This document shows positions 1 to 64,000 of a stretch of DNA of 64,000 nucleotides, in pieces (within the stretch, counting starts at the first letter, position 1; each line of letters starts with the position of its first letter). Below the pieces are notes generated by a model, which searched no databases, was not told the DNA's origin, and saw only the letters and a program-made list of their open reading frames with translations. The position numbers and the translations under genes were made by a program. This DNA comes from Chrysomallon squamiferum (Eukaryota > Animalia > Mollusca): assembly GCA_012295275.1 (NCBI GenBank), contig CM022665.1, positions 46,872,001 through 46,936,000 on the forward strand, in the 5' to 3' direction.

Positions 1-2708
1 ATCTGGACACCGGCTACTCAGTATGGTCAGTATGTGACTAAATATGATATCATGTGGACACCACTGGACAAGGGTCCATGTTTTGTCTATTTAAACCACA
101 CAGGTGATATAAAAGGTTTAGTACCTGGAAAACAGTACACTGTTCTAGTGAGAGCTTTCATTATCCAAGAAGGAAGAGTACAGTTTGTAGATTCAGCTAA
201 TATTTCACAGAGAACATGTAAGATTATAAAGTATTTCACTTATCATTGCTAATTTTCTCTGTTAATGATACATTTTATTACTTATATATCCAGTATAAAA
301 AGTGTTATTTCTAACATACACATAAAACATACTCAGAAAAATAGCATGTATAGTAAGAGTGATTTTGAAGTCAAAATTACTTTCTTCTTTTCAAAATGTT
401 TTACTGTTACTTTCGGATTCTCTCTTTACAGGTGTTACAGTTTTGAAAAAGAAAAATAGAAATAATTTAAACATTTATATCAGATAATAAAAAAATTGAA
501 AAAACAAATTAACAAAAACAAACATTTACTGGTATTTCTTGATTTCAGTTCCAGACATACCAGGCCCATTTGATGAAGAAAAAAGTAATTTAACAGCACC
601 AAACATCACGCTGTATTTTAATAAATCTGAAGGAATTGTTGATTACTACATAGTAACTTTAATTGGTGACTCTGACTTTTACAACAAGACTCAAAATGTG
701 ACGTCAGCAGAAAAATATCCTAAACTTGTGTTTAAGGACATAACTGCTGGCAGTTATTACACTTTAAATATCACTGCAGTCAGCTCTGGAGTTTACAGTG
801 AAACCTACACATATAGTAAAATTCGTGGCTCAGTAAAAGGTAAATACAATTTTTAGGTTGAATTATTGTACCTTCTATAAAAACATTTGTTTTAGATTTA
901 TTCTGGTTTGGTTTCTTCTGGCAAATTTTAAAATGTTTATCTTATTTAATGCATTTTAGTAGTTTTAACAGAACCTTTGGTTGAATAAAGATGGCTCTAT
1001 TAAAAACAGTTCTTTTAAAAAATATAACTACGGAATTTAGTACAAATGTTAAAACCAGATGAAATAATAAATGAATAAAAATAATTAATGTGAAACGAAA
1101 TGGTTTAAATGTTCTACTTTTAATACGTTTTAATAATTAAACAAATAATGTATTTTAAGGATTATTAATAGGTATGTTGGAATTTAATAGAAGCAGTGAA
1201 TAAATAATACACAGAATTATATAAAAGGACATTCTGAATATTTTCAAAGCCAATATTAAGGAAACTGTATGATCAGGGAGGAAAAATAAATAAAAAGAAA
1301 CTACTTTAGAATTCAAAACATAAATATTTGAATTTTTCTCTATTTAATGTGGTATTTTTGCAATAAAGTAACAAAATGAAAAATAACGTACTGCAGAGCA
1401 TATGTGCTACTTTTTTTTGTTGTGCCTAAACAATACTTATTTGTTGTTTTCTGTTGTTGTGATAAATGTGTATATCCAGATAATATAAATTGTAATGACA
1501 AACTTAGGTGCCACAAAAAGAAAGAAAACAACAACAACAATAATAATAATAATAATAAAAAAAATAAAAATAAAAATAAATAAAATTAAAATTAAAAATT
1601 AAGTAAAACATAAAACAATAAATGAAAGTAATTTGGATATCAGCTGCTACCTACATTTTAAGCACTAATTTAAATATATATGATTTCTGTTGGTTATTCC
1701 ATCTCTGCAGATTATGTTTATACATTAATATTTTTACTTGCAGCACCTGGAAATGTGTCTCACCTCAGTGTATCAAACATAACCTACAGTTCTATGTTTG
1801 TGTCCTGGAATCGTCCTCACAACCCCAATGGTGTTATATTTGCTTACATTTTAACTCTTAAACTAATTTCAAATGATACTTGTCAACAGAAAGTTGTCTT
1901 TTACTGCAGTGACTGCACAAACATGAGTAACGTAAGATATTTTAATTTATTATTAAAGGTCTTTTTTTTAAAATGTTGTTAACATTTGATGACAATCCTT
2001 GATTTATAATAGTTTTAATAATAATTAGTGTTATCGGTAATTTTAAATGAAACTCTAGGTTCAGAACAGAAAACAAAATATTAAGGAACGCAACTGCATA
2101 AACTGTCTAGATAAGAGAAGAACCACAACACACCAAACAAAAAGTGTATTCTGAATCTATTATTTTACAAATAAAGTAACTATCAACAAAAGCTTGGGTG
2201 AAATTTAATATTTACTAATAAACTGGAGACAGAAAAAAAAAAAAAACAGTATTCATGAAACAAAATTAATGGTTTTAATATATATTTCCTATTCTCAGTA
2301 CTTTTTGGTAAAAATCTATCATTACTTCACATATGTTTAAGAAATTTTTATTTTCCATAATATCTTGTCTTTAACTTTTTAACAGAAGGCTAATTTAAAT
2401 AGCAGATATCGTATTTAATAAACTGCTTGTTTTAAAATTGTTTAATCACAGATGGAGATACAGTAATTGCATACAGTTTACATATATTTGAACAATAATA
2501 TATTTTTTATTACACACTGGGATTTTAAAGCACATGCAGAAACTACCTGGATGAAAAGTATAACCCCAACCCATTAAAATAGAAGTGTATTCTGAAATCA
2601 TTTAGAAATTATTTGTCAAATAAAGTAAATATAAATAAAAGCTTTTTGAAAGTTTATATTTACCAATACATTTAACAGAATAAAAAATAAAAAAACCAAC
2701 CTCAAAAG

Positions 2709-2779
<71 letters not shown>

Positions 2780-5299
2780 ATAAATAAATAAACCAATAAA
2801 ATAATTTAAAAAAAACAAGCCAGATAAAAAAAAAATATACCCATGAAAATTTAAAAAACAAAATTAACGTTTTTATATATTTCTTTCCTATTCTAAGTAC
2901 TTTTTAGTGAAATTCTATAGAAATCTGTCATCACTTGAGATGTGTTTAACAGGCTATAAATGAAAATTGTCTTTTCTTCACTATCTTCTCTTACATTTTT
3001 TAACATAAGGCTAATGTAAACAGTAGGTATAATATTTAATCAACCTTTTGTTTTCAAATTGTTTAATCATAGATGAAACACAGTAATTGATAACATATTA
3101 CATAAATATTTGTATTAGATTTTGCTTTTATTTTAACATTTATGAATGTAGGTTGACAGTGACGCACATTGTGAAGGCGTTAAGCCAGTCAAAGTGAATA
3201 TTAGCAGCAGTGTACTGAATGATGCTGAAGAAGAATTCAGCTACAACCTGACACATCTTTTACCTTTCACCTACTACACAGTCAGTGTGTTTACTTACAA
3301 TGAATTAGATTATGGACCAACATCAGAGATGCACCAAATGTCAGAAACCAAATGTAAGGAATAACTATCATTATATACATTTTAATTAAATATTTGAAAT
3401 AAATAAAAATAACAATAATTGTAGTAAATAAATAAACAAACCAATTAACAAACTAAAATAAATAAATAAATAATAAAATAATAAAATACCTGCATTTTGA
3501 GAATAAAAAGGAGTTATTATTATTATTTGTTTAAACTTTCTGTCTTGTTTAATTATTCTGTTTATATTTTACAATCTGTATTTAAGTTTTACAGATTTCA
3601 ACTGTAATAATTGCAGTGTTTAATTTCTCCAATTTACATTTATCAGATTTTCATTAAGATATATATTAAATAAGCATGACCATTGTATACTTTGGTTTTA
3701 AATCTTTTCCAATTTGTTGCTTTTGTTATTTTAGCTGCAGCACCACCAGACAACTTTAGAGTGAGTGAAATAACTAGTTCTTCCATAACAGTGACTTGGT
3801 CACCAGAGTCTCCAAAACCAGGAAAAACTGACTACAATTTGATTGTTTACGAGAAAGCAGAAAATGGAAAATCAGATATGACAATAAAAAATGAAACTAT
3901 CAAAGGTTAATATCCATATACACATCTGTCTATCTGTATGTCTGGCTGTGTGTCTGTCTGTGTGTCTGTCATCTATCTATCTATCTATCTGTCTGTCTCT
4001 CTATCGATTTAATTAACAATTAAACATGACTCTATTGCATAACTGTTGCTGAAATACCTTTAAACATTTTAGTTAAATTATTATAACTTATTTTAAAACA
4101 ATCTAACAAATAATGTCTTTATCTGAATAAATAATAATAATAATTAGAAGAAGAAGAAGAAGAAGAAGAAGAAAAGAAGAAGAAGAAAGCATGAGAAGAA
4201 GAAGCAAGAGGAATGGAAAAAGGAGATATTATTGCTGTTATTAAATAAATTATTTAATAATTGAATGTGTATTAACAATCATATAAACTGTTATAATTTT
4301 AGGGTGGAGTTCAAACCGTTACACTGCTCAAAATCTGTCTAGTTACTGGGATTATAAGTTTGAGCTAACAGCAAACACATCAGCTGGAGAATCACAACCT
4401 GTGTGGATAGATTACATAAAAACAAACCAATCAGGTAAAGTTTAATTGATTGTAGGTATTGTATTTATGAGGGCTAACCAACTTCAGAAGTTACAATTTA
4501 ATTTAAATAATAACACCATAAAAAAGCTAATGTATATTTTGTAATTAAAAAAGTAATAATAACACCCCCTCCCCCCTCCCAAAAAAAAATGAATAAAAAG
4601 CTAAAACTCAGAAGTTAATAATTTTTGTTTGATTGTCTTCCATCATTTAAAATTATGCTTATACATTATGTTTTTTACTTGCAGCACCTGGAAATGTATC
4701 TGATCTCAACATATCAGACATCACCTACAGTTCAATGTTTGTGTCTTGGAATCATCCTGACAAACCCAATGGTGTTATTTTTGCTTACATTTTAACTCTT
4801 CAACTAAAGTCAAATGACAGTTGTCAACAGAAAGTTGTCTTTTACTGCAATGATTGCATGAACATGAATATTGTAAATAATTTTTTACTTACTATTAAAT
4901 TTTATTTTTAAATTTTTAATCAAATGTTGATGACAATATTTGAATTAAAATGGTTTTAATAATAACTTGTATTATTGGTATTTTACTTGAAAGTCTTGGT
5001 TTAGAACAGAAAAAGAAAAATCAAGGAAAGCACAAGCATAAACTCTCTAAATGAAAAGAAGAACTCCAACCCACTAAACAAGAAGTTTATTCTGAAACTA
5101 TTTAACAATTATATTTCAAACAAAGTAAATATAAACAAAAGCATGTGTGAAATTTAATATTTACTAATAAATTTAACATAGGAAAATAAAATAATAAAGT
5201 ATAAAATACCCAAGATAAAAAAAAAAAAAAATAAAAAAAAAAATAAAATAAAATAAAATAAAATAAATAAAATAAATAATAAATAATAATAATAATAAT

Positions 5300-5347
<48 letters not shown>

Positions 5348-6966
5348 AATAAATAAATAAATAAATATCTATGAAACAAATAAAATTAATGGCTTTAATA
5401 TTTATTTAATATTCTAAGTACTTTTTGGTGAAAATCTATCATTACTTCATGTGTTAACAGGCTATACATTTTTATTTTCTTCAATATCTTCTCTTTAATA
5501 GAAATGTTTTAATAGAAGGCCAATGTAAACAGTATATATCTTATTTAATAAACTGCTTGTTTTAAAATTGTTTAATCACAGATGAAGATACAGTAATTGC
5601 ATACTGTTTACATAAACATTTTTCAGTGATATATTTTTATTAGATGTTTTATTTGTTTAATCATTTATGAATGTAGGTTGACGGTGACATGAATTGTGAA
5701 GGTGTTACACCAGTCAAAGTGAATATTAGTAGCAGTGTACTGAATGATGCTGGAAAAGAATTCAGCTACAACCTGACACATCTTTTACCTTTCACAAACT
5801 ACACTGTCAGTGTGTTTACTTACAATGAATTATATTCTGGACCAACAACAGAGATGTATGAAATGACAGAAACCAAATGTAAGACATAACTTTCATTAGA
5901 TACATTTCAATTAAATATTTAACAGGATATATATATATATATATATATGTTTGTATATATAAACAACAACATTAACTGTAGTGTATAAATAAACCAACAA
6001 ACTAAAATTAAATAATTGTTATCTCTTGTTTAATCTTTCTGCTTATATTTTATGATCAGTATTTAAATTTTACAGATTTCTGCTAATAGATTCTAGTCAT
6101 TAATTGAAGTGTTAAATTTTTCCAATTTCCATTTATCAGATTTTCATTGATATATGTTATGTAAACATGAACATTGTGTAATTTGTTTTTGAAACTTTTC
6201 TGATTTCATTTTTTTTTATTATCTTAGCTGCAGCACCACCAGACAACTTTAGAGTGAGTGAACTAACTAGTTCTTCAATAACAGTGACTTGGTTACCAGA
6301 GATGCCAAAACCAGGAAAAACTGACTACAGTTTGATTGTTTATGAAAAAGCAGAAAATGGACAATCAGATAAAATAATAGAGAATGAAATTATCAAAGGT
6401 TAATAACCACAAACAGACACACGCATCTATCTATCTATGTATCTCTATATATAATTATCCGTTAAACACGACCATACTGTATAACAACTGTTGTTGAAAT
6501 AAGTTTAAAAAATTTATATCAGATTTAAATTGAATTTATAATAAGGTGATAAATAGTTTCTTTATGTGAATAATAATAAGAAGAAGAAAAAGAAAATGAA
6601 GAAGGATGAGAAGCAGCAGCAAGAGGAAAAGAAAAAGATGATTATGATGATATTATTGATGTTATTATTAAATAAAGTTTTTAATAACTGAATGTGTATT
6701 AACATAACTCTATAAACTGTTGATAATTTCAGAGTGGAGTTCAAACAATTACACAGCAAAAAATCTGTCCAGTTACTGGGATTATAAGTTTGAGCTCACA
6801 GCAAATACATCAGCTGGGAAATCACAAGCTGTGTTGATAGATTACATAAAAACAGAACAATCAGGTAAAGTTTAATGATTGTTGCTGCTGTATATATAAG
6901 GGTAAATCACATTTAGAAGTAACAACTCTAACTTAAATAAAAGAAATTCCAACAATAAAAGGGAAA

Positions 6967-7001
<35 letters not shown>

Positions 7002-10000
7002 ATCATTAAATAAATAAATGAAATGGATGAGCTACAAGTCACACGTTACTAATTATCCTATTTTATTTTCTTGTAATGAAATATTAAATGCATGTATATA
7101 TAAAATCATTCAATAATATTAATGAATAAAGAATTATTGTAAAATAATTTTATTGTATAAATGAAGTTATAATAAAGTATATGTACTTTTTTTGTATTTT
7201 GTGAATTTTATAAATCCAAGAACAAAGATTTACTTGCTATGTATATATATATATATAAATATATATATATTTTTTTAACAGCACCAACAGCACCTATAAA
7301 TTTTAATGTAAGTCACATTGACAACAACTACACTGCTGTGATGGTTACTTATGACTGTCCTAAACAAAAAGATGGCAGAAACGGAATTATAAATAGTTCA
7401 TTTTTAGTCTACAACACAACCATGGTATGTACAGACACATATTTTTATTTTATTTTATTTTGATTCCATCTCTTTTTAAAAAAGTACTGAAAACTTATGT
7501 TTTCTTGTGGAATAAGATTATTTTATGTTTCTGTATTGATGTGCAGATTATATAGTTTAAATTTTTTTCTTTTTTTTTCCAGAAAAATATTGATGTTATT
7601 ACGAACAGTATTTCGATTGAAAACAGAAACAACTGTCACTTCTCAGTCAGTGTACCTGTAACAGCAGAAATCAAATATAATTTCTATGTGAGTATTTGCT
7701 GTTTTTGATTTAAAATATTTTACAGTAATATATACAGCAGACTAATAAAGATTTTTAATATATTTGTTGAACATTTGTTTACCTTTCAAATCTTTCTGAT
7801 TAGAGAATAATTATATTGGTGTTTTATTTCATATGTTTAGAAGTTACATCTGCTTCAGTCTTGAATTGTTGTTTCATATATTCATCAGTTTAGAATTTAA
7901 ATTTCAAATCTTTTTTTTTTTTTTTTTTTTTTTTCTATTTGTATAGGTTTATCTGAAGACAGTTTATGATGGAGAAAAGGCTACTACATCATTTTACACC
8001 CCATCTGGACGTATGTTTTAAATATTTCACATTAAATATTTAATTATTCATTTTACATTCATATGATGTTAATTATATGTAGACAAATCATTAAAAGTGA
8101 ATTCAGACTTCATATTCTTGTTTATTAAAAACAAAACAGTTTCAAAACAAAATATTTGTAATTTGTCGAACATGAAATTAAGCACGATATAATCACAATT
8201 ATTGCATTTTCAATTCAACTCTGATCTTTAAGAATATATATATAAATTTAATAAATAGTAAATAACTAACTAAGTAACTAACTAAATAAATAAATAAATA
8301 AAAACAAATAATTAAAAATTCTGTCAATGTTTATATTTTCATACTGGCCATCTTTTTCATTCCTGATTGTTATATGTATGTAATCAATTGTATTTACAGC
8401 ACCAATTCTAGTTATTCAATCTACAATTACGATGCCTATGAAAACCTCTCCATTTGAAAATGGCTTTGTTATGGACATCTGCCCTAAATGTCTTTATCAG
8501 CCAACTACTGGGGAAGTTGTACTAACTGGTATTATTGTCACCAAACAAGACAAACATATAAAAGGTAGAACCTAAATATATTTCTCAAGAATCATTAAAC
8601 ACTATTATGGATTTATTGAAGTATGCATACACCAAAATCTGATATTTTGAAACTGAATATTAAATTCAAAAATCATTTTCAGCAAGCATATTTAACAGGC
8701 ATTTAATTATTCCAACTCATCCTTTTTTATTTTTTTTTTATTTTTTTTAATAACCTTTTGATTATAATTCTTTTGCTGTTATTGAAACTGATGTTCAAAA
8801 TATTTTTATTACTTTTTGGTTTAAATTAATATTCATTTTATTCTTATTATTTTTTCAAAACAGCAAATGTTAGAAAAACATGTACTAAATATTGTATTAA
8901 TATCTGTCATACATTAAATAAATATCCTTTCCTCTCAACAGCCAATCGACATAAAAGAGAACTCAGTTATAAAGATTATGCAAATTATACAAATTGGTTC
9001 ACGGCCAAGCAGAAAAACTTCAAAATTCCTTACAGAGCAACAAATGACAGCTGGATAGACAAAGGTAAAGAGTCTGTTATTTAAACATGTTTATATGAAA
9101 ACCGATGTTTAAATCTATATTGTCACCAGGTTGTAGAGTAATTCAGTAAGGTAATGAAACAGTACAAAATACATGTACAGCTGAAGCAGTTTCAGTGGAC
9201 TTTATTTGCAAGTATCATCTGTGGTAGTTTGCTAGCAATTGGAGCTGACTTTAAAATAAAATAAACGAAAATAAATTAAAACAATTTGTTGTTGCTGAGG
9301 TTTCAGCATATCTCATACATGACCTCGGAATAAAAGTTATTTTCCATCAGACTTGTGAAACTGCTTTATCATCTTTGAAAAGTGAATGAAAGTATTAAAT
9401 GTACTGGTTGAAGTACAGCACAGACGTGCATTTGATTCAGCATATCATATTTATATGTATGTGTGTATGTAATTGAATATTTTGTGTGGCAAATGTTAAT
9501 ACATACTGGGATGATACTGAAACAGTATAAGGTGACTGCATTGTCATTTAAGATAACTTCATTCTATGTTAGACATTTGTCAAATATTAGCCTTAAGTAA
9601 GAAAGAAAATAAAGATCACTGCTGCTTTATTGTATAGTACCTTTAAGTTGATCGTAGTGTAATAAACACATAAATAAATAAATAAAAACTTAACAAATTG
9701 TATAGTTTTTCTTAAATATTATTTTTATTTGTAGATTTAGAAAAATACAAGTATCGAATAGGAGACATGGACTGTTATCAGAGACATGATTTTTGTAATG
9801 GGCCACTACCAGATGGGTTAACATTTGTGTAAGTTTAACATTTAAGTTGTTCAGGAAAATAACTTTGTATCTTTTACACAGTATCTAACAACGAAAAAAG
9901 AACAAAACACGGTATCTATGCAGTTATAGGAACTAATATATAGAAACCTATACAATGAACTCATAAATGAAAAATTGTTTCTTAATAAGCTAACTGGGAA

Positions 10001-13000
10001 GAACACTGGATGTAAAATGTAAATAATCTCTTGCTTCTAATAATTATTTGTTTTCCTTTCTATGGGAAGGTATATTTAAAAGGTCTCATGATGCCTTTTG
10101 ATAGTAATGACATCTGCAAGAAAACATTCACAAAACAAACATAACTACCACTGAACTTATCTGTTCTACACTAATTCATCACACTATACTTTTGATGGAA
10201 TAATTTAATTGAAAATAATTTTAGTTAAGTTTTTTTTTAATTTAACAATTTTGTCTTTGTAATTAGGTAGATTTGAACTCAAATGGTATAATCATTAGCA
10301 TAAACTAGATAAATTTTACTTTACAGAGTTGAAATTTTTGCCAGTACTAAAATTATTTATTTAACTTTAACTTCTCTGAAACATGATGTGGTTATTGTAT
10401 CGTTTCTTGACGAGCTAACTGGGCAGAAAGCTGGATGTAAAATGTAAAACATCTCTTGCTTCTAATAATTATATATGTTTTTATTTCTATGAGAAGGCTC
10501 ATTAAAAAAATTTCTTGATGCTAGCAACACATGTATTTATAACAGCCCATTTTTCCTAGTACTGACATCTACAAGAAAACATTCACAAACCATACCTGAC
10601 TACCAGTGTACTGATTTGTTGTACTCTAATTACATGTACTTCTTCTGGAATAATTTAACTGAAAATAATTTTAAGTTCCCTACTTGCCTTTGTAAGTAGG
10701 ATGATTTGAACTGAAACTATACAATCAGTAGCATGAAGTAAGCAAATACTACTTTTACAGAGTTGAAATCTTTGCCTGTACTCAAGGTGGATGCACCCAA
10801 ATAAGAGGCCCCTCTTATGAAACCAAGAAGAGTAAGTTTAAACAACAAAATTTTATTTTTAGTTTTTTTAATTAAATGTATTTGGAATTATAACTTGAAA
10901 CCAAAATGTATTAAGAAACTACTGCCTATTTCAGTGCATTTACAGTTTTTGAAATTTTTTATTTTGGAAATTTACTATTGTTTCTAGTTTATAATAACAA
11001 ACAAAAATGTAAATTTACTACAGGTGATCAGTTTTAGAAACAAAAATAATTGAGACTGAGAAAAAAATGTCAAACATCTACTAATGTGAAAAAATATTAT
11101 ATCTGTGTTCTACTTACATTAGCTGTTGTGTGTATACAAACACAAATACTCTATACACTCAGTGGTAAATAATAATGTTTATGTGCAACAACATTGATGT
11201 ATTTTTTGATTTACAGAGGAAACCAGCAAAGTTGGTCTGATTACTGGCCTGATTATAGCCTTTGTTGTTATTACTGTTCTGGTCATCGTCATCATCGTGC
11301 TTATCAAAAAACGCAAAAGGTTGATTATAGTTTGTTTTAATATTTTGTTATTGAAATTACTATTCACAATAGCATATTCATCAATGTTTTTAAATGCAGG
11401 TTTCAAATGAAGACTTCAGTGTAATTTATAAAAATTAACCTATCAAGTTTGGAATTGTTGTACAACTGTCTAATAGTTTTCAGTGGATCAACACATATTT
11501 TAAAGAAAATATTTTAAATAAATAAATAAATAAATAAATAAAATACACAAAGAGAACTAAATTTTAAATACAAAATGATTCTTGACTTAATGAACATTTT
11601 TCTTTTATTGTTTCAACACTAAATATTACTTAATAAAACACTTCCAAAATTTTTTAAAAGATTATTCACAAGTTTATAAAATACAGAATAAATTACCATT
11701 TGCTTAAATTATTATATGTAGTGCTAGAAGGTGATGAAAATTAATATTAATAAAATATTTATATTCTTTATACTGCTTTCTGATTTTAACTGGATCATTT
11801 CCAGACATATTAGCCTGTCATATTTAGATTATTGTTTTAAAATTTCATGTTTCAGTAATAATTATGCTGAGCAGGAAGATACGTCTGAAGTAGAAGAACT
11901 TTCACAAATAAACAAAAAAAGGTACTTCATGACATTATCTAAACTTCTAACTAATATTAACTAATAATTCAGTTTTTGGATAACCACTAAAAGAACCGAA
12001 AAACTGCACTGGAAATAAATTTATTTATATTTTCTAATTTTAATATCTGTCATTCATATTAAATTTTCAAAGAAAACAAATTCTGGAATATTCATTGGGA
12101 TTAAAACTTACTTATTATGTCTGACCATTTCTATTATATTTGCCATTGAAATTACTACTCACTACTGAAATACTGATTTGTCACTATCCTAAATAATTAA
12201 ATGATTTGTTTGGATGTTATTTTAAGTATCATTAAAAAAATGTTTAAGATTAAATATAAAGTCATTTAAAAAAATAATTTATCTTTTTCTACAATGAATC
12301 ATATATATATACATACACACATTTTAATTACAGACTAATTTTAAACTGCATATCAATTCCATAATCAGTTCCTTATTATCTTTAAAAAATGTTTATCTTT
12401 TAACACAGACCTATCACAATGGTTGGCTTCAAAGAGCATCTTGAAACATTACACAGAGACTCCAATCTTCTGTTTACACGAGAGTATGAGGTAAGTCTTA
12501 GTTTATAAACCGTTTACACACATTTTACATTCTGCATTATTTGCAGTGTTATATATAAAGCATTTTACAATGTTTATGTTTCTGCTCTTGTTTTATGATT
12601 ACTTTTCTCCCATTCTTGATGCAAAAGATATAAAAATGTGAAATAGGCCAAATAATATGTTGATTTGCAGATGCTAAAATTGGCTAAAAAATTCCAAGGA
12701 AGTGTGTACAAGGAAATGAATCAACAATACAAATTCTGAATGAAGGAGTTAAAAGTGTATGATATACAAGTTTAAAATCATGTCTAAAGTGAGGTGACAT
12801 ATCAACAATATTGGCAGTTCTTAATTAATATATATATTTTTTGGTTCAATTTATTATTATTTTAATTAAAAATATCTTTGTTTAATTTACACAGGACCTG
12901 ACATCTTTATCTCCCAATCATCCAAAATTACATTCAGAAATGGATGGGAATCGAGTGAAAAACAGATATGTCAACATCCTACCATGTATGTAAACCTATT

Positions 13001-13856
13001 GAGAATAATTCTGAGAATATTTCTATGTATTTATTTTCTTTATAATTATCAGAAATTATCTTTGAAATCTGAATTATGCATCATGATGTGTACAGAGATG
13101 AAAAGCTATAATAACAAAATTTCAGCATTTGGATATTTGGAATACTTGTTAGTCTTGTAGACCTTTTTTGAATTGTAGTGGTTTTATGTTACATCACAAC
13201 TCAAAGCAGTGTTTGTATTGACATTTATTTTACTATTACAATGTTTCTGTTTCAGTTGATCACAGCCGAGTAAAACTCCTGCCACTGAATGAGGATGCAG
13301 ACAGAGGATATGATATCACAGACTACATAAATGCTAACTACATCCCTGTAAGTTGTCTTTTTAGTAAATTGATAAATTAGTTACGAAATCTTTATCTTCA
13401 TTTCTTTCCACATTATTTTAAATCGATAAAGTGCTTAAATCATCAAATATAAGAACAGGATCCTGCATTATGCTGGTCAAGACTAAAGCCACACTTTAAC
13501 TGTTAACTAAATCTTATAGCTGCACACACAGGCTTTTAGTTGAATACTCACAGTATATGTTTGGGATTCTTGTACAGATTCATAAGCAGCATTACATTAA
13601 GAAACCATGTGTTGTCAGACTATTGGCAAAACCTGAAATTTTCTGTTGTGAAGCTCTATTGCATCACACACACAGACACAGAATTTATTGTGCCAAGTGA
13701 TTTTTTTCAGGGCTACAAAGGACCTCGTGAATACATTGCTACTCAGGGACCCATGGCAGGCACAATTGCTGATTTCTGGAGAATGATTTGGGAACAGCAT
13801 TCCACCCTTATTGTGATGTTGTCAGATCTCCAAGAGAAAGGAAAGGTATTGTTGAA

Positions 13857-13902
<46 letters not shown>

Positions 13903-16518
13903 TATTATTATTATTATTATTATTAAGTTAATGCTACTGCTATATTACATATTTTAAGATGTCATAACACTTAATTGAATTTCACATAATTAAATTTCAC
14001 ATTTATTGTTTTACTGAAGAAAAGAATAAGACAAGCTTAATGTTCATTTTACATATTCATTTCTTCATTAACTGGACAGATTTTAGAATTAAAGTAACTG
14101 AACTAGACAGTAGTAAGATTTCTTCATCTTTCTCTTTTGTTAATACTGACAAATATTTTTTTTATCACTACAAACAATCATAAAATTGTTATTATATTGC
14201 AGCCCAAGGTAGAAAAGTATTGGCCAGGAAACCTACATGAACCTGTAAAATATGGTGAGATCACTGTTGAACTGACTAGTGATTCTGTACTGAACAAGTT
14301 CACTATCCGATTATTCAAGATATCACTGGTAATAATTTACACATTTTCAATTTTTCTGTACTTCTGTTTCTACATTCTCCTTCAAATAATAACAACAATA
14401 ATAATAATAATAATAATATGATTATTAATATTATTATTATTAATCTTTGCAAGAAATAACATAATTACATAGTGAATGTTATGATAAATTAATTGTAATA
14501 ATTATGCTTACAAAGAAAAGAAAATAAATTGAAGGAATTAACTTTGGCTCTGTAGTTGTTAAAAAGTAAAATAATTTTTTAAAAATTAACTTTTTGTTGA
14601 ACTTTTTTCTATCCTAAAAATGAATGTAATTAATTTGTGAATGTTCCCATTTTAAAAGGCTTCATCACTGATCAGTATTTACACACAATCCACAGATTAT
14701 CAAAAAGAAATATATAAAATTATTATTATTATTATTGTCAGGGCAAAGAGGAGAGACTGGTTAGACAGTATTTCATTCCTGGCTGGGAGGACTACAGTGC
14801 CAACCTGACACCAGAAGATGTCATAAACTTTATTCAGACAATTCGTAGAGAAATTCAACACACATCCGACTCTGGACCTATTGTAGTCCACTGCAGGTTA
14901 GTGATTTAGTACATTAACCTTTTACTTTTATGATTTATGATTTAATGTTTCTACTGCATGTCAACTCCTGTAATTTTTTTAATTATGAGTGATCCTTTCA
15001 ATTGAAGAATAGAATAGCCATGTGCATTATTAACAAGTATTTATGAGGTAAATTGGGAGTCATCAATACCACACAGTTATTTAAATACTGGATATATTAG
15101 TATTTTGCAATTAATTATCTGATACTGATATATCTGTAAACTAAATTTTTATGTAAAAACCAAACAAACCCCACACACTTTCTAACTTAAAGGGCATAAT
15201 CCTAGAACTGAAAAATACTTTAGTAAATTAATACACTGTATATATGCTTATCACTAAAAATATTGTTACAGTAATGATAATAATGATTACTGTGACTTGT
15301 CTAGATATGTATCTGCATATTTGAATAAACTTCAACCTAAAGAATACTAAACTTTTCACTTAAGAACACTAACCTTGACATAGCTTCTGTCATTAACCAT
15401 GTTCACGTATGTGTACAATGAAAGTGGTAAAATTAAAGATCTGAAGTAATACTGATAAAATGTCTTGATAAATAAATAAATATGTTGTTATTTGCAGTGC
15501 TGATATTGTAAATTGTAAGAGATAATTATAAATAAATATACTGTTACTTACAGTGCTTGTGTTGTGAATATGTCAGAGATAATTAATTATAAATAAATAT
15601 ACTGTTACTTACATTGCTGTAAACATGCAACAGATAATTATAAATAAATATACTCTTACTTAAAATACTGATGCTGTAAACATGCAACAGATAATTATAA
15701 ATAAATATACTGTTACTTACAGTGCTGGTGTTGGGAGATCAGGGACTTTCATAGCTCTTGATGTCTTCCAGCAGTGGGTTGATGAACATGGACTTGATGA
15801 TCAGCTTGACATGTTTGAGTATGTTCTGAAAATGAGAAACAACAGACAACATATGGTGCAAACTGAGGTAAATGTTTTTGTGAACTTGCTTGCTAACACT
15901 GATTCATTTTAAACTGACATATGTAATTATATCCATATCCTTAAAAGTCTATTTGTATACAAATCTATGAGAGAACTTACTATTTTATTTTAAAGTGTAT
16001 TTAACAAAGATACACATTTTAAATCTAAAGCTGTCAAATTCTCAACATTTTGCAAAATTTTATTAGAAGAAATGAATGGTATCATCTAATATTTCCTACT
16101 GCAAGGCATTTGTTTAATCAAAGATAATGTTGTATAATTCCAGTACAGAAATACCCAACTAGAGTGATGGTTTGTTTTACATAACTGCAGCATAATTAGT
16201 AGGAGATAGTAGCTGGACCTGTTTCAGATCAGATTTCTTCAGTTTATTTAATGTAACTGTGCTTTGAAATTTAGAAACAGTACATCTTCATCCATGACAC
16301 TCTGAGCGAAATGATAGAAAAGAGGAAGAGTGATCTGTGTCCACCTGACGACAACATCTATGAAAACAGAGATGTGTTTGACAACAACGCATTTCGTAAG
16401 TACTTCCCATGATGAAGTGTTTCTTTTCTTTTTAAATAAAATAATTTTAACCATTCTCCTACAATTTTAATTGTTACCTAAATCCAAACTTTGCACTCTA
16501 CTGAAATTTTTTAATTTT

Positions 16519-16549
<31 letters not shown>

Positions 16550-16848
16550 TGATGATGATGATGATGGTAATAATAATAATAGTAAAAAAATATGCACTGT
16601 ACTGAAAGTTTTTGTTTTAATAATAATAATAATAATAATAATTATAAAATAATTAAATATATAAATATATAAATGAAATAAAAAAGAAAAACAAATAATA
16701 AAACAAAATTTAAAAATCATTTGATTTGATAATATAATTATTAGTGTTGCTATTACTGTTGTCACAGTCGATTTTAATTTTTTCAGAAGCCGAAGAGGAA
16801 ACTTTTTATCAGAATGTTACACTTTCCTCTGGATCAACAGTGATGTAA
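1..16848 (+). CDS. Gene A: R3-subtype receptor-type tyrosine-protein phosphatase (PTPRB/PTPRJ/Ptp10D-like), 5'-partial, 28 visible exons
   Basis: Hand-spliced exons, all GT-AG and in frame: <1-217, 549-839, 1744-1931, 3152-3353, 3735-3905, 4303-4434, 4685-4872, 5677-5878, 6228-6398, 6733-6864, 7282-7424, 7583-7687, 7947-8010, 8400-8564, 8942-9064, 9735-9828, 10761-10831, 11217-11319 (TM), 11856-11921, 12409-12490, 12895-12985, 13256-13347, 13711-13845, 14203-14328, 14742-14896, 15723-15867, 16275-16395, 16787-16848 (TAA). Total 3837 nt. Encodes about 7 FN3 repeats, an FCNGPL stalk, a TM and a single PTP domain (KNRY, DYINA, YIATQGP, FWRMIWEQ, KYWP, VHCSAGVGRSG, QTEKQY), ending YENR...YQNV...STVM*. 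Confidence 0.93.
1744..6864 (+). repeat. Internal tandem duplication of a 4-exon (2 x FN3) block in gene A
   Basis: Exons of 188/202/171/132 nt at 1744-4434 recur with identical lengths and near-identical sequence, including introns, at 4685-6864. Confidence 0.92.
9977..10783 (+). repeat. ~380-bp intronic tandem duplication that includes a splice acceptor and the first ~23 nt of the next exon
   Basis: gctaactggg...ctggatgtaaaatgtaaa...atctcttgcttctaataattat...acttttacagagttgaaat occurs at ~9977-10349 and again at ~10402-10783. Confidence 0.85.
11217..11319 (+). other. Transmembrane exon of gene A
   Basis: ETSKVGLITGLIIAFVVITVLVIVIIVLIKKRK: hydrophobic run followed by a basic stop-transfer, flanked by ttacag and gttgat. 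Confidence 0.9.
12895..16330 (+). other. Classical PTP catalytic domain of gene A (spliced)
   Basis: NRVKNRYVNILPFDHSRVKL, DYINANYI, GYKGPREYIATQGP, DFWRMIWEQ, KYWP, PGWEDYS, PIVVHCS|AGVGRSGTFIALD, MRNNRQHMVQTEKQYIFIH. Catalytic Cys and Arg are intact. Confidence 0.95.
15470..15728 (+). repeat. ~55-bp minisatellite (5 copies) built from the splice acceptor of the P-loop exon
   Basis: Unit gataattataaataaatatactgttacttacagtgct.. is repeated. The last copy is the real acceptor (AG 15721-15722). Confidence 0.85.
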
Positions 16849-17739
16849 GAGCTAACTAGCACAGAAACTGCACTGTCAAGATTTTTCATCAACAAAACAA
16901 ACAAAAGGATAAATTAATATATAAAATGGAAAAAAGTAAAAGCCATACAACTTTAATCAGAATTACAACTAAAGTAACAGCAGAACGTGCTTTTTTTTTA
17001 TTTCAGCAGTTTGCATTAAATTTCATTAAAAAGAAAAATGAAAAAAAGGCATGAAATTTAAATTTATGAATGTTATCGCTGCCTGTTAATATTATGACAA
17101 GTGCAAACTTTTGACATGAAGGTATAGAAATTTTTAGCAATTTTTACATTAATAGAGATTTAGTAATTTTCTGGAACAATCATTATTATCTATCTAAGAT
17201 TTGTAAATATTCATTATTAATATTTATAATATCGAACACCTTCTTTTAATGAAACCATCATTTTCTTTTAATTAATTGCATAAGAAGAACAATAAGAATA
17301 AAGTACAATTGTAATGGTTTATTATTTCAATATATACATCTATTATTGTGTATACTTATTCTAAATAACTTAATTCCTTATCATTTTGTCTTCATTACAG
17401 TCAATGCAGTCTCAGTGTTTTAATCTATGCAAATATATTTTCTACTTTTCTAATGTTATTCTATGCTACACATATTTACTTGTATATAATTTTCTACCTA
17501 ATACATGTATTAACTAGTTGATTTTTCAATTTACATTTTTTTTTATTAGTATAAATGCATCCATTTTTGTTATTTTTCATTTCAGTAACTTGCTCCTAGA
17601 ATTTAGATCACAATAATAGTAATTTACTTTATGTAGTTTAATGAAACTATGTGATAACAAAAATAATGTTAATGTCAGGAAGATCTAAATTAAGTTTTAA
17701 AAAAAACTGATTTTATTAGGATCATTTATCTTTGATTAA

Positions 17740-17791
<52 letters not shown>

Positions 17792-18157
17792 TATTTGTGG
17801 TGAAATATATGTAATAATAAAACATAAGCCTTTTTTTTTAAAGAGTTCAGCCGACCATTTCATGCATTATCGTGTTTGGATCATTTTAAAATAAAGTTTT
17901 GTTATCATCAGCTTTGTAACTTTTTTGCATCCTGCTTTGAAGTGTTTTATAATGATGTAATTTTAGATTTCCAAATAATTGTTCATTTTCTATATTATTT
18001 GGTTGTTCTATTATGTTACTCATTTGTTTGCTGTGAGTATTTTGTATAAAGACTGATTTGTTTTTAAGTGATAATAAAAAATAACTTCAGTCAGCTAATT
18101 TGAATGTGATGATGTCATAAGAATTTCGTTCCATGAACATGTACAATTGATAATCAC

Positions 18158-18193
<36 letters not shown>

Positions 18194-19734
18194 GATTTTC
18201 ATTATGTTTGATATTTTAAAAGTATGTATTATTTATTGCTTATAAATAAATCTGTATTTAAAGTCATGGAAGACTGAAATGTAATAGTCGAACTGTTTAT
18301 TTATGAAAGTTTTAAATTTTAGACATAACTTTTTGAGAGCTGTGAATTTTGATGTTATATAGGCGCAATTATAGCGACATATTTTTGTACCCCAGTATCA
18401 TGTACGGTCGTTTTCTTAATAAATAATCACTGAAAAAATAGTGCATTGTTGGTTTGTTTACATGAATTACACACATTACATCATACTAAAAATATACTTA
18501 CTCAAAATCAGTGTAAAGTTACATAGAGAAAGTCCCAAGGAGGGGGGGTCTTAAGAATGTCACAAATTTTCACAATATAATTAATTATTTAAATATTTAT
18601 ATTGGTAGGAAAGGTAAATAGGCATTTATACAAACCTAATGACCTGTTTACTGTTTTTCCACACGTCTGTAGTTAAGAAAAATATTTCCTAAGATTAACG
18701 TCTGCGGCGTCCTCTAGTTCGGCTATAATTTGTAATTCGATGCCTCAGAAAGTTCTGGAAACCAAATTACTGTCAGTGGAAACAGCCTAAGAATATAGTG
18801 CATTTCTAAACGCGTGTTATTTTTATTATGATTTCTTCGTTTTGAATTCTTTGTATAAACAAAGCAACGTTTGCTACAAAAGATCATTTGAAAAAATCGT
18901 AATTGTAATATAGGGCACTATGTGAATTTCGCCCCAAAGTCGTTGTTTAGATATAAAACTCAAGCAACACGTCATAATTCATTTTGTCATCGTAGTTTAT
19001 CACGAGTTCGAATCAGTAGTACTTTTTAACAGTCAGCAACACGATATATTTGTTTACTATAATATTATGCAATAAATTTTTATTTTATGTAGTCTCGAGG
19101 TCTGCGGAAATTTCTATCGTTCTTGTATAATTTCGCACTACATCGTATTTAGTTAGGTATAATCGTGTGGGTAATTTGTTCATGCTTCCGGTTGCGGTAA
19201 AACGGCCTCAGTTTTATCCATCAATGAACCCGTAACAAATACGACAGTAATTATTAATTTTACTTTAGTTCGAGTTTCTATTAACAGAAAATATAATGTG
19301 GATATAAAATACTCACGAATTGTAATAAATGAAGAATATGATAATTAAATATGATGGGAATTATAATACAAATTAAAACGTAAATTTGTCAATTCCGAAT
19401 TTGCCCGGATATTTCGAATTAAGTAACGATCATAAAATCCATTCATTCACCTCCAGTTAAATAATCATCAAAGAATTTTCAAAGATTTGTAATTAAATCA
19501 TATCGGTAAGAGCATATCCAAACTTAATTTTCTGATTTAATAGCCTGAATTTAAGAGGGACCATCCAGATAAATAAATAAATAAATAAACAAATTAATAA
19601 AAGGAAAAAAAAAAGAGAAAAGGTAGAAAATAGAAAATGTTAAATTATTAAATAAAGAAGAATAATGAGAACCCCCCACCTAGTTTTTAACGATAGATGT
19701 TGACTTGCTTTTGACAAATACAACCATAATAATA

Positions 19735-19736
<2 letters not shown>

Positions 19737-19818
<82 letters not shown>

Positions 19819-19833
19819 TACAGACACACACAC
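19737..19833. repeat. (CT)n-(CA)n compound microsatellite
   Basis: Directly visible. Confidence 0.95.
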
Positions 19834-20457
19834 AATTTAACCAACTTAAACAAAACAGTGAAAATAGTTACTTTTAACAGTTTAAAACAACCAGAAAAAA
19901 AATATAATAATTTTTATTTATAAATTATATTTGAACATAAAAAGTGTATATATTTTGTTGATATATAAATGAAATATAAAACATATTTATTGTAATATTT
20001 CTGATTTGCATAATTATTTTCCTATATTAAATTTATGTGTTATTATACATGTAGAGACTATTGTGTTTAAATTTTTAGATAGCAGTTTCCTTCTGTTTGA
20101 CATTTTTTGCATATAAAAGGTACCATCACATTAATTACAATTATTAAATTAATATATCGGGAAGGCAAACCAAACAAAATAACAAATTATAAAAGACTGT
20201 GAACTTTAATTCTATATATCTCACAAATCATAGTTTGAAACTTTAGAAACTTTTAATTTTTTATTTTGTTTTATTTTTTTTTTTACAAAGTGCCAAAAAA
20301 TTAAAATTTTATATCGAAAATCGTAGTTGCAAAATCATCAGTGTATCTCTCATTTTCCCTGCAGAGCGTTCAAAGTCATTTTCTCCATGATTAAATGCAG
20401 CTGCTTTATCTCTTTGGTCGTCCAGTTATCACTTTTCTTTCCGTGGATCCTGTACTT

Positions 20458-20493
<36 letters not shown>

Positions 20494-20959
20494 GCCTTAC
20501 GTAAAAAATACAGGAGATATTTTGGTCAATAATGGCTTTTTGAGATATAACATTTAAAACTTTTTCCCCTCTAGAATGTACTCTAGAATATTATCAAGCT
20601 TTTTAACTTGAATGTTGAACTATAAGCAATGAAAGTTTTAATAAATTAGTACATGAGAAATATATTTACAAGCCTGTAACATAAAAGGTAAAAAAGGATA
20701 TAGCCTTTCAAAATATACAGTGTAATATTAGATAATAAAATAATATTTTCCATCTTTCCTTAAGATTTTCTTAGTATTAAGAAATGAATACAAACTATAT
20801 TAATATTAATATCATAATATATGAATAGACAATATATATTTACATAGAATAAAGTTAATATCAATATCAAGCACTATTTCTGAGAAGCTGGTCTATTTTC
20901 TGAGTGCAATATGAAACCAAATTGTTTCCCATTTTATAAAATAAATATCGAGACTACAT

Positions 20960-21266
20960 TTATGTTAGTTTGCTGTAGACATTTTGAGAGGGTGCTGTAG
21001 AACCCAGTCTTTCATATTCATTTTCACCAGCAGCAGCCTGTCTAACGTTAACGTAACCGTCATTTCCGAACGTGCTTGTTCCAATCTGCTGCGTGTCTTC
21101 TGCTTGTTCTGACAGCGGCACATTGTAGATGCCACTGACTTCTCTGTTTGAGAGATTTCCCACGTGACCACCATCTTGGACACTGCTCATCATTTCATAC
21201 TGGTCATTTTGTAAGTCACTGTTTCTTTTTGAAAATCCCCGTTTTGCTCTGTGTCTTCTGACGTAC
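20960..21266 (-). CDS. Terminal exon of gene B: tyrosine-motif cytoplasmic tail
   Basis: ctaacag|g continues the phase-2 TM exon: WYVRRHRAKRGFSKRNSDLQNDQYEMMSS...GIYNVPL...DGYVNVRQAAAGENEYERLGSTAPSQNVYSKLT*. Confidence 0.88.
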
Positions 21267-22701
21267 CTGTTAGAACATAGAATAATTATTTAATCATTTA
21301 TCTAGAAGGCAAATATGCCAACTCATATCCCGAACATTCGTAATAATTTACAGCTGAATCACAGATGAATACTTGGAGTAGGATGTAGCATGATGGTGCA
21401 ATGTTGGTCTCATGGCAAATTGGTTCTAGATTCTAGATTCACCAGTGCAACTATCAATATCTCATGGTTATTTTATAAAACCTACCTAGTCATTGGTATA
21501 TATTTAAAAAGTTCTTTTTTGCTAATTGATAAATGAGTAGTCTGTGATGAAACTGCGTGGGTTTCTTCTGTTTATCAAATGTGTCTTTAATTATAGGTAT
21601 AAAATAAAACCATGTTACAAGCAAATTGTTAATAAAACATTAATGCTATTAATGCAGGCTATTTCAAAACACTGCTTATTATTTTTGTAAGTGTTCCAAA
21701 GTGAAAAGACTTCATCACTGGTCAGTATTTTTAAAAAACAATCCACTGTTTATCAAAAAGAAATTATATCAGAAATAATGTAAAACATATTACTATGATA
21801 AATGAAAATTCTCTTCATTAAATTGTAAACCAAAACAAATTCTCACCAGAACAAAATTCCACTGACAACAACCAACAACAGGAAAAGTATCACTGTCACC
21901 ACAGAGAAGGCTGTAATAGCTGAACTGACTTGATTTTCTTTTTCTGATTTAGCTGTAAAATAAGAAGACATATAATGATGTTTATTTAACACACATATAC
22001 TGACACATACATAAACACACATAGTCATATTCCTAAATAGTCCCCAATGTACACATTTATATACAGATATTTACATAAGCTCATCTTCTCAGACACATAT
22101 TCTCATATACTGACACATGCACACACCTACATAAACACAATACAGACACAAATACACATGCTCACAGATGCACATATTCTGACATGCCAACACATCCACA
22201 ATACATGCAGACTTAAATGTGAATATCAAATACAGTTTAGTCTACACAAACCTGTTTTAGTTTCAAACTGAATTCCAGAACTTTCCTGGCAGCCAACATC
22301 AGTACAAGCAAAGAGAACAGCTCTGAAATCAGACAAACTTGAGTTTTATTTTCTGTTTCTAGAGTCGTAAACTAATAAAAGACAATGACATGATAATATT
22401 TAATAGCCAATCTGTTAATATTTAATTGTTTATATCCTTAAAAAGTTTATATAACTGTAACAGACTAACTAATCTGCTTTACTCAAGTTTGCTGTAGTAA
22501 AAACAAAAAAACAAAAAAAACAAACAAAAACAAAACAAACACGAATGAATGGATGTTTAATGAGAACCCAGCACGAAAATAAAATAACAAGAACAAGTAT
22601 ATTGTTATAATTATTATCTTTGATTTTGCTGTCACCTGTCAAATATTTATTTTATTTTCTGACCTGTTTTCGCGTTTTTATGAAATATAAGTTAACACAC
22701 A

Positions 22702-22754
<53 letters not shown>

Positions 22755-25700
22755 TAACTTATATTTCATAAATAAACATATTTTGAATACATTACTTAAT
22801 TAATAGCAAACTGACATCAATTTCTCCATATAATCTATATAAACAAAACAAACGAAAGTGAGATATGAATAATGATAAAAATTACAAACGTGTATTTGGT
22901 TGCAGGTTTCAGTGGTCCATTACAGAATAAGTGCTTTTCTATGCTACAGTTCATTGATCCCACCACATATTTCTCCAGTTCAAGATCTATAACAACAACA
23001 ACAACAACAATAATAATAATAACAACAACATTAACAATAATGTTAGTAATTACTAAATTTGTACATAGATGTTAGGCACAACAATTATATCAGTCTGTCA
23101 GTCAGTCGATCAATCAATCAATCAACCAGTCAACAAACCTGTCAATCAGTCGATCTGTCTGTCAGCCAGCCAATGAGTCAGTCGATCGATCAATCAGTGT
23201 CTTTCTGAATAGACATAATTTACCTTTATTAATCCAGCTGTCATTTGTAGCTCTGTATGGAAGTTTGAAATCAGTGAGATTTGAAATGTACCAGTTTGTG
23301 TAGGAACTGTAGTAATCTGTAGAGTGAGTGCTTCTGCGAAATCGTCTTTCTGTGAAAATCAATGATTGGTAATCTTATAATAATATGATAATACATTTCT
23401 ATAGATGAAAAGAGTCTAATTTCAGCAGTTCAAAGTATATTGTTTAAACACATAAATCTGAATGATTGAACAGTCTAATAGCATAATTATGACACGTCTG
23501 TAAGTTTCGTAAGAGATTAAAATGTCAGATACGTGAAAAAAATATGCTTCAAATACTTTAATCTGAATAAAAGATATCTCCATAACATGCTGAACATAGT
23601 CCTACACAAAAAATAAACATATACATAAAATAATTTACTTTCAAATTTGAAACATAGAATATGAAAACGGATATTTATAATAATTTAATATGTTCTCAAA
23701 GGATTAAGAATATTTGAAGAACACTCATAAATGGTTAATAAATATTTCAGATAGCGAACGTAACGTAAATGTTTACGTTACCTGCAGTGTAAACATCTTG
23801 TCTAAAAACAATGATTCCAGCCAGTTTTACGTGACCTGCTACGTTTTTGTAGACAGAACGAGGATGGACTATCATTACAAACTGTCTCTCGTACAGAGTC
23901 TCTTCTGAAGGTTTTCTTATTACCGACTCCAAATCTAGTGCTAGAAAAAAAAAAAGTATATTAAAAGTTTATATTTAGAAACTACATTTTAAAACTGAAT
24001 CAGTGTAAAAAAAATCTTTACAACTGTAAGAAAATCTAAACACTTTGAACACTATATACCATTACAACTGTAATAAAATCTAAACATTTTGAATCTTTGA
24101 TTTTATTACAGTGTTAATTCAAAACAAAACTAAACAGTTTCTTTAGAAATTGCCTATACTGGACGAATTGTAATTTAGGAGTAGAAGGATTAATCATAAA
24201 CAAAATTTACATTTTGTTAAGAAAAAAAGAAAAGAAGAAAGCAGTTAAAGTTTTTTGAACTTATTAACATTTTAAAAATGTCAAAACATACATTTGCTTT
24301 CTGTCATTTGGTACATCTTTGATGTTGGTCCAGAATCTAATTCATTGTAAGTAAACACACTGACAGTGTAGTTTGTGAAAGGTAAAAGATGTGTCAGGTT
24401 GTAGCTGAATTCTTTTCCAGCATCATTCAGTACACTGCTGTTAATATTCACTTTGACTGGTGTAACACCTTCACAATGCATATCACTGTCAACCTACAGA
24501 TGAATTGATAAATGTTTTAAAAATTAAGAAGAAAATGTTATTACAAATATTAATGTAACATTTTTACAATATGAAGACAAGCTGAGCTATTTCTAGTAAC
24601 TGTAACTATACTGATCTATTTGTGGTTTTCCATCAAAATATTTACTTTTTCTTTTATTAACAAACCGAAAAGTTACAATAATCATGAAAATAAACAAACA
24701 ATCAAAGAAACAAAAACAACAACAAACAAACAAACAAACAAACAAACAAACATAAATAAAACATAAATAAATAATGTTAATAAAATTATTTGATTTTATT
24801 TAATTAGGTGGTTATTAGAATATCTTGTACTCATAATCTTACCAGAAACTTGAAATAACAACCCCAAAACAAATGAATGTAATATTAATGATTTTTAGTT
24901 TTGTTTATAATGTTTTATTTATTTATTTATTTATTATAGTTGTTCTTTTTTTCTATTCGGATGCTTTGTTCTTCTGATCTAAAATAGAATCACTCAAGAA
25001 AATCCTCCCTCTCCACTATAAAAAGCTATCTTACATTCCTCATGCTGGTGCAGTCACTACAGTAAAATTCAACTTTCTGTTGACAAGTCTGATTTGAAAT
25101 TAGTTGAAGAGTTAAAATGTAAGCACATATAACACCATTGGGACTGTCAGGACGATTCCAAGACACAAACATTGAACTGTAGGTGAAGTCTGATACAACG
25201 AGACTCTTCACTTTACCAGGAGCTGAAATTCAAATATAAATTTGGAATAATTAATATGTAACATGCCATAGTGGAATAAAGATATAAACATCAAATTATA
25301 AATTATTACAATTATTACACCAGTACCTAACCATGTTCAACATTGATCAGTGTTCATCTGTCGTGTTAAGAATGTTTCAGACACAATGTCTAATGTATGT
25401 TTCCACTCAAAGAACTATTTGAAAATGTTATTTTGTGACAGTTTTCATTTAAAACTTTTTCCTTTGGCGATACTTTATATATATATTTATGTATCTATGT
25501 ATGTATGTATGTATGAATGTATGTTTGTATGTATGTATGTATGTATGTATATATGTATATATGTATGTATATGTATGTGTATATATAGTTTCTTTAAAAA
25601 AATAATTTTGTGATTGTTTCAGAATTGCTTTAACAAAGATAAACATTGGAAAAATGCTTAAAGAAAATAGGAAAATAGAAAATATATATACGTCTTAATG

Positions 25701-28700
25701 AGCCACGAATTCCTCTGTATGTGTAAGTTTCACTGTAAACCGAAAAGCTGACTGCAGTGATATGTAAAGTGTAATAATGTTCAGCCGTTATGTCACTGAA
25801 GTACACAAATTGAAGATGTTTTCCTGATGGTCTCACATTATGAGTCTGTTTGTAAGAGTCAGAGTCACCAGTCAAAGTTACTATGTAGTAATCAACAATT
25901 CCTTCAGATTTCTTAAAATACAGTGTGATGTGTGGTGCTGTTAAATTACTTTTTTCTTCATCAAATGGGCCTGGTTTGTCTGGAACTGAAACAAAGGAAA
26001 TATATATATTCTCTCTTCTTTTATGGCAATACTAAAAATAACAGAAAAAACTAAAGTAAACTACAGTAAGTAAGTAATATGATGCATCAAATGAGGGTAC
26101 AATTGATTTATTATCCCGATAAAAAGATAAGAAAAAAATAGTAATAACAAAAGCAATTTACAAATACAAGAAAGACATAGAAAACAGATTAAAAACACAT
26201 CACACAATGAAAAAGGTTTATTAATACTATTTTTATTGCGATTTGTTTATCCTGTACTAGAACTTTAATGCTAAAGACTTGAATAAAAACATTTAATGGG
26301 AAATTTAGATATAACACAGAACGTTGGTGATAGACGTTTTCAGTTAATTATAATAATCAACTCACTATGAGGAATTACAGATTGTGTGTCCTTCGAGAGG
26401 TAATGTAACAGACAGTCCGCAAATACTTGATTTTGCAACATTTAATACACTAGGGAAAGATAAACATTACAAATATGAAAACAAAGAAAACTGCTCAAAT
26501 CACTAATAATTGAGATAATTTTAAATCTCACATGTTCTCTGTGAAAAACTTGCTGAATCTACAAACTGTTCTCTTCCTTCTTGAACAATGAAAGCTCTCA
26601 TTAGAACACTGTACTGTTTTCCAGGTGTCAGATCTCTTATATCACCTGTGTAGTTCTGATAGACAAAATCTGAACCCATGTCAACTGGCGTCCATATAAT
26701 GTCATACCTGGTCACATACTGACCATACAGAGTAGCTGGTGTCCAGTTTACTTCAAGGGAAGTTGTGCCAGTTCTGGACACTTGATTAATTTCAGGTTTT
26801 AATTGAGACACTGCAAACAAAACAAAACTCATTTTGCACAAAGCACTAATGGTGAAAGATAAAATGATATTTAAAATTCTGCAATGAGTAAATTATTATG
26901 AAATTCTTTACGAAAGCCATAGCTAAAATAAAAAGTGAACAGTTGTGTCCAATACTAATATGACCCTAAAAACTGAAAATCAATTAATATTCTTTAGGCT
27001 TAAAATCCTGACTTAGTTTCTACTGTATTTTGTGGATTAGTTTTAGTTTCAATACAGAGACTCTGATTTGATAAATCTCTTAAAAATGTTGACGTTTCAT
27101 TAATAAAATAAATAGCTGTGAAAATTGATGAAGAAAATGCAATCATTATTTGCTCATACAACTGACAAAAACAGTTAGTGGAAAAACAAATTTTACCTGA
27201 TGTACATGTGAGAGGTGTTGAACCCCAAAAGTATCCTTCATTACACAGACATCTTGTAGGATTTGTAAAACTACAAGAGGCATTCGAGTCTAAACATACA
27301 TCTCCAGTTTTACATGGCTCGTTATTTGGTATTTCTACAATATCAATATAATAAAATGTATGGATTTGAATATTTGAAATCTATAAATGCATGCATATAT
27401 CTGAATACTGACAATATTGTTTCTAATGGTCATAACAATTCTTGATGAATAAAGCATTAATATTTACTATTGAATTATTTCATTTTCTAATAGCCTTTGT
27501 AATATGTCTCCATCAGATATGAATGATTAATATTTGATATTTAGAAAAACAATTATGAAAATTATCTATTTTCTTACTTTTGGTTGTGAATTCTGGCGAT
27601 TCGGTGCTGTTAGTACGTTCAGATTTACCATCTTGATCCAGAATTGTTACAATATTTGCTGTGTACAACATTCCCGCTTGCAATCCAGACACAGTTACCG
27701 ATGTTCCAGACAAACTATTCTGACTGCTGCCAACACTGACCTCGTATGAAATGGTGGAATCTGCTGCTTGAGAAATGTAATCTGACTGGTTCCATGTTAG
27801 TTTGACACTCCAAAATGACACTTCCGTGTCAGTAAACGTGTTTGGTTTCAGCTCATCCACTAACAGTAGAAAGTAATACCAAAAGATAGTTTTTTATTTT
27901 ACTTTGATTAAAATAACAAATTAAGATATATATTTTGATGTACAGCGCCTTTATCCTATGACAAAACTCAGATCAAATGTTTACACATTCAGAAATTGTT
28001 TGTAAAGTAGAAGGCTATTTTTTTCGGTGTAATACAGTTTAAAATGAAATAAAAAATACAGAACAAATATGTAACAAATTTTAAACATTGGCTCGTAATA
28101 ACTGCTAATAAAATTGTTTATTTTCTGTTGTAAAGTCTTTATGATATTCAGCTTTTTTTTCTCTGATATCTAAATATATTTTATTTCCAAAACATTAAAC
28201 TAACTACATCTGAAATTTTTATTAATTATCTACCATTATTTTAGATGCATACCAACCTGGATGACACTTTCCATCTTTGTTTCTGTACTTGCCAGAAACA
28301 CATCTACAAACTCCTGTCTCAGAACACTCAGCAGAATACTGTTGTTGTCCACATTCTCTTGTAGGATTAGAACAATTCTTAGTGAGAGCTTGTACTGAAA
28401 GTAAAAGATTATTTATTCATTCATTCATTATTCATGTATACAGTTTCTGGGATTTGGGCTTCTTTTTAATATTTTAAATAACAAATAGCTTAAATGAATG
28501 TTAATATGTTCTTTTAAAGTATTTCTTCATTATTCAAATAAATAAAGAATTGACAACAACACATAGACTGGACTAAATAGAAATAGATAAATACATTTTT
28601 AGAGATTGATAAAGATCTGAGATAATTATTTAAAAGAAACTTTTAATTACTGTGTAGATGTTTTTAAACATATGTGTAACGATGTACATACGGGTACATA

Positions 28701-30953
28701 CATATTCATAGAAACCCCCTCAGTTTATTACGTCATTCGGATCAGACAATCCGTTGTATTCACCTAACCAATACTAGAACTCCTCTTAAAGAAGTATAAT
28801 AAATTGAAGAAGAAACACTACTCACTTGTTGTAACTGTCGCCGTTTTGGGGTTTTTCTGTATTTTGTTGTTGTCATTAACAACTGTTGTTACAGTCACCG
28901 TGTACTCTGTTCCAGGTTTCAAGTTGGTTATTACTGATGTTCTCGATGTACTTGACTCAGTCTTATTGCCATTGTCTGGTGTCCATGATATTTCATACCT
29001 GGATATTACAGAAACATCACCCTCTTGTTGCCATGTCACTGTTGTGTTTTTGCGATTTATATTGATAAAATTGAGGTTCTTCAACTTGAGATAAGTGACT
29101 GTTAAAGAAAACAACAACATTAAGTATGTGATTTACATTGATCAATATATCTTTTACAGGACATAGCAGACAACACATTTAAATATGCTATATATGTATT
29201 TGATATGGTTTTACATTTTGCTAATACTAACCGCAACTGGAAATGTTAAAGGAATAATTATTTGTTTTCAGTCAGTAATTATTTCTTTTTCAGTTGTCTC
29301 ATAAATTTATAATTTATAATTAATTGAAGATTCAAGTTAAGAAAACAAATTTTACCTGATGTACATGTGAGAGGTGTTGGACCCCAGAAGTATCCTTCAT
29401 TACACAGACATCGTGTAGGATTTGTAGAACTACAATTGGCATTCGAGTCCAAACACACATCTCCAGCTTTACACGTCTCGTTATTGGGGATTTCTACAAT
29501 TTAATGAAAAGATGAAGTTTTATAATCAAACAAAACTTTCAGTCTCTAGATCATACTAGCTTTTTAGAATAATATCTATAAAATAAACACTAATATATTA
29601 ATATAATAAAATGTACAGATTTGAATGTTTGAAATCTGTACATGTCTGAATACTGACAAGATTATTTTTAACAGTCATCAAATTTCTTGATGAATAAAGC
29701 ATTAATATTTATTACTGAATTATTTCATTTTGTAATAGACTTTGTAATATGTCTCCATCAGATATGAATTAGTAATATTTGATATTTAGAAAAAAACAAT
29801 TATGAAAATAATCTATTTTCTTACTTTCAGTTGTGAATTCTGGGGATTCTATGCTGTTAGTACGTTCTGATTTACCATCTTGATCCAGAATTGTTACAAT
29901 ACTTGCAGTATACAACATTCCCGCTTGCAATCCAGACACGGTTACCGACGTTCCAGACGAACTATTCTGACTGCTGCCAACACTGACCTCGTATAAAATG
30001 GTAGAATCTGCTGCTTGAGAAATGTAATTTGACTGCTTCCATGTTAGTTTGACACTCCAAAACGACACTTCAGTGTAAGTAAACGAATTTGGTTTCAGCT
30101 CATCCACTAAAAGTAAAATGTAAAGTAAAAAGATTATCTTTTATTTTACTTTGATTAAATAAACAAATTAAGAAATATGTTTCAGTGTACAACGCATTTA
30201 TCCTATGACAAACATCAGACGTAATGCTTACACATTCATAAATTGTTTGTAAAGTAGCAGGTTCTTTTTGTCAGTTTAGTGCAGTTTAAAATGAAACATA
30301 AAGATTAGGTGGCTGGTCTCACGTAACAAATATGTGACAAATTGAAAATGAAAGATTCACTGTTAAACACTGGTACGTAATCACTGGAAATAATGTTACG
30401 TCTTTCAATGTGTATTTTCTATGTAAAGTTTTTAAGATATTCAGCTTTTTTCTCTCACTATCATCTGAATACATTTTATTTCCAAAACATTAAATAAACT
30501 AAACCTGAAACATTTGTAGATTATCTACCATTATTTTAGAAATATACCAACCTGGATGACACTTTCCATCTTTGTTTCTGTACTTCCCAGAAACACATCT
30601 ACAAACTCCTGTCTCAGAACACTCAGCAGAATACTGTTGTCCACAGTCTCTTTTAGGATTAGAACATTTCTTAGTGAGAGCTTGTACTGAAAGTAAAATA
30701 GTATTATTTATTTATTTATTCATTCATTATTCATGTATACAGTTTCTAGGATTTGGGTTTGTTTTTAATATTTTTAATAAAAATGCCTTAGATGAATGTT
30801 AATATATTCTTATAAAGTATTTCTTCAATATTTAAATAATTAAAGAATTGACACAAAATTTGCTCTGGACTAAATACAAATAGATAAGTGAATTTCAAAA
30901 ATTAAGATCTCTGATAATTATTTTGAAGAAACCTTTTATTACTCTCTATCTTT

Positions 30954-31010
<57 letters not shown>

Positions 31011-34000
31011 CTTAGAAAGTGGAAATGTGTAAAAAAAATTAATAATAACATTGTTTTAAATTTAAATGATTTATTACAAATATAATTTTTACTTTTCACA
31101 CCGTATATTTTAGCTGTCTGCTTTATTCAAAATCAAGTAGAAAATTCTTTATGCAACGCTGTACATACGTGTACATATATATTCATGAAAAAGAAATTAA
31201 TATTAGCTCGTTACATCTTTCAAATCAGTCAGTCTGATGTGTTCACGTAACCAGTCGTAGATCCTCTCTTAAAGTCAGAATAAAAAAAGTGAAGAAACAC
31301 TACTCACTTGTAGTAACTGTCGCCGTTTGGTTAATTTTCTGTATTTTCATGCTGTCATCAATAACAGTTGTTACAGTCACTGTGTACTTGGTTCCAGGTT
31401 TCAACATGGTTATTACCACTGATTCATTTGAGGTACTAGATTTATTCTTACTGCCATTGTCTGATATCCACGATATTTCGTACCTGGATATTACAGAAAC
31501 CTCACCCTCTTGTTGCCATGTCACTGTGGTGTTTTCACGATTTGTATCGATAAAACTAATCTTCTTCAGCTTCAGATGATTGACTGTTAAAGAAAAACGA
31601 TATTTACAGTGTGTCCTTGTATGTCAGAGTGTATGTCACTGCATTCTATACTTCCTTTGCAGGATATACACGTTTATGTTGCTGCATATCAGTAGCACTG
31701 ACGATGTTTCAGCTAAGTTTAACATTGCTTACAGAACTACTGACCACAGAGGGCCATTTATCTCCATATTTTAAATAAATAATCTTTTATTCTTCACTGG
31801 CCTTTCAAATATCACATTTTCATGTGTGAATTTAAATTTAAAGGCGTTAAATAAAAAAGCAAAAAATGCATGTACATTAGTTTACAGCCACCAGAGCCAG
31901 ACAGATTTTTCATTTTAAACAGACTGTTCAGAGAATTACCTTGGATTATGCAGATTATATACAGAAGTATTTCTTTAAATGATTATTCAGATTTCCAAAA
32001 CGGAATTACCTTGGATTATGCAGATTATATACAGAAGTATTTCTTTGAATGATTATTCAGATTTCCAAAACGGAACTGAAGTACAAATGAGAGATTGGGC
32101 ATAAATTATTAATTCATTTGGTTTGTAACATTTTCCATCTAGATATGAAATATTAGGAAAATTTGTAAATTATACCTGGTGTACAGTTGACAAGTTTTGG
32201 ACTCCAGAAGAATCCTTCATTACACAGACATCGTGTAGGATTTGTAGAACTACAAGAGGCATTCGAGTCAGAACACACATCTCCAGCTTTACATGTCTTG
32301 TTATTGGGTATTTCTACAATTTAATGGAAAGATGAAATTTTACAATCAAACTAAATTTTCAGTTGTTTTATAATAATACCAAGCATGAGATTATGAATTC
32401 ATTGTTCTTAAATTTTCACAAAAGTATTTAATTGTTTTATAGAATGTAAAATAAATACAAGAGGCATATATGATAAAATGAATAGATTTGAATATTTGAA
32501 TCTATAAATGTACGCACATATCTGAATACTGACTATATTGTTTCTAATGGTCATAAAAATTCTTGATGAATAAAGCAGTAATATTCATTATGGAATTATT
32601 CCATTTTGTAATAGGCTGCCTAATATATCCCCATCAGATATGAATGAGTAATATTTGAAATTTAGAAAAGCAATTGTGAAAATAATCTATTTTCTTACTT
32701 TCAGTTGTGAATTCTGGGGATTCTATGCTGTTAGTACGTTGAAATTTACCATCTTGATCCAGAATTGTTACAATACTTGCAGTATACAACATTCCCCCTT
32801 GCAATCCAGACACGGTTACCGACGTTCCAGACGAACTATTCTGACTGCTGCCAACACTAACCTCGTATGAAATGGTAGAATCTGCTGCTTGAGAAATATA
32901 ATCTGACTGGTTCCATGTTAGTTTTACACTCCAAAACGACACTTCCTTGTAAGTAAACGAGTTTGGTTTCAGCTCATCCACTAACAGTAGAAAGTTATAT
33001 TAACACATAATCTTTTATTTTACTTTGTTTAAATAAACAAATTAAGAAATATGTTTTGATGTACAACGCATTTATCCTATAACAAACATCAGATGAAATG
33101 CTTACACATTCACACATTGTTTGTAAAGTAGCAGGCTCTTTTTGTCAGTGTAGTAAATTTTAAAATGAAATATAAAGTTCAGGTTGTTAGTCTCACGGAA
33201 CAAAAATGTGACAAATTGAAAATGTTAAACATTGGCACGTAATCACTGGAAATAATGTTACGTCTTTCAGTGTTTATTTTCTCTTCTAAAGTTTTTAAGA
33301 TATTCAGCTTTTTTTCTCTCACTGTCATCTGAATACATTTTATTTCCAAAGCATTAAACTAACAAAATCTGAAACATTTGTAGATTATCTACCATTATTT
33401 TAGAAATATACCAACCTGGATGACACTTTCCATCTTTGTTTCTGTACTTCCCAGAAACACATCTACAAACTCCTGTGTCAGAACACTCAGCAGAATACTG
33501 TTGTTGTCCACAGTCTCTTGTAGGATTAGAACATTTCTTGGTGAGAGCTTGTACTGAAAGTAAAATAATATTATTTATTCATTTATTATTTTACTATTCA
33601 TGTTTCTAGGAATCATTTTTTTAAATATTTTAAATAAATAGCTTAGATTAATGTTAATATATTCTTCTAAAGGATTTTTTCATCTTTCAGATAATTATAA
33701 AATTGACAACAAAACATGTAGTAGACTAAAAACAAATAGATAAGTTAATTTTAAGAATTGATAAAGATCTGAAATAATTTATTGAAGAAAACTTTTATTT
33801 CTATGTGTGTACTTATATATCTTAGAAAGCTGAAATGTGTAAAAGAAATTAATAAAAACATTGTTTTAAATTTAAAAAGTAATTGATATATTACAAATTT
33901 AATATTTTATTTTTACACCATATTATTTGGCTGTCTGCTCTGTTGAATATCATAAAAAACATTGTTTATGCAATGATGTACACACATGAACATATATATT

Positions 34001-37000
34001 CGTGAAAAAATATAAAATCAGTTTCTTACATTATTCAAACCATAGTCTGATGTCTTAATCTTTCCAATACTAGAACCCTCTTAAAGATAACATAAAAAAA
34101 TTAAGAAACACTACTCACTTGTTGCAATTGTTGCTGTTTTGTTAATTTTCTGTATTTTCATGCTGTCATTAATAACCGTTGTTACAGTCACTGTGTACTT
34201 GGTGCCAGGTTTCAGTTTGGTTATATTTGACGTGTTCGATGATGCTGACTCATTCTTGCTCCCCTTGTCTGGTGTCCATGATATTTCATACCTCGATATT
34301 ACAGAAGTATCACCGTCTTGTTGCCATGTCACTGTGGTGTTTTCACGATATGTATTGATAAAACTGATGTTCTTCACCTTCATACGAGTGACTGTTAAAA
34401 AGAAAAAGGTGTTTTAACAATGCCTATGTGTGTCACTACGTTCAATACTTCCTTTACAGGGCATGTTGCTGTGTATCTGAACTGTTGGTGATGTTTCAAC
34501 TACGTTTAATGTTGCTTGCAGAACTACTGACCACAGAGGGACAGTTAAATAAATCTTATTCTTAACGAGCTTCTCAAATGTAACATTTTCATGCATAAAA
34601 TTAAATATAGAACTGAATCAAGAAACAAGAAATGCATGTACATTTGTTTACAGCCACCAAAGCTGGTCAGATTTTACATTTTAAACAGACTGTTTTCAGA
34701 TAAAGAATTCAAATCAGATCTAGTGATAAAATTCCACAACAAATATTTTTTTATATATACTTTACTGAAAACAAAAGTTCAGAGAATTATATTGGATTAT
34801 GCAGATTCCTACATAATTATCTCTTTAAATGATTGTTCTTACTTCCAAAACAGAACTGAAGTACAATTGAGATTGGGCATAGATTGCTAATTTATTTAGT
34901 TTCTAACATTTTATTAATGAATGAAATATTTTGCGAACTGATAAATTATACCTGGTGTACAGTTGAAAAGTTTTGGACTCCAGAAGTATCCTTCATTACA
35001 CAGACATCGTGTAGGATTTGTAGAACTACAAGAGGCATTTGAGTCAGAGCACACATCTCCAGTTTTACAAATCTCGCTAATCGGTATTTCTGTAATTTAT
35101 TTTAATATACACTTTCTAATCATAAAACCAAATATGTCAAGATCTTTTTATAATTTTTTGAAATAATGAAATAATGGTATCTTTAATAAAAATCGTGTTT
35201 ATTTTTCATGTTGAGAATTGTATAACCATTTACCTTTCTGTTTACATTTATCAACAGTTTGATATTCATTAACTAGGACATATACATATAATTATTACAT
35301 TCAACAAGCAATTGCTTGAAGATTTCACGTTTTAAATATAATATTTTCTGCTGGTAATTTTTTAGTCTTTGTAACTTAAAATATATGTTTCCTTTGATAA
35401 CATGTTCTACATTCAGAATTTTTATTTTATTTTTCGCTGTGTTAATTTAGTAATTATTCCGCCAACAGAATCTGTAAATAGACATAAGAATATATACATA
35501 TATATATATAACGTTTACTATTTCACTGAAGATTTCGCAATGAGAATAAATTATTTTCCTCAGCTTCTTTATTTTAAACGAATTATTTTCACATATATTT
35601 GAAGCCCAAGATCAGCAGAACACAAATACATGAAATATGACAAAACAAATTATTACTTTGTGTTGTAAATTCAATTGTTTTGTTGTTGAGAACTTCAGTT
35701 TTTCCATCTTGTTTAAATATTGTGATAAAAGTAGCAGAGTATGACTTTCCAGCTTTCAAATTCTGCACTGTCACTGATTCTCCGATTGTACTGTTTGAGA
35801 GGCTTCCAGGATTCACAGTGACGTGGTAACTGATGGAATAACTAGGTAATTCAGGAAGATTTGCTGATGATTTCCATGTAAACTTTTCACTCCATGGTGA
35901 ATCTTGGCTGTGATTGAAAGAACTTGCCTGAATCTCTTTAACTGAAACACAAATATTATCAGTTATAATTTTGTCAGACCTAAACATAAAACATAAGGTT
36001 GTAATTTGTGTCTGATAAATAAGTACGCTTTTTCAGTATTTTGTTTGTTTGTTTACTTGCTTGTAAATTTTGACTGAAATCAAATAACTAACTGCTTTGA
36101 CTAACAAAACTTGCACATAATCATTCAACTGAAAACAAATACGCGAGTTAATCTTGATACTGGTAATACGATGATGTAATATTTACATAAAAAATATAGT
36201 TAGGTGTGATATTGTACGTTTTGATATTATACACAGAATACAGTGGATAACAAAGTGAATGGAGATTAATTCATTTCTTCTTGATGTATCAGTTATCTAA
36301 TTTAGGTTTTGGAAGTTTGTGTGTGATTGCGTGTGTTTCTGCCTGAGAAAATGAACTTACATTTTCTTGATATAAGAGCTACATTACAATAATCTATATG
36401 GATAAAGAAATATTTCACTTGTATTTATATTGTTGGATGAAAATATCTTATATATTTATAAAATGTTTTTTAAATCTTGACTCTAAAAAGGTGTAAAGTT
36501 GATATAAATATGATTAATAAAACTCGTAATTTATTTGTATCCTTACAAAATACAGAACACCTTTCAGTTAACTGCTGTCAAAATGAACATAGAATATGAT
36601 GAACTCTCTATTTCAATTTTATTTTAGGCTGATTCCTAGCATCTTGCACTCTTATCCTTTTAGTTACAAGCTAACAAAAATAACTTCATATATTCTCCAA
36701 GGATGATATTAAAATCTACAAAAATGGTGTCCTTAAGAGATGTCTCAAAAAATCTCAAACGTGACCAGTGTCCACTAGTTTTTAGTGAAAGACAGACAGA
36801 GATACCTTTCATTAAGATTTCGCCCCAAAATGAAGAGACTGGCACAGATATATTTTTTAACACAGAAACCTATTTATTAAAGCAACTTACTAGGTAAACA
36901 GGTTGCGTCTTGTTGATAGTAGCCATCACTACACAGACACACACTGTTGTTACAGTAACTGTTGTCTACTACAGATGTACAGTTGTTGTCTGTTCCACAC

Positions 37001-38551
37001 TCTACATCCAAAGAACACACAGAAATCTGAAACAATATACAAAATGAATTATTGCGTTTGTTTTTAGTAACGTTATACTTAACAGATATTTAAAACGTAT
37101 CTAGTAATCACAAAACAGCATTCTAAGATTCAGTTGTAGATATAGCCAGAAATTCCAGTGCTTTAATAATAATGTTATTCACTTTAAAATCTTAGATTTG
37201 AAAAGTTCAAGTAAAGCAATATAATTATAATTATATATCAGTTTTTCTTATTTGTAGCTGTATTCAATAACAATCATAACAATAATGATGCTTTTAACTG
37301 CATAAGGAGAATTAGGAATAAAAAAATATTCAGCTGTTTAAATAGTTCTGTGATTAACAACACTGACTGTTTTTGTTTGTTGTTTTTTTACACCTAAACC
37401 CCATTCTCAAAACGTGAGCCATAAAGTTTTAGTCAGTACTTTTCAAATGGTTTGTATATGAAAAGTTTTACTTTTATCTATTCAGAATTTAAGAGCTAGA
37501 GACCATTTTTTGATGTTAGACACCATTACATTGTGTCTGCCTACTCTGATCGGATGTGACTGATGACATGATAATCAGAACATGATGCATTGACTAACAG
37601 GATTGATTGGACTATTATAGATATCTGAAACATGAATTATGAGTTTTATTTTTGACTGATTTTTTAACGGAAAATGTCATCACTAATGTGCAACCAGGGT
37701 ATTTGTTTGTTTGTTTGCTTCACACTAAATATAAACTTTAAGTTTGAAAGCAATACAAAACTAAAGTTTTTACACATCATAAAGACAGTTTATTTCATGA
37801 TACATTTTTACAGTCTGAAAAAAGCCGTGATATCACACATTACAAACGCAGCATCAAATTTATTTGGTTCAAGAAGCTTTTGCATCTAAAATATAGCTGT
37901 AATCGGTAAATACCGCAAAGGACCGTATTATCTGTCACAACAATTATTTTCTCCCTTAATTTTGTGTATTTTTACATTTTGAAATTAAATGCTAAATCTG
38001 TGATTAACTGGATATAAATAAATAATAATAATAATAAAAAATCATTTATTTACCGATTTAACTGTATTAATAGTCTGTTGATTAGATGAACGGAGTTTCT
38101 TCCAACAACTTCGCATTAATTTTTGTCGACATTGAACTGATATTTGAACAGAACTTCTAATTATAATTAAATTAATGTAGGCATAATACAATCATGCATC
38201 ATTGTCTGACTGCTGAATTATAATGAGAACGAAAATGACTGTCATTGCTGTTTAGATACGAAGAACTCTACGAAAATCATCTACGACAAAGTGGATTAAG
38301 CCAACAATAAATAACTTAATAACTGACAAACTTAGTAACAAAGTAAATAATAACTAAATCAGTAAGTAAGAATGTAAATAATCTCACTTCAAATTAATGA
38401 TAGTAGTATATCTTCAAAAAATATTGAGATCAAAGTTGAACTAGTAGCCAGACAGGTAAAATTTCAAACATAAATTTACCTGAATACAGCAGGTGAAGAT
38501 GAGAGCCGTGACACAGAATAATCCAGGCAGAATTGATTTTGAAGAAAACAT
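20960..38551 (-). CDS. Gene B: phosphatase-less RPTP-related receptor (signal peptide, 8 EGF/EB-like Cys modules, 10 FN3, stalk, TM, ITAM-like tail), 26 exons, about 1650 aa
   Basis: Minus-strand exons in transcription order: 38551-38480 (ggcgccATG; MFSSKSILPGLFCVTALIFTCCIQ), 37026-36891, 35941-35657, 35089-34952, 34391-34119, 33553-33416, 32980-32699, 32313-32176, 31583-31308, 30686-30552, 30106-29825, 29493-29356, 29098-28826, 28394-28257, 27859-27578, 27334-27197, 26810-26532, 25985-25692, 25222-25035, 24493-24292, 23940-23782, 23349-23224, 22986-22890, 22322-22252, 21952-21847 (TM), 21266-20960 (tail, TAA). Total 4953 nt, phases compatible, no internal stops seen. Confidence 0.88.
30957..31008. 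repeat. (TG)n microsatellite
   Basis: Directly visible. The paralogous intron near 33803 has only a short tgtgtgt. Confidence 0.95.
31933..32073. repeat. ~70-bp direct tandem duplication in an intron
   Basis: gaattaccttggattatgcagattatatacagaagtatttcttt.aatgattattcagatttccaaaacg occurs twice. The paralogous intron at ~34783-34852 has a single copy. Confidence 0.9.
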
Positions 38552-38950
38552 GGCGCCGTCCGTTGACAATGTTTTACAATTTTTCAGTGGATATACACTG
38601 CCTCATAGTACCCAGAAGTTCTTCAGTGACGTTAAAAATAGTTTATATAACGACTTTTTACATTATATACCTGATTAAACAGTCTGGATTTACCATCAGT
38701 TAAAATATTTCTGCTTATTTAAACTCTCCGAGTCAGCGTTATGACAAATACGTTTAATTGACTTATACTAGCTGTTATAACGATACTATCATGTGACTGT
38801 ATACTCAGATTTTTAATACAATTTTTTTTTTATCTGTGTACTATTTCCCAATTCACGGTTGTTTATCTGTAGAAATTGTTATCAGAGACCTTTGTCTGTA
38901 CATCGCAGATAACTATTTTAATACTGCTCTGTGTGATTGCTGAAATAAAA
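38552..38950 (-). promoter_or_regulatory. Putative promoter/5'UTR of gene B
   Basis: TATATAAA on the minus strand at 38649-38642, about 90 bp upstream of the ATG, with an adjacent TGACGT half-site. The block is strongly conserved with the region upstream of gene C. Confidence 0.55.
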
Positions 38951-39631
38951 TATTCAACAATAATTTGTGGTTTATAAAAGAATGGTTGTATTTACAGGTG
39001 TTTTCGTTCCCAATAGACGATTCTTTATGTGTAGTATCTTCCTTGAAGAACGTTTTATCGGTGACCTTTCTCTGTATATATCGCAGACGTTCTTAAGCCA
39101 GAAATAAAACTTCCTCTTCTGTGTGAATATTTTTATCTCTAATCTTAGTATCGAGGACACTTATCTTAGCCTGACTTGTCTGTTGTAAGTGTTTATCTAC
39201 GTGTCAAATGACAATACAAGTTTTTAACACGGCTGATATAAAATATTTCTAGAATATAAACATCTGCCTCAGGCTTTCTAAGTTGAATATTCGACTATAA
39301 GCAATAAAAGTTTAAATAAAAATCACTACATCAAAAATATATTTACAAGCCTATATCATAAAAGGAAAAAAAAAACAGCTAGCTTTTCAAAATATAGTGT
39401 AATATTAGATGATAAAATAATATTTTCCATCTTTCATTAAGAATGTCTAACGATTAAGAAATGAATACAAAACTATATTAATATTAACATCAAACTGTGT
39501 GAGTAGACAATACATATTTACACAAAACAGAAGTTAATACAGCATCAAGCACTATTTCTGAGAAGCCAGTTTTTTTCCTGATTGCAGAGTGAGAACAAAT
39601 TGCTTCCCATTTTATCAAATAAAAATCTAGA

Positions 39632-39959
39632 CTACATTTGCTTTAGATTGCTGTAGACATTTTGAGAGGATGTCGCAGGACCCAGTTTTTCGTATTCATT
39701 TCCACCAGCAGCAGCCTGTCTAACGTTAACATAATCATCATTTCCAAACGTGCTTGTTTCAACCTGCTGCGTGTCTCCTCCCTGGTGTGGCACATTGCAG
39801 TAGTAGCCACTGACTTCTCTGTTTGAGAGATTTCCAACGTGACCACCAGCTTGGACGTTGCTCGGTCCACTCATCATTTCATGCTGGTCATTTTGTGAGT
39901 TCACAAAGTCACTGCTTCTTCTTGGAGATTCCTGTTCTGCCCCGTGTCTTCTGAGATAC
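39632..39959 (-). CDS. Terminal exon of gene C: tyrosine-motif cytoplasmic tail
   Basis: WYLRRHGAEQESPRRSSDFVNSQNDQHEMM...GYYCNVPH...DDYVNVRQAAAGGNEYEKLGPATSSQNVYSNLKQM*. Confidence 0.88.
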
Positions 39960-41655
39960 CTGAAAGAACAGCGAGGAATTATTTAATCAGATATTTTAAA
40001 GGGAAATATGATAACTTACACAATGAACAGTCCTGATAACTTAACGCTGAATCCCAGAAGCATATTAAAAGCATTAGGCTGTGGTTTGATGGTACGATGC
40101 TGGCCTGAAGACCAAACCTTACCAGGATCTCACGTTTACTTTACGAAAGAGTTGTGGTCTTGTCTACCCATTGGTTGGTATATATTAAATAATCTTTTCT
40201 TGCTAACTGAAAAATCAGTAGTCTGTGATGAGACAGGTGTGTTTCTTCTCTGTTTATCAAATATGTCTTTCATTACAGGTATAAAATAAAACCATGTGAC
40301 AAGCATACTGATAATAAAACATTAAAACGTTTTGTATATCAGTAATGGAGTGTTTTTCGAAAGATTGTTGATTGTATTTCAATATCAGATACAATGTAAA
40401 GCAAATGATGATTGAAAATTGTGGTCATTAAATTTGAAATTAAAGTAAGATTTTTACCAAAAGAAAGCACCGCTGACAACAACCAATAACAAGAAAAGTA
40501 TCACTGTCACCACAGAGAAGGCTATAATAGCTGAACTGACTTGATTTTCTTTTTCTGATTCAGCTGTAAAAGATAAGCAGAAATAAAGACGTTTATTTAA
40601 TGCACACATGTATAAACATACATACTCATACATACTCACACATGCATGCACCATACATACTGACATGTAGCTATACATTTGTGTTCTCATGTACCCCCCA
40701 CATATATATATACATGCATATACAAACGTTCTCAAACACATATTCTGGTTTACCCCCACATATACATATGCATGCACACACACACATATACATATGCATG
40801 CACATACACATACACACATATGCTCACATACACATTTCCACATAAACCCCACATACACACGTGCATACACACACAAACACACACATTCACATAAACATAT
40901 TCTGATAGCCCCTTTACACACATATGTACACACACAAATGCACACACACTCATTACACACACTCACACTCATATACACACACCCTGATATTAAATATGAA
41001 AATCAAATAAAATTTAGTCCATACGAACCTGTTTTCGTTTCAAACTGAATTCCAGCACTTTCCTGACAGCCAGCGTCAGTACAAGCAAAGAGAACAGCTC
41101 TGAAATCAGACAAAATTGAGTTCCTAAACTCACATTCAAAAGTAAATAAAGTATCAAGTCTAGTATACAAAAACAATAATCGCTAATTTCTACTTCTAAT
41201 CTCGTAAATAAAGGATAACAATAATGACATCGTGCTGTGGTAAATTTAATCTTTTCTTTAGAAAGATTTGTGATATTTAACGTTCTCCTAAAAATAATAA
41301 ATAGTAAAATAGAAGACACGATAACTAGGCAATCTTTAAATAATTAATAAAACGTTACAATGACCACGTCTGGCTGGGCATCCATTGTATCCTTTAACAA
41401 TTAATATTGCAAACAAAATAAATGTTTTTAAATATGGTTTCGTTATACATCCAAGTTCACTTAATTAACAGCAATTTCTATACTTAATATATATATATAA
41501 GCAAGACAAATAAATGTGAGATATGAATAATGATGGAGGGAAAGTTAAATTACAAACGTGTATTTATTTGCAGGTTTCAGTGGTCCGTTACAGATTGAGT
41601 ACTTTTGTGTGCTACAGTTCATTGATCCAACCACATATTTCTCCAGTTCAAGATC

Positions 41656-41720
<65 letters not shown>

Positions 41721-44225
41721 TAATAATGATAATGATAATAACAAAAACAACATTAATGATGTTGATGATGATAATAATAAGATTAACAGTAATGAGTTTT
41801 TACATCGATGTTAGTCAATCAATCAGTTAACCAGTCACTCAGTCAATCAGTCGATCGTTCAATGTCTTTCTGAATAGACATAATTTACCTTTATCAATCC
41901 AGCTGTCATTTGTAGCTCTGTATGGAAGTTTGAAATCAGTAAGATTTGAAATGTACCAGTTTGTGTAGGAACTGTAGTCATCTGTAGAGTGAGTGCTTCT
42001 GCGAAATCGTCTTTTCATGGAAATCAGTGATTGGTAATCTAATAATGATAACATGATAATATATATCTATAGATGAAAAGTCCAGCAGTTCAAAGAATAT
42101 TGTTTAAAGTCTTAAATGTGAATGGTTGAACAGTCTAACAGTCTAAGTATGACACATCTGTAAGTTTCGTAAGAGATTAAAAGTTTAGAGACTTGAAAAA
42201 ATATGCTTCAAATACTTTAATCTGAATAAAAGATATCTCGATAACATGCTGAACATAGGCCTACACACTAATTACACATATACATCTAATAATTTACTTT
42301 TTTATATTTTAAATAATACATTTACAGACACAAATTTGAAACACAGAATACGAAAACAGATATTTATAATGATCTAATATGTTTTCAAAGACATATTCAA
42401 AGTTTTAAGAATATTTGAAGAAAACTCATAAATGGTTAATAAATATTTCAGATAGCGAACGTAACGTAAATGTTTACGTTACCTGCAGTGTAAACATCTT
42501 GTCTAAAAACAATGATTCCAGCCAGTTTTACGTGACCTGCTACGTTTTTGTAGACAGAGCGAGGATGGACTATCATGACAAACTGTCTCTCGTACAGAGT
42601 CTCTTCTGAAGGTTTTCTTATTACTGACTCTAAAACTGGAGCTGGAAAAGAATAATAATAACAACATTGTCAGTTTTTATAACATCATCTATTGTCACTT
42701 ATACCAGTTGGCTTTCAATTGTATTACATTTTATTTGTGTCTACTCGTCCAGTTGTAACATATATGAAGTATTTTTTTTTCTTTAAAGACGAGGAGAAAC
42801 AATCAGTGAAGTTTCAATAATTGATATAATATCATGTTTACTTTCATGTCCCACAAAATACAAATACTTCTTTTTTTGAAATTTAGTTTTGTTTTTAATA
42901 AACAAGAAGATGAAGTCTGAATTCACTTTTAATGATTTATCTGCAGATAACTAACATCCTATGAATGTAAAATCAATACTTAAGTATTTAATGTGAAATA
43001 TTTGAAACATACATCCCGGTGGGGTGTAAAATGATGTAGTAGCTGTTTCTCCATCATAAATTGTCTTCAGTCGAACCTATACAAAGAGAAAAAAAACACA
43101 CACAAAAAAAAAAAAAAAAAAAATCAGACAAACAAACCTTTTCAAATTTAAATTCCAATGATAATTAAAAATAAAATTTCCATTTCTTTACACAAACTGA
43201 ACACCCAAACTGATGAATATATGAAACAATAAATCCAGACTGAAGCAAATTTAACTTGTTCTAATAATATGAAATGAAACAGAAGTATAACTATTACCTA
43301 TAGAGAAAGATTTGAAAAATAAAACGAATACTGAACAAATATATTAAAAATCTTTATTAGTTTACTGTAAATAACTTTTTATTGTAAAATGTTTTAAATC
43401 AAAACCAGTAAATACTCACATAGAAATTATACATGATTTCTACTGTTACAGGTACAGTGATTGAAAAGTGACAGTTGTTTGTGTTTTCAATTGAAATATT
43501 GTTAGTAATAACATCATTACTTTCCTGCAAAATAAATACTTTTTATTATCATTAGTAATAGAAATGGATTTAATTATTTTAGGAACATTGAATGAACTTG
43601 TTGTTAATGTATATATAAACCATAAAAAACCATGCACATTGACATAGAAACATAAAATAAACTTGTTCCAACAAGAAAACATAACTTTTCCGTCCTATTT
43701 TAGAATGAGATGGTGTCAAAATAAAATAAATTATGTTTCTCTACATACCATGGTTGTGTTGTAGACTAAAAATGAACTTGTTATAATTCCGTTTCTGCCA
43801 TCTTTTTGTTTAGGACAGTCATAAGTAACCAAGACAGCAGTGTAGTTGTTTTCAATGTGACTTACATTAAAATTTATAGGTGCTGCTGGTGCTGTGAAAA
43901 AAAAAATGAAAGAAAAATTATCAGATTTATAAAGCACAAGTAAAATTCAAGATGTCCGACAATCAAAAAAAAAAACAAACAAAAAAAAAAATGAAAGAAA
44001 AAAAAGATATGTACAAATTCTTTTTATAACTTCACTGATACAATAAAATTATTTTACAGTGATTCTTTATACTTTAATATTATTAAATGAAATTGCTTTG
44101 TTTGTTTATTTATTTTATATTTTTAATATTTCCTTTCAAGAAAATAAAACAAGATAACTGTTAACATCTGAGTTTTTTAGCTCATTATCCACTTCATGTA
44201 TTTATTCTTATTTTTTTAAGACTGG

Positions 44226-44269
<44 letters not shown>

Positions 44270-47200
44270 GATAAAATATACATTAGTTTGATTTATGGTG
44301 TTACTATGTAACTTCTAAAATTGGTTTGCTGTTATATATACTATACCTGATTGTTTTGTTTTTATGTAATCTGTCCATACAGGTTGTGATTTTCCAGCTG
44401 ATGTGTTTGCTGTCAGCTCAAACTTATAATCCCAGTAACTAGAGAGATATTCAGCAGTGTATTGGTTTGAAGTCCATCCTGAAATTACCAACAGTTTATG
44501 TAATTGTCAATACACATTCAATTAGTAAATACTTTATTTAATAACAGCAGTAATATCATCTTCGTTTTCTTCTCCTCTTTTTGCTGCTTCTTCTCATTCT
44601 TCTCTTTCTTCTTCTTCTTGTTGAAATAAAGAAATTATTTGTCAGATTATTTTAAATTCAGTTTAAATAACTGAACTACGTTTTTTAAACATATTTCAAC
44701 AACAGTTGTTATACAGTATAGTCGTGCTTAACTCTTAATTATATAGCTAGCTAGATAGATAGATGCGTGTGTATCTGTGTCGATATTAACCTTTGATAAT
44801 TTCATTCTTTATTATTTTATCTGATTTTCCATTTTCTGTTTTCTCGTAAACAATCAAATTGTAGTCAGTTTTTCCTGGTTTTGGAGACTCTGGTGACCAA
44901 GTCACTGTTATTGAAGAACTTGTTATTTCACTCACTCTAAAGTTGTCTGGTGGTGCTGCAGCTAAAATAATAATAAAAATAAATGTAAACCAAATTTTAC
45001 AAAGGTCATGTTTATTTAATATGTATCTTAATGAAACTCTGATAAATGTAAATCATGGCAACTGGAGCAATTAAACTCTTCAGTTAATGACTTGAATCTT
45101 TCAGCGGAAATCTGTAAAATTTAAATACTGTTTATAAACTATAAACAGAACAATTAAGCAAGAAACATAATTAATTTTTTTTTTAATAAAACAGCTATTA
45201 TATTTTTCTCAAAATGTATGTATGTATGTATGTATTTATATATTTATTTATTTATTTTGGTTTGTTTGTTTGTTTGTTTATTTATTTACTATACTTATTT
45301 TTATTATTATTTTTTTATTTCCTGTAAGATATTTAATTAAAATGTGTCTAATGATAGTTAATCCATACGTTTGGTTTTTGTCATATGATACATCTCTGTT
45401 GTTGGTCCAGAATATAATTCATTGTAAGTAAACACACTGACAGTGTAGTTTGTGAAAGGTAAAAGATGTGTCAGCTTGTAGCTGAATTCTTTTCCAGCAT
45501 CATTCAGTACACTGCTTCTAATATTCACTTTGACTGGTGTAACATCTTCACAATGCATGTCACTGTCAACCTACATTCATAAATGTTAAAACAAAATAAA
45601 ATAAGAAAACATCTAATAAAAATCTATTATCATTCAGAAACATTTATGTAATCTGTAATCAATAGCTGTATTTCATCGTTGATTAAACAGTTTCAAAACA
45701 TGCAGTTTATTAAGTATTATATTTACTGTTTAAATTATCTTCTGTTAAAAGAATTAAGGCAGGATACTGAAGAAAATAAAAATTTGTTTTATAGCCTCTT
45801 CAACATATGTGAAATAATGACATATTTTCACCAAAAAATAATTAGAATAAGAAATAAATACTAAAATAATTAATTTTATTTGTTTCATGGATTTCTATTA
45901 TTATTATTTATTCTTATTTTTTTTTTATCTTGGCTGAATTTTATATATATCATATATTCCTTTTTTAAGTTTATTAACAAATATTAAATTTCACAGAAGC
46001 TTTTGTTTATGGTTACTTTACTTGAAATATAGTTTTTAAACAGTTTCAGAACACACTTCTTGTTTAATGGCTTGGGTTTCTTCTCTTTATGTGAGAGTTT
46101 ACGTGTTGCTTCCTGTTCTAACAGTTTCAGTGAAAATACCTGTAACCTTGTTATTACTGAAACTATTTTAAATCAGGATATTGTGATCAGCATTTGACCA
46201 AAAGTTTTAAAAGAAAATTTAATAATAAATAAAATTATCTTACATTACTCATACTGGTGCAGTCACTACAGTAAAAGACAACTTTCTGTTGACAAATCTG
46301 GTTTGAAATTTGTTGAAGAGTTAAAATGTAAGCACATATAACACCATTGGGATTGTCAGGACGATTCCAAGACACAAACATTGAACTGTAGGTGATGTCT
46401 GATACACTGAGACTCTTCACATTATCAGGAGCTGCAAGTAAAACAAATTAATGTATAAACATAATATGCAGTGATGGAATGACCAACAGAAATCATATAT
46501 ACTTAAATCAGTGTTTGAAAGGTAGATAGCACCTGATATCAAAGTTACGTTTTTTGTTGTTTGTTTTTGTGGGGAAAGAATATTTACTGTCTTTAAGATT
46601 TCATTTCATTTTTATTCTTCAAGACGTACTCACTTGTTTCATTTCAGAAAAGGTTTTTTTAAATATCCAGCAGCAGATATATACAAGCACACGTGCATGT
46701 GGGGACGTGGCAGTAGCAACTAAGTTTGTTATTATAGTTTCTGTTATTTGAAGAAAAAAAACGTTTGTCCAAAAACAAAAATTATATATATATATATTGT
46801 TTAGGCAAAAAAATAAAAAACACCACATGCACTGTAGTATGCTATTTTTCATTGTGTTACTTTATTGCAAACATACCACATTAAAACTAGACACATTCAA
46901 ATATTTAAGTTTTGAATTCTAAAGCAGTTTCTTTTTATTTATATTTTTGGCTCCCTAATTTCCTTGATATTGGCTTTAAATATTGTTTAGGCAAAATAAT
47001 AATAAAAAGAGCACATGTGCTCTCTAGTATATTATTTTTCATATTTTTCATTTATCGGCAAAATACCACATTAAAGCTATAGACAAACTGAAATATCTAT
47101 ATTTTGAATTCTTAAATCGTTTTTTGTTCTTCCTTATGATACTCTTTCCCTCAATAAAAATTGATCTTAAAAATATCCAGAATTCACTTTTATAAAACTG

Positions 47201-50200
47201 TCTATTTTTTTAATTCATTTTTTTTTTATTATTACAAGATATCTATATCTATTACCTAGTATAACTTTTAAAACATTATAAGTAGAACATTTAAACCATT
47301 TTGTAAACATTTTTACTAAATTCAGTCGTTATAGTTTTTAATGGAGAGATCTTTATTCAGCCTACGGCTCCGATAAAACCACTAAGATAAAAACTTAAAA
47401 GTTTGTCAAAAGAAACAAACGCAAACAAACAAAAAAAAAGATTCTAAAAGAAATGTTTTTAATGGATTTACAATTACTGAACCTAATATTCAGTTTATTC
47501 TAAAAAAAAAAAAATTAAACAAATTAAAAAATTAAAAAATATCATTATATTTACGTTTTATTGAACTACGGATTCCACTGTATGTGTAAGTTTCACTGTA
47601 AACGCCAGAGCTGACTGCAGTGATATTTAAAGTGTAATAATTTCCAGGAGTTATGTCACTGAAGTACACAACTTGAAGATTTTCTCCTGATGGTGTCACA
47701 TTTTGAGTCTGTCTGTAAGAGTCAGAGTCACCAGTGAGATTTACTGTGTAGTAATCAACACTTCCTTCAGATTTCTTAAAATACAGTGTGATGTTTGGTG
47801 CTGTTAAATTACTTTTCTCTTCATCAAATGAGCCTGGTATGTCAGGAACTAAAATTATAAAGAATATTAACAGTAAGTTTATTTTTCATTTATATGTTAC
47901 TTATAATATCTAGAAATAAAAGCTATATTATTAATTTATTCTTGTGTTTTCCTTTAATTCTTCTTCTTCTTCTTATTATTATTATCTTTATCATCTATCC
48001 TTCTTCTTTCCTTTTATTATTATTATTATTATTATTGTTGTTGTTGTTGTTGTTTTTGTTGTTTGTTTTAATGTTGTTTCTTTTTTTTGGTTGTTACTTA
48101 ATTTGATAATTTTTGCTTTAAGAAAATCATGTGTAATTTAACAATGTCCAGTTATTCTTTAATTTTATGTATTTCGACCGTGAAATACAACAATTTTTTA
48201 TTTCACTGAATTTGGGTGATTAGTTTAAAAAAATTACTCACATATTGATTAAAAGTAGTGTTGCAATGGACCTTGATTTGTTTTATAATGAATATTGGGA
48301 AATAAATGTTATTTGAAAATGAGATGAAATCTGTCATTGTTTTCAAAAAAAGTGAAAAGTTGGTCGCACTCTTCTATAATATATACTAAGTAATATAGAA
48401 TGGAAGAAAAGTTAAAAACTAAAGTGTATTATACAAAGTATCTATTTCTGAGATAATCTTTTGAATAAATATTGATAAAAATGTGTATTGTGAAAACAAA
48501 TCCATCTATGTATTGATATATCGACTCAGAAGGGAAATGGTTTTATGAGCACTAATATATGTTATTGAATATGATTTTATCTTACATGTTCTCTGTGAAA
48601 GACTTGAAGAACTCACGGACTGTTCTTTCTTTGTTTGGTTAGTGAAAGCTCTAACAACAACTGTGTACAGTTGTCCTGGTGTTAAACCTGTAATATCTGC
48701 AGTGTTGTTTTCATAGACAGTACTCGACCCTTTGTCAACTGGTGTCCACACAACATCATATTTAGTCACTAAATGACCATACACCTGATTTGGTGACCAG
48801 CTCACTCTCAAAGATGTTGTGTTAGTTCTGGACAAATTAGTAATTTTTGGTTTTAAATCTGACACTCAAAATTAAAATACAAATATTAATATAAACATTT
48901 TTGAAAGGCATTTGCAAAAAGTCAATTTGAAACATCATTAAATTATTCTGTAACTTCAAAGAAAACTAAAATTCTGAATAAATGAAATATGAAAAAAGTA
49001 ATAGTGAATTGCTGGACTGGTAGATATTTTCACATAAAATTTTAATATTTCAGTCGGAATTGAATATAATTTTTATTTTTATTATTCAGTACTTTTGAAT
49101 AAGTTCATTGCTTTATATTTAATGACATTTAAATTGTAGGAAGCAGAAGAGTGTTTGTTGCGTTGAATATTGCTTACTACGTCAAACATCGTTTTTGCAT
49201 TTAGTAAGAAATGGTTTTTCCTCGTGATAGCACTGATGATTGCTGTACTATTGAGGAATTTCATATAACAGAATAAAGTGTCCTCAAGGAAACAAAGAAG
49301 AATTTATAATACTTGTAATTTATTTTCATGCCTGCAAAATATGCATCACTTATTTTGATCTCTGTCAGTTAGCTGCTATCATCTAAATATACTCAGAAAA
49401 AAAAAATAAACACAGACTATAATAAATTTTCTATTTCAGTTTTTGTCTTTTCTTTTTTTTTTCTGGTTTCTGATTGCTGTTACACTGTGATGCTTTTGTT
49501 CAAAAGTGACGAAAACAACTTCAGATTTTCACCAAGAATGACATTAAAAACTGTACAAAACAGAAAATAAATGGTGTCCATAAGAGCTGTATAAAAACAT
49601 TTCGAATTTGACGAGTGTCCACTAGACAGACAGACATACCTTTCATTAAGATTTCACCCCAAACTGAACAGACTGACACAGATACCTATTATTTAAACAT
49701 TTTAATATTAAAATCAAGAACATACCTATTATTTAAACATTTTAATATTAAAATCAAGAACATACCTATTATTAAAACGACTTACTAGGTAAACATGTTG
49801 TTGTATTCTGTTGATAATAGTCATTATTACACTGACACACACTGTTATTACAGAGACTGTTATCTACTACAGATGTACAGTTATCATTTGTATCACACGG
49901 GTCACCCAGTGAACATACTGAAATCTGAAACCATAAGCAAAATTAATTACATAATATTTTTAGTAACATTATACGTAATAGACATTTAAAATTTGATCAG
50001 TAACAAACATAGCAGAATTCCAAGATTCATTTGTAATTAATATAGACAGAAATTACAGTGCTTTAATAATGTTGGTCATTTTAAAATTTTAGATTTGAAA
50101 AATTTAAATAAGTAATATAATTACAGTTAAATACTAGTTTATCTTATTTGTAGATGTATGCAATAACAATCATAATAATAACAGTGATGATAATGATGAT

Positions 50201-50632
50201 GATTTTAACAAAATTGTTTGTTCTGGGGGAAAGAAGATGCTTCATGACTTTATGAAAATTACATTGAAAAGAGAATTAGGAAAGAAAAAATATTCAGTTA
50301 GTAATATGCCGTCAATAACAAAATGTTCCGAAATAACAAAGCTTCACGATCAATTTATTAATAATTCGAACTTGCAAGATATATTGTTTTGTAATAAGTA
50401 AATAAATAAATAAATAAATAAATAAAAATTAAATTTAATTAAAACAAGTTGAGCACCTCCAGTTAATAGTAAAATGTATAGTTATGTTCAAGCCAAACGT
50501 TGAACTACTAGGTACGTCAGGATTCGCGAATAATACAATTTAAAAAGTAACAACATTTACCTGAATACAGCAGCTGACAATAAGAGCAGTGACACAGAAT
50601 AATCCAGGTAGAATTAATTTTGAAGAAAACAT
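39632..50632 (-). CDS. Gene C: phosphatase-less RPTP-related receptor (signal peptide, 1 EGF/EB-like module, 5 FN3, stalk, TM, ITAM-like tail), 17 exons, about 899 aa
   Basis: Minus-strand exons: 50632-50561 (MFSSKLILPGLFCVTALIVSCCIQ), 49924-49786, 48864 (or 48858)-48586, 47848-47555, 46431-46244, 45570-45369, 44961-44791, 44478-44347, 43891-43749, 43524-43420, 43076-43013, 42641-42483, 42038-41889, 41654-41558, 41099-41029, 40563-40458 (TM), 39959-39632 (tail, TAG). Total 2700 nt, in frame. Confidence 0.88.
40595..40985. repeat. Degenerate (CA/TA)-rich low-complexity intronic tract
   Basis: Imperfect cacacatatacat repeats. A shorter counterpart lies in gene B at ~21990-22210. This tract produces several spurious ORFs. 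Confidence 0.85.
49683..49772. repeat. ~40-bp tandem duplication in intron 2 of gene C
   Basis: tacctattatttaaacattttaatattaaaatcaagaaca occurs twice, plus a partial third copy. Confidence 0.9.
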
Positions 50633-51010
50633 GGCGCCGTCTGTTGACAGTATTTTACAATTTCTTAGTGGATATACATTGCCTCATAGAATCCAGAAGT
50701 TCTTCAGTGACGTTAAAAATAGTTTATATAACGACTTTTTATATTATAAACTTGATTAAACAGTCTGGATTTACCATCAGTAATATTTAACATCAGCCAG
50801 AATTTTTCTACTTATTTAAACTCTCAGCGTTATGAGAAATACGTTCAGACGACTTGTACTAACTGTTACAACGATAATATCAAGTGACTGTAATCACAGA
50901 TTTTTTAAAACAATTTTTTGTATCTGTGTCCTATATCCCAATACGCGGTTGTTTATCTTACATATCACAGATACCTTTTGACAACTGTTTTCATACAACA
51001 TTCAACAATG
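50633..51010 (-). promoter_or_regulatory. Putative promoter/5'UTR of gene C
   Basis: TATATAAA on the minus strand at 50730-50723, the same spacing to the ATG as in gene B. Paralogous to 38552-38950. Confidence 0.55.
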
Positions 51011-51146
51011 ATTTGTTTTTTAGCAACACTTCGAACCCCTTTAATATTAAAGATTATCAGCTATGTGGGTTTTTTACAGTGGGGCATCACAGTGATATCC
51101 AGAAGTAAATATTAAAGATAGAATCAGGAAAATATTTTCTTTAAAA

Positions 51147-51178
<32 letters not shown>

Positions 51179-52197
51179 ATAATAATAATAATAATTAGAA
51201 TAATAATAATTAAAAATACTAATAATCTTAATATGAATTTTCAGTTAAATGGATTTTTCTGATTTATTATGAAAATTACCATTGTTTTTTGCTTTATTGA
51301 TGTAAATTGAATTGATGGAAATCTGCTTGTTTTTTGTTTTCAAATAATTATTAAAAGGCGCAAATTAGTTTCCAATTAAACGTAAATAGGAGCCTTTTCC
51401 TTCTTAAAATGCTGAATTGTATATCAACTGAAATGATGTTTAGTGATCATTATTTATTTCTTTATTAGAGTTGTTGATTTGTAAGCTTTTTAGCCGTGTT
51501 AAAAACAAAACTTAGTATGGTCTTTTGATATGTTGATAAACACGTTTAAGACAGATCAATCTCTCTAAGATAAGTGACCTCGATACTAAGGTTAGAGATA
51601 AAAATATTCACACAGAAGAGGAAGTTTTATTTCTGGTTTAACAACGTCCTCCCTTACGACATGCTATGACACAAATACGTGTGCTTATACGACACTCCTG
51701 TGTATTCTTTTACTTTTAGGTCATAAATGTAAGAGTTCATATTATCAGTGTCGGCTTCTCTCATTGGCTGGGTCAAATCATGTGCTGTAATGTAACGTAA
51801 ACGCTGGTGTCAAAGTTTCTGATTGGATACTTCCACCAATGCGGGCAGTAGCTGTTATCGGAACGTCCGTGTTTTTCTGATTGCCTGGTTACACCCACGC
51901 GTGTGTACACCGTTACCAGAGTGTTGTTTTCTCTAACTGGCTACTTTGATTTACAATCTTCCCGCTTCAAGAGAATATTTTTCTTCTTCCTCAAATAAAT
52001 ATCCATTAAACATCATTTTAACAGTTCCTTCCAAGTATCCGTGCTGCCTTCATGGTTTGGCGAACATCTATATTCATATTTAGAAGACATCGTATTTTAT
52101 TTCACAGTCTTAAAACAGAAAATAGGGATTTTTCGTATAAAATGATACTTCGTAGTTTTTAAACTGCTGTCAGTCTCCTGTTTCAGCCAAACATTTA

Positions 52198-52310
<113 letters not shown>

Positions 52311-52652
52311 CATCATTATTATCATAATGTGAGAGTACTACCTGTCCTAAAGCATTCTTTCAAAAATCCCTTCCTTCAAATCGTTCTACCCAGTTGATAC
52401 TACAGTTTAAAAGTTATATATTCCTAAGATGGTGCGCTATTAAAGAGTGCTATTAAATCAATTTTCTAGGCCTGTTCTGGAAATCAGCACCAGACCGTAT
52501 AATTTATTCAGTTTGATAAACGCTCTGTGTGTCATCTTTTAAAAGGACTTGATAAAAATAAACAGCGTCAGTTTTAACATCGACTAGCACTTACGTTCAA
52601 GTACAGGAAATGTATGAGGAAGATTTCCAGTTTCTGGAGTAACTGACAGAAA

Positions 52653-52654
<2 letters not shown>

Positions 52655-52736
<82 letters not shown>
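52655..52736. repeat. (GT)n microsatellite
   Basis: Directly visible. Confidence 0.95.
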
Positions 52737-52738
<2 letters not shown>

Positions 52739-52884
52739 ATAGATAGATACGCAAATGTACGTATGTGTGTTTATGCATTTGCATTAATATATAATACGTG
52801 CGTATTAGTAAATGTATGTATATATGTACATAAGTATGTGTCCGTGTGTTTGTATGTATGTATTATTTCTTCAGTTGAGTTACG

Positions 52885-53129
52885 TCATATATAAGTAACT
52901 AAATGACGTTCTCTGCTTTCATTCTCGTTGTTGTCAATTTCAGATTTAAGCACGTCGTCCTCCACGTCTGTCTGATACGAGTCTGTCTCATCTTCGCTGG
53001 GACGTTCATCTTGTTCTGGGTACATCACTGGACTCTCTGTGTCTGTGTGAGTTACACAGCCCTCAACTGTCTCAACAGTCAAATTACTGTTACGTTCATC
53101 AGAATTCTGTTTTTTTGCGTTTATAGTAT
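52885..53129 (-). other. Possible orphan acidic terminal exon, unrelated to the receptor family
   Basis: Good acceptor (ctttctgctgtag), then an open phase-1 frame xTINAKKQNSDERNSNLTVETVEGCVTHTDTESPVMYPEQDERPSEDETDSYQTDVEDDVLKSEIDNNENESRERHLVTYI*. GC-richer than its flanks. No upstream exon confidently found. Confidence 0.3.
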
Positions 53130-53166
53130 CTACAGCAGAAAGCTAAATAATTATACAAAGTATATG

Positions 53167-53215
<49 letters not shown>

Positions 53216-53619
53216 TTAGATAATGACGTATGCTCTTTAACACACACACAAACACATACAATGTGTTTATACATTAAAGAACAGACCGCCATTGTCTCAT
53301 AATATAAACTGTACCACTCTGTAGTATGTATGTATCTATGTATGTACATACGTGTATATATGCATATATGTGTATATATGTGTATACGCACACATAAAAT
53401 TATATGCATCTCTTGTTATATATCTATCTGTACATATAAAAGCACACACATATTTCATTTATTCCGGAAGTTAATGAATGAAACTTGTTCACTGTCATTG
53501 TTAACGCTTACAACGTTTTAGAAAGTTCGAGTTTTATTTTACAAAGAGGAAGATAAAACACGAGCGCAAACTGGAAAGTGAAAAAAAGTTTCTAACTGGA
53601 CAAGTCTGGAAGCAGGAGA

Positions 53620-55256
53620 ATGTTATCTGGATTAATATCAGTGATAGCTGTCACCTTGCTCTGTTGTATTCAGGTAAAATGTTTTCATCTCTTTCATCTT
53701 TTTATTATTTGTTGTAAAATCACATTCATGACTTGTTTTTTGTATGACAATCGCCTTGACATGTGTGCCAGTATGTTAATTAACTTAAAATGTTGATAGA
53801 TTTAAACGGTTTCGTTTTCTTCTAAGAAAGTAACTTTTATATGGCCTCCTCCATCTACCCACAAAAACCTTCCTCATTCTCAGTATTTCAATATTAATCT
53901 GATTATGTTAAAGATTTGTGAATTTTTTTTATATCTAATATTATAATAATAATAAAACAGAGTAAAAAACAAAACAACAAACCCAAAACCCAATTAAAAA
54001 AATATATATATATTTAAAGAAATAATAATAATAATAATAAATTATGAATCATAATTTAAAAAAAAGATACCATACAAATCACAATAAATAATTAACAAAT
54101 AAAAATGAATTAACTAATAAATAAACAATAAACAATAAATAATAAAATAATGTACAAAATAGCAGTAAAGAAATAAATAATTACACAAATAATCAAACAA
54201 AGAATTAAACAAACAAATAAACAAACAAATAAACAAGTATCATCACCACAGTTAAACCTGTTTTTTATTTCTTCAGCTGTTCTGATATATTCAAGTACAC
54301 ATAGCTATCTGGAAACACTATTTTATCCCTTAGTCAATCTATTTTTTTTCATTTATTTTAACCATTATGTTAAATATTGTTTTTATTCTAAGAGTAACGT
54401 AACTCGTCATATTTCTCACTAACTTAATGTAAAACAGGAATTTTCTAATTTGTTTGGTTTGTAATCTGTCTGCGGTGCAATTCAGTCTTTGCTGTTATAT
54501 ATATACAAACATATATATGTACATATACAGCTTGTTCGTGCTTTCATTTTTTCATTCAGCTTCGGTAGATATAACAAAATAGTTATTAAAATAGTAAAGT
54601 TTATGACAATTACTAAATACGCTTCCCCCACACTAATTACTAAAAGATCAATTTGAAACATAAAACAACAACTTATTGACGATCAGCTGTGTTGATTCAT
54701 GTCGAGTCGAGAGGTGGGACATGAACATCCTTTTTAACGAGGTTTTCCTGAAGTATTTGAGAGGGGAAACATTCTCTTCTCTTCACTCAAATTTTTAAAA
54801 GTGCTGCAATCCGAGCCTCACCGGAATAAACTTCGGTCACATTTTAAACGACACAGTTTCTTCCTTTTTCACTACAAACGCCACTGTACTTGTGACGGAA
54901 GAATGTTTTTATCGGTCTCATTGTCTCACTGTCTGCTAATTCAGCAAAAGGCTGAGTGGATCGCGGGATTAATCATCACCTCCGGAGTTGTTGGCGTTAC
55001 GGGCTTTTTTTTTTTTTTGTTAGTGAAGATTGTGGAACCATTCCAGAGGAACGGTCACTATCGACTGAACGCTCTGTATTTGCTGTTCTGGTTGTACTAA
55101 CACTTATGTGATTGTTGTGACAAATTACAATCATTCTTTCCATGTATATTATTTTTTTTACTGCTATATTGAATATTCGTCGCTAGCATTTATACAGTTT
55201 CAAAAGTGTCTTGTTGTGTTCTAGAGTACAAAAAGGTGCTGAGGTACATACATACA

Positions 55257-55288
<32 letters not shown>

Positions 55289-58200
55289 CATTCAGGGCTG
55301 TCAAAATTTCCGTAATTTTGCAAAACTTTCCACAAAACACGACACCTTGCAAATAAAAATAATTAATAATACTTTCATCGTTAATTCTTTTCGTTTTTTT
55401 ATAGAAAGATCATTATTACAAATGTGATTGCTTAACGAAGGCCACGGAACTAGATTTCATCATAAAACAAGCAAAAAGATACATGGCACAACTATGATTC
55501 CTTCAAAATCGATTAAATTCTGAGTAACTATTTACGTATAGAGAAAAACGAACACAGTGACATTCACGTTTAGCTTATTGATAACTAAAACACGTTTAAA
55601 GGCAATGTACATGCTACAAACAAATCAGAGGCATACTGAGGCATAAACAGAACAAGAGAACACTGACCATCCAAGCCATCAGTACTATTAATACAGAAAT
55701 ATTTACACACCTTAATATTTTTTCTTTCTTAATTCTCCTTATGCAAGTAGTTTTTATAAACATTTTCACCACTTTCAAGAAAAATATTTTACTGATTACA
55801 GTTTTTTAGCATAGCAAGTTTCCAAAAATTAATTTGTATTAAAATCATCATCATCATCATCACTGTTATTATTATGTTATTGAATACAGCTACAAATTGA
55901 TATATAATTAAAATTATACTACTTTTATTAGCTTTTCAAATCTAAAATACTACAAATGAATAACATTATTATTAAAGCACACGACTCGTTACGATCCGAT
56001 ATTCTGGACACTCTTTTATGTGCTGCAATCGTAACGAGAACCCATTCTTTTCCTTACCCAAAACTCTTTTCTGCGACGGACACGCCCGCTGACCTGTCAG
56101 AAAGCGTGCCCGTCTAAAACGTGTTTCACAACAGCTTGTTCTGATTAGCACATTATTTTTTTTTCACTTAACTATTAAAGCACTGGCAATATTAATCACA
56201 ACTGAATCTTGCAATGATATCAAGTTACAGGAACATGTTTAAACGTCTATTACGTATAATGGTACTGAAAAGAAAATGTAATTATTTTTATTGTTTCAGA
56301 TTTCACTGTGTTCTTTAGGTGCAGAGTGTAAAACAACAGACAACTGTGCCGTAGATAACAGTTTCTGTAATAACAGTGTGTGTCAGTGTAATAATGACTA
56401 CTATCAACAAAACACAGCATGTTTACCTAGTAAGTTGTCATAATATAGACAAGATGGTGCCTTGCGTCTGCTTTTTTTCTTTCTCTTTACATTCGCAATA
56501 ATCGATCAAACATTTGTTTTCTGTCTGTTTTTCTTCAAAACGTACTATCAAGCTAACAAAGTAGTACCAGGTGTGACATAAGATGAGTTGAAATTCAAAA
56601 CATTTACCATGCTGACAGAAGGAGATCATGTGAACAACTAACTGAACAGTGTTACTGTTGAGATTAGAGGTTGATAATAAAAACAGTTCTTACGAATTTG
56701 TATTTAGATTAAATTAACCGAAATAAACATGTTAACTGACTGAACATAATTAAATGTAACGATTACAATTTTACAACTACACATGTAGGGATCGGAGACA
56801 CGAAGAAGCAGATTGCATGTAATCGTAAACAAACACAAGAATAAATCTTTTGTTAAGTCACTTTATCTTTTATTGCATCAGTCTGCATAAAATATTTACT
56901 TGAAGCCCCCCTTTTAAAATTAGAATTACATGAGACAACTCAAGTGAAGTCATTACACAGATTTGTCATTTTAGCAATTGCTTAGAATTATTACCTTTTT
57001 TTTTATTATTAATTGGTCCATTTCTCTAAACAGAGTAAACACTTAACCACAACATACACTGGCTCTAGATACAATTATTTACAGTGAAACTAACAATGTT
57101 ACTTAGGAAACTCATACTTTACAGAAACATTGCTTTTATACAGTATTGAAATAATTTAGAATGGTCTAGTATTACATTTAATAGAAATACTGAAACAAAC
57201 ATATTTTTTGGTTTAAAAGTATATTGTTTAATAATTTCATAAATATGTTATTTGATTGAAATATTTCTGTTACAGAAATTGGTTACAATATGACTTGCAG
57301 GAAACACGATGTGTGCTTGGACTCTCACGCAGTTTGTAGAAGGAAAAGTAAATGTTATTGCATAAAAAAATACTTTTGGAGTTCATCGTCCAGTGTTTGT
57401 AAACCAAGTAAGTAATAATAATCATTAAACAATTATAGGAAATATTAATTTCAAACAGAAAATTAACAATTTTAGCTGATTCTTGAGAATAGGCTAAAAC
57501 CATAATAAAATCTGAAAGGCAAGTTATGCATTTAAGAATGCTAGATTTTTTATAAGCTGATCTTAACATCTTGGACTATTATTGTAACTAAAAAACATAT
57601 TAAAGGTGATGTGATCAACAAGGCAAAAGACAATGTGAAAAGAATGTGAACCCTTAAGTAAATGAAGATTTAGAATTCTTATGGCATTGCCTTTCCACAT
57701 CAGATTTCTGGTTGCTGAGATACGGGGCAGTAAAGACTGGTTACCCAAAATATCAAATTTCAAGGGGCAGAATTTCGAAAAGTACTGGTCATCTGAACAT
57801 TAAATCTGATGTTCATGTGTTTAGATAAACCCAAACTGGAATATCTATTTTTAATGAATATGACATGAACTGATCTTTTCACAGTTTCTAGTGATATTAA
57901 AATTGTATTCTGTTCTTTTTTCTTCTTTAAAAAAAAAAAATGTAAATCTAGGTGTTTAAAATTTTACAAGGTGAACTTATTTAGAATAGCATTTACTATT
58001 TGTTAGAAGGAAAATTTACATTAAGCTGAAAATATATACGGGTTGCTAAAAACTTAGAGATACTGAAGTTTTTGACAAATAATGTTAATAGTAACTGTAT
58101 AATAATAAATTAATTCTAAAATAAAACAGGGTATAACAAGATGTGTTGAAACCAAAGTCTTTTCAACACTTTACTTCATTAATAAATGCCAACACAAATA

Positions 58201-59619
58201 ATGTATGAAAAAATTAAAATCTGAGAATCATATAATCAATGTTTATGTAACTTCTGATACATATTAGTTTTTTGCATATACTATTTTAGAGATATTTAAA
58301 TAAAGCACGGAAAATATTACATATTAAAGTTTTCTATTTATTTTTCTTATTTATTTATATATACATTTTTTTATTTTGGTTTTGGTTTTGTTCGCCAGTG
58401 ACTGATCTGAAAGTAAAGGACATCCGTTTTACAAATACAAATCGTGAAAACACCACAGTGACATGGCAGCAGGATGGTGAGCTTTCTGTAATATCCAGAT
58501 ATAAAATATCATGGACACCAGGCAATGGCACAGAGACTGAATCGAATACCTCAAGAGAATCACTGATAACCAAGCTGAAAGCTGGAACAGAGTACACGGT
58601 GACTGTAACAACAGTTGTTAATGACAACACAAAAACGAAGAGAATTAACGAAACAGCAACAGTTACAACCAGTGAGTGGTGTTTGTTCTTTTGTTCGTCT
58701 AAATGCTAAACTGACGCTAATATATACAGAAAACTTCCATATATGAATTTATATACGATTTCAAAGTAAAAATTAAAGAATTCTGCTTAATGCTTGTTAG
58801 AAATACATTCAACTAATTTTAAATTACATAAATAACAGTGTTTAATAATAAACAACATTTGTTGTTGCTAGTTCAAGCTTTGAAAGGAACATGTACAAAT
58901 ACAGCACAATGTGGAAGACAGTATTTTGCTGAATGTTTTGCTGGAAGATTTTGTCGATGTATTTCTGGACGATACAGAAATATTGACGGAGAATGTCATT
59001 TAGGTATGTGACATAAACACAGTATCTGTTTTCATTTCAATATAGCGCATTGTATTTAGAAGTGACATACTGGAACTTTAAGTAGATGACTGAGGCAAAT
59101 AAAACACATTTTGTGTTGTAATATATAGACTGAGTTGAAAATAACATTTCCAGTCTTTTTAAAGAAATTATCTTGCAGCCAGAAATATAAAATGAACGGA
59201 AAGTATCTCATGTACGAAATAAAAAACTGTAAAAAAATTGAGTAGTAATTGTCAACAATTTTTTGTTGTTCTTCTTGGTGTTTCAATAATGACTCAATGC
59301 CCAGTGATTATAGATGATTATATTTGTGTTTCAGTTGAAGAGTTACGAGTGAGTTCTTTTAGTCACAGCCAAGATTCACCATGGAGTGAGAAATTTTCAT
59401 GGACGTCATCAACAAAACTCTCTAAAGCACCTGACATGTCCATCAGTTACCAGGTTACAGTGAACCCTGGACATTTCTCAAACAACACATCTGGAAATTC
59501 AGTGATTCTGCAGAATCTGAAAGCTGGAAAAAAATATTCTGCTCAGTTTATCACAATGTTTCAACAAGATGAGAAAACTGAAATTGTTAATAATGAAATT
59601 GTTGAATTTACAACACAAA
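53620..59619 (+). CDS. Gene D: 5' part of a fourth EGF/EB-FN3 receptor paralog, 3'-partial near the assembly gap
   Basis: Exons 53620-53673 (MLSGLISVIAVTLLCCIQ|gt), 56300-56429 (ISLCSLGAECKTTDNC..), 57276-57407 (Cys module), 58399-58671 (FN3), 58872-59003 (Cys module), 59335-59619 (FN3). Each is homologous to a gene B exon, with the same phases. Confidence 0.85.
55970..56183. mobile_element. ~192-bp insertion flanked by an 11-bp target-site duplication
   Basis: tattaaagcac at 55970-55980 and 56173-56183. The paralogous introns of B (~37158-37168, reverse complement) and C (~50058-50068) carry the empty site. There is an internal inverted repeat, ctcgttacgat/atcgtaacgag. Confidence 0.75.
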
Positions 59620-59748
59620 GTAATAATCTGTTATCATGTATTTGTTTTCCGTTATTTTTGGGGTACGAAACATAACAAAAGTATTTCACTAATGTACTGA
59701 AACTAAGGGAAAACACACCCACAGACCCGCACACACACACACCGATAT

Positions 59749-59870
59749 TATTCTGCTCATTTTATCACAATTTTTGAAGAAGACGAAAAAAAAAAAACTG
59801 AAATTGTCAACAATGACACAAATGAATATATTTCATATATTTGTGTTCTGGTTATCTTGGGAATGAAAAG
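59749..59870 (+). pseudogene. Degenerate partial copy of the 3' end of the preceding FN3 exon
   Basis: tattctgctcattttatcacaatttttgaagaagacg(a)nctgaaattgtcaacaatga mirrors 59535-59610. No acceptor, and the donor region is deleted. Confidence 0.7.
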
Positions 59871-59943
59871 CACGTGACAGTAATTCGTTTAAAATTCTGA
59901 AGATGAGGAAAATAATTTGTTCTTGATTGGAAAAACATAAACA

Positions 59944-60143
59944 NNNNNNNNNNNNNNNNNNNNNNNNNNNNNNNNNNNNNNNNNNNNNNNNNNNNNNNNN
60001 NNNNNNNNNNNNNNNNNNNNNNNNNNNNNNNNNNNNNNNNNNNNNNNNNNNNNNNNNNNNNNNNNNNNNNNNNNNNNNNNNNNNNNNNNNNNNNNNNNNN
60101 NNNNNNNNNNNNNNNNNNNNNNNNNNNNNNNNNNNNNNNNNNN
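59944..60143. other. Assembly gap (200 N)
   Basis: Run of N. The round size suggests a placeholder for a gap of unknown length. Confidence 0.99.
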
Positions 60144-63100
60144 GGTTGAACTTAGAAAACTTGTGACAGTTGTTAATAGTTTACAGTATACATTGGGTCG
60201 GCAAAAATCGATTATTGACCACATTTTCAAGTTACTATCTCTAGTAGTTTTTACGTACGTCCAAAATCAAAATTAGGTATTCAAAATCGCAATTATTCGG
60301 GACTTATTCGCATGACGTCATTGACTGCACTGCATCTTTCAGTCAAGTGTCATCTGGGAATTTCGTCTGGCTGGTGTGTAAATAGACAAAAAGCAGTGGG
60401 ACTTTTAGCCGTGTTAGTCTTGGTTTACATCAAATTCCATTGAAAATGGTTTACTCGAATTCGGATATGAACTTAACAGTGATATGTTTGTCTGAGAAAG
60501 TTTGGCATAATTCAATAATCTTAGAAGAAATTTCTAGAAAGAAATAGGATAAAACATCAGTAAAAGGAGTGATAAAGCAAGAAAACAAAGACTTTCCAGG
60601 AAAAAAAATGAAATAGGATAAAATGGAGGAAACTATCTGCTTCCAGAAGAACATCAAGACAAAAAGGACAAAAACTGATAAAAATGAAAAATACAAATTC
60701 CGACTGAATAAAAAAGGGCTGAATAGACTGTGCTATTTTAATGACTGTTTTGCAGTATTTGCCGAAGCTGAATGAGAAAATGAATGCACGAACGCAGGCG
60801 TGTCAGAAATTAAAAAATACAATGTTAGTGAGTCATCTAAGATTTTAATGCCTCCACATTTTCTGACATCACTTTTTGAAATGGTAGAACTGAAATTACT
60901 GACTGAGGGAAACAAACAGACACGCACGCACACACACACACACACACACAAACACATAAATACATTAGTCTATAATTATTATTACTGTTACACCTGTTTC
61001 GTAAGAACGCTATATTTGAAAGCCATTGTTATGTTTGGAAATCAGCGGTAGTTTGCAATTGTTTGTATGGTGATTTGAATCGAATCAAGTTCTAAGGATC
61101 ATATATCAGTTATATTAAGTATGCGAAAAGGTCACTTCAAAATAATATTAACCTAAAATGCAATAAGATAAATCACAACTACAGTAGGTCATAGTTAAAC
61201 TACTCCAGCAGACAATTTTGCGCCCTCCGGAAGACCAGCTACTCGGACTGTTCCCCTCAAAATATAGCCCACTTCCATCTTTAAAACATCTTTTGTGGAA
61301 AAAAAAAAAAAAATCACAATTAAACTGCTCAATTTATTTTAGACAACAAGTGTATTTACTACAAAATGCCAACCGTATTAGTATTAAAGAGAAAATATCC
61401 CGTTATACCAGGATGTTGTGTTTCTTTATTTCAGTTTTCTGTCTTCTTCTAGTAACAGAAATAAAAAATGTACAGAAAGATAACAATTATCTACTTGAAC
61501 AAAATCAATATTCAGGAAGCATCGGTTTTGAAGCTACGTTTCTCATCGAATAATTGTGATACAGTCATTAGATTTTGCATCTTTTACTTTTGTATATCTG
61601 ACGAGAGTGTGTGTTTGTTCATTTGTTATGATATATAAATTTCAATTTGGCACCGCCAAATAATTCTGTCAGCAGCTAACCTGCACAAATTAGAAAAGTT
61701 ATGTTTTCTGCTGGGGTGTTTAAAAAATATATATATGTTTTAAACTCTTCACAGTTGAACATTAAGTTAACAGAAAGACCGACTATGACAACAGTTTACA
61801 TTATTCATTATAAATTGAAAAGTTCTGAAATAATTGACAAAAATTAAGTTAGTAAATAATGAATGTTCATACTGACTGAAATAATTGGAAATAAATAATC
61901 GATTTAACTGTGATTATTATTATTATTATTATTATAATCATCATCATCATCATCATTTTATTTATGTCCGTTTTTTATTTATTTATTTATTTATATTTTT
62001 ATTATTTGTTTCTTTGCTTTTATTTTTTAATTATTCATTTATTATATATTTAAATTTTATTACATTATTTATTTTTTAATTATCTATTATCATTTATTTA
62101 TTTATCAAGATTTTTTTTTTTTCAGTTTTTTAACATTAGATAAATATAATAAAATATGTATGTTCGCCATTATCTCACCTGACAGTTTCTTTTGTCGTTC
62201 TTTCACACGATTCCTATCACAAGAAGACTGTCAGTTTTATTTTATATAGAGATTAGGAAGATGATTTGTATGCACATTAACCTGTATTAGGTTCAGTGTT
62301 GACACACTTCCTTAATATCGTCTACACGTAATTTTTGTTATAGTAACTAGATATGTTAACGAATCAGAGAGTTTTGTATTTAATTACTTTATTTATTTAT
62401 TTATTATTACTACTACTACTATTAGTAGTAGTAGTAGTTGTTGTTGTTGTTGTTGTTGTCGTAGTAGTAGTGATAGAATAGCAATTAGATAAATTAATTA
62501 TTCATTGTTTCTCTGGTAGTAGTTACCTTAATTATTCAGTTTTTAATAAGGTAAGGTGTTGATTTTATCGATTTATTACATTATTATTTATTATTATTAT
62601 TATCTTTTTTCTTTTTCCGTTTTTTTTTTTTTTTTTTTTGAGAATCTTGAATTAACTTTTGATGCCGTGATATATTAATAGTTGTTTTTATTTCGTTCTT
62701 AAACAAATGTATGTGTGTCTGTGAGTCGGCCTCGGGTTTCTGAATTTTTCTGTCATTATCTCCAATTCCTTTTTCCGATTATTTTTCACGTTGTGAAACT
62801 GCACATAATCTGTGTGCGTGTGTGTGTGTTTGTGATTCAAGATTATTTGAAGAAATAATGACCTTAATACGATATTTTTCCAGGCGATGTTTTTAAAAGT
62901 ACCCGTCCTTTCTTGTTTTATACAAATAAATACACATATACTTGCGCGCACTCTGACAACAATTAAAACATTATTTGTGAAGTTTTAATTACAAAAATTA
63001 AGGGACTTAAATAAGGATTTGTAATAAAACCAGCTGACATGAAATATCAAATCATACTGTCTTTACTTTTAATAGTACACCCAGAAGCTATATTTACCAA

Positions 63101-63439
63101 CTATTTTAATTGTACTCCTGATCAACAATATTCACGATAAACAAACAAAAGTTAATTATTTCATTTGTATCTAAACTGCATGACATCAACAACGTTTTTG
63201 ACCACGTTTAGACAGCTTGGCAAAGTTCTTCGTTTATATTCAAACTGATCATCATTTATAAAGTATTTTAACCACATAAGTCAAGAACGTAACAATAAAT
63301 TAACATTCAGTATGACAGTTACATTGCCCTGAGACGAGAGAAATATTTTTCATAATCTCATGTTTCAAACTTTGTACCCTACCCTCTCCGACGTTTCTTT
63401 AAATCTCTCTAGATTATTATCACAGTTACTTTACTACAG

Positions 63440-63915
63440 TAATGTGAGAGTACTATCTGTCCTAAAACATCCCTTTAAATCCCTACCGTTAAATCCTTCT
63501 AGCTACTACATGATACTACAGTTTGAGGGTACTACCAATCCTATAACATTTCTTCAGATCTCTCCCTTCAAATCGCTCTAGATTGTTGTTATCATTATTA
63601 GATTGTTATTACCATAATCTAAGAGTTCTACCGATCCTGAAACATCCCTCCCAAGATGATGCACAAACTAAATCTACTACCAAACCTTCTGAATACTCGG
63701 GCTGCTATTAAATACATTTTCTAGGCCTGTTTTGAAAATCGGCTCCAGGCCTAATAATTTATTCAGTTTGAAAACGCGCTGTGTGTCATCTTTTAAAACC
63801 ACTTGATAAAAACAAACAGCGTCAGTATTCAAGACTAACACAAGTACAAGCACAGGAAATGTATGAGGAAGATTTCCAGTTTAAACAACAATGAACCAGT
63901 TTCTGGAGTAACAAT
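63440..63915 (+). repeat. Paralogous copy of the region upstream of gene D (52326-52645)
   Basis: Shared blocks: aatgtgagagtacta.ctgtcctaaa, ttttctaggcctgtt, aatttattcagtttga, tgtgtcatcttttaaaa, caggaaatgtatgaggaagatttccagttt, tttctggagtaac. Both copies are followed by (GT)n. Confidence 0.85.
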
Positions 63916-64000
63916 GAATGGAAAAGAGCTCGATATAGCGCATGTGTGTGTGTTTGTGTGTGTGTGTGTATGTGTGTGATTGTGTGTGCATGCTTGTTTG

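Follow-up and report, generated by a model that had tools for sequence, protein, structure and literature searches.

An ITAM-like tyrosine pair in the tails of two phosphatase-less relatives of an R3-type receptor phosphatase in Chrysomallon squamiferum

Introduction

Can a receptor phosphatase and its own copies without the enzyme form a pair of opposing receptors? A locus of Chrysomallon squamiferum raises this question: two of its genes end in a tyrosine pair resembling an ITAM, and a related gene next to them encodes a phosphatase. The window analysed here is the whole stretch of 64,000 nucleotides (GCA_012295275.1, contig CM022665.1, forward-strand positions 46,872,001 to 46,936,000), and all coordinates are positions in it.

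The known paired receptors belong mainly to the vertebrate Ig and C-type lectin families, both arms borrowing their enzymes. Taken alone, the motif would be an ordinary invertebrate tyrosine tail. It is the gene cluster around it that makes a signalling role of the two tails plausible.

Results

Four related genes

The window is intron-rich, with about 21–37% GC per kb, and holds four related genes.

1–16848, plus strand: gene A, 28 exons and 1278 aa modelled, 5′ end beyond the window; FN3 array, juxtamembrane domain, transmembrane stretch (TM, 11217–11319) and one phosphatase domain
12409–16395, plus strand: phosphatase exons of A, with the catalytic Cys loop, KNRY and Q-loop present and W-E-D as the WPD loop
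20960–38551, minus strand: predicted gene B, with 26 exons encoding 1658 aa; a signal peptide precedes EB/EGF-like modules that alternate with FN3 modules, and the juxtamembrane domain, TM and tail follow
20960–21266, minus strand: terminal exon of B, the entire 101-aa cytoplasmic tail, with a phase-2 acceptor and without a phosphatase domain
21847–21952, minus strand: transmembrane exon of B, a hydrophobic stretch without charged residue
22252–23940, minus strand: juxtamembrane R3-type long FN3 domain of B, four exons, with the C-x(n)-C-NGPL signature and a furin-type site
39632–50632, minus strand: predicted gene C, 17 exons and 897 aa, following B's plan with fewer repeats
39632–39959, minus strand: terminal exon of C, the entire 108-aa cytoplasmic tail
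40458–40563, minus strand: transmembrane exon of C
41029–42641, minus strand: juxtamembrane R3-type domain of C, with the features of that of B
53620–59619, plus strand: gene D, the fourth paralog, arranged head to head with C; its signal exon and distal modules are followed by an N gap at about 59945–60144, and its tail lies outside the window

The introns of the B and C models, predicted from splice sites, are GT-AG with consistent phases, and neither model contains an internal stop. In both models the motif exon splices in frame to the transmembrane exon, which places the motif in the cytoplasm. The stop of C lies 1.1 kb from the start of B, and the two are about 90% identical (176/195) over the juxtamembrane domain and TM. 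By their sequences, B and C are evidently recent paralogs.

The ectodomain of B contains about three tandem 2.8-kb blocks (27183–35099, minus strand), in which Cys-rich and FN3 exons alternate and which are 79–85% identical including introns. The acceptor of the second juxtamembrane exon (23373–23376, minus strand) is AAG in B and TAG in C. Gene A has a 380-base intronic duplication (9974–10785, plus strand), 71% identical and overlapping the start of the fourth juxtamembrane exon. Between or within C and D, an 85-codon acidic open frame (52885–53142, minus strand) has, near 53126, a plausible acceptor, and there may be an exon upstream of it (54997–55182, minus strand); Pfam gave no match for this frame.

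Derivation of B and C from R3 receptor phosphatases

Genes A, B and C have in common the C-x(n)-C-NGPL juxtamembrane signature, the furin-type site and the intron phases 1,1,2,1,2 through to the tail. The signature and the phases are described for the R3 phosphatases (PMC5336234, PMC5242461), and the accessible part of one account gives the signature only for these and for uroplakins 2/3 (PMC5242461). The common signature and phases thus mark B and C as R3 derivatives, while the Pfam PTP_tm match to B's juxtamembrane domain is weak (E 0.056). They appear as derivatives rather than members of the class: the single phosphatase domain is found in A only, and B and C have EB/EGF-like exons where R3 ectodomains are FN3 only.

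Five exons of A match the Pfam phosphatase family; four of these matches exceed the curated cut-off and the fifth has E 0.0045. The five are the only such exons in the window by tblastn and Pfam. Hidden phosphatase exons for B or C were considered and rejected, tblastn finding them in A only. In the predicted B and C, a single tail exon follows this same phase-2 intron and stands in place of the phosphatase exons.

The source of this exon was sought in A's cytoplasmic exons and in other DNA of the window, and both were rejected by tblastn, in which the two tails have no similarity to A's cytoplasmic exons. Against the cytoplasmic ends of the Haliotis phosphatase, the tails reach local scores of 15–27. 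Two C-terminal YxN sites occur in A. Its WPD loop (14742–14896, plus strand) reads W-E-D, against W-Q-D in P0024, a relative from Haliotis asinina; the acid remains but the proline does not.

As described (PMC5336234), the R3 phosphatases PTPRB/J/H/O/Q and Drosophila Ptp10D resemble these genes in the FN3 ectodomain, the long juxtamembrane FN3 domain with its signature and phases, and one TM. They resemble A also in the one catalytic domain and the C-terminal YxN sites, although its W-E-D loop differs. B and C differ from them in having no catalytic domain and in alternating EB/EGF-like modules with FN3.

Another likeness is with CionaNocat.1/2 and the uroplakins UPK2/3, which are R3-derived, have lost the phosphatase and have a short tail after the phase-2 intron (PMC5242461). 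This group also has a phosphorylatable tyrosine, Tyr249 of frog UPK3a. It is of separate chordate origin, however, and the accessible part of that paper describes neither an ITAM-like pair nor an ectodomain match with a catalytic neighbour. By analogy, CionaNocat and UPK3 offer a chordate precedent for the kind of phosphatase loss that B and C suggest.

Tyrosine pair at the tail ends

The pair that drew attention to this locus, and a third tyrosine that the original prediction had overlooked, are placed as follows.

20966–21016, minus strand: ITAM-like pair of B, YERL-x9-YSKL, tail residues 84–100
39644–39694, minus strand: ITAM-like pair of C, YEKL-x9-YSNL, the distal half doubling as a YxN site
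21044–21055, minus strand: YVNV in B, 13 residues before the pair and kept in C
39722–39733, minus strand: YVNV in C, 13 residues before the pair

The residues, coordinates and strand of the pair, its 9-residue spacer and the presence of both tyrosines and both leucines in B and C were all found as predicted. The strict ITAM form has a spacer of 6–8 residues, and a pattern scan gave no match to it in the tail of B or C. A relaxed consensus is D/ExxYxxL/I x6-12 YxxL/I (PMC6994640, PMC13358205). Both tails have its core, Yxx[L/I] x6-12 Yxx[L/I], with the spacer of 9. With the acid at −3 of the first tyrosine included, B matches fully with Glu and C does not, having Gly; Glu is at −1 in both.

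Of 20,000 shuffles per tail, 0.75% for B and 0.18% for C contained the core pattern Yxx[LI]x6-12Yxx[LI], so the YxxL pair is unlikely to come from composition (P 0.0075 and 0.0018). The prediction that the distal tyrosine, with Asn at −2, is not an ITIM also stands: neither tail has a match to the ITIM or ITSM (S/I/V/L or T at −2 of the tyrosine), the −2 residue being Asn or Asp.

YxN is the consensus of Grb2-type SH2 docking sites. At the distal site, Leu+3 is common to B and C and the +2 residue is K in B and N in C. This +2 change with Leu+3 kept fits an ITAM rather than a YxN site, as one observation. On the other hand, YVNV stands exactly 13 residues upstream of the pair in both tails, so that three tyrosines have one 13-residue period and the pair may belong to a general docking array.

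A 39-nt tandem duplication was tried as the source of this period and rejected, being within the codon-shuffle null. The composite YxN-YxxL-YxxL/I is rare in shuffles of the B, C and abalone tails, but the pattern was devised post hoc and is not counted. The tail is likely disordered. In both genes its exon also has another open frame running across it, 73 codons long in B and 75 in C (20965–21186 and 39643–39870, minus strand).

Selection and drift in the tail

The original prediction took the conservation between B and C as a sign of selection on the motif, and this part fails. The tail has a dN/dS of 0.70 (bootstrap 0.36–1.66) and the 17 motif codons 1.14; the transmembrane and signal exons have 0.28 and 0.20. 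Tail identity is 72% (71/99 aligned codons) and that of the motif codons 65%. The differences fall on codon positions 1, 2 and 3 as 16, 17 and 15, with no third-position excess.

In neutral simulations at 14–22% divergence, all four anchors were retained in 32–16% of runs. DNA identity of B and C is 84% in the tail exon, 80% in the 3′ flank and 75% in the upstream intron. With two paralogs only, and recent ones, selection on four residues cannot be demonstrated. The dN/dS check, run on this pair only, thus gives no constraint at the level of the motif and leaves standing the retention of the frame.

The tail reading frame is supported as retained for coding. Its indels are in frame in 3/3 cases, compared with 4/14 in four flanking non-coding blocks (P 0.02–0.04), and no stop precedes the last anchor in either tail (neutral P 0.10–0.22). 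Residues 63–80, containing YVNV, have one B–C difference. Of the five tyrosine motifs of B beyond the membrane edge, four are still in C, and the fifth, YEMM, is His in C.

The stop of B had been seen as sparing the motif. TAA in B is indeed opposite CAA in C and followed by ATG TAG, and it lies after the motif. Its weight as evidence is modest because nonsense and read-through are both plausible directions: a nonsense change would land after the last Leu in 5.9%, and after a read-through the next stop would come within two codons in 12%.

Outside the tail, three distal FN3 exons (24292–25985 in B, 45369–47848 in C, minus strand) have B–C dN/dS of 1.13–1.41, compared with 0.16–0.64 in the juxtamembrane exons, on few sites. 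Diversifying selection on a ligand surface in these exons is possible.

Ectodomain match of A and C

The ectodomains of A and C share a long block.

5334–8212, plus strand: block of A with 76% identity to C 45928–42807, counting introns

The similarity runs to A 8212 and C 42807 and ends in the intron that precedes the first of the juxtamembrane exons. Amino-acid identity is 82% (276/335) in the distal part and 42% (77/184) in the juxtamembrane part and TM (Fisher 1e-20). By exon, 12 of 13 distal comparisons have 73–93% identity with pS 0.00–0.28, the most distal has 56% with pS 0.35, and the four juxtamembrane exons and TM have 30–57% with pS 0.61–0.79. The close distal match with a diverged membrane-proximal part suggests that the membrane-proximal and signalling parts of A and of B and C split long ago and that exchange or copying of the distal ectodomains is recent.

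The sharp break and the patchy pS of 0.00–0.35 fit gene conversion, and a one-off chimeric duplication could account for the break equally. A and C are linked genes with near-matching ectodomains and divergent intracellular parts, as paired receptors are. The vertebrate pairs likewise have linked genes, ectodomains kept similar by gene conversion and divergent intracellular parts (PMC13358205). In these, however, the inhibitory member recruits a phosphatase via ITIMs and the activating member borrows DAP12 (PMC13358205), whereas here one member is itself the phosphatase and the others have a built-in ITAM-like motif and a TM free of charged residues.

Relatives in other animals

The closest named relatives are from Gigantopelta aegis (49–52% to gene C) and Haliotis (33–36%), and the two closest Gigantopelta proteins are partial, ending before the membrane. 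A HMMER search with the FN3 exon alignment gave 62 protein matches, 30 of which were looked up by name; a word-based search with the same alignment gave none. The matches include a full Haliotis asinina phosphatase with the same plan.

In Haliotis rufescens, XP_048239825.1 carries the juxtamembrane signature and a TM but lacks a phosphatase; its tail is 97 aa long. This abalone tail has YVN, then YEQL-x10-YGQI with Asp at −3 (shuffle P 0.011), and also a YQN site. The protein is the one with such a pair among the eight phosphatase-less membrane proteins of the 62 matches, and it alone of the eight matches C's juxtamembrane domain. At least two of the eight resemble a truncated phosphatase or a false helix.

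The tail comparison rests on three tails, of B, C and abalone, and the abalone alignment is unreliable (shuffle P 0.04 to B and 0.19 to C); the abalone model has neither a signal peptide nor one of the juxtamembrane segments. In 7-row trees, the distal block joins the two Haliotis proteins (100/100) and the juxtamembrane region puts B and C with A (88/91, below the tool's bar). These trees fit either independent phosphatase loss or homogenisation within each lineage.

Searches with the tails gave no relatives, neither in the protein collection, among longer or near-length entries, nor in metagenome contigs or Pfam, and the juxtamembrane exon has no match in metagenome contigs. In the ESM Atlas, the C-terminal part of the abalone protein scores at most 0.80, and the B tail scores 0.90, at low recognition, to an unnamed cluster of 51 whose members of known origin are mostly from Mollusca; both are leads only. 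An amphioxus FN3-only receptor, P0011, has a multi-tyrosine tail end with two YxxL sites 4 residues apart.

Discussion

Proposed role of the tails and alternatives

We propose, at a little below an even chance, that the tails of B and C are phosphotyrosine docking tails whose last pair would be a Syk-type ITAM opposing A. The relaxed consensus, the cytoplasmic placement, the non-ITIM form and the similar abalone pair speak for the ITAM reading; the selection result and a spacer outside the strict 6–8 speak against it. B and C would then likely be the activating counterparts of the phosphatase A.

Ligand clustering would quite probably let a Src-family kinase phosphorylate the three tyrosines spaced by 13. 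The phosphorylated terminal pair might bind the tandem SH2 domains of Syk or Shark, a step on which we are almost evenly divided, and YVNV might bind Grb2. A, seeing the same ligand, would strip the phosphates as an eraser, and sequence exchange would keep the ectodomains matched; this full paired function is rather doubtful.

Receptors of this kind of signalling are known in invertebrates. The oyster two-SH2 Syk co-precipitates with the receptor CgIgR, which carries an ITAM with a spacer of 8 (PMC6994640), and Draper in flies works via Src42A and Shark (PMC8092387). Like the proposed B and C, both span the membrane once and have an ITAM of their own that Syk or Shark reads, but their ectodomains are of the Ig or EGF/NIM type and not derived from a receptor phosphatase. 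In a preprint model, the tandem-SH2 families are similar in geometry and all may act on sites that lie close together (PMC12132298), so the distance between the sites is not in itself specific to Syk.

The tails might instead be a general multi-tyrosine platform for single-SH2 proteins, where Grb2 or a Src-family kinase would dock at sites of the YxN-hydrophobic type and the ITAM pairing would be a by-product of even spacing. The well-kept stretch around YVNV suits such a platform, as do the three YxN sites of C (shuffle P 0.014), the resemblance of C's last site to the C-terminal YxN of A and of R3 enzymes (PMC5336234), and the YVN and YQN of abalone. But the distal tyrosine of B has lost its Asn at +2 and retained Leu+3, both terminal sites are YxxL in B and C, and the proximal one has no Asn, and we consider the platform unlikely.

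Site spacings of about 24–26 residues are found in receptors that bind SHP2. YVNV and the last tyrosine, 26 residues apart, fall in this range, and through such non-canonical sites the tail could recruit SHP2/Corkscrew and be inhibitory. A hydrophobic residue occupies +3 at 4/6 tyrosines per tail, and a phosphatase recruited in trans after the domain loss would preserve the sign of the signal. With Asn or Asp at −2 and neither tail matching an ITIM or ITSM, such recruitment seems quite improbable.

Signalling by the tail might also be dispensable, if B and C were decoy or adhesion receptors competing with A for ligand or pairing with A, the tail a mere spacer and the motif incidental or decaying. 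A tail dN/dS compatible with 1, the absent third-position excess and the loss of YEMM in C are what a decaying tail would leave, and the R3-derived Uroplakin-2 proteins lost the tail entirely (PMC5242461). Yet the frame survives three indels, the pattern is rare in shuffles, abalone has a similar tail and most tyrosine motifs of B persist in C, which makes a mere spacer improbable.

Wider setting

Beyond the docking-tail reading of B and C, a broader model is that gastropods made an activating/inhibitory pair from one receptor phosphatase family, in which the enzyme would inhibit, the phosphatase-less copies with an intrinsic Syk-binding ITAM would activate, exchange would match the ectodomains, and which would have arisen in at least two snail lineages. 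We hold this model as tentative and rather doubtful. If true, pairing a receptor phosphatase with its own ITAM-bearing copies would reach the same logic as the known pairs by a different route. It would also give a testable model for gastropod clusters of receptor-phosphatase-like genes in which some genes have catalytic domains and others do not, certain of these clusters lying at parasite-resistance loci.

In the literature covered, mostly open-access main texts, we found no report of phosphatase-less R3 paralogs with ITAM-like tails in molluscs. Families of ITAM/ITIM receptors are described in Botryllus (PMC11507803). Each ingredient has precedent, and the combination appears new.

The resistance-locus clusters of Biomphalaria, SudRes1 and LG5R, are also gastropod receptor clusters with and without phosphatase domains; they differ in having MEGF/galactose-binding ectodomains and tandem phosphatase domains (PMC12297450, PMC13712769). 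The word ITAM is absent from the accessible text of the latter paper (PMC13712769). Four other proteins of Biomphalaria glabrata, P0053, P0057, P0093 and P0102, have neighbouring locus tags (BgiMline_016853-016858) and contain the divergent FN3 domain; in P0057, P0093 and P0102 there is also a TM, with a short tail.

Follow-up and report, generated by a model that had tools for sequence, protein, structure and literature searches.

Pathogen-driven paired receptors of vertebrates characteristically show gene conversion between opposing partners that is restricted to the ectodomain. In CEACAM1/CEACAM3 and in the Xenopus pairs ceacam301/303 and 350/351, the partners are linked, oppositely oriented genes in which conversion has touched only the ectodomain exons, leaving flanking introns divergent; the inhibitory partner uses ITIM/ITSM motifs, while the activating partner bears its own ITAM-like motif together with GRB2-type YxN motifs (PMC5112662, PMC8860441). 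Siglec-5/14 and Siglec-11/16 likewise join a converted ectodomain to a distinct signalling half, the activating members having short tails and reaching DAP12 through a charged TM residue (PMC13358205). Among invertebrates, the Hydractinia Alr cluster combines alike Ig and FN3-like ectodomains with divergent ITAM tails (PMC9546547). In the snail Biomphalaria, grctm2 of the GRC/PTC1 cluster (PMC4361660) and LG5R 1B/1C (PMC13712769) belong to clusters of single-pass receptors associated with parasite resistance. FN3 domains occur in grctm2, whose top match is an RPTP (PMC4361660); LG5R 1B and 1C have the same type of lectin ectodomain, respectively without and with PTP domains (PMC13712769). The R3 receptor phosphatases PTP10D, PTPRO, PTPRB and PTPRJ are described as having a single protostome precursor and an expansion only in flies, the word "mollusc" being absent from the available text of PMC5336234.

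The window analysed here, 64,000 nucleotides from the gastropod Chrysomallon squamiferum (contig CM022665.1), holds three related genes, A, B and C, all inside 51 kb, whose shared FN exons are 77-82% identical in amino acids. Our main reading, to which we assign a probability of roughly 0.6, is that the phosphatase A and the ITAM-like-tailed B and C have FN3 ectodomains in common that are far younger than the stalks, probably as a result of repeated ectopic conversion, and that they are predicted to have similar ligands and opposite tyrosine signals. From sequence, the locus appears to display the traits of paired receptors, namely close linkage, alike ectodomains and conversion or recombination restricted to the ectodomain. 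The closest precedent is CEACAM and not Siglec-5/14. The opposed orientation, the exon-only conversion between divergent introns and the tails of the activating partner all recur here, and the ectodomain identity is 82% compared with 80-93% in CEACAM pairs. The two systems differ in that CEACAM proteins are vertebrate and built of Ig domains whereas these are molluscan and built of FN3 domains, in that A has an intrinsic PTP domain in place of ITIM/ITSM, in that a 5-kb intron-containing tract lies beside the exon-only tracts here, and in that ligands are known for the CEACAM proteins (PMC5112662, PMC8860441).

Gene A (1..16848, + strand; 28 exons, an open frame of 1278 aa whose 5' end lies beyond the window) is, judging by its motifs, an R3/PTP10D-type receptor tyrosine phosphatase with predicted activity. 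FN3 repeats lead into a long juxtamembrane domain, a TM segment and a single PTP domain, with a stop codon after it and YENR and YQNV as C-terminal YxN motifs; FN3 repeats, one PTP domain and C-terminal YxN also characterize the described R3 phosphatases (PMC5336234). Pfam fn3 was matched on six of the seven scanned A FN exons (E 8e-7 to 0.02), mostly under the curated cut-off because each exon is a partial domain, and Y_phosphatase on all five scanned PTP exons. These exons (12409..16395, + strand) are 80% identical in amino acids to the Gigantopelta aegis PTP10D-like protein P0001, and Ptp10D is the top single-domain PDB match for A's closest homologue. The phosphatase motifs, in which the catalytic Cys and the loop Asp are present, are KNRY, HCSAGVGRSG and a WED loop instead of WPD, the P to E change being shared with the other gastropod orthologues P0001, P0002 and P0004. 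A single ITIM-like match in A falls inside the PTP fold; inhibition by A would come from the PTP domain itself. The stalk and TM exons of A (8400..11319, + strand) include what may be the long cysteine-bearing juxtamembrane FN3 domain known for R3 RPTPs (PMC5336234), and the stalk aligns to gastropod orthologues around a CNGPL motif. A weak Pfam PTP_tm match (E 0.017) was obtained on one C exon, and on none of three scanned A stalk exons. Unlike the R3 RPTPs described in PMC5336234, A has phosphatase-less, new-tailed paralogues and probably swaps ectodomain exons with them.

These paralogues, B and C, stop 101-108 aa past the TM segment and have no PTP domain. Gene B (20960..38551, - strand; 26 exons, 1658 aa) encodes a signal peptide, FN0-FN2, stalk, TM and tyrosine tail; on its N-terminal side cysteine-rich (EGF/EB-like) exons alternate with FN3 exons, and FN3-FN4 are absent. 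Gene C (39632..50632, - strand; 17 exons, 897 aa) encodes a signal peptide, an EB/EGF-like module, FN0-FN4, a stalk carrying RFRR, TM and a tail of 108 aa. An exon-bounded RNA contig piece from run X9 covers 44347-44440 with 0 differences, which suggests that C, or some near-identical copy, is spliced. Contigs of four of nine runs (X2, X4, X5 and X9) were compared with the locus, X9 being the one RNA run among them; no meaning attaches to the lack of RNA cover in five of 30 bins. Both tails carry an ITAM-like motif, YERL-x9-YSKL in B (20966..21016, - strand; aa 1641-1657) and YEKL-x9-YSNL in C (39644..39694, - strand; aa 878-894), the latter preceded by YCNV and YVNV. Each fits the definition Yxx[I/L]x(6-9)Yxx[L/I] of PMC9546547, with shuffle P values of 0.0015 (C) and 0.004 (B) that are not independent of each other. 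Both lie outside the strict form D/ExxYxxL/Ix6-8YxxL/I (PMC5112662), the spacer being 9 in each and the acidic -3 residue occurring in B only; the ITAM-like pattern also arises by chance within the PTP domain of P0002. Pfam recognized no family on the B and C tails, and HMMER with the B+C tail alignment detected no relative among 1.84 billion proteins, its single match (E 1e-3) being an unrelated repeat protein. An origin of the tail from a degenerate PTP N-terminus, or from the YxN tail of A, was suggested by MAFFT but discarded, as all ten local scores against five PTP cytoplasmic regions were not above those of shuffles (P 0.07-0.43).

The initial annotation had likened the locus to Siglec-5/14, a model that does not fit: C has its own ITAM-like and YxN motifs, the TM segments of both B and C are free of K, R, D and E, the tyrosine tails of 101-108 aa are not short, and Siglec ectodomain identity is near-complete compared with 82% here (PMC13358205). 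Alr differs in being Ig-based, in inhibiting through an ITIM rather than a PTP domain, and in that conversion is merely suggested in the available text (PMC9546547). LG5R 1B/1C differ as EGF/fucolectin receptors with two PTP domains (PMC13712769). For neither grctm2 nor LG5R do the available texts describe conversion in which a phosphatase is paired with a partner that lacks one (PMC4361660, PMC13712769), and "ITAM" does not occur in that of PMC13712769.

The evidence for exchange begins with the alignment of A to C. The exons and introns of C had been reported to align with A from 549 to about 8190; this holds, and local alignment now places the block, FN1-FN4c with introns, at 42807..47951 (- strand) in C and 445..8212 (+ strand) in A. 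The A stretch is 7.7 kb and that of C 5.1 kb because FN2-FN3 are tandemly duplicated in A alone (1744..6864, + strand, exons 1744-4434 and 4685-6864; dS 0.23, introns 0.20), the unit being single-copy in C and in Babylonia P0002. The exons are 86-96% identical in nucleotides, and the introns 82% identical in ungapped blocks spanning 72% of intron length, a divergence of about 0.21. "Nearly a copy", as the FN3 region of C had been called, overstates a likeness of 82% in amino acids (427 codons) and a dS of 0.18. The intron cited as common to both genes was found in each, along with both cited peptides, and the alignment does stop within it, at A 8212 and C 42807; the edge, described as sharp, is in fact stepped, identity being 88-90% over the first 200 columns from the FN4c exon start, 73% over the next 100 and then 53-60%, the level among unrelated AT-rich introns at the locus. 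A 5' edge of the block, at A 445 and C 47951, had been overlooked.

Past the boundary A and C are distant, as had been noted: the next exon is 37% identical in amino acids with dS saturated, and the whole stalk 45%, also with saturated dS and with introns at background. A-C divergence is thus not uniform, which bears out the claim of an old split, the step in dS between the FN block (0.18) and the saturated stalk being more than tenfold. B and C were rightly called almost identical in that exon (152 of 159 nt shared). Sliding-window affinity of C flips from A to B at 42800-42700, the junction intron holding a 151-bp spacer (42656..42806, - strand) that matches neither. From there, C (39269..42655, - strand) aligns to B (20594..23954, - strand) over stalk, TM, tail and 3' flank, introns included, with a stalk dS of 0.14 and intron divergence of 0.21. 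The 5' region of C, comprising 5' flank, signal peptide and EB exon (49403..50958, - strand), is also B-like and older (introns 0.29). C is therefore a mosaic, A-like across FN1-FN4 and B-like on both sides, with its reading frames intact.

B takes part in a second kind of sharing that had gone unremarked: its exons FN1-FN2b, unlike the introns there, have close counterparts in C and A. In B, FN1 (25692..25985, - strand) is 88-90% identical to A and C, FN2a (25035..25222, - strand) 93% to C, and FN2b (24292..24493, - strand) 94-95% to both C and repeat 2 of A, introns flanking FN1 and FN2b being at background. As B introns in the FN region are near the shuffled level (local scores 23-61 vs 24-47 for shuffles), exchange involving B in this region was exon-limited. 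At 0.085, B-C dS in FN1-FN2b is the smallest value in a comparison of 21 region sets, that of A-B in the shared FN exons being 0.15-0.19; B-C dN/dS differs between FN1-2b, at 1.04, and the stalk, at 0.32 (Fisher P 0.037). In FN2a, all ten informative sites join B and C against both A copies although the introns of C are A-like. FN0 stands apart: in B (26532..26810, - strand) it is 84% identical to A (dS 0.34) vs 77% to C (dS 0.64), and the introns around it are unalignable in all three pairs. C is itself a mosaic with respect to the two tandem repeats of A, its affinity alternating between them across 7 segments (chi2 34.1, 6 df, P 6e-6; maximum-difference permutation test, P 0.003); a runs test for patchiness of the three-way site pattern was not significant (P 0.065).

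These data bear on the possibility that no exchange occurred, A, B and C being duplicates of like age whose stalk, TM and tail sped up in B and C after phosphatase loss. That account can point to the long B/C branch in the stalk+TM tree (1.96 vs 0.6 for A) and to a starred A+B+C clade obtained from the full-stalk alignment; Gigantopelta covers just 42% of the columns there, and the clade was gone on shared columns. Protein-level acceleration, however, cannot give saturation at synonymous sites and introns past the boundary, B-C stalk dN/dS is 0.32, and B's exon-only likeness is left unexplained. Since dS is saturated and introns are unalignable beyond 42807, this account is largely refuted and we regard it as very improbable.

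Intron ages are alike at 0.21 for the A-C block, 0.21 for the B-C 3' block and 0.20 for the internal duplication of A, as is also expected under a single chimeric origin of C. A-type FN1-FN4 would then have recombined once onto a B-type stalk, TM and tail about 0.2 substitutions per site ago, the likeness decaying since and the later exon conversions being incidental and unselected. A-C intron divergence close to exon dS (0.21 vs 0.18) gives no sign of recent long-tract exchange, and conversion among close paralogues may be neutral (PMC8860441). Against a single event stand the junction spacer from neither donor, the B-like yet older 5' end of C, an FN0 exon in which C is the odd one out at 43 sites (vs 12 and 16 for the others) and the heterogeneity among segments (P 6e-6), so that no fewer than three or four events are required; we consider a one-time origin unlikely, though by no means negligible.

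An artefact in which the assembly fused an A haplotype to a B haplotype is less credible still, and we judge it extremely remote. No contig across the entire junction intron appears among the 32 of 2062 pieces listed, nor the FN4c-to-stalk splice joint among the 15 of 50 joints listed. Yet C exons differ by about 18% from A and 4-13% from B, beyond the differences of 0.6-1.4% in three long contigs of run X5; frame and splice phase are intact over the junction, and exon order in C is that of the Babylonia orthologue. Moreover, contigs from X2, X4 and X5 (three studies) show variants at 42790-42803 flanked by 31-66 letters in both directions, and therefore run past the point where the A-like part stops. 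Some variants, among the 40 listed of 236, equal the A or B base; taking such other-run variants for segregating conversion was rejected, as paralogue contigs can align at 92% likeness.

We therefore best read the homogenisation as repeated ectopic conversion, long-tract and exon-limited, and mostly not recent. That between A and C is old, at about 0.2 substitutions per site or roughly tenfold the X5 contig differences; the idea of an old split followed by later ectodomain likeness thus stands, with saturated stalk dS vs 0.18 in FN, but the homogenisation itself is old. Conversion between inverted genes had been proposed; exchange is supported, but three genes are involved and, as it includes the same-strand pair B-C, inversion is not required. 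Under repeated conversion, an old R3 phosphatase duplicate would have lost its PTP exons and acquired a tyrosine tail. About 0.2 substitutions per site ago, a long-tract exchange of C with A, or with an A-like paralogue, would then have replaced FN1-FN4 plus introns, ending in the intron that precedes the juxtamembrane exon; among the A repeats, B and C, exchange would have continued in shorter tracts, limited to the exons wherever introns had ceased to pair. Exchange would stay out of the stalk, TM and PTP of A because homology was lost there, and selection likely also holds the signalling halves apart. Summed contig depth in run X4, which is not a copy number, is 775-850 in exons vs 56-143 at intron positions and hints at unsampled paralogues, possibly the true donors.

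Functionally, A would damp signalling through its own PTP domain, while B and C would activate, with Src phosphorylation recruiting Syk/Shark to the twin YxxL and Grb2 to YxN; the ITAM of an oyster receptor is described as recruiting Syk (PMC6994640). B and C may thus be decoys or counterweights against ligands or microbes engaging A, although at 82% amino acid identity shared ligand binding of A and C is not assured. Whether molluscs built paired immune receptors from a PTP10D-type phosphatase, with a PTP-bearing inhibitor, ITAM/Grb2-tailed decoys and FN3 domains matched by conversion against a microbial ligand, is a possibility that we put forward tentatively. A literature search returned no mollusc case and none with a receptor phosphatase as inhibitory partner, but few subscription journals were covered and absence is not proven. 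If the pairing is functional, a gastropod R3 phosphatase would probably serve microbes as a docking site, and the locus would be a testable model for the RPTP-like FN3 receptors of snail resistance clusters such as GRC. Adjacent long-tract and exon-only homogenisation at one locus offers a clean case for intron divergence limiting conversion tracts. Given the inverted arrangement of A and C, crossing over within their shared block would invert the intervening 35 kb and trade phosphatase and ITAM halves between promoters and N-termini.

In comparison with other gastropods, the stalk+TM of A matches the Gigantopelta phosphatase at 49% identity and C at 41%, while likeness in the ectodomain follows species (81% between A and C, 27-31% with the orthologues of other gastropods). 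A tree, from which the fish protein P0007 (E 3e-4) was excluded as a generic FN3 match, was tried for an A/C split predating that of Gigantopelta but did not order A, Gigantopelta and B+C (p-AU 0.345 for A+Gigantopelta), and since B/C lie on a long branch, faster stalk evolution inflates the apparent split age. None of 146 candidates passed in a homologue search with the C FN1 exon, a weak search. The Babylonia paralogues P0002 and P0006 are 92, 95, 70 and 83% identical in FN4, stalk, TM-juxtamembrane and PTP, an order opposite to that between P0002 and Nucella (52, 54, 63 and 77%); both are phosphatases from automatic gene models, and the pattern, which is similar to that of the present locus, is one at protein level only. 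A partial fourth family member, D (56294..59618, + strand), with cysteine-rich and FN3 exons at 40-75% amino acid identity, stops near an N gap; it diverges from C, and its exons are B-like.

Gene models for A, B and C were built by hand from splice sites in sequence of 28.6% GC with a single 200-base gap; every intron is GT-AG, and the reading frames of the three genes are open. Gene A (1-16848, + strand), whose 5' end lies beyond the window, codes for a protein with FN3 repeats, a juxtamembrane domain, a transmembrane segment (TM), one PTP domain and C-terminal YxN motifs. In the products of genes B (38551-20960, - strand) and C (50632-39632, - strand), a signal peptide, cysteine-rich modules and FN3 repeats are combined with the same juxtamembrane domain as in A, a TM and a short tail containing tyrosines. 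Pfam matches on single exons back the fn3, EB and Y_phosphatase assignments. The best named matches of a PTP exon of A, two of eight candidates, come from Gigantopelta aegis (PTP10D-like, 82%) and Babylonia areolata (68%), which makes a gastropod origin of the sequence probable. Ptp10D is the best single-domain PDB match of the closest homologue of A. R3 features given in the available text of PMC5336234 are present in A; by that text R3 RPTPs have a long juxtamembrane FN3 domain, to which what the initial annotation called the stalk probably corresponds. WED stands in place of WPD in the loop of A (14742-14896, +) and of every gastropod orthologue retrieved, and short duplicated acceptor-like pieces lie ahead of a PTP exon (15467-15736, +). 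Furin-type sites sit at a matching position of the juxtamembrane domain in all three genes, RHKR in A (8942-9064, +) and RFRR in C (41889-42038, -) and B (23224-23373, -); these predicted sites suggest that the ectodomains may be cleavable or shed.

C aligns with A over 47951-42807 (A 445-8212), and local alignment stops inside the intron where a sharp homogenisation boundary had been proposed. Counted from exon FN4c, the first 200 columns are 88-90% identical and the following 100 are 73% identical, after which identity drops to background. Exon identity within the block is 86-96% (82% for protein, dS 0.18), and introns there show 82% identity in ungapped blocks with 72% of their length covered (shuffled 32%); in the stalk, protein identity is 45% and dS is saturated, and introns past the block are 23% covered (shuffled 20%). 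Divergence is thus not uniform along the A-C alignment: both synonymous sites and introns show a genuine step, and this makes it very improbable that the stalk merely evolved fast with no exchange. The boundary therefore holds, whereas calling C nearly a copy of A overstates the likeness: the two differ by ~0.2 substitutions per site, about tenfold what is seen in three long contigs of sequencing run X5 (4/686, 6/444 and 11/813 letters). A 151-bp spacer of C after the A-like block matches nothing in A or B, and from 42655 C is B-like in the stalk, TM and tail and on into the 3' flank (dS 0.14 in the stalk; intron divergence 0.21).

The junction region is present in part in nine runs from three studies, and contigs of four of these were compared over 41780-47400. 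Variants at 42790-42803 occur in contigs of X2, X4 and X5 and are flanked there by 31-66 letters on either side, so contigs of three studies cross the A-like end; misassembly of C is accordingly highly unlikely, even with no contig spanning the whole junction intron among the 32 of 2062 pieces listed and the FN4c-to-stalk splice joint of C absent from the 15 of 50 joints listed. RNA run X9 contains an exon-bounded piece identical to the FN3b exon of C (44347-44440), an exon absent from B and differing in A. One X4 contig (42797-42853) has 55 bases replaced by 15 at the edge of the block, the 15 partially resembling A's version, and may represent an allele or a further paralogue. X2 and X9 contigs differ from C at 11/158 letters (42913-43070) and 7/106 letters (43418-43523), where A differs more, and may stand between A and C as haplotypes or paralogues. 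Summed contig depth is several times higher in exons than in introns, which hints at further paralogues. One of these is D, a partial family member head-to-head with C (56294-59618, +), whose B-like cysteine-rich and FN3 exons share 40-75% of amino acids with B/C and which runs into the N gap at about 59945-60143.

Between A and C, FN1-FN4 identity is 81%, compared with 27-31% against the Babylonia, Nucella and P0005 orthologues, and the stalk and TM of A are 49% identical to Gigantopelta and 41% to C. On shared columns, A, Gigantopelta and B+C branch without resolved order and the B/C branch is long; "old" therefore means silent-site saturation, comparable to a between-genus split and no more. 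The proposal of an old split with later ectodomain re-homogenisation is supported in part, by silent-site saturation, while the tree gives no order of splits. In Babylonia, the P0002 ectodomain as query returned five of 7997 candidates, among them its paralogue P0006. The two are 92-95% identical in FN4 and stalk and 83% in the PTP domain, with a diverged TM, reversing the between-species order. This parallel is at protein level, its boundary falls at the TM and both members are phosphatases, although relaxed selection on the P0006 PTP could also explain it; P0006 has HCSNGVGR and WEDDSA for HCSAGVGR and WEDYSA of P0002, and is possibly a weakened phosphatase.

An account in terms of A and C only overlooks B, which has exons FN1-FN2b in common with both. 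For FN1, FN2a and FN2b, B-C dS is 0.085, the lowest among 21 region sets, and A-B dS is 0.15-0.19. The surrounding B introns score at or near the shuffled level against A and C, likeness extending no further than about 10-40 bases past the splice sites. In FN2a, B and C group against both A copies at 10/10 informative sites; the C introns flanking it are A-like. In FN0, A and B are a close pair (odd-one-out sites: C 43, A 12, B 16). A has an FN2-FN3 tandem duplication absent from C and the Babylonia orthologue, and C switches affinity between A's two repeats in seven segments (chi2 P 6e-6; max-difference permutation P 0.003); a runs test on this patchiness was not significant (P 0.065). No single tree accounts for all of this. 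C could instead be a one-time chimera whose later conversions were neutral, a possible but doubtful history whose main support is the equal intron age of the A-C block, the B-C 3' block and the A duplication; the FN2a, FN0 and A-repeat patterns, however, require several exchanges of two sizes, the same-strand pair B-C included. The best explanation, at a probability of roughly 0.6, is that PTP exons were lost after an old duplication and that ectopic conversion then recurred, in long tracts between A and C and limited to exons where introns had diverged. Repeated conversion would keep the FN3 faces alike on phosphatase (A) and ITAM-like (B, C) tails. Mosaic exchange is well supported as the sequence history; a paired-receptor function of A with B/C is a prediction, with roughly even odds at best.

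The tails of B and C, 72% identical, both terminate in YxxL-x9-YxxL, preceded by YxN motifs; neither TM has a charged residue. No similarity to PTP cytoplasmic regions was found, nor any real relative among 1.84 billion representatives. ITAMs are phosphorylated by Src kinases. The motif fits the looser ITAM definition applied to Hydractinia Alr proteins in the accessible part of PMC9546547 and, with its x9 spacer, falls outside the strict 6-8 of PMC5112662, where, in the sections available, YxN is bound by Grb2. An oyster Ig receptor recruits Syk through an ITAM (PMC6994640, in part), so an ITAM/Syk pathway exists in molluscs. For B-C, dN/dS reaches 1.04 in the FN exons that they share and 0.32 in the stalk (P 0.037, from small counts), as relaxed or diversifying selection on the outer face could produce.

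The initial annotation likened the locus to Siglec-5/14 (PMC13358205, as excerpted). In working it is nearer to CEACAM pairs, in which, by the portions available of PMC5112662 and PMC8860441, conversion between oppositely oriented genes is limited to ectodomain exons and the activating partner, like B/C, carries its own ITAM-like and YxN motifs. The locus nevertheless lies outside both families, having no Ig domain, ITIM or charged TM. Biomphalaria grctm2, a GRC FN3 receptor, has an RPTP as best match (PMC4361660), and LG5R 1B and 1C have lectin-type ectodomains, 1B without and 1C with PTP domains (PMC13712769); the available text of these two sources reports neither ITAMs nor partner-to-partner conversion for them, and that of PMC7895826 adds nothing on this family. 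No report of a phosphatase and ITAM-like-tailed partners with exchanged ectodomains was found in the literature searched.

B contains an internal array of a ~2.8 kb four-exon unit (Cys-rich, FN3, Cys-rich, FN3; 27197-35089, -) in three copies and a partial one, with dS of about 0.19-0.20, the age of the A duplication and A-C block. B lacks exons FN3-FN4, FN2b being spliced directly to the juxtamembrane exon; the intron (23941-24291, -) shows no likeness to C, its 3' end included, and holds a short inverted repeat at about 24061-24118. An intron in the A stalk region (9974-10785, +) has a tandem duplication of roughly 400 bp (71%). A 150-bp element, possibly a small transposon, flanks C on both sides in inverted orientation (39086-39234 and 51492-51648, 83%).
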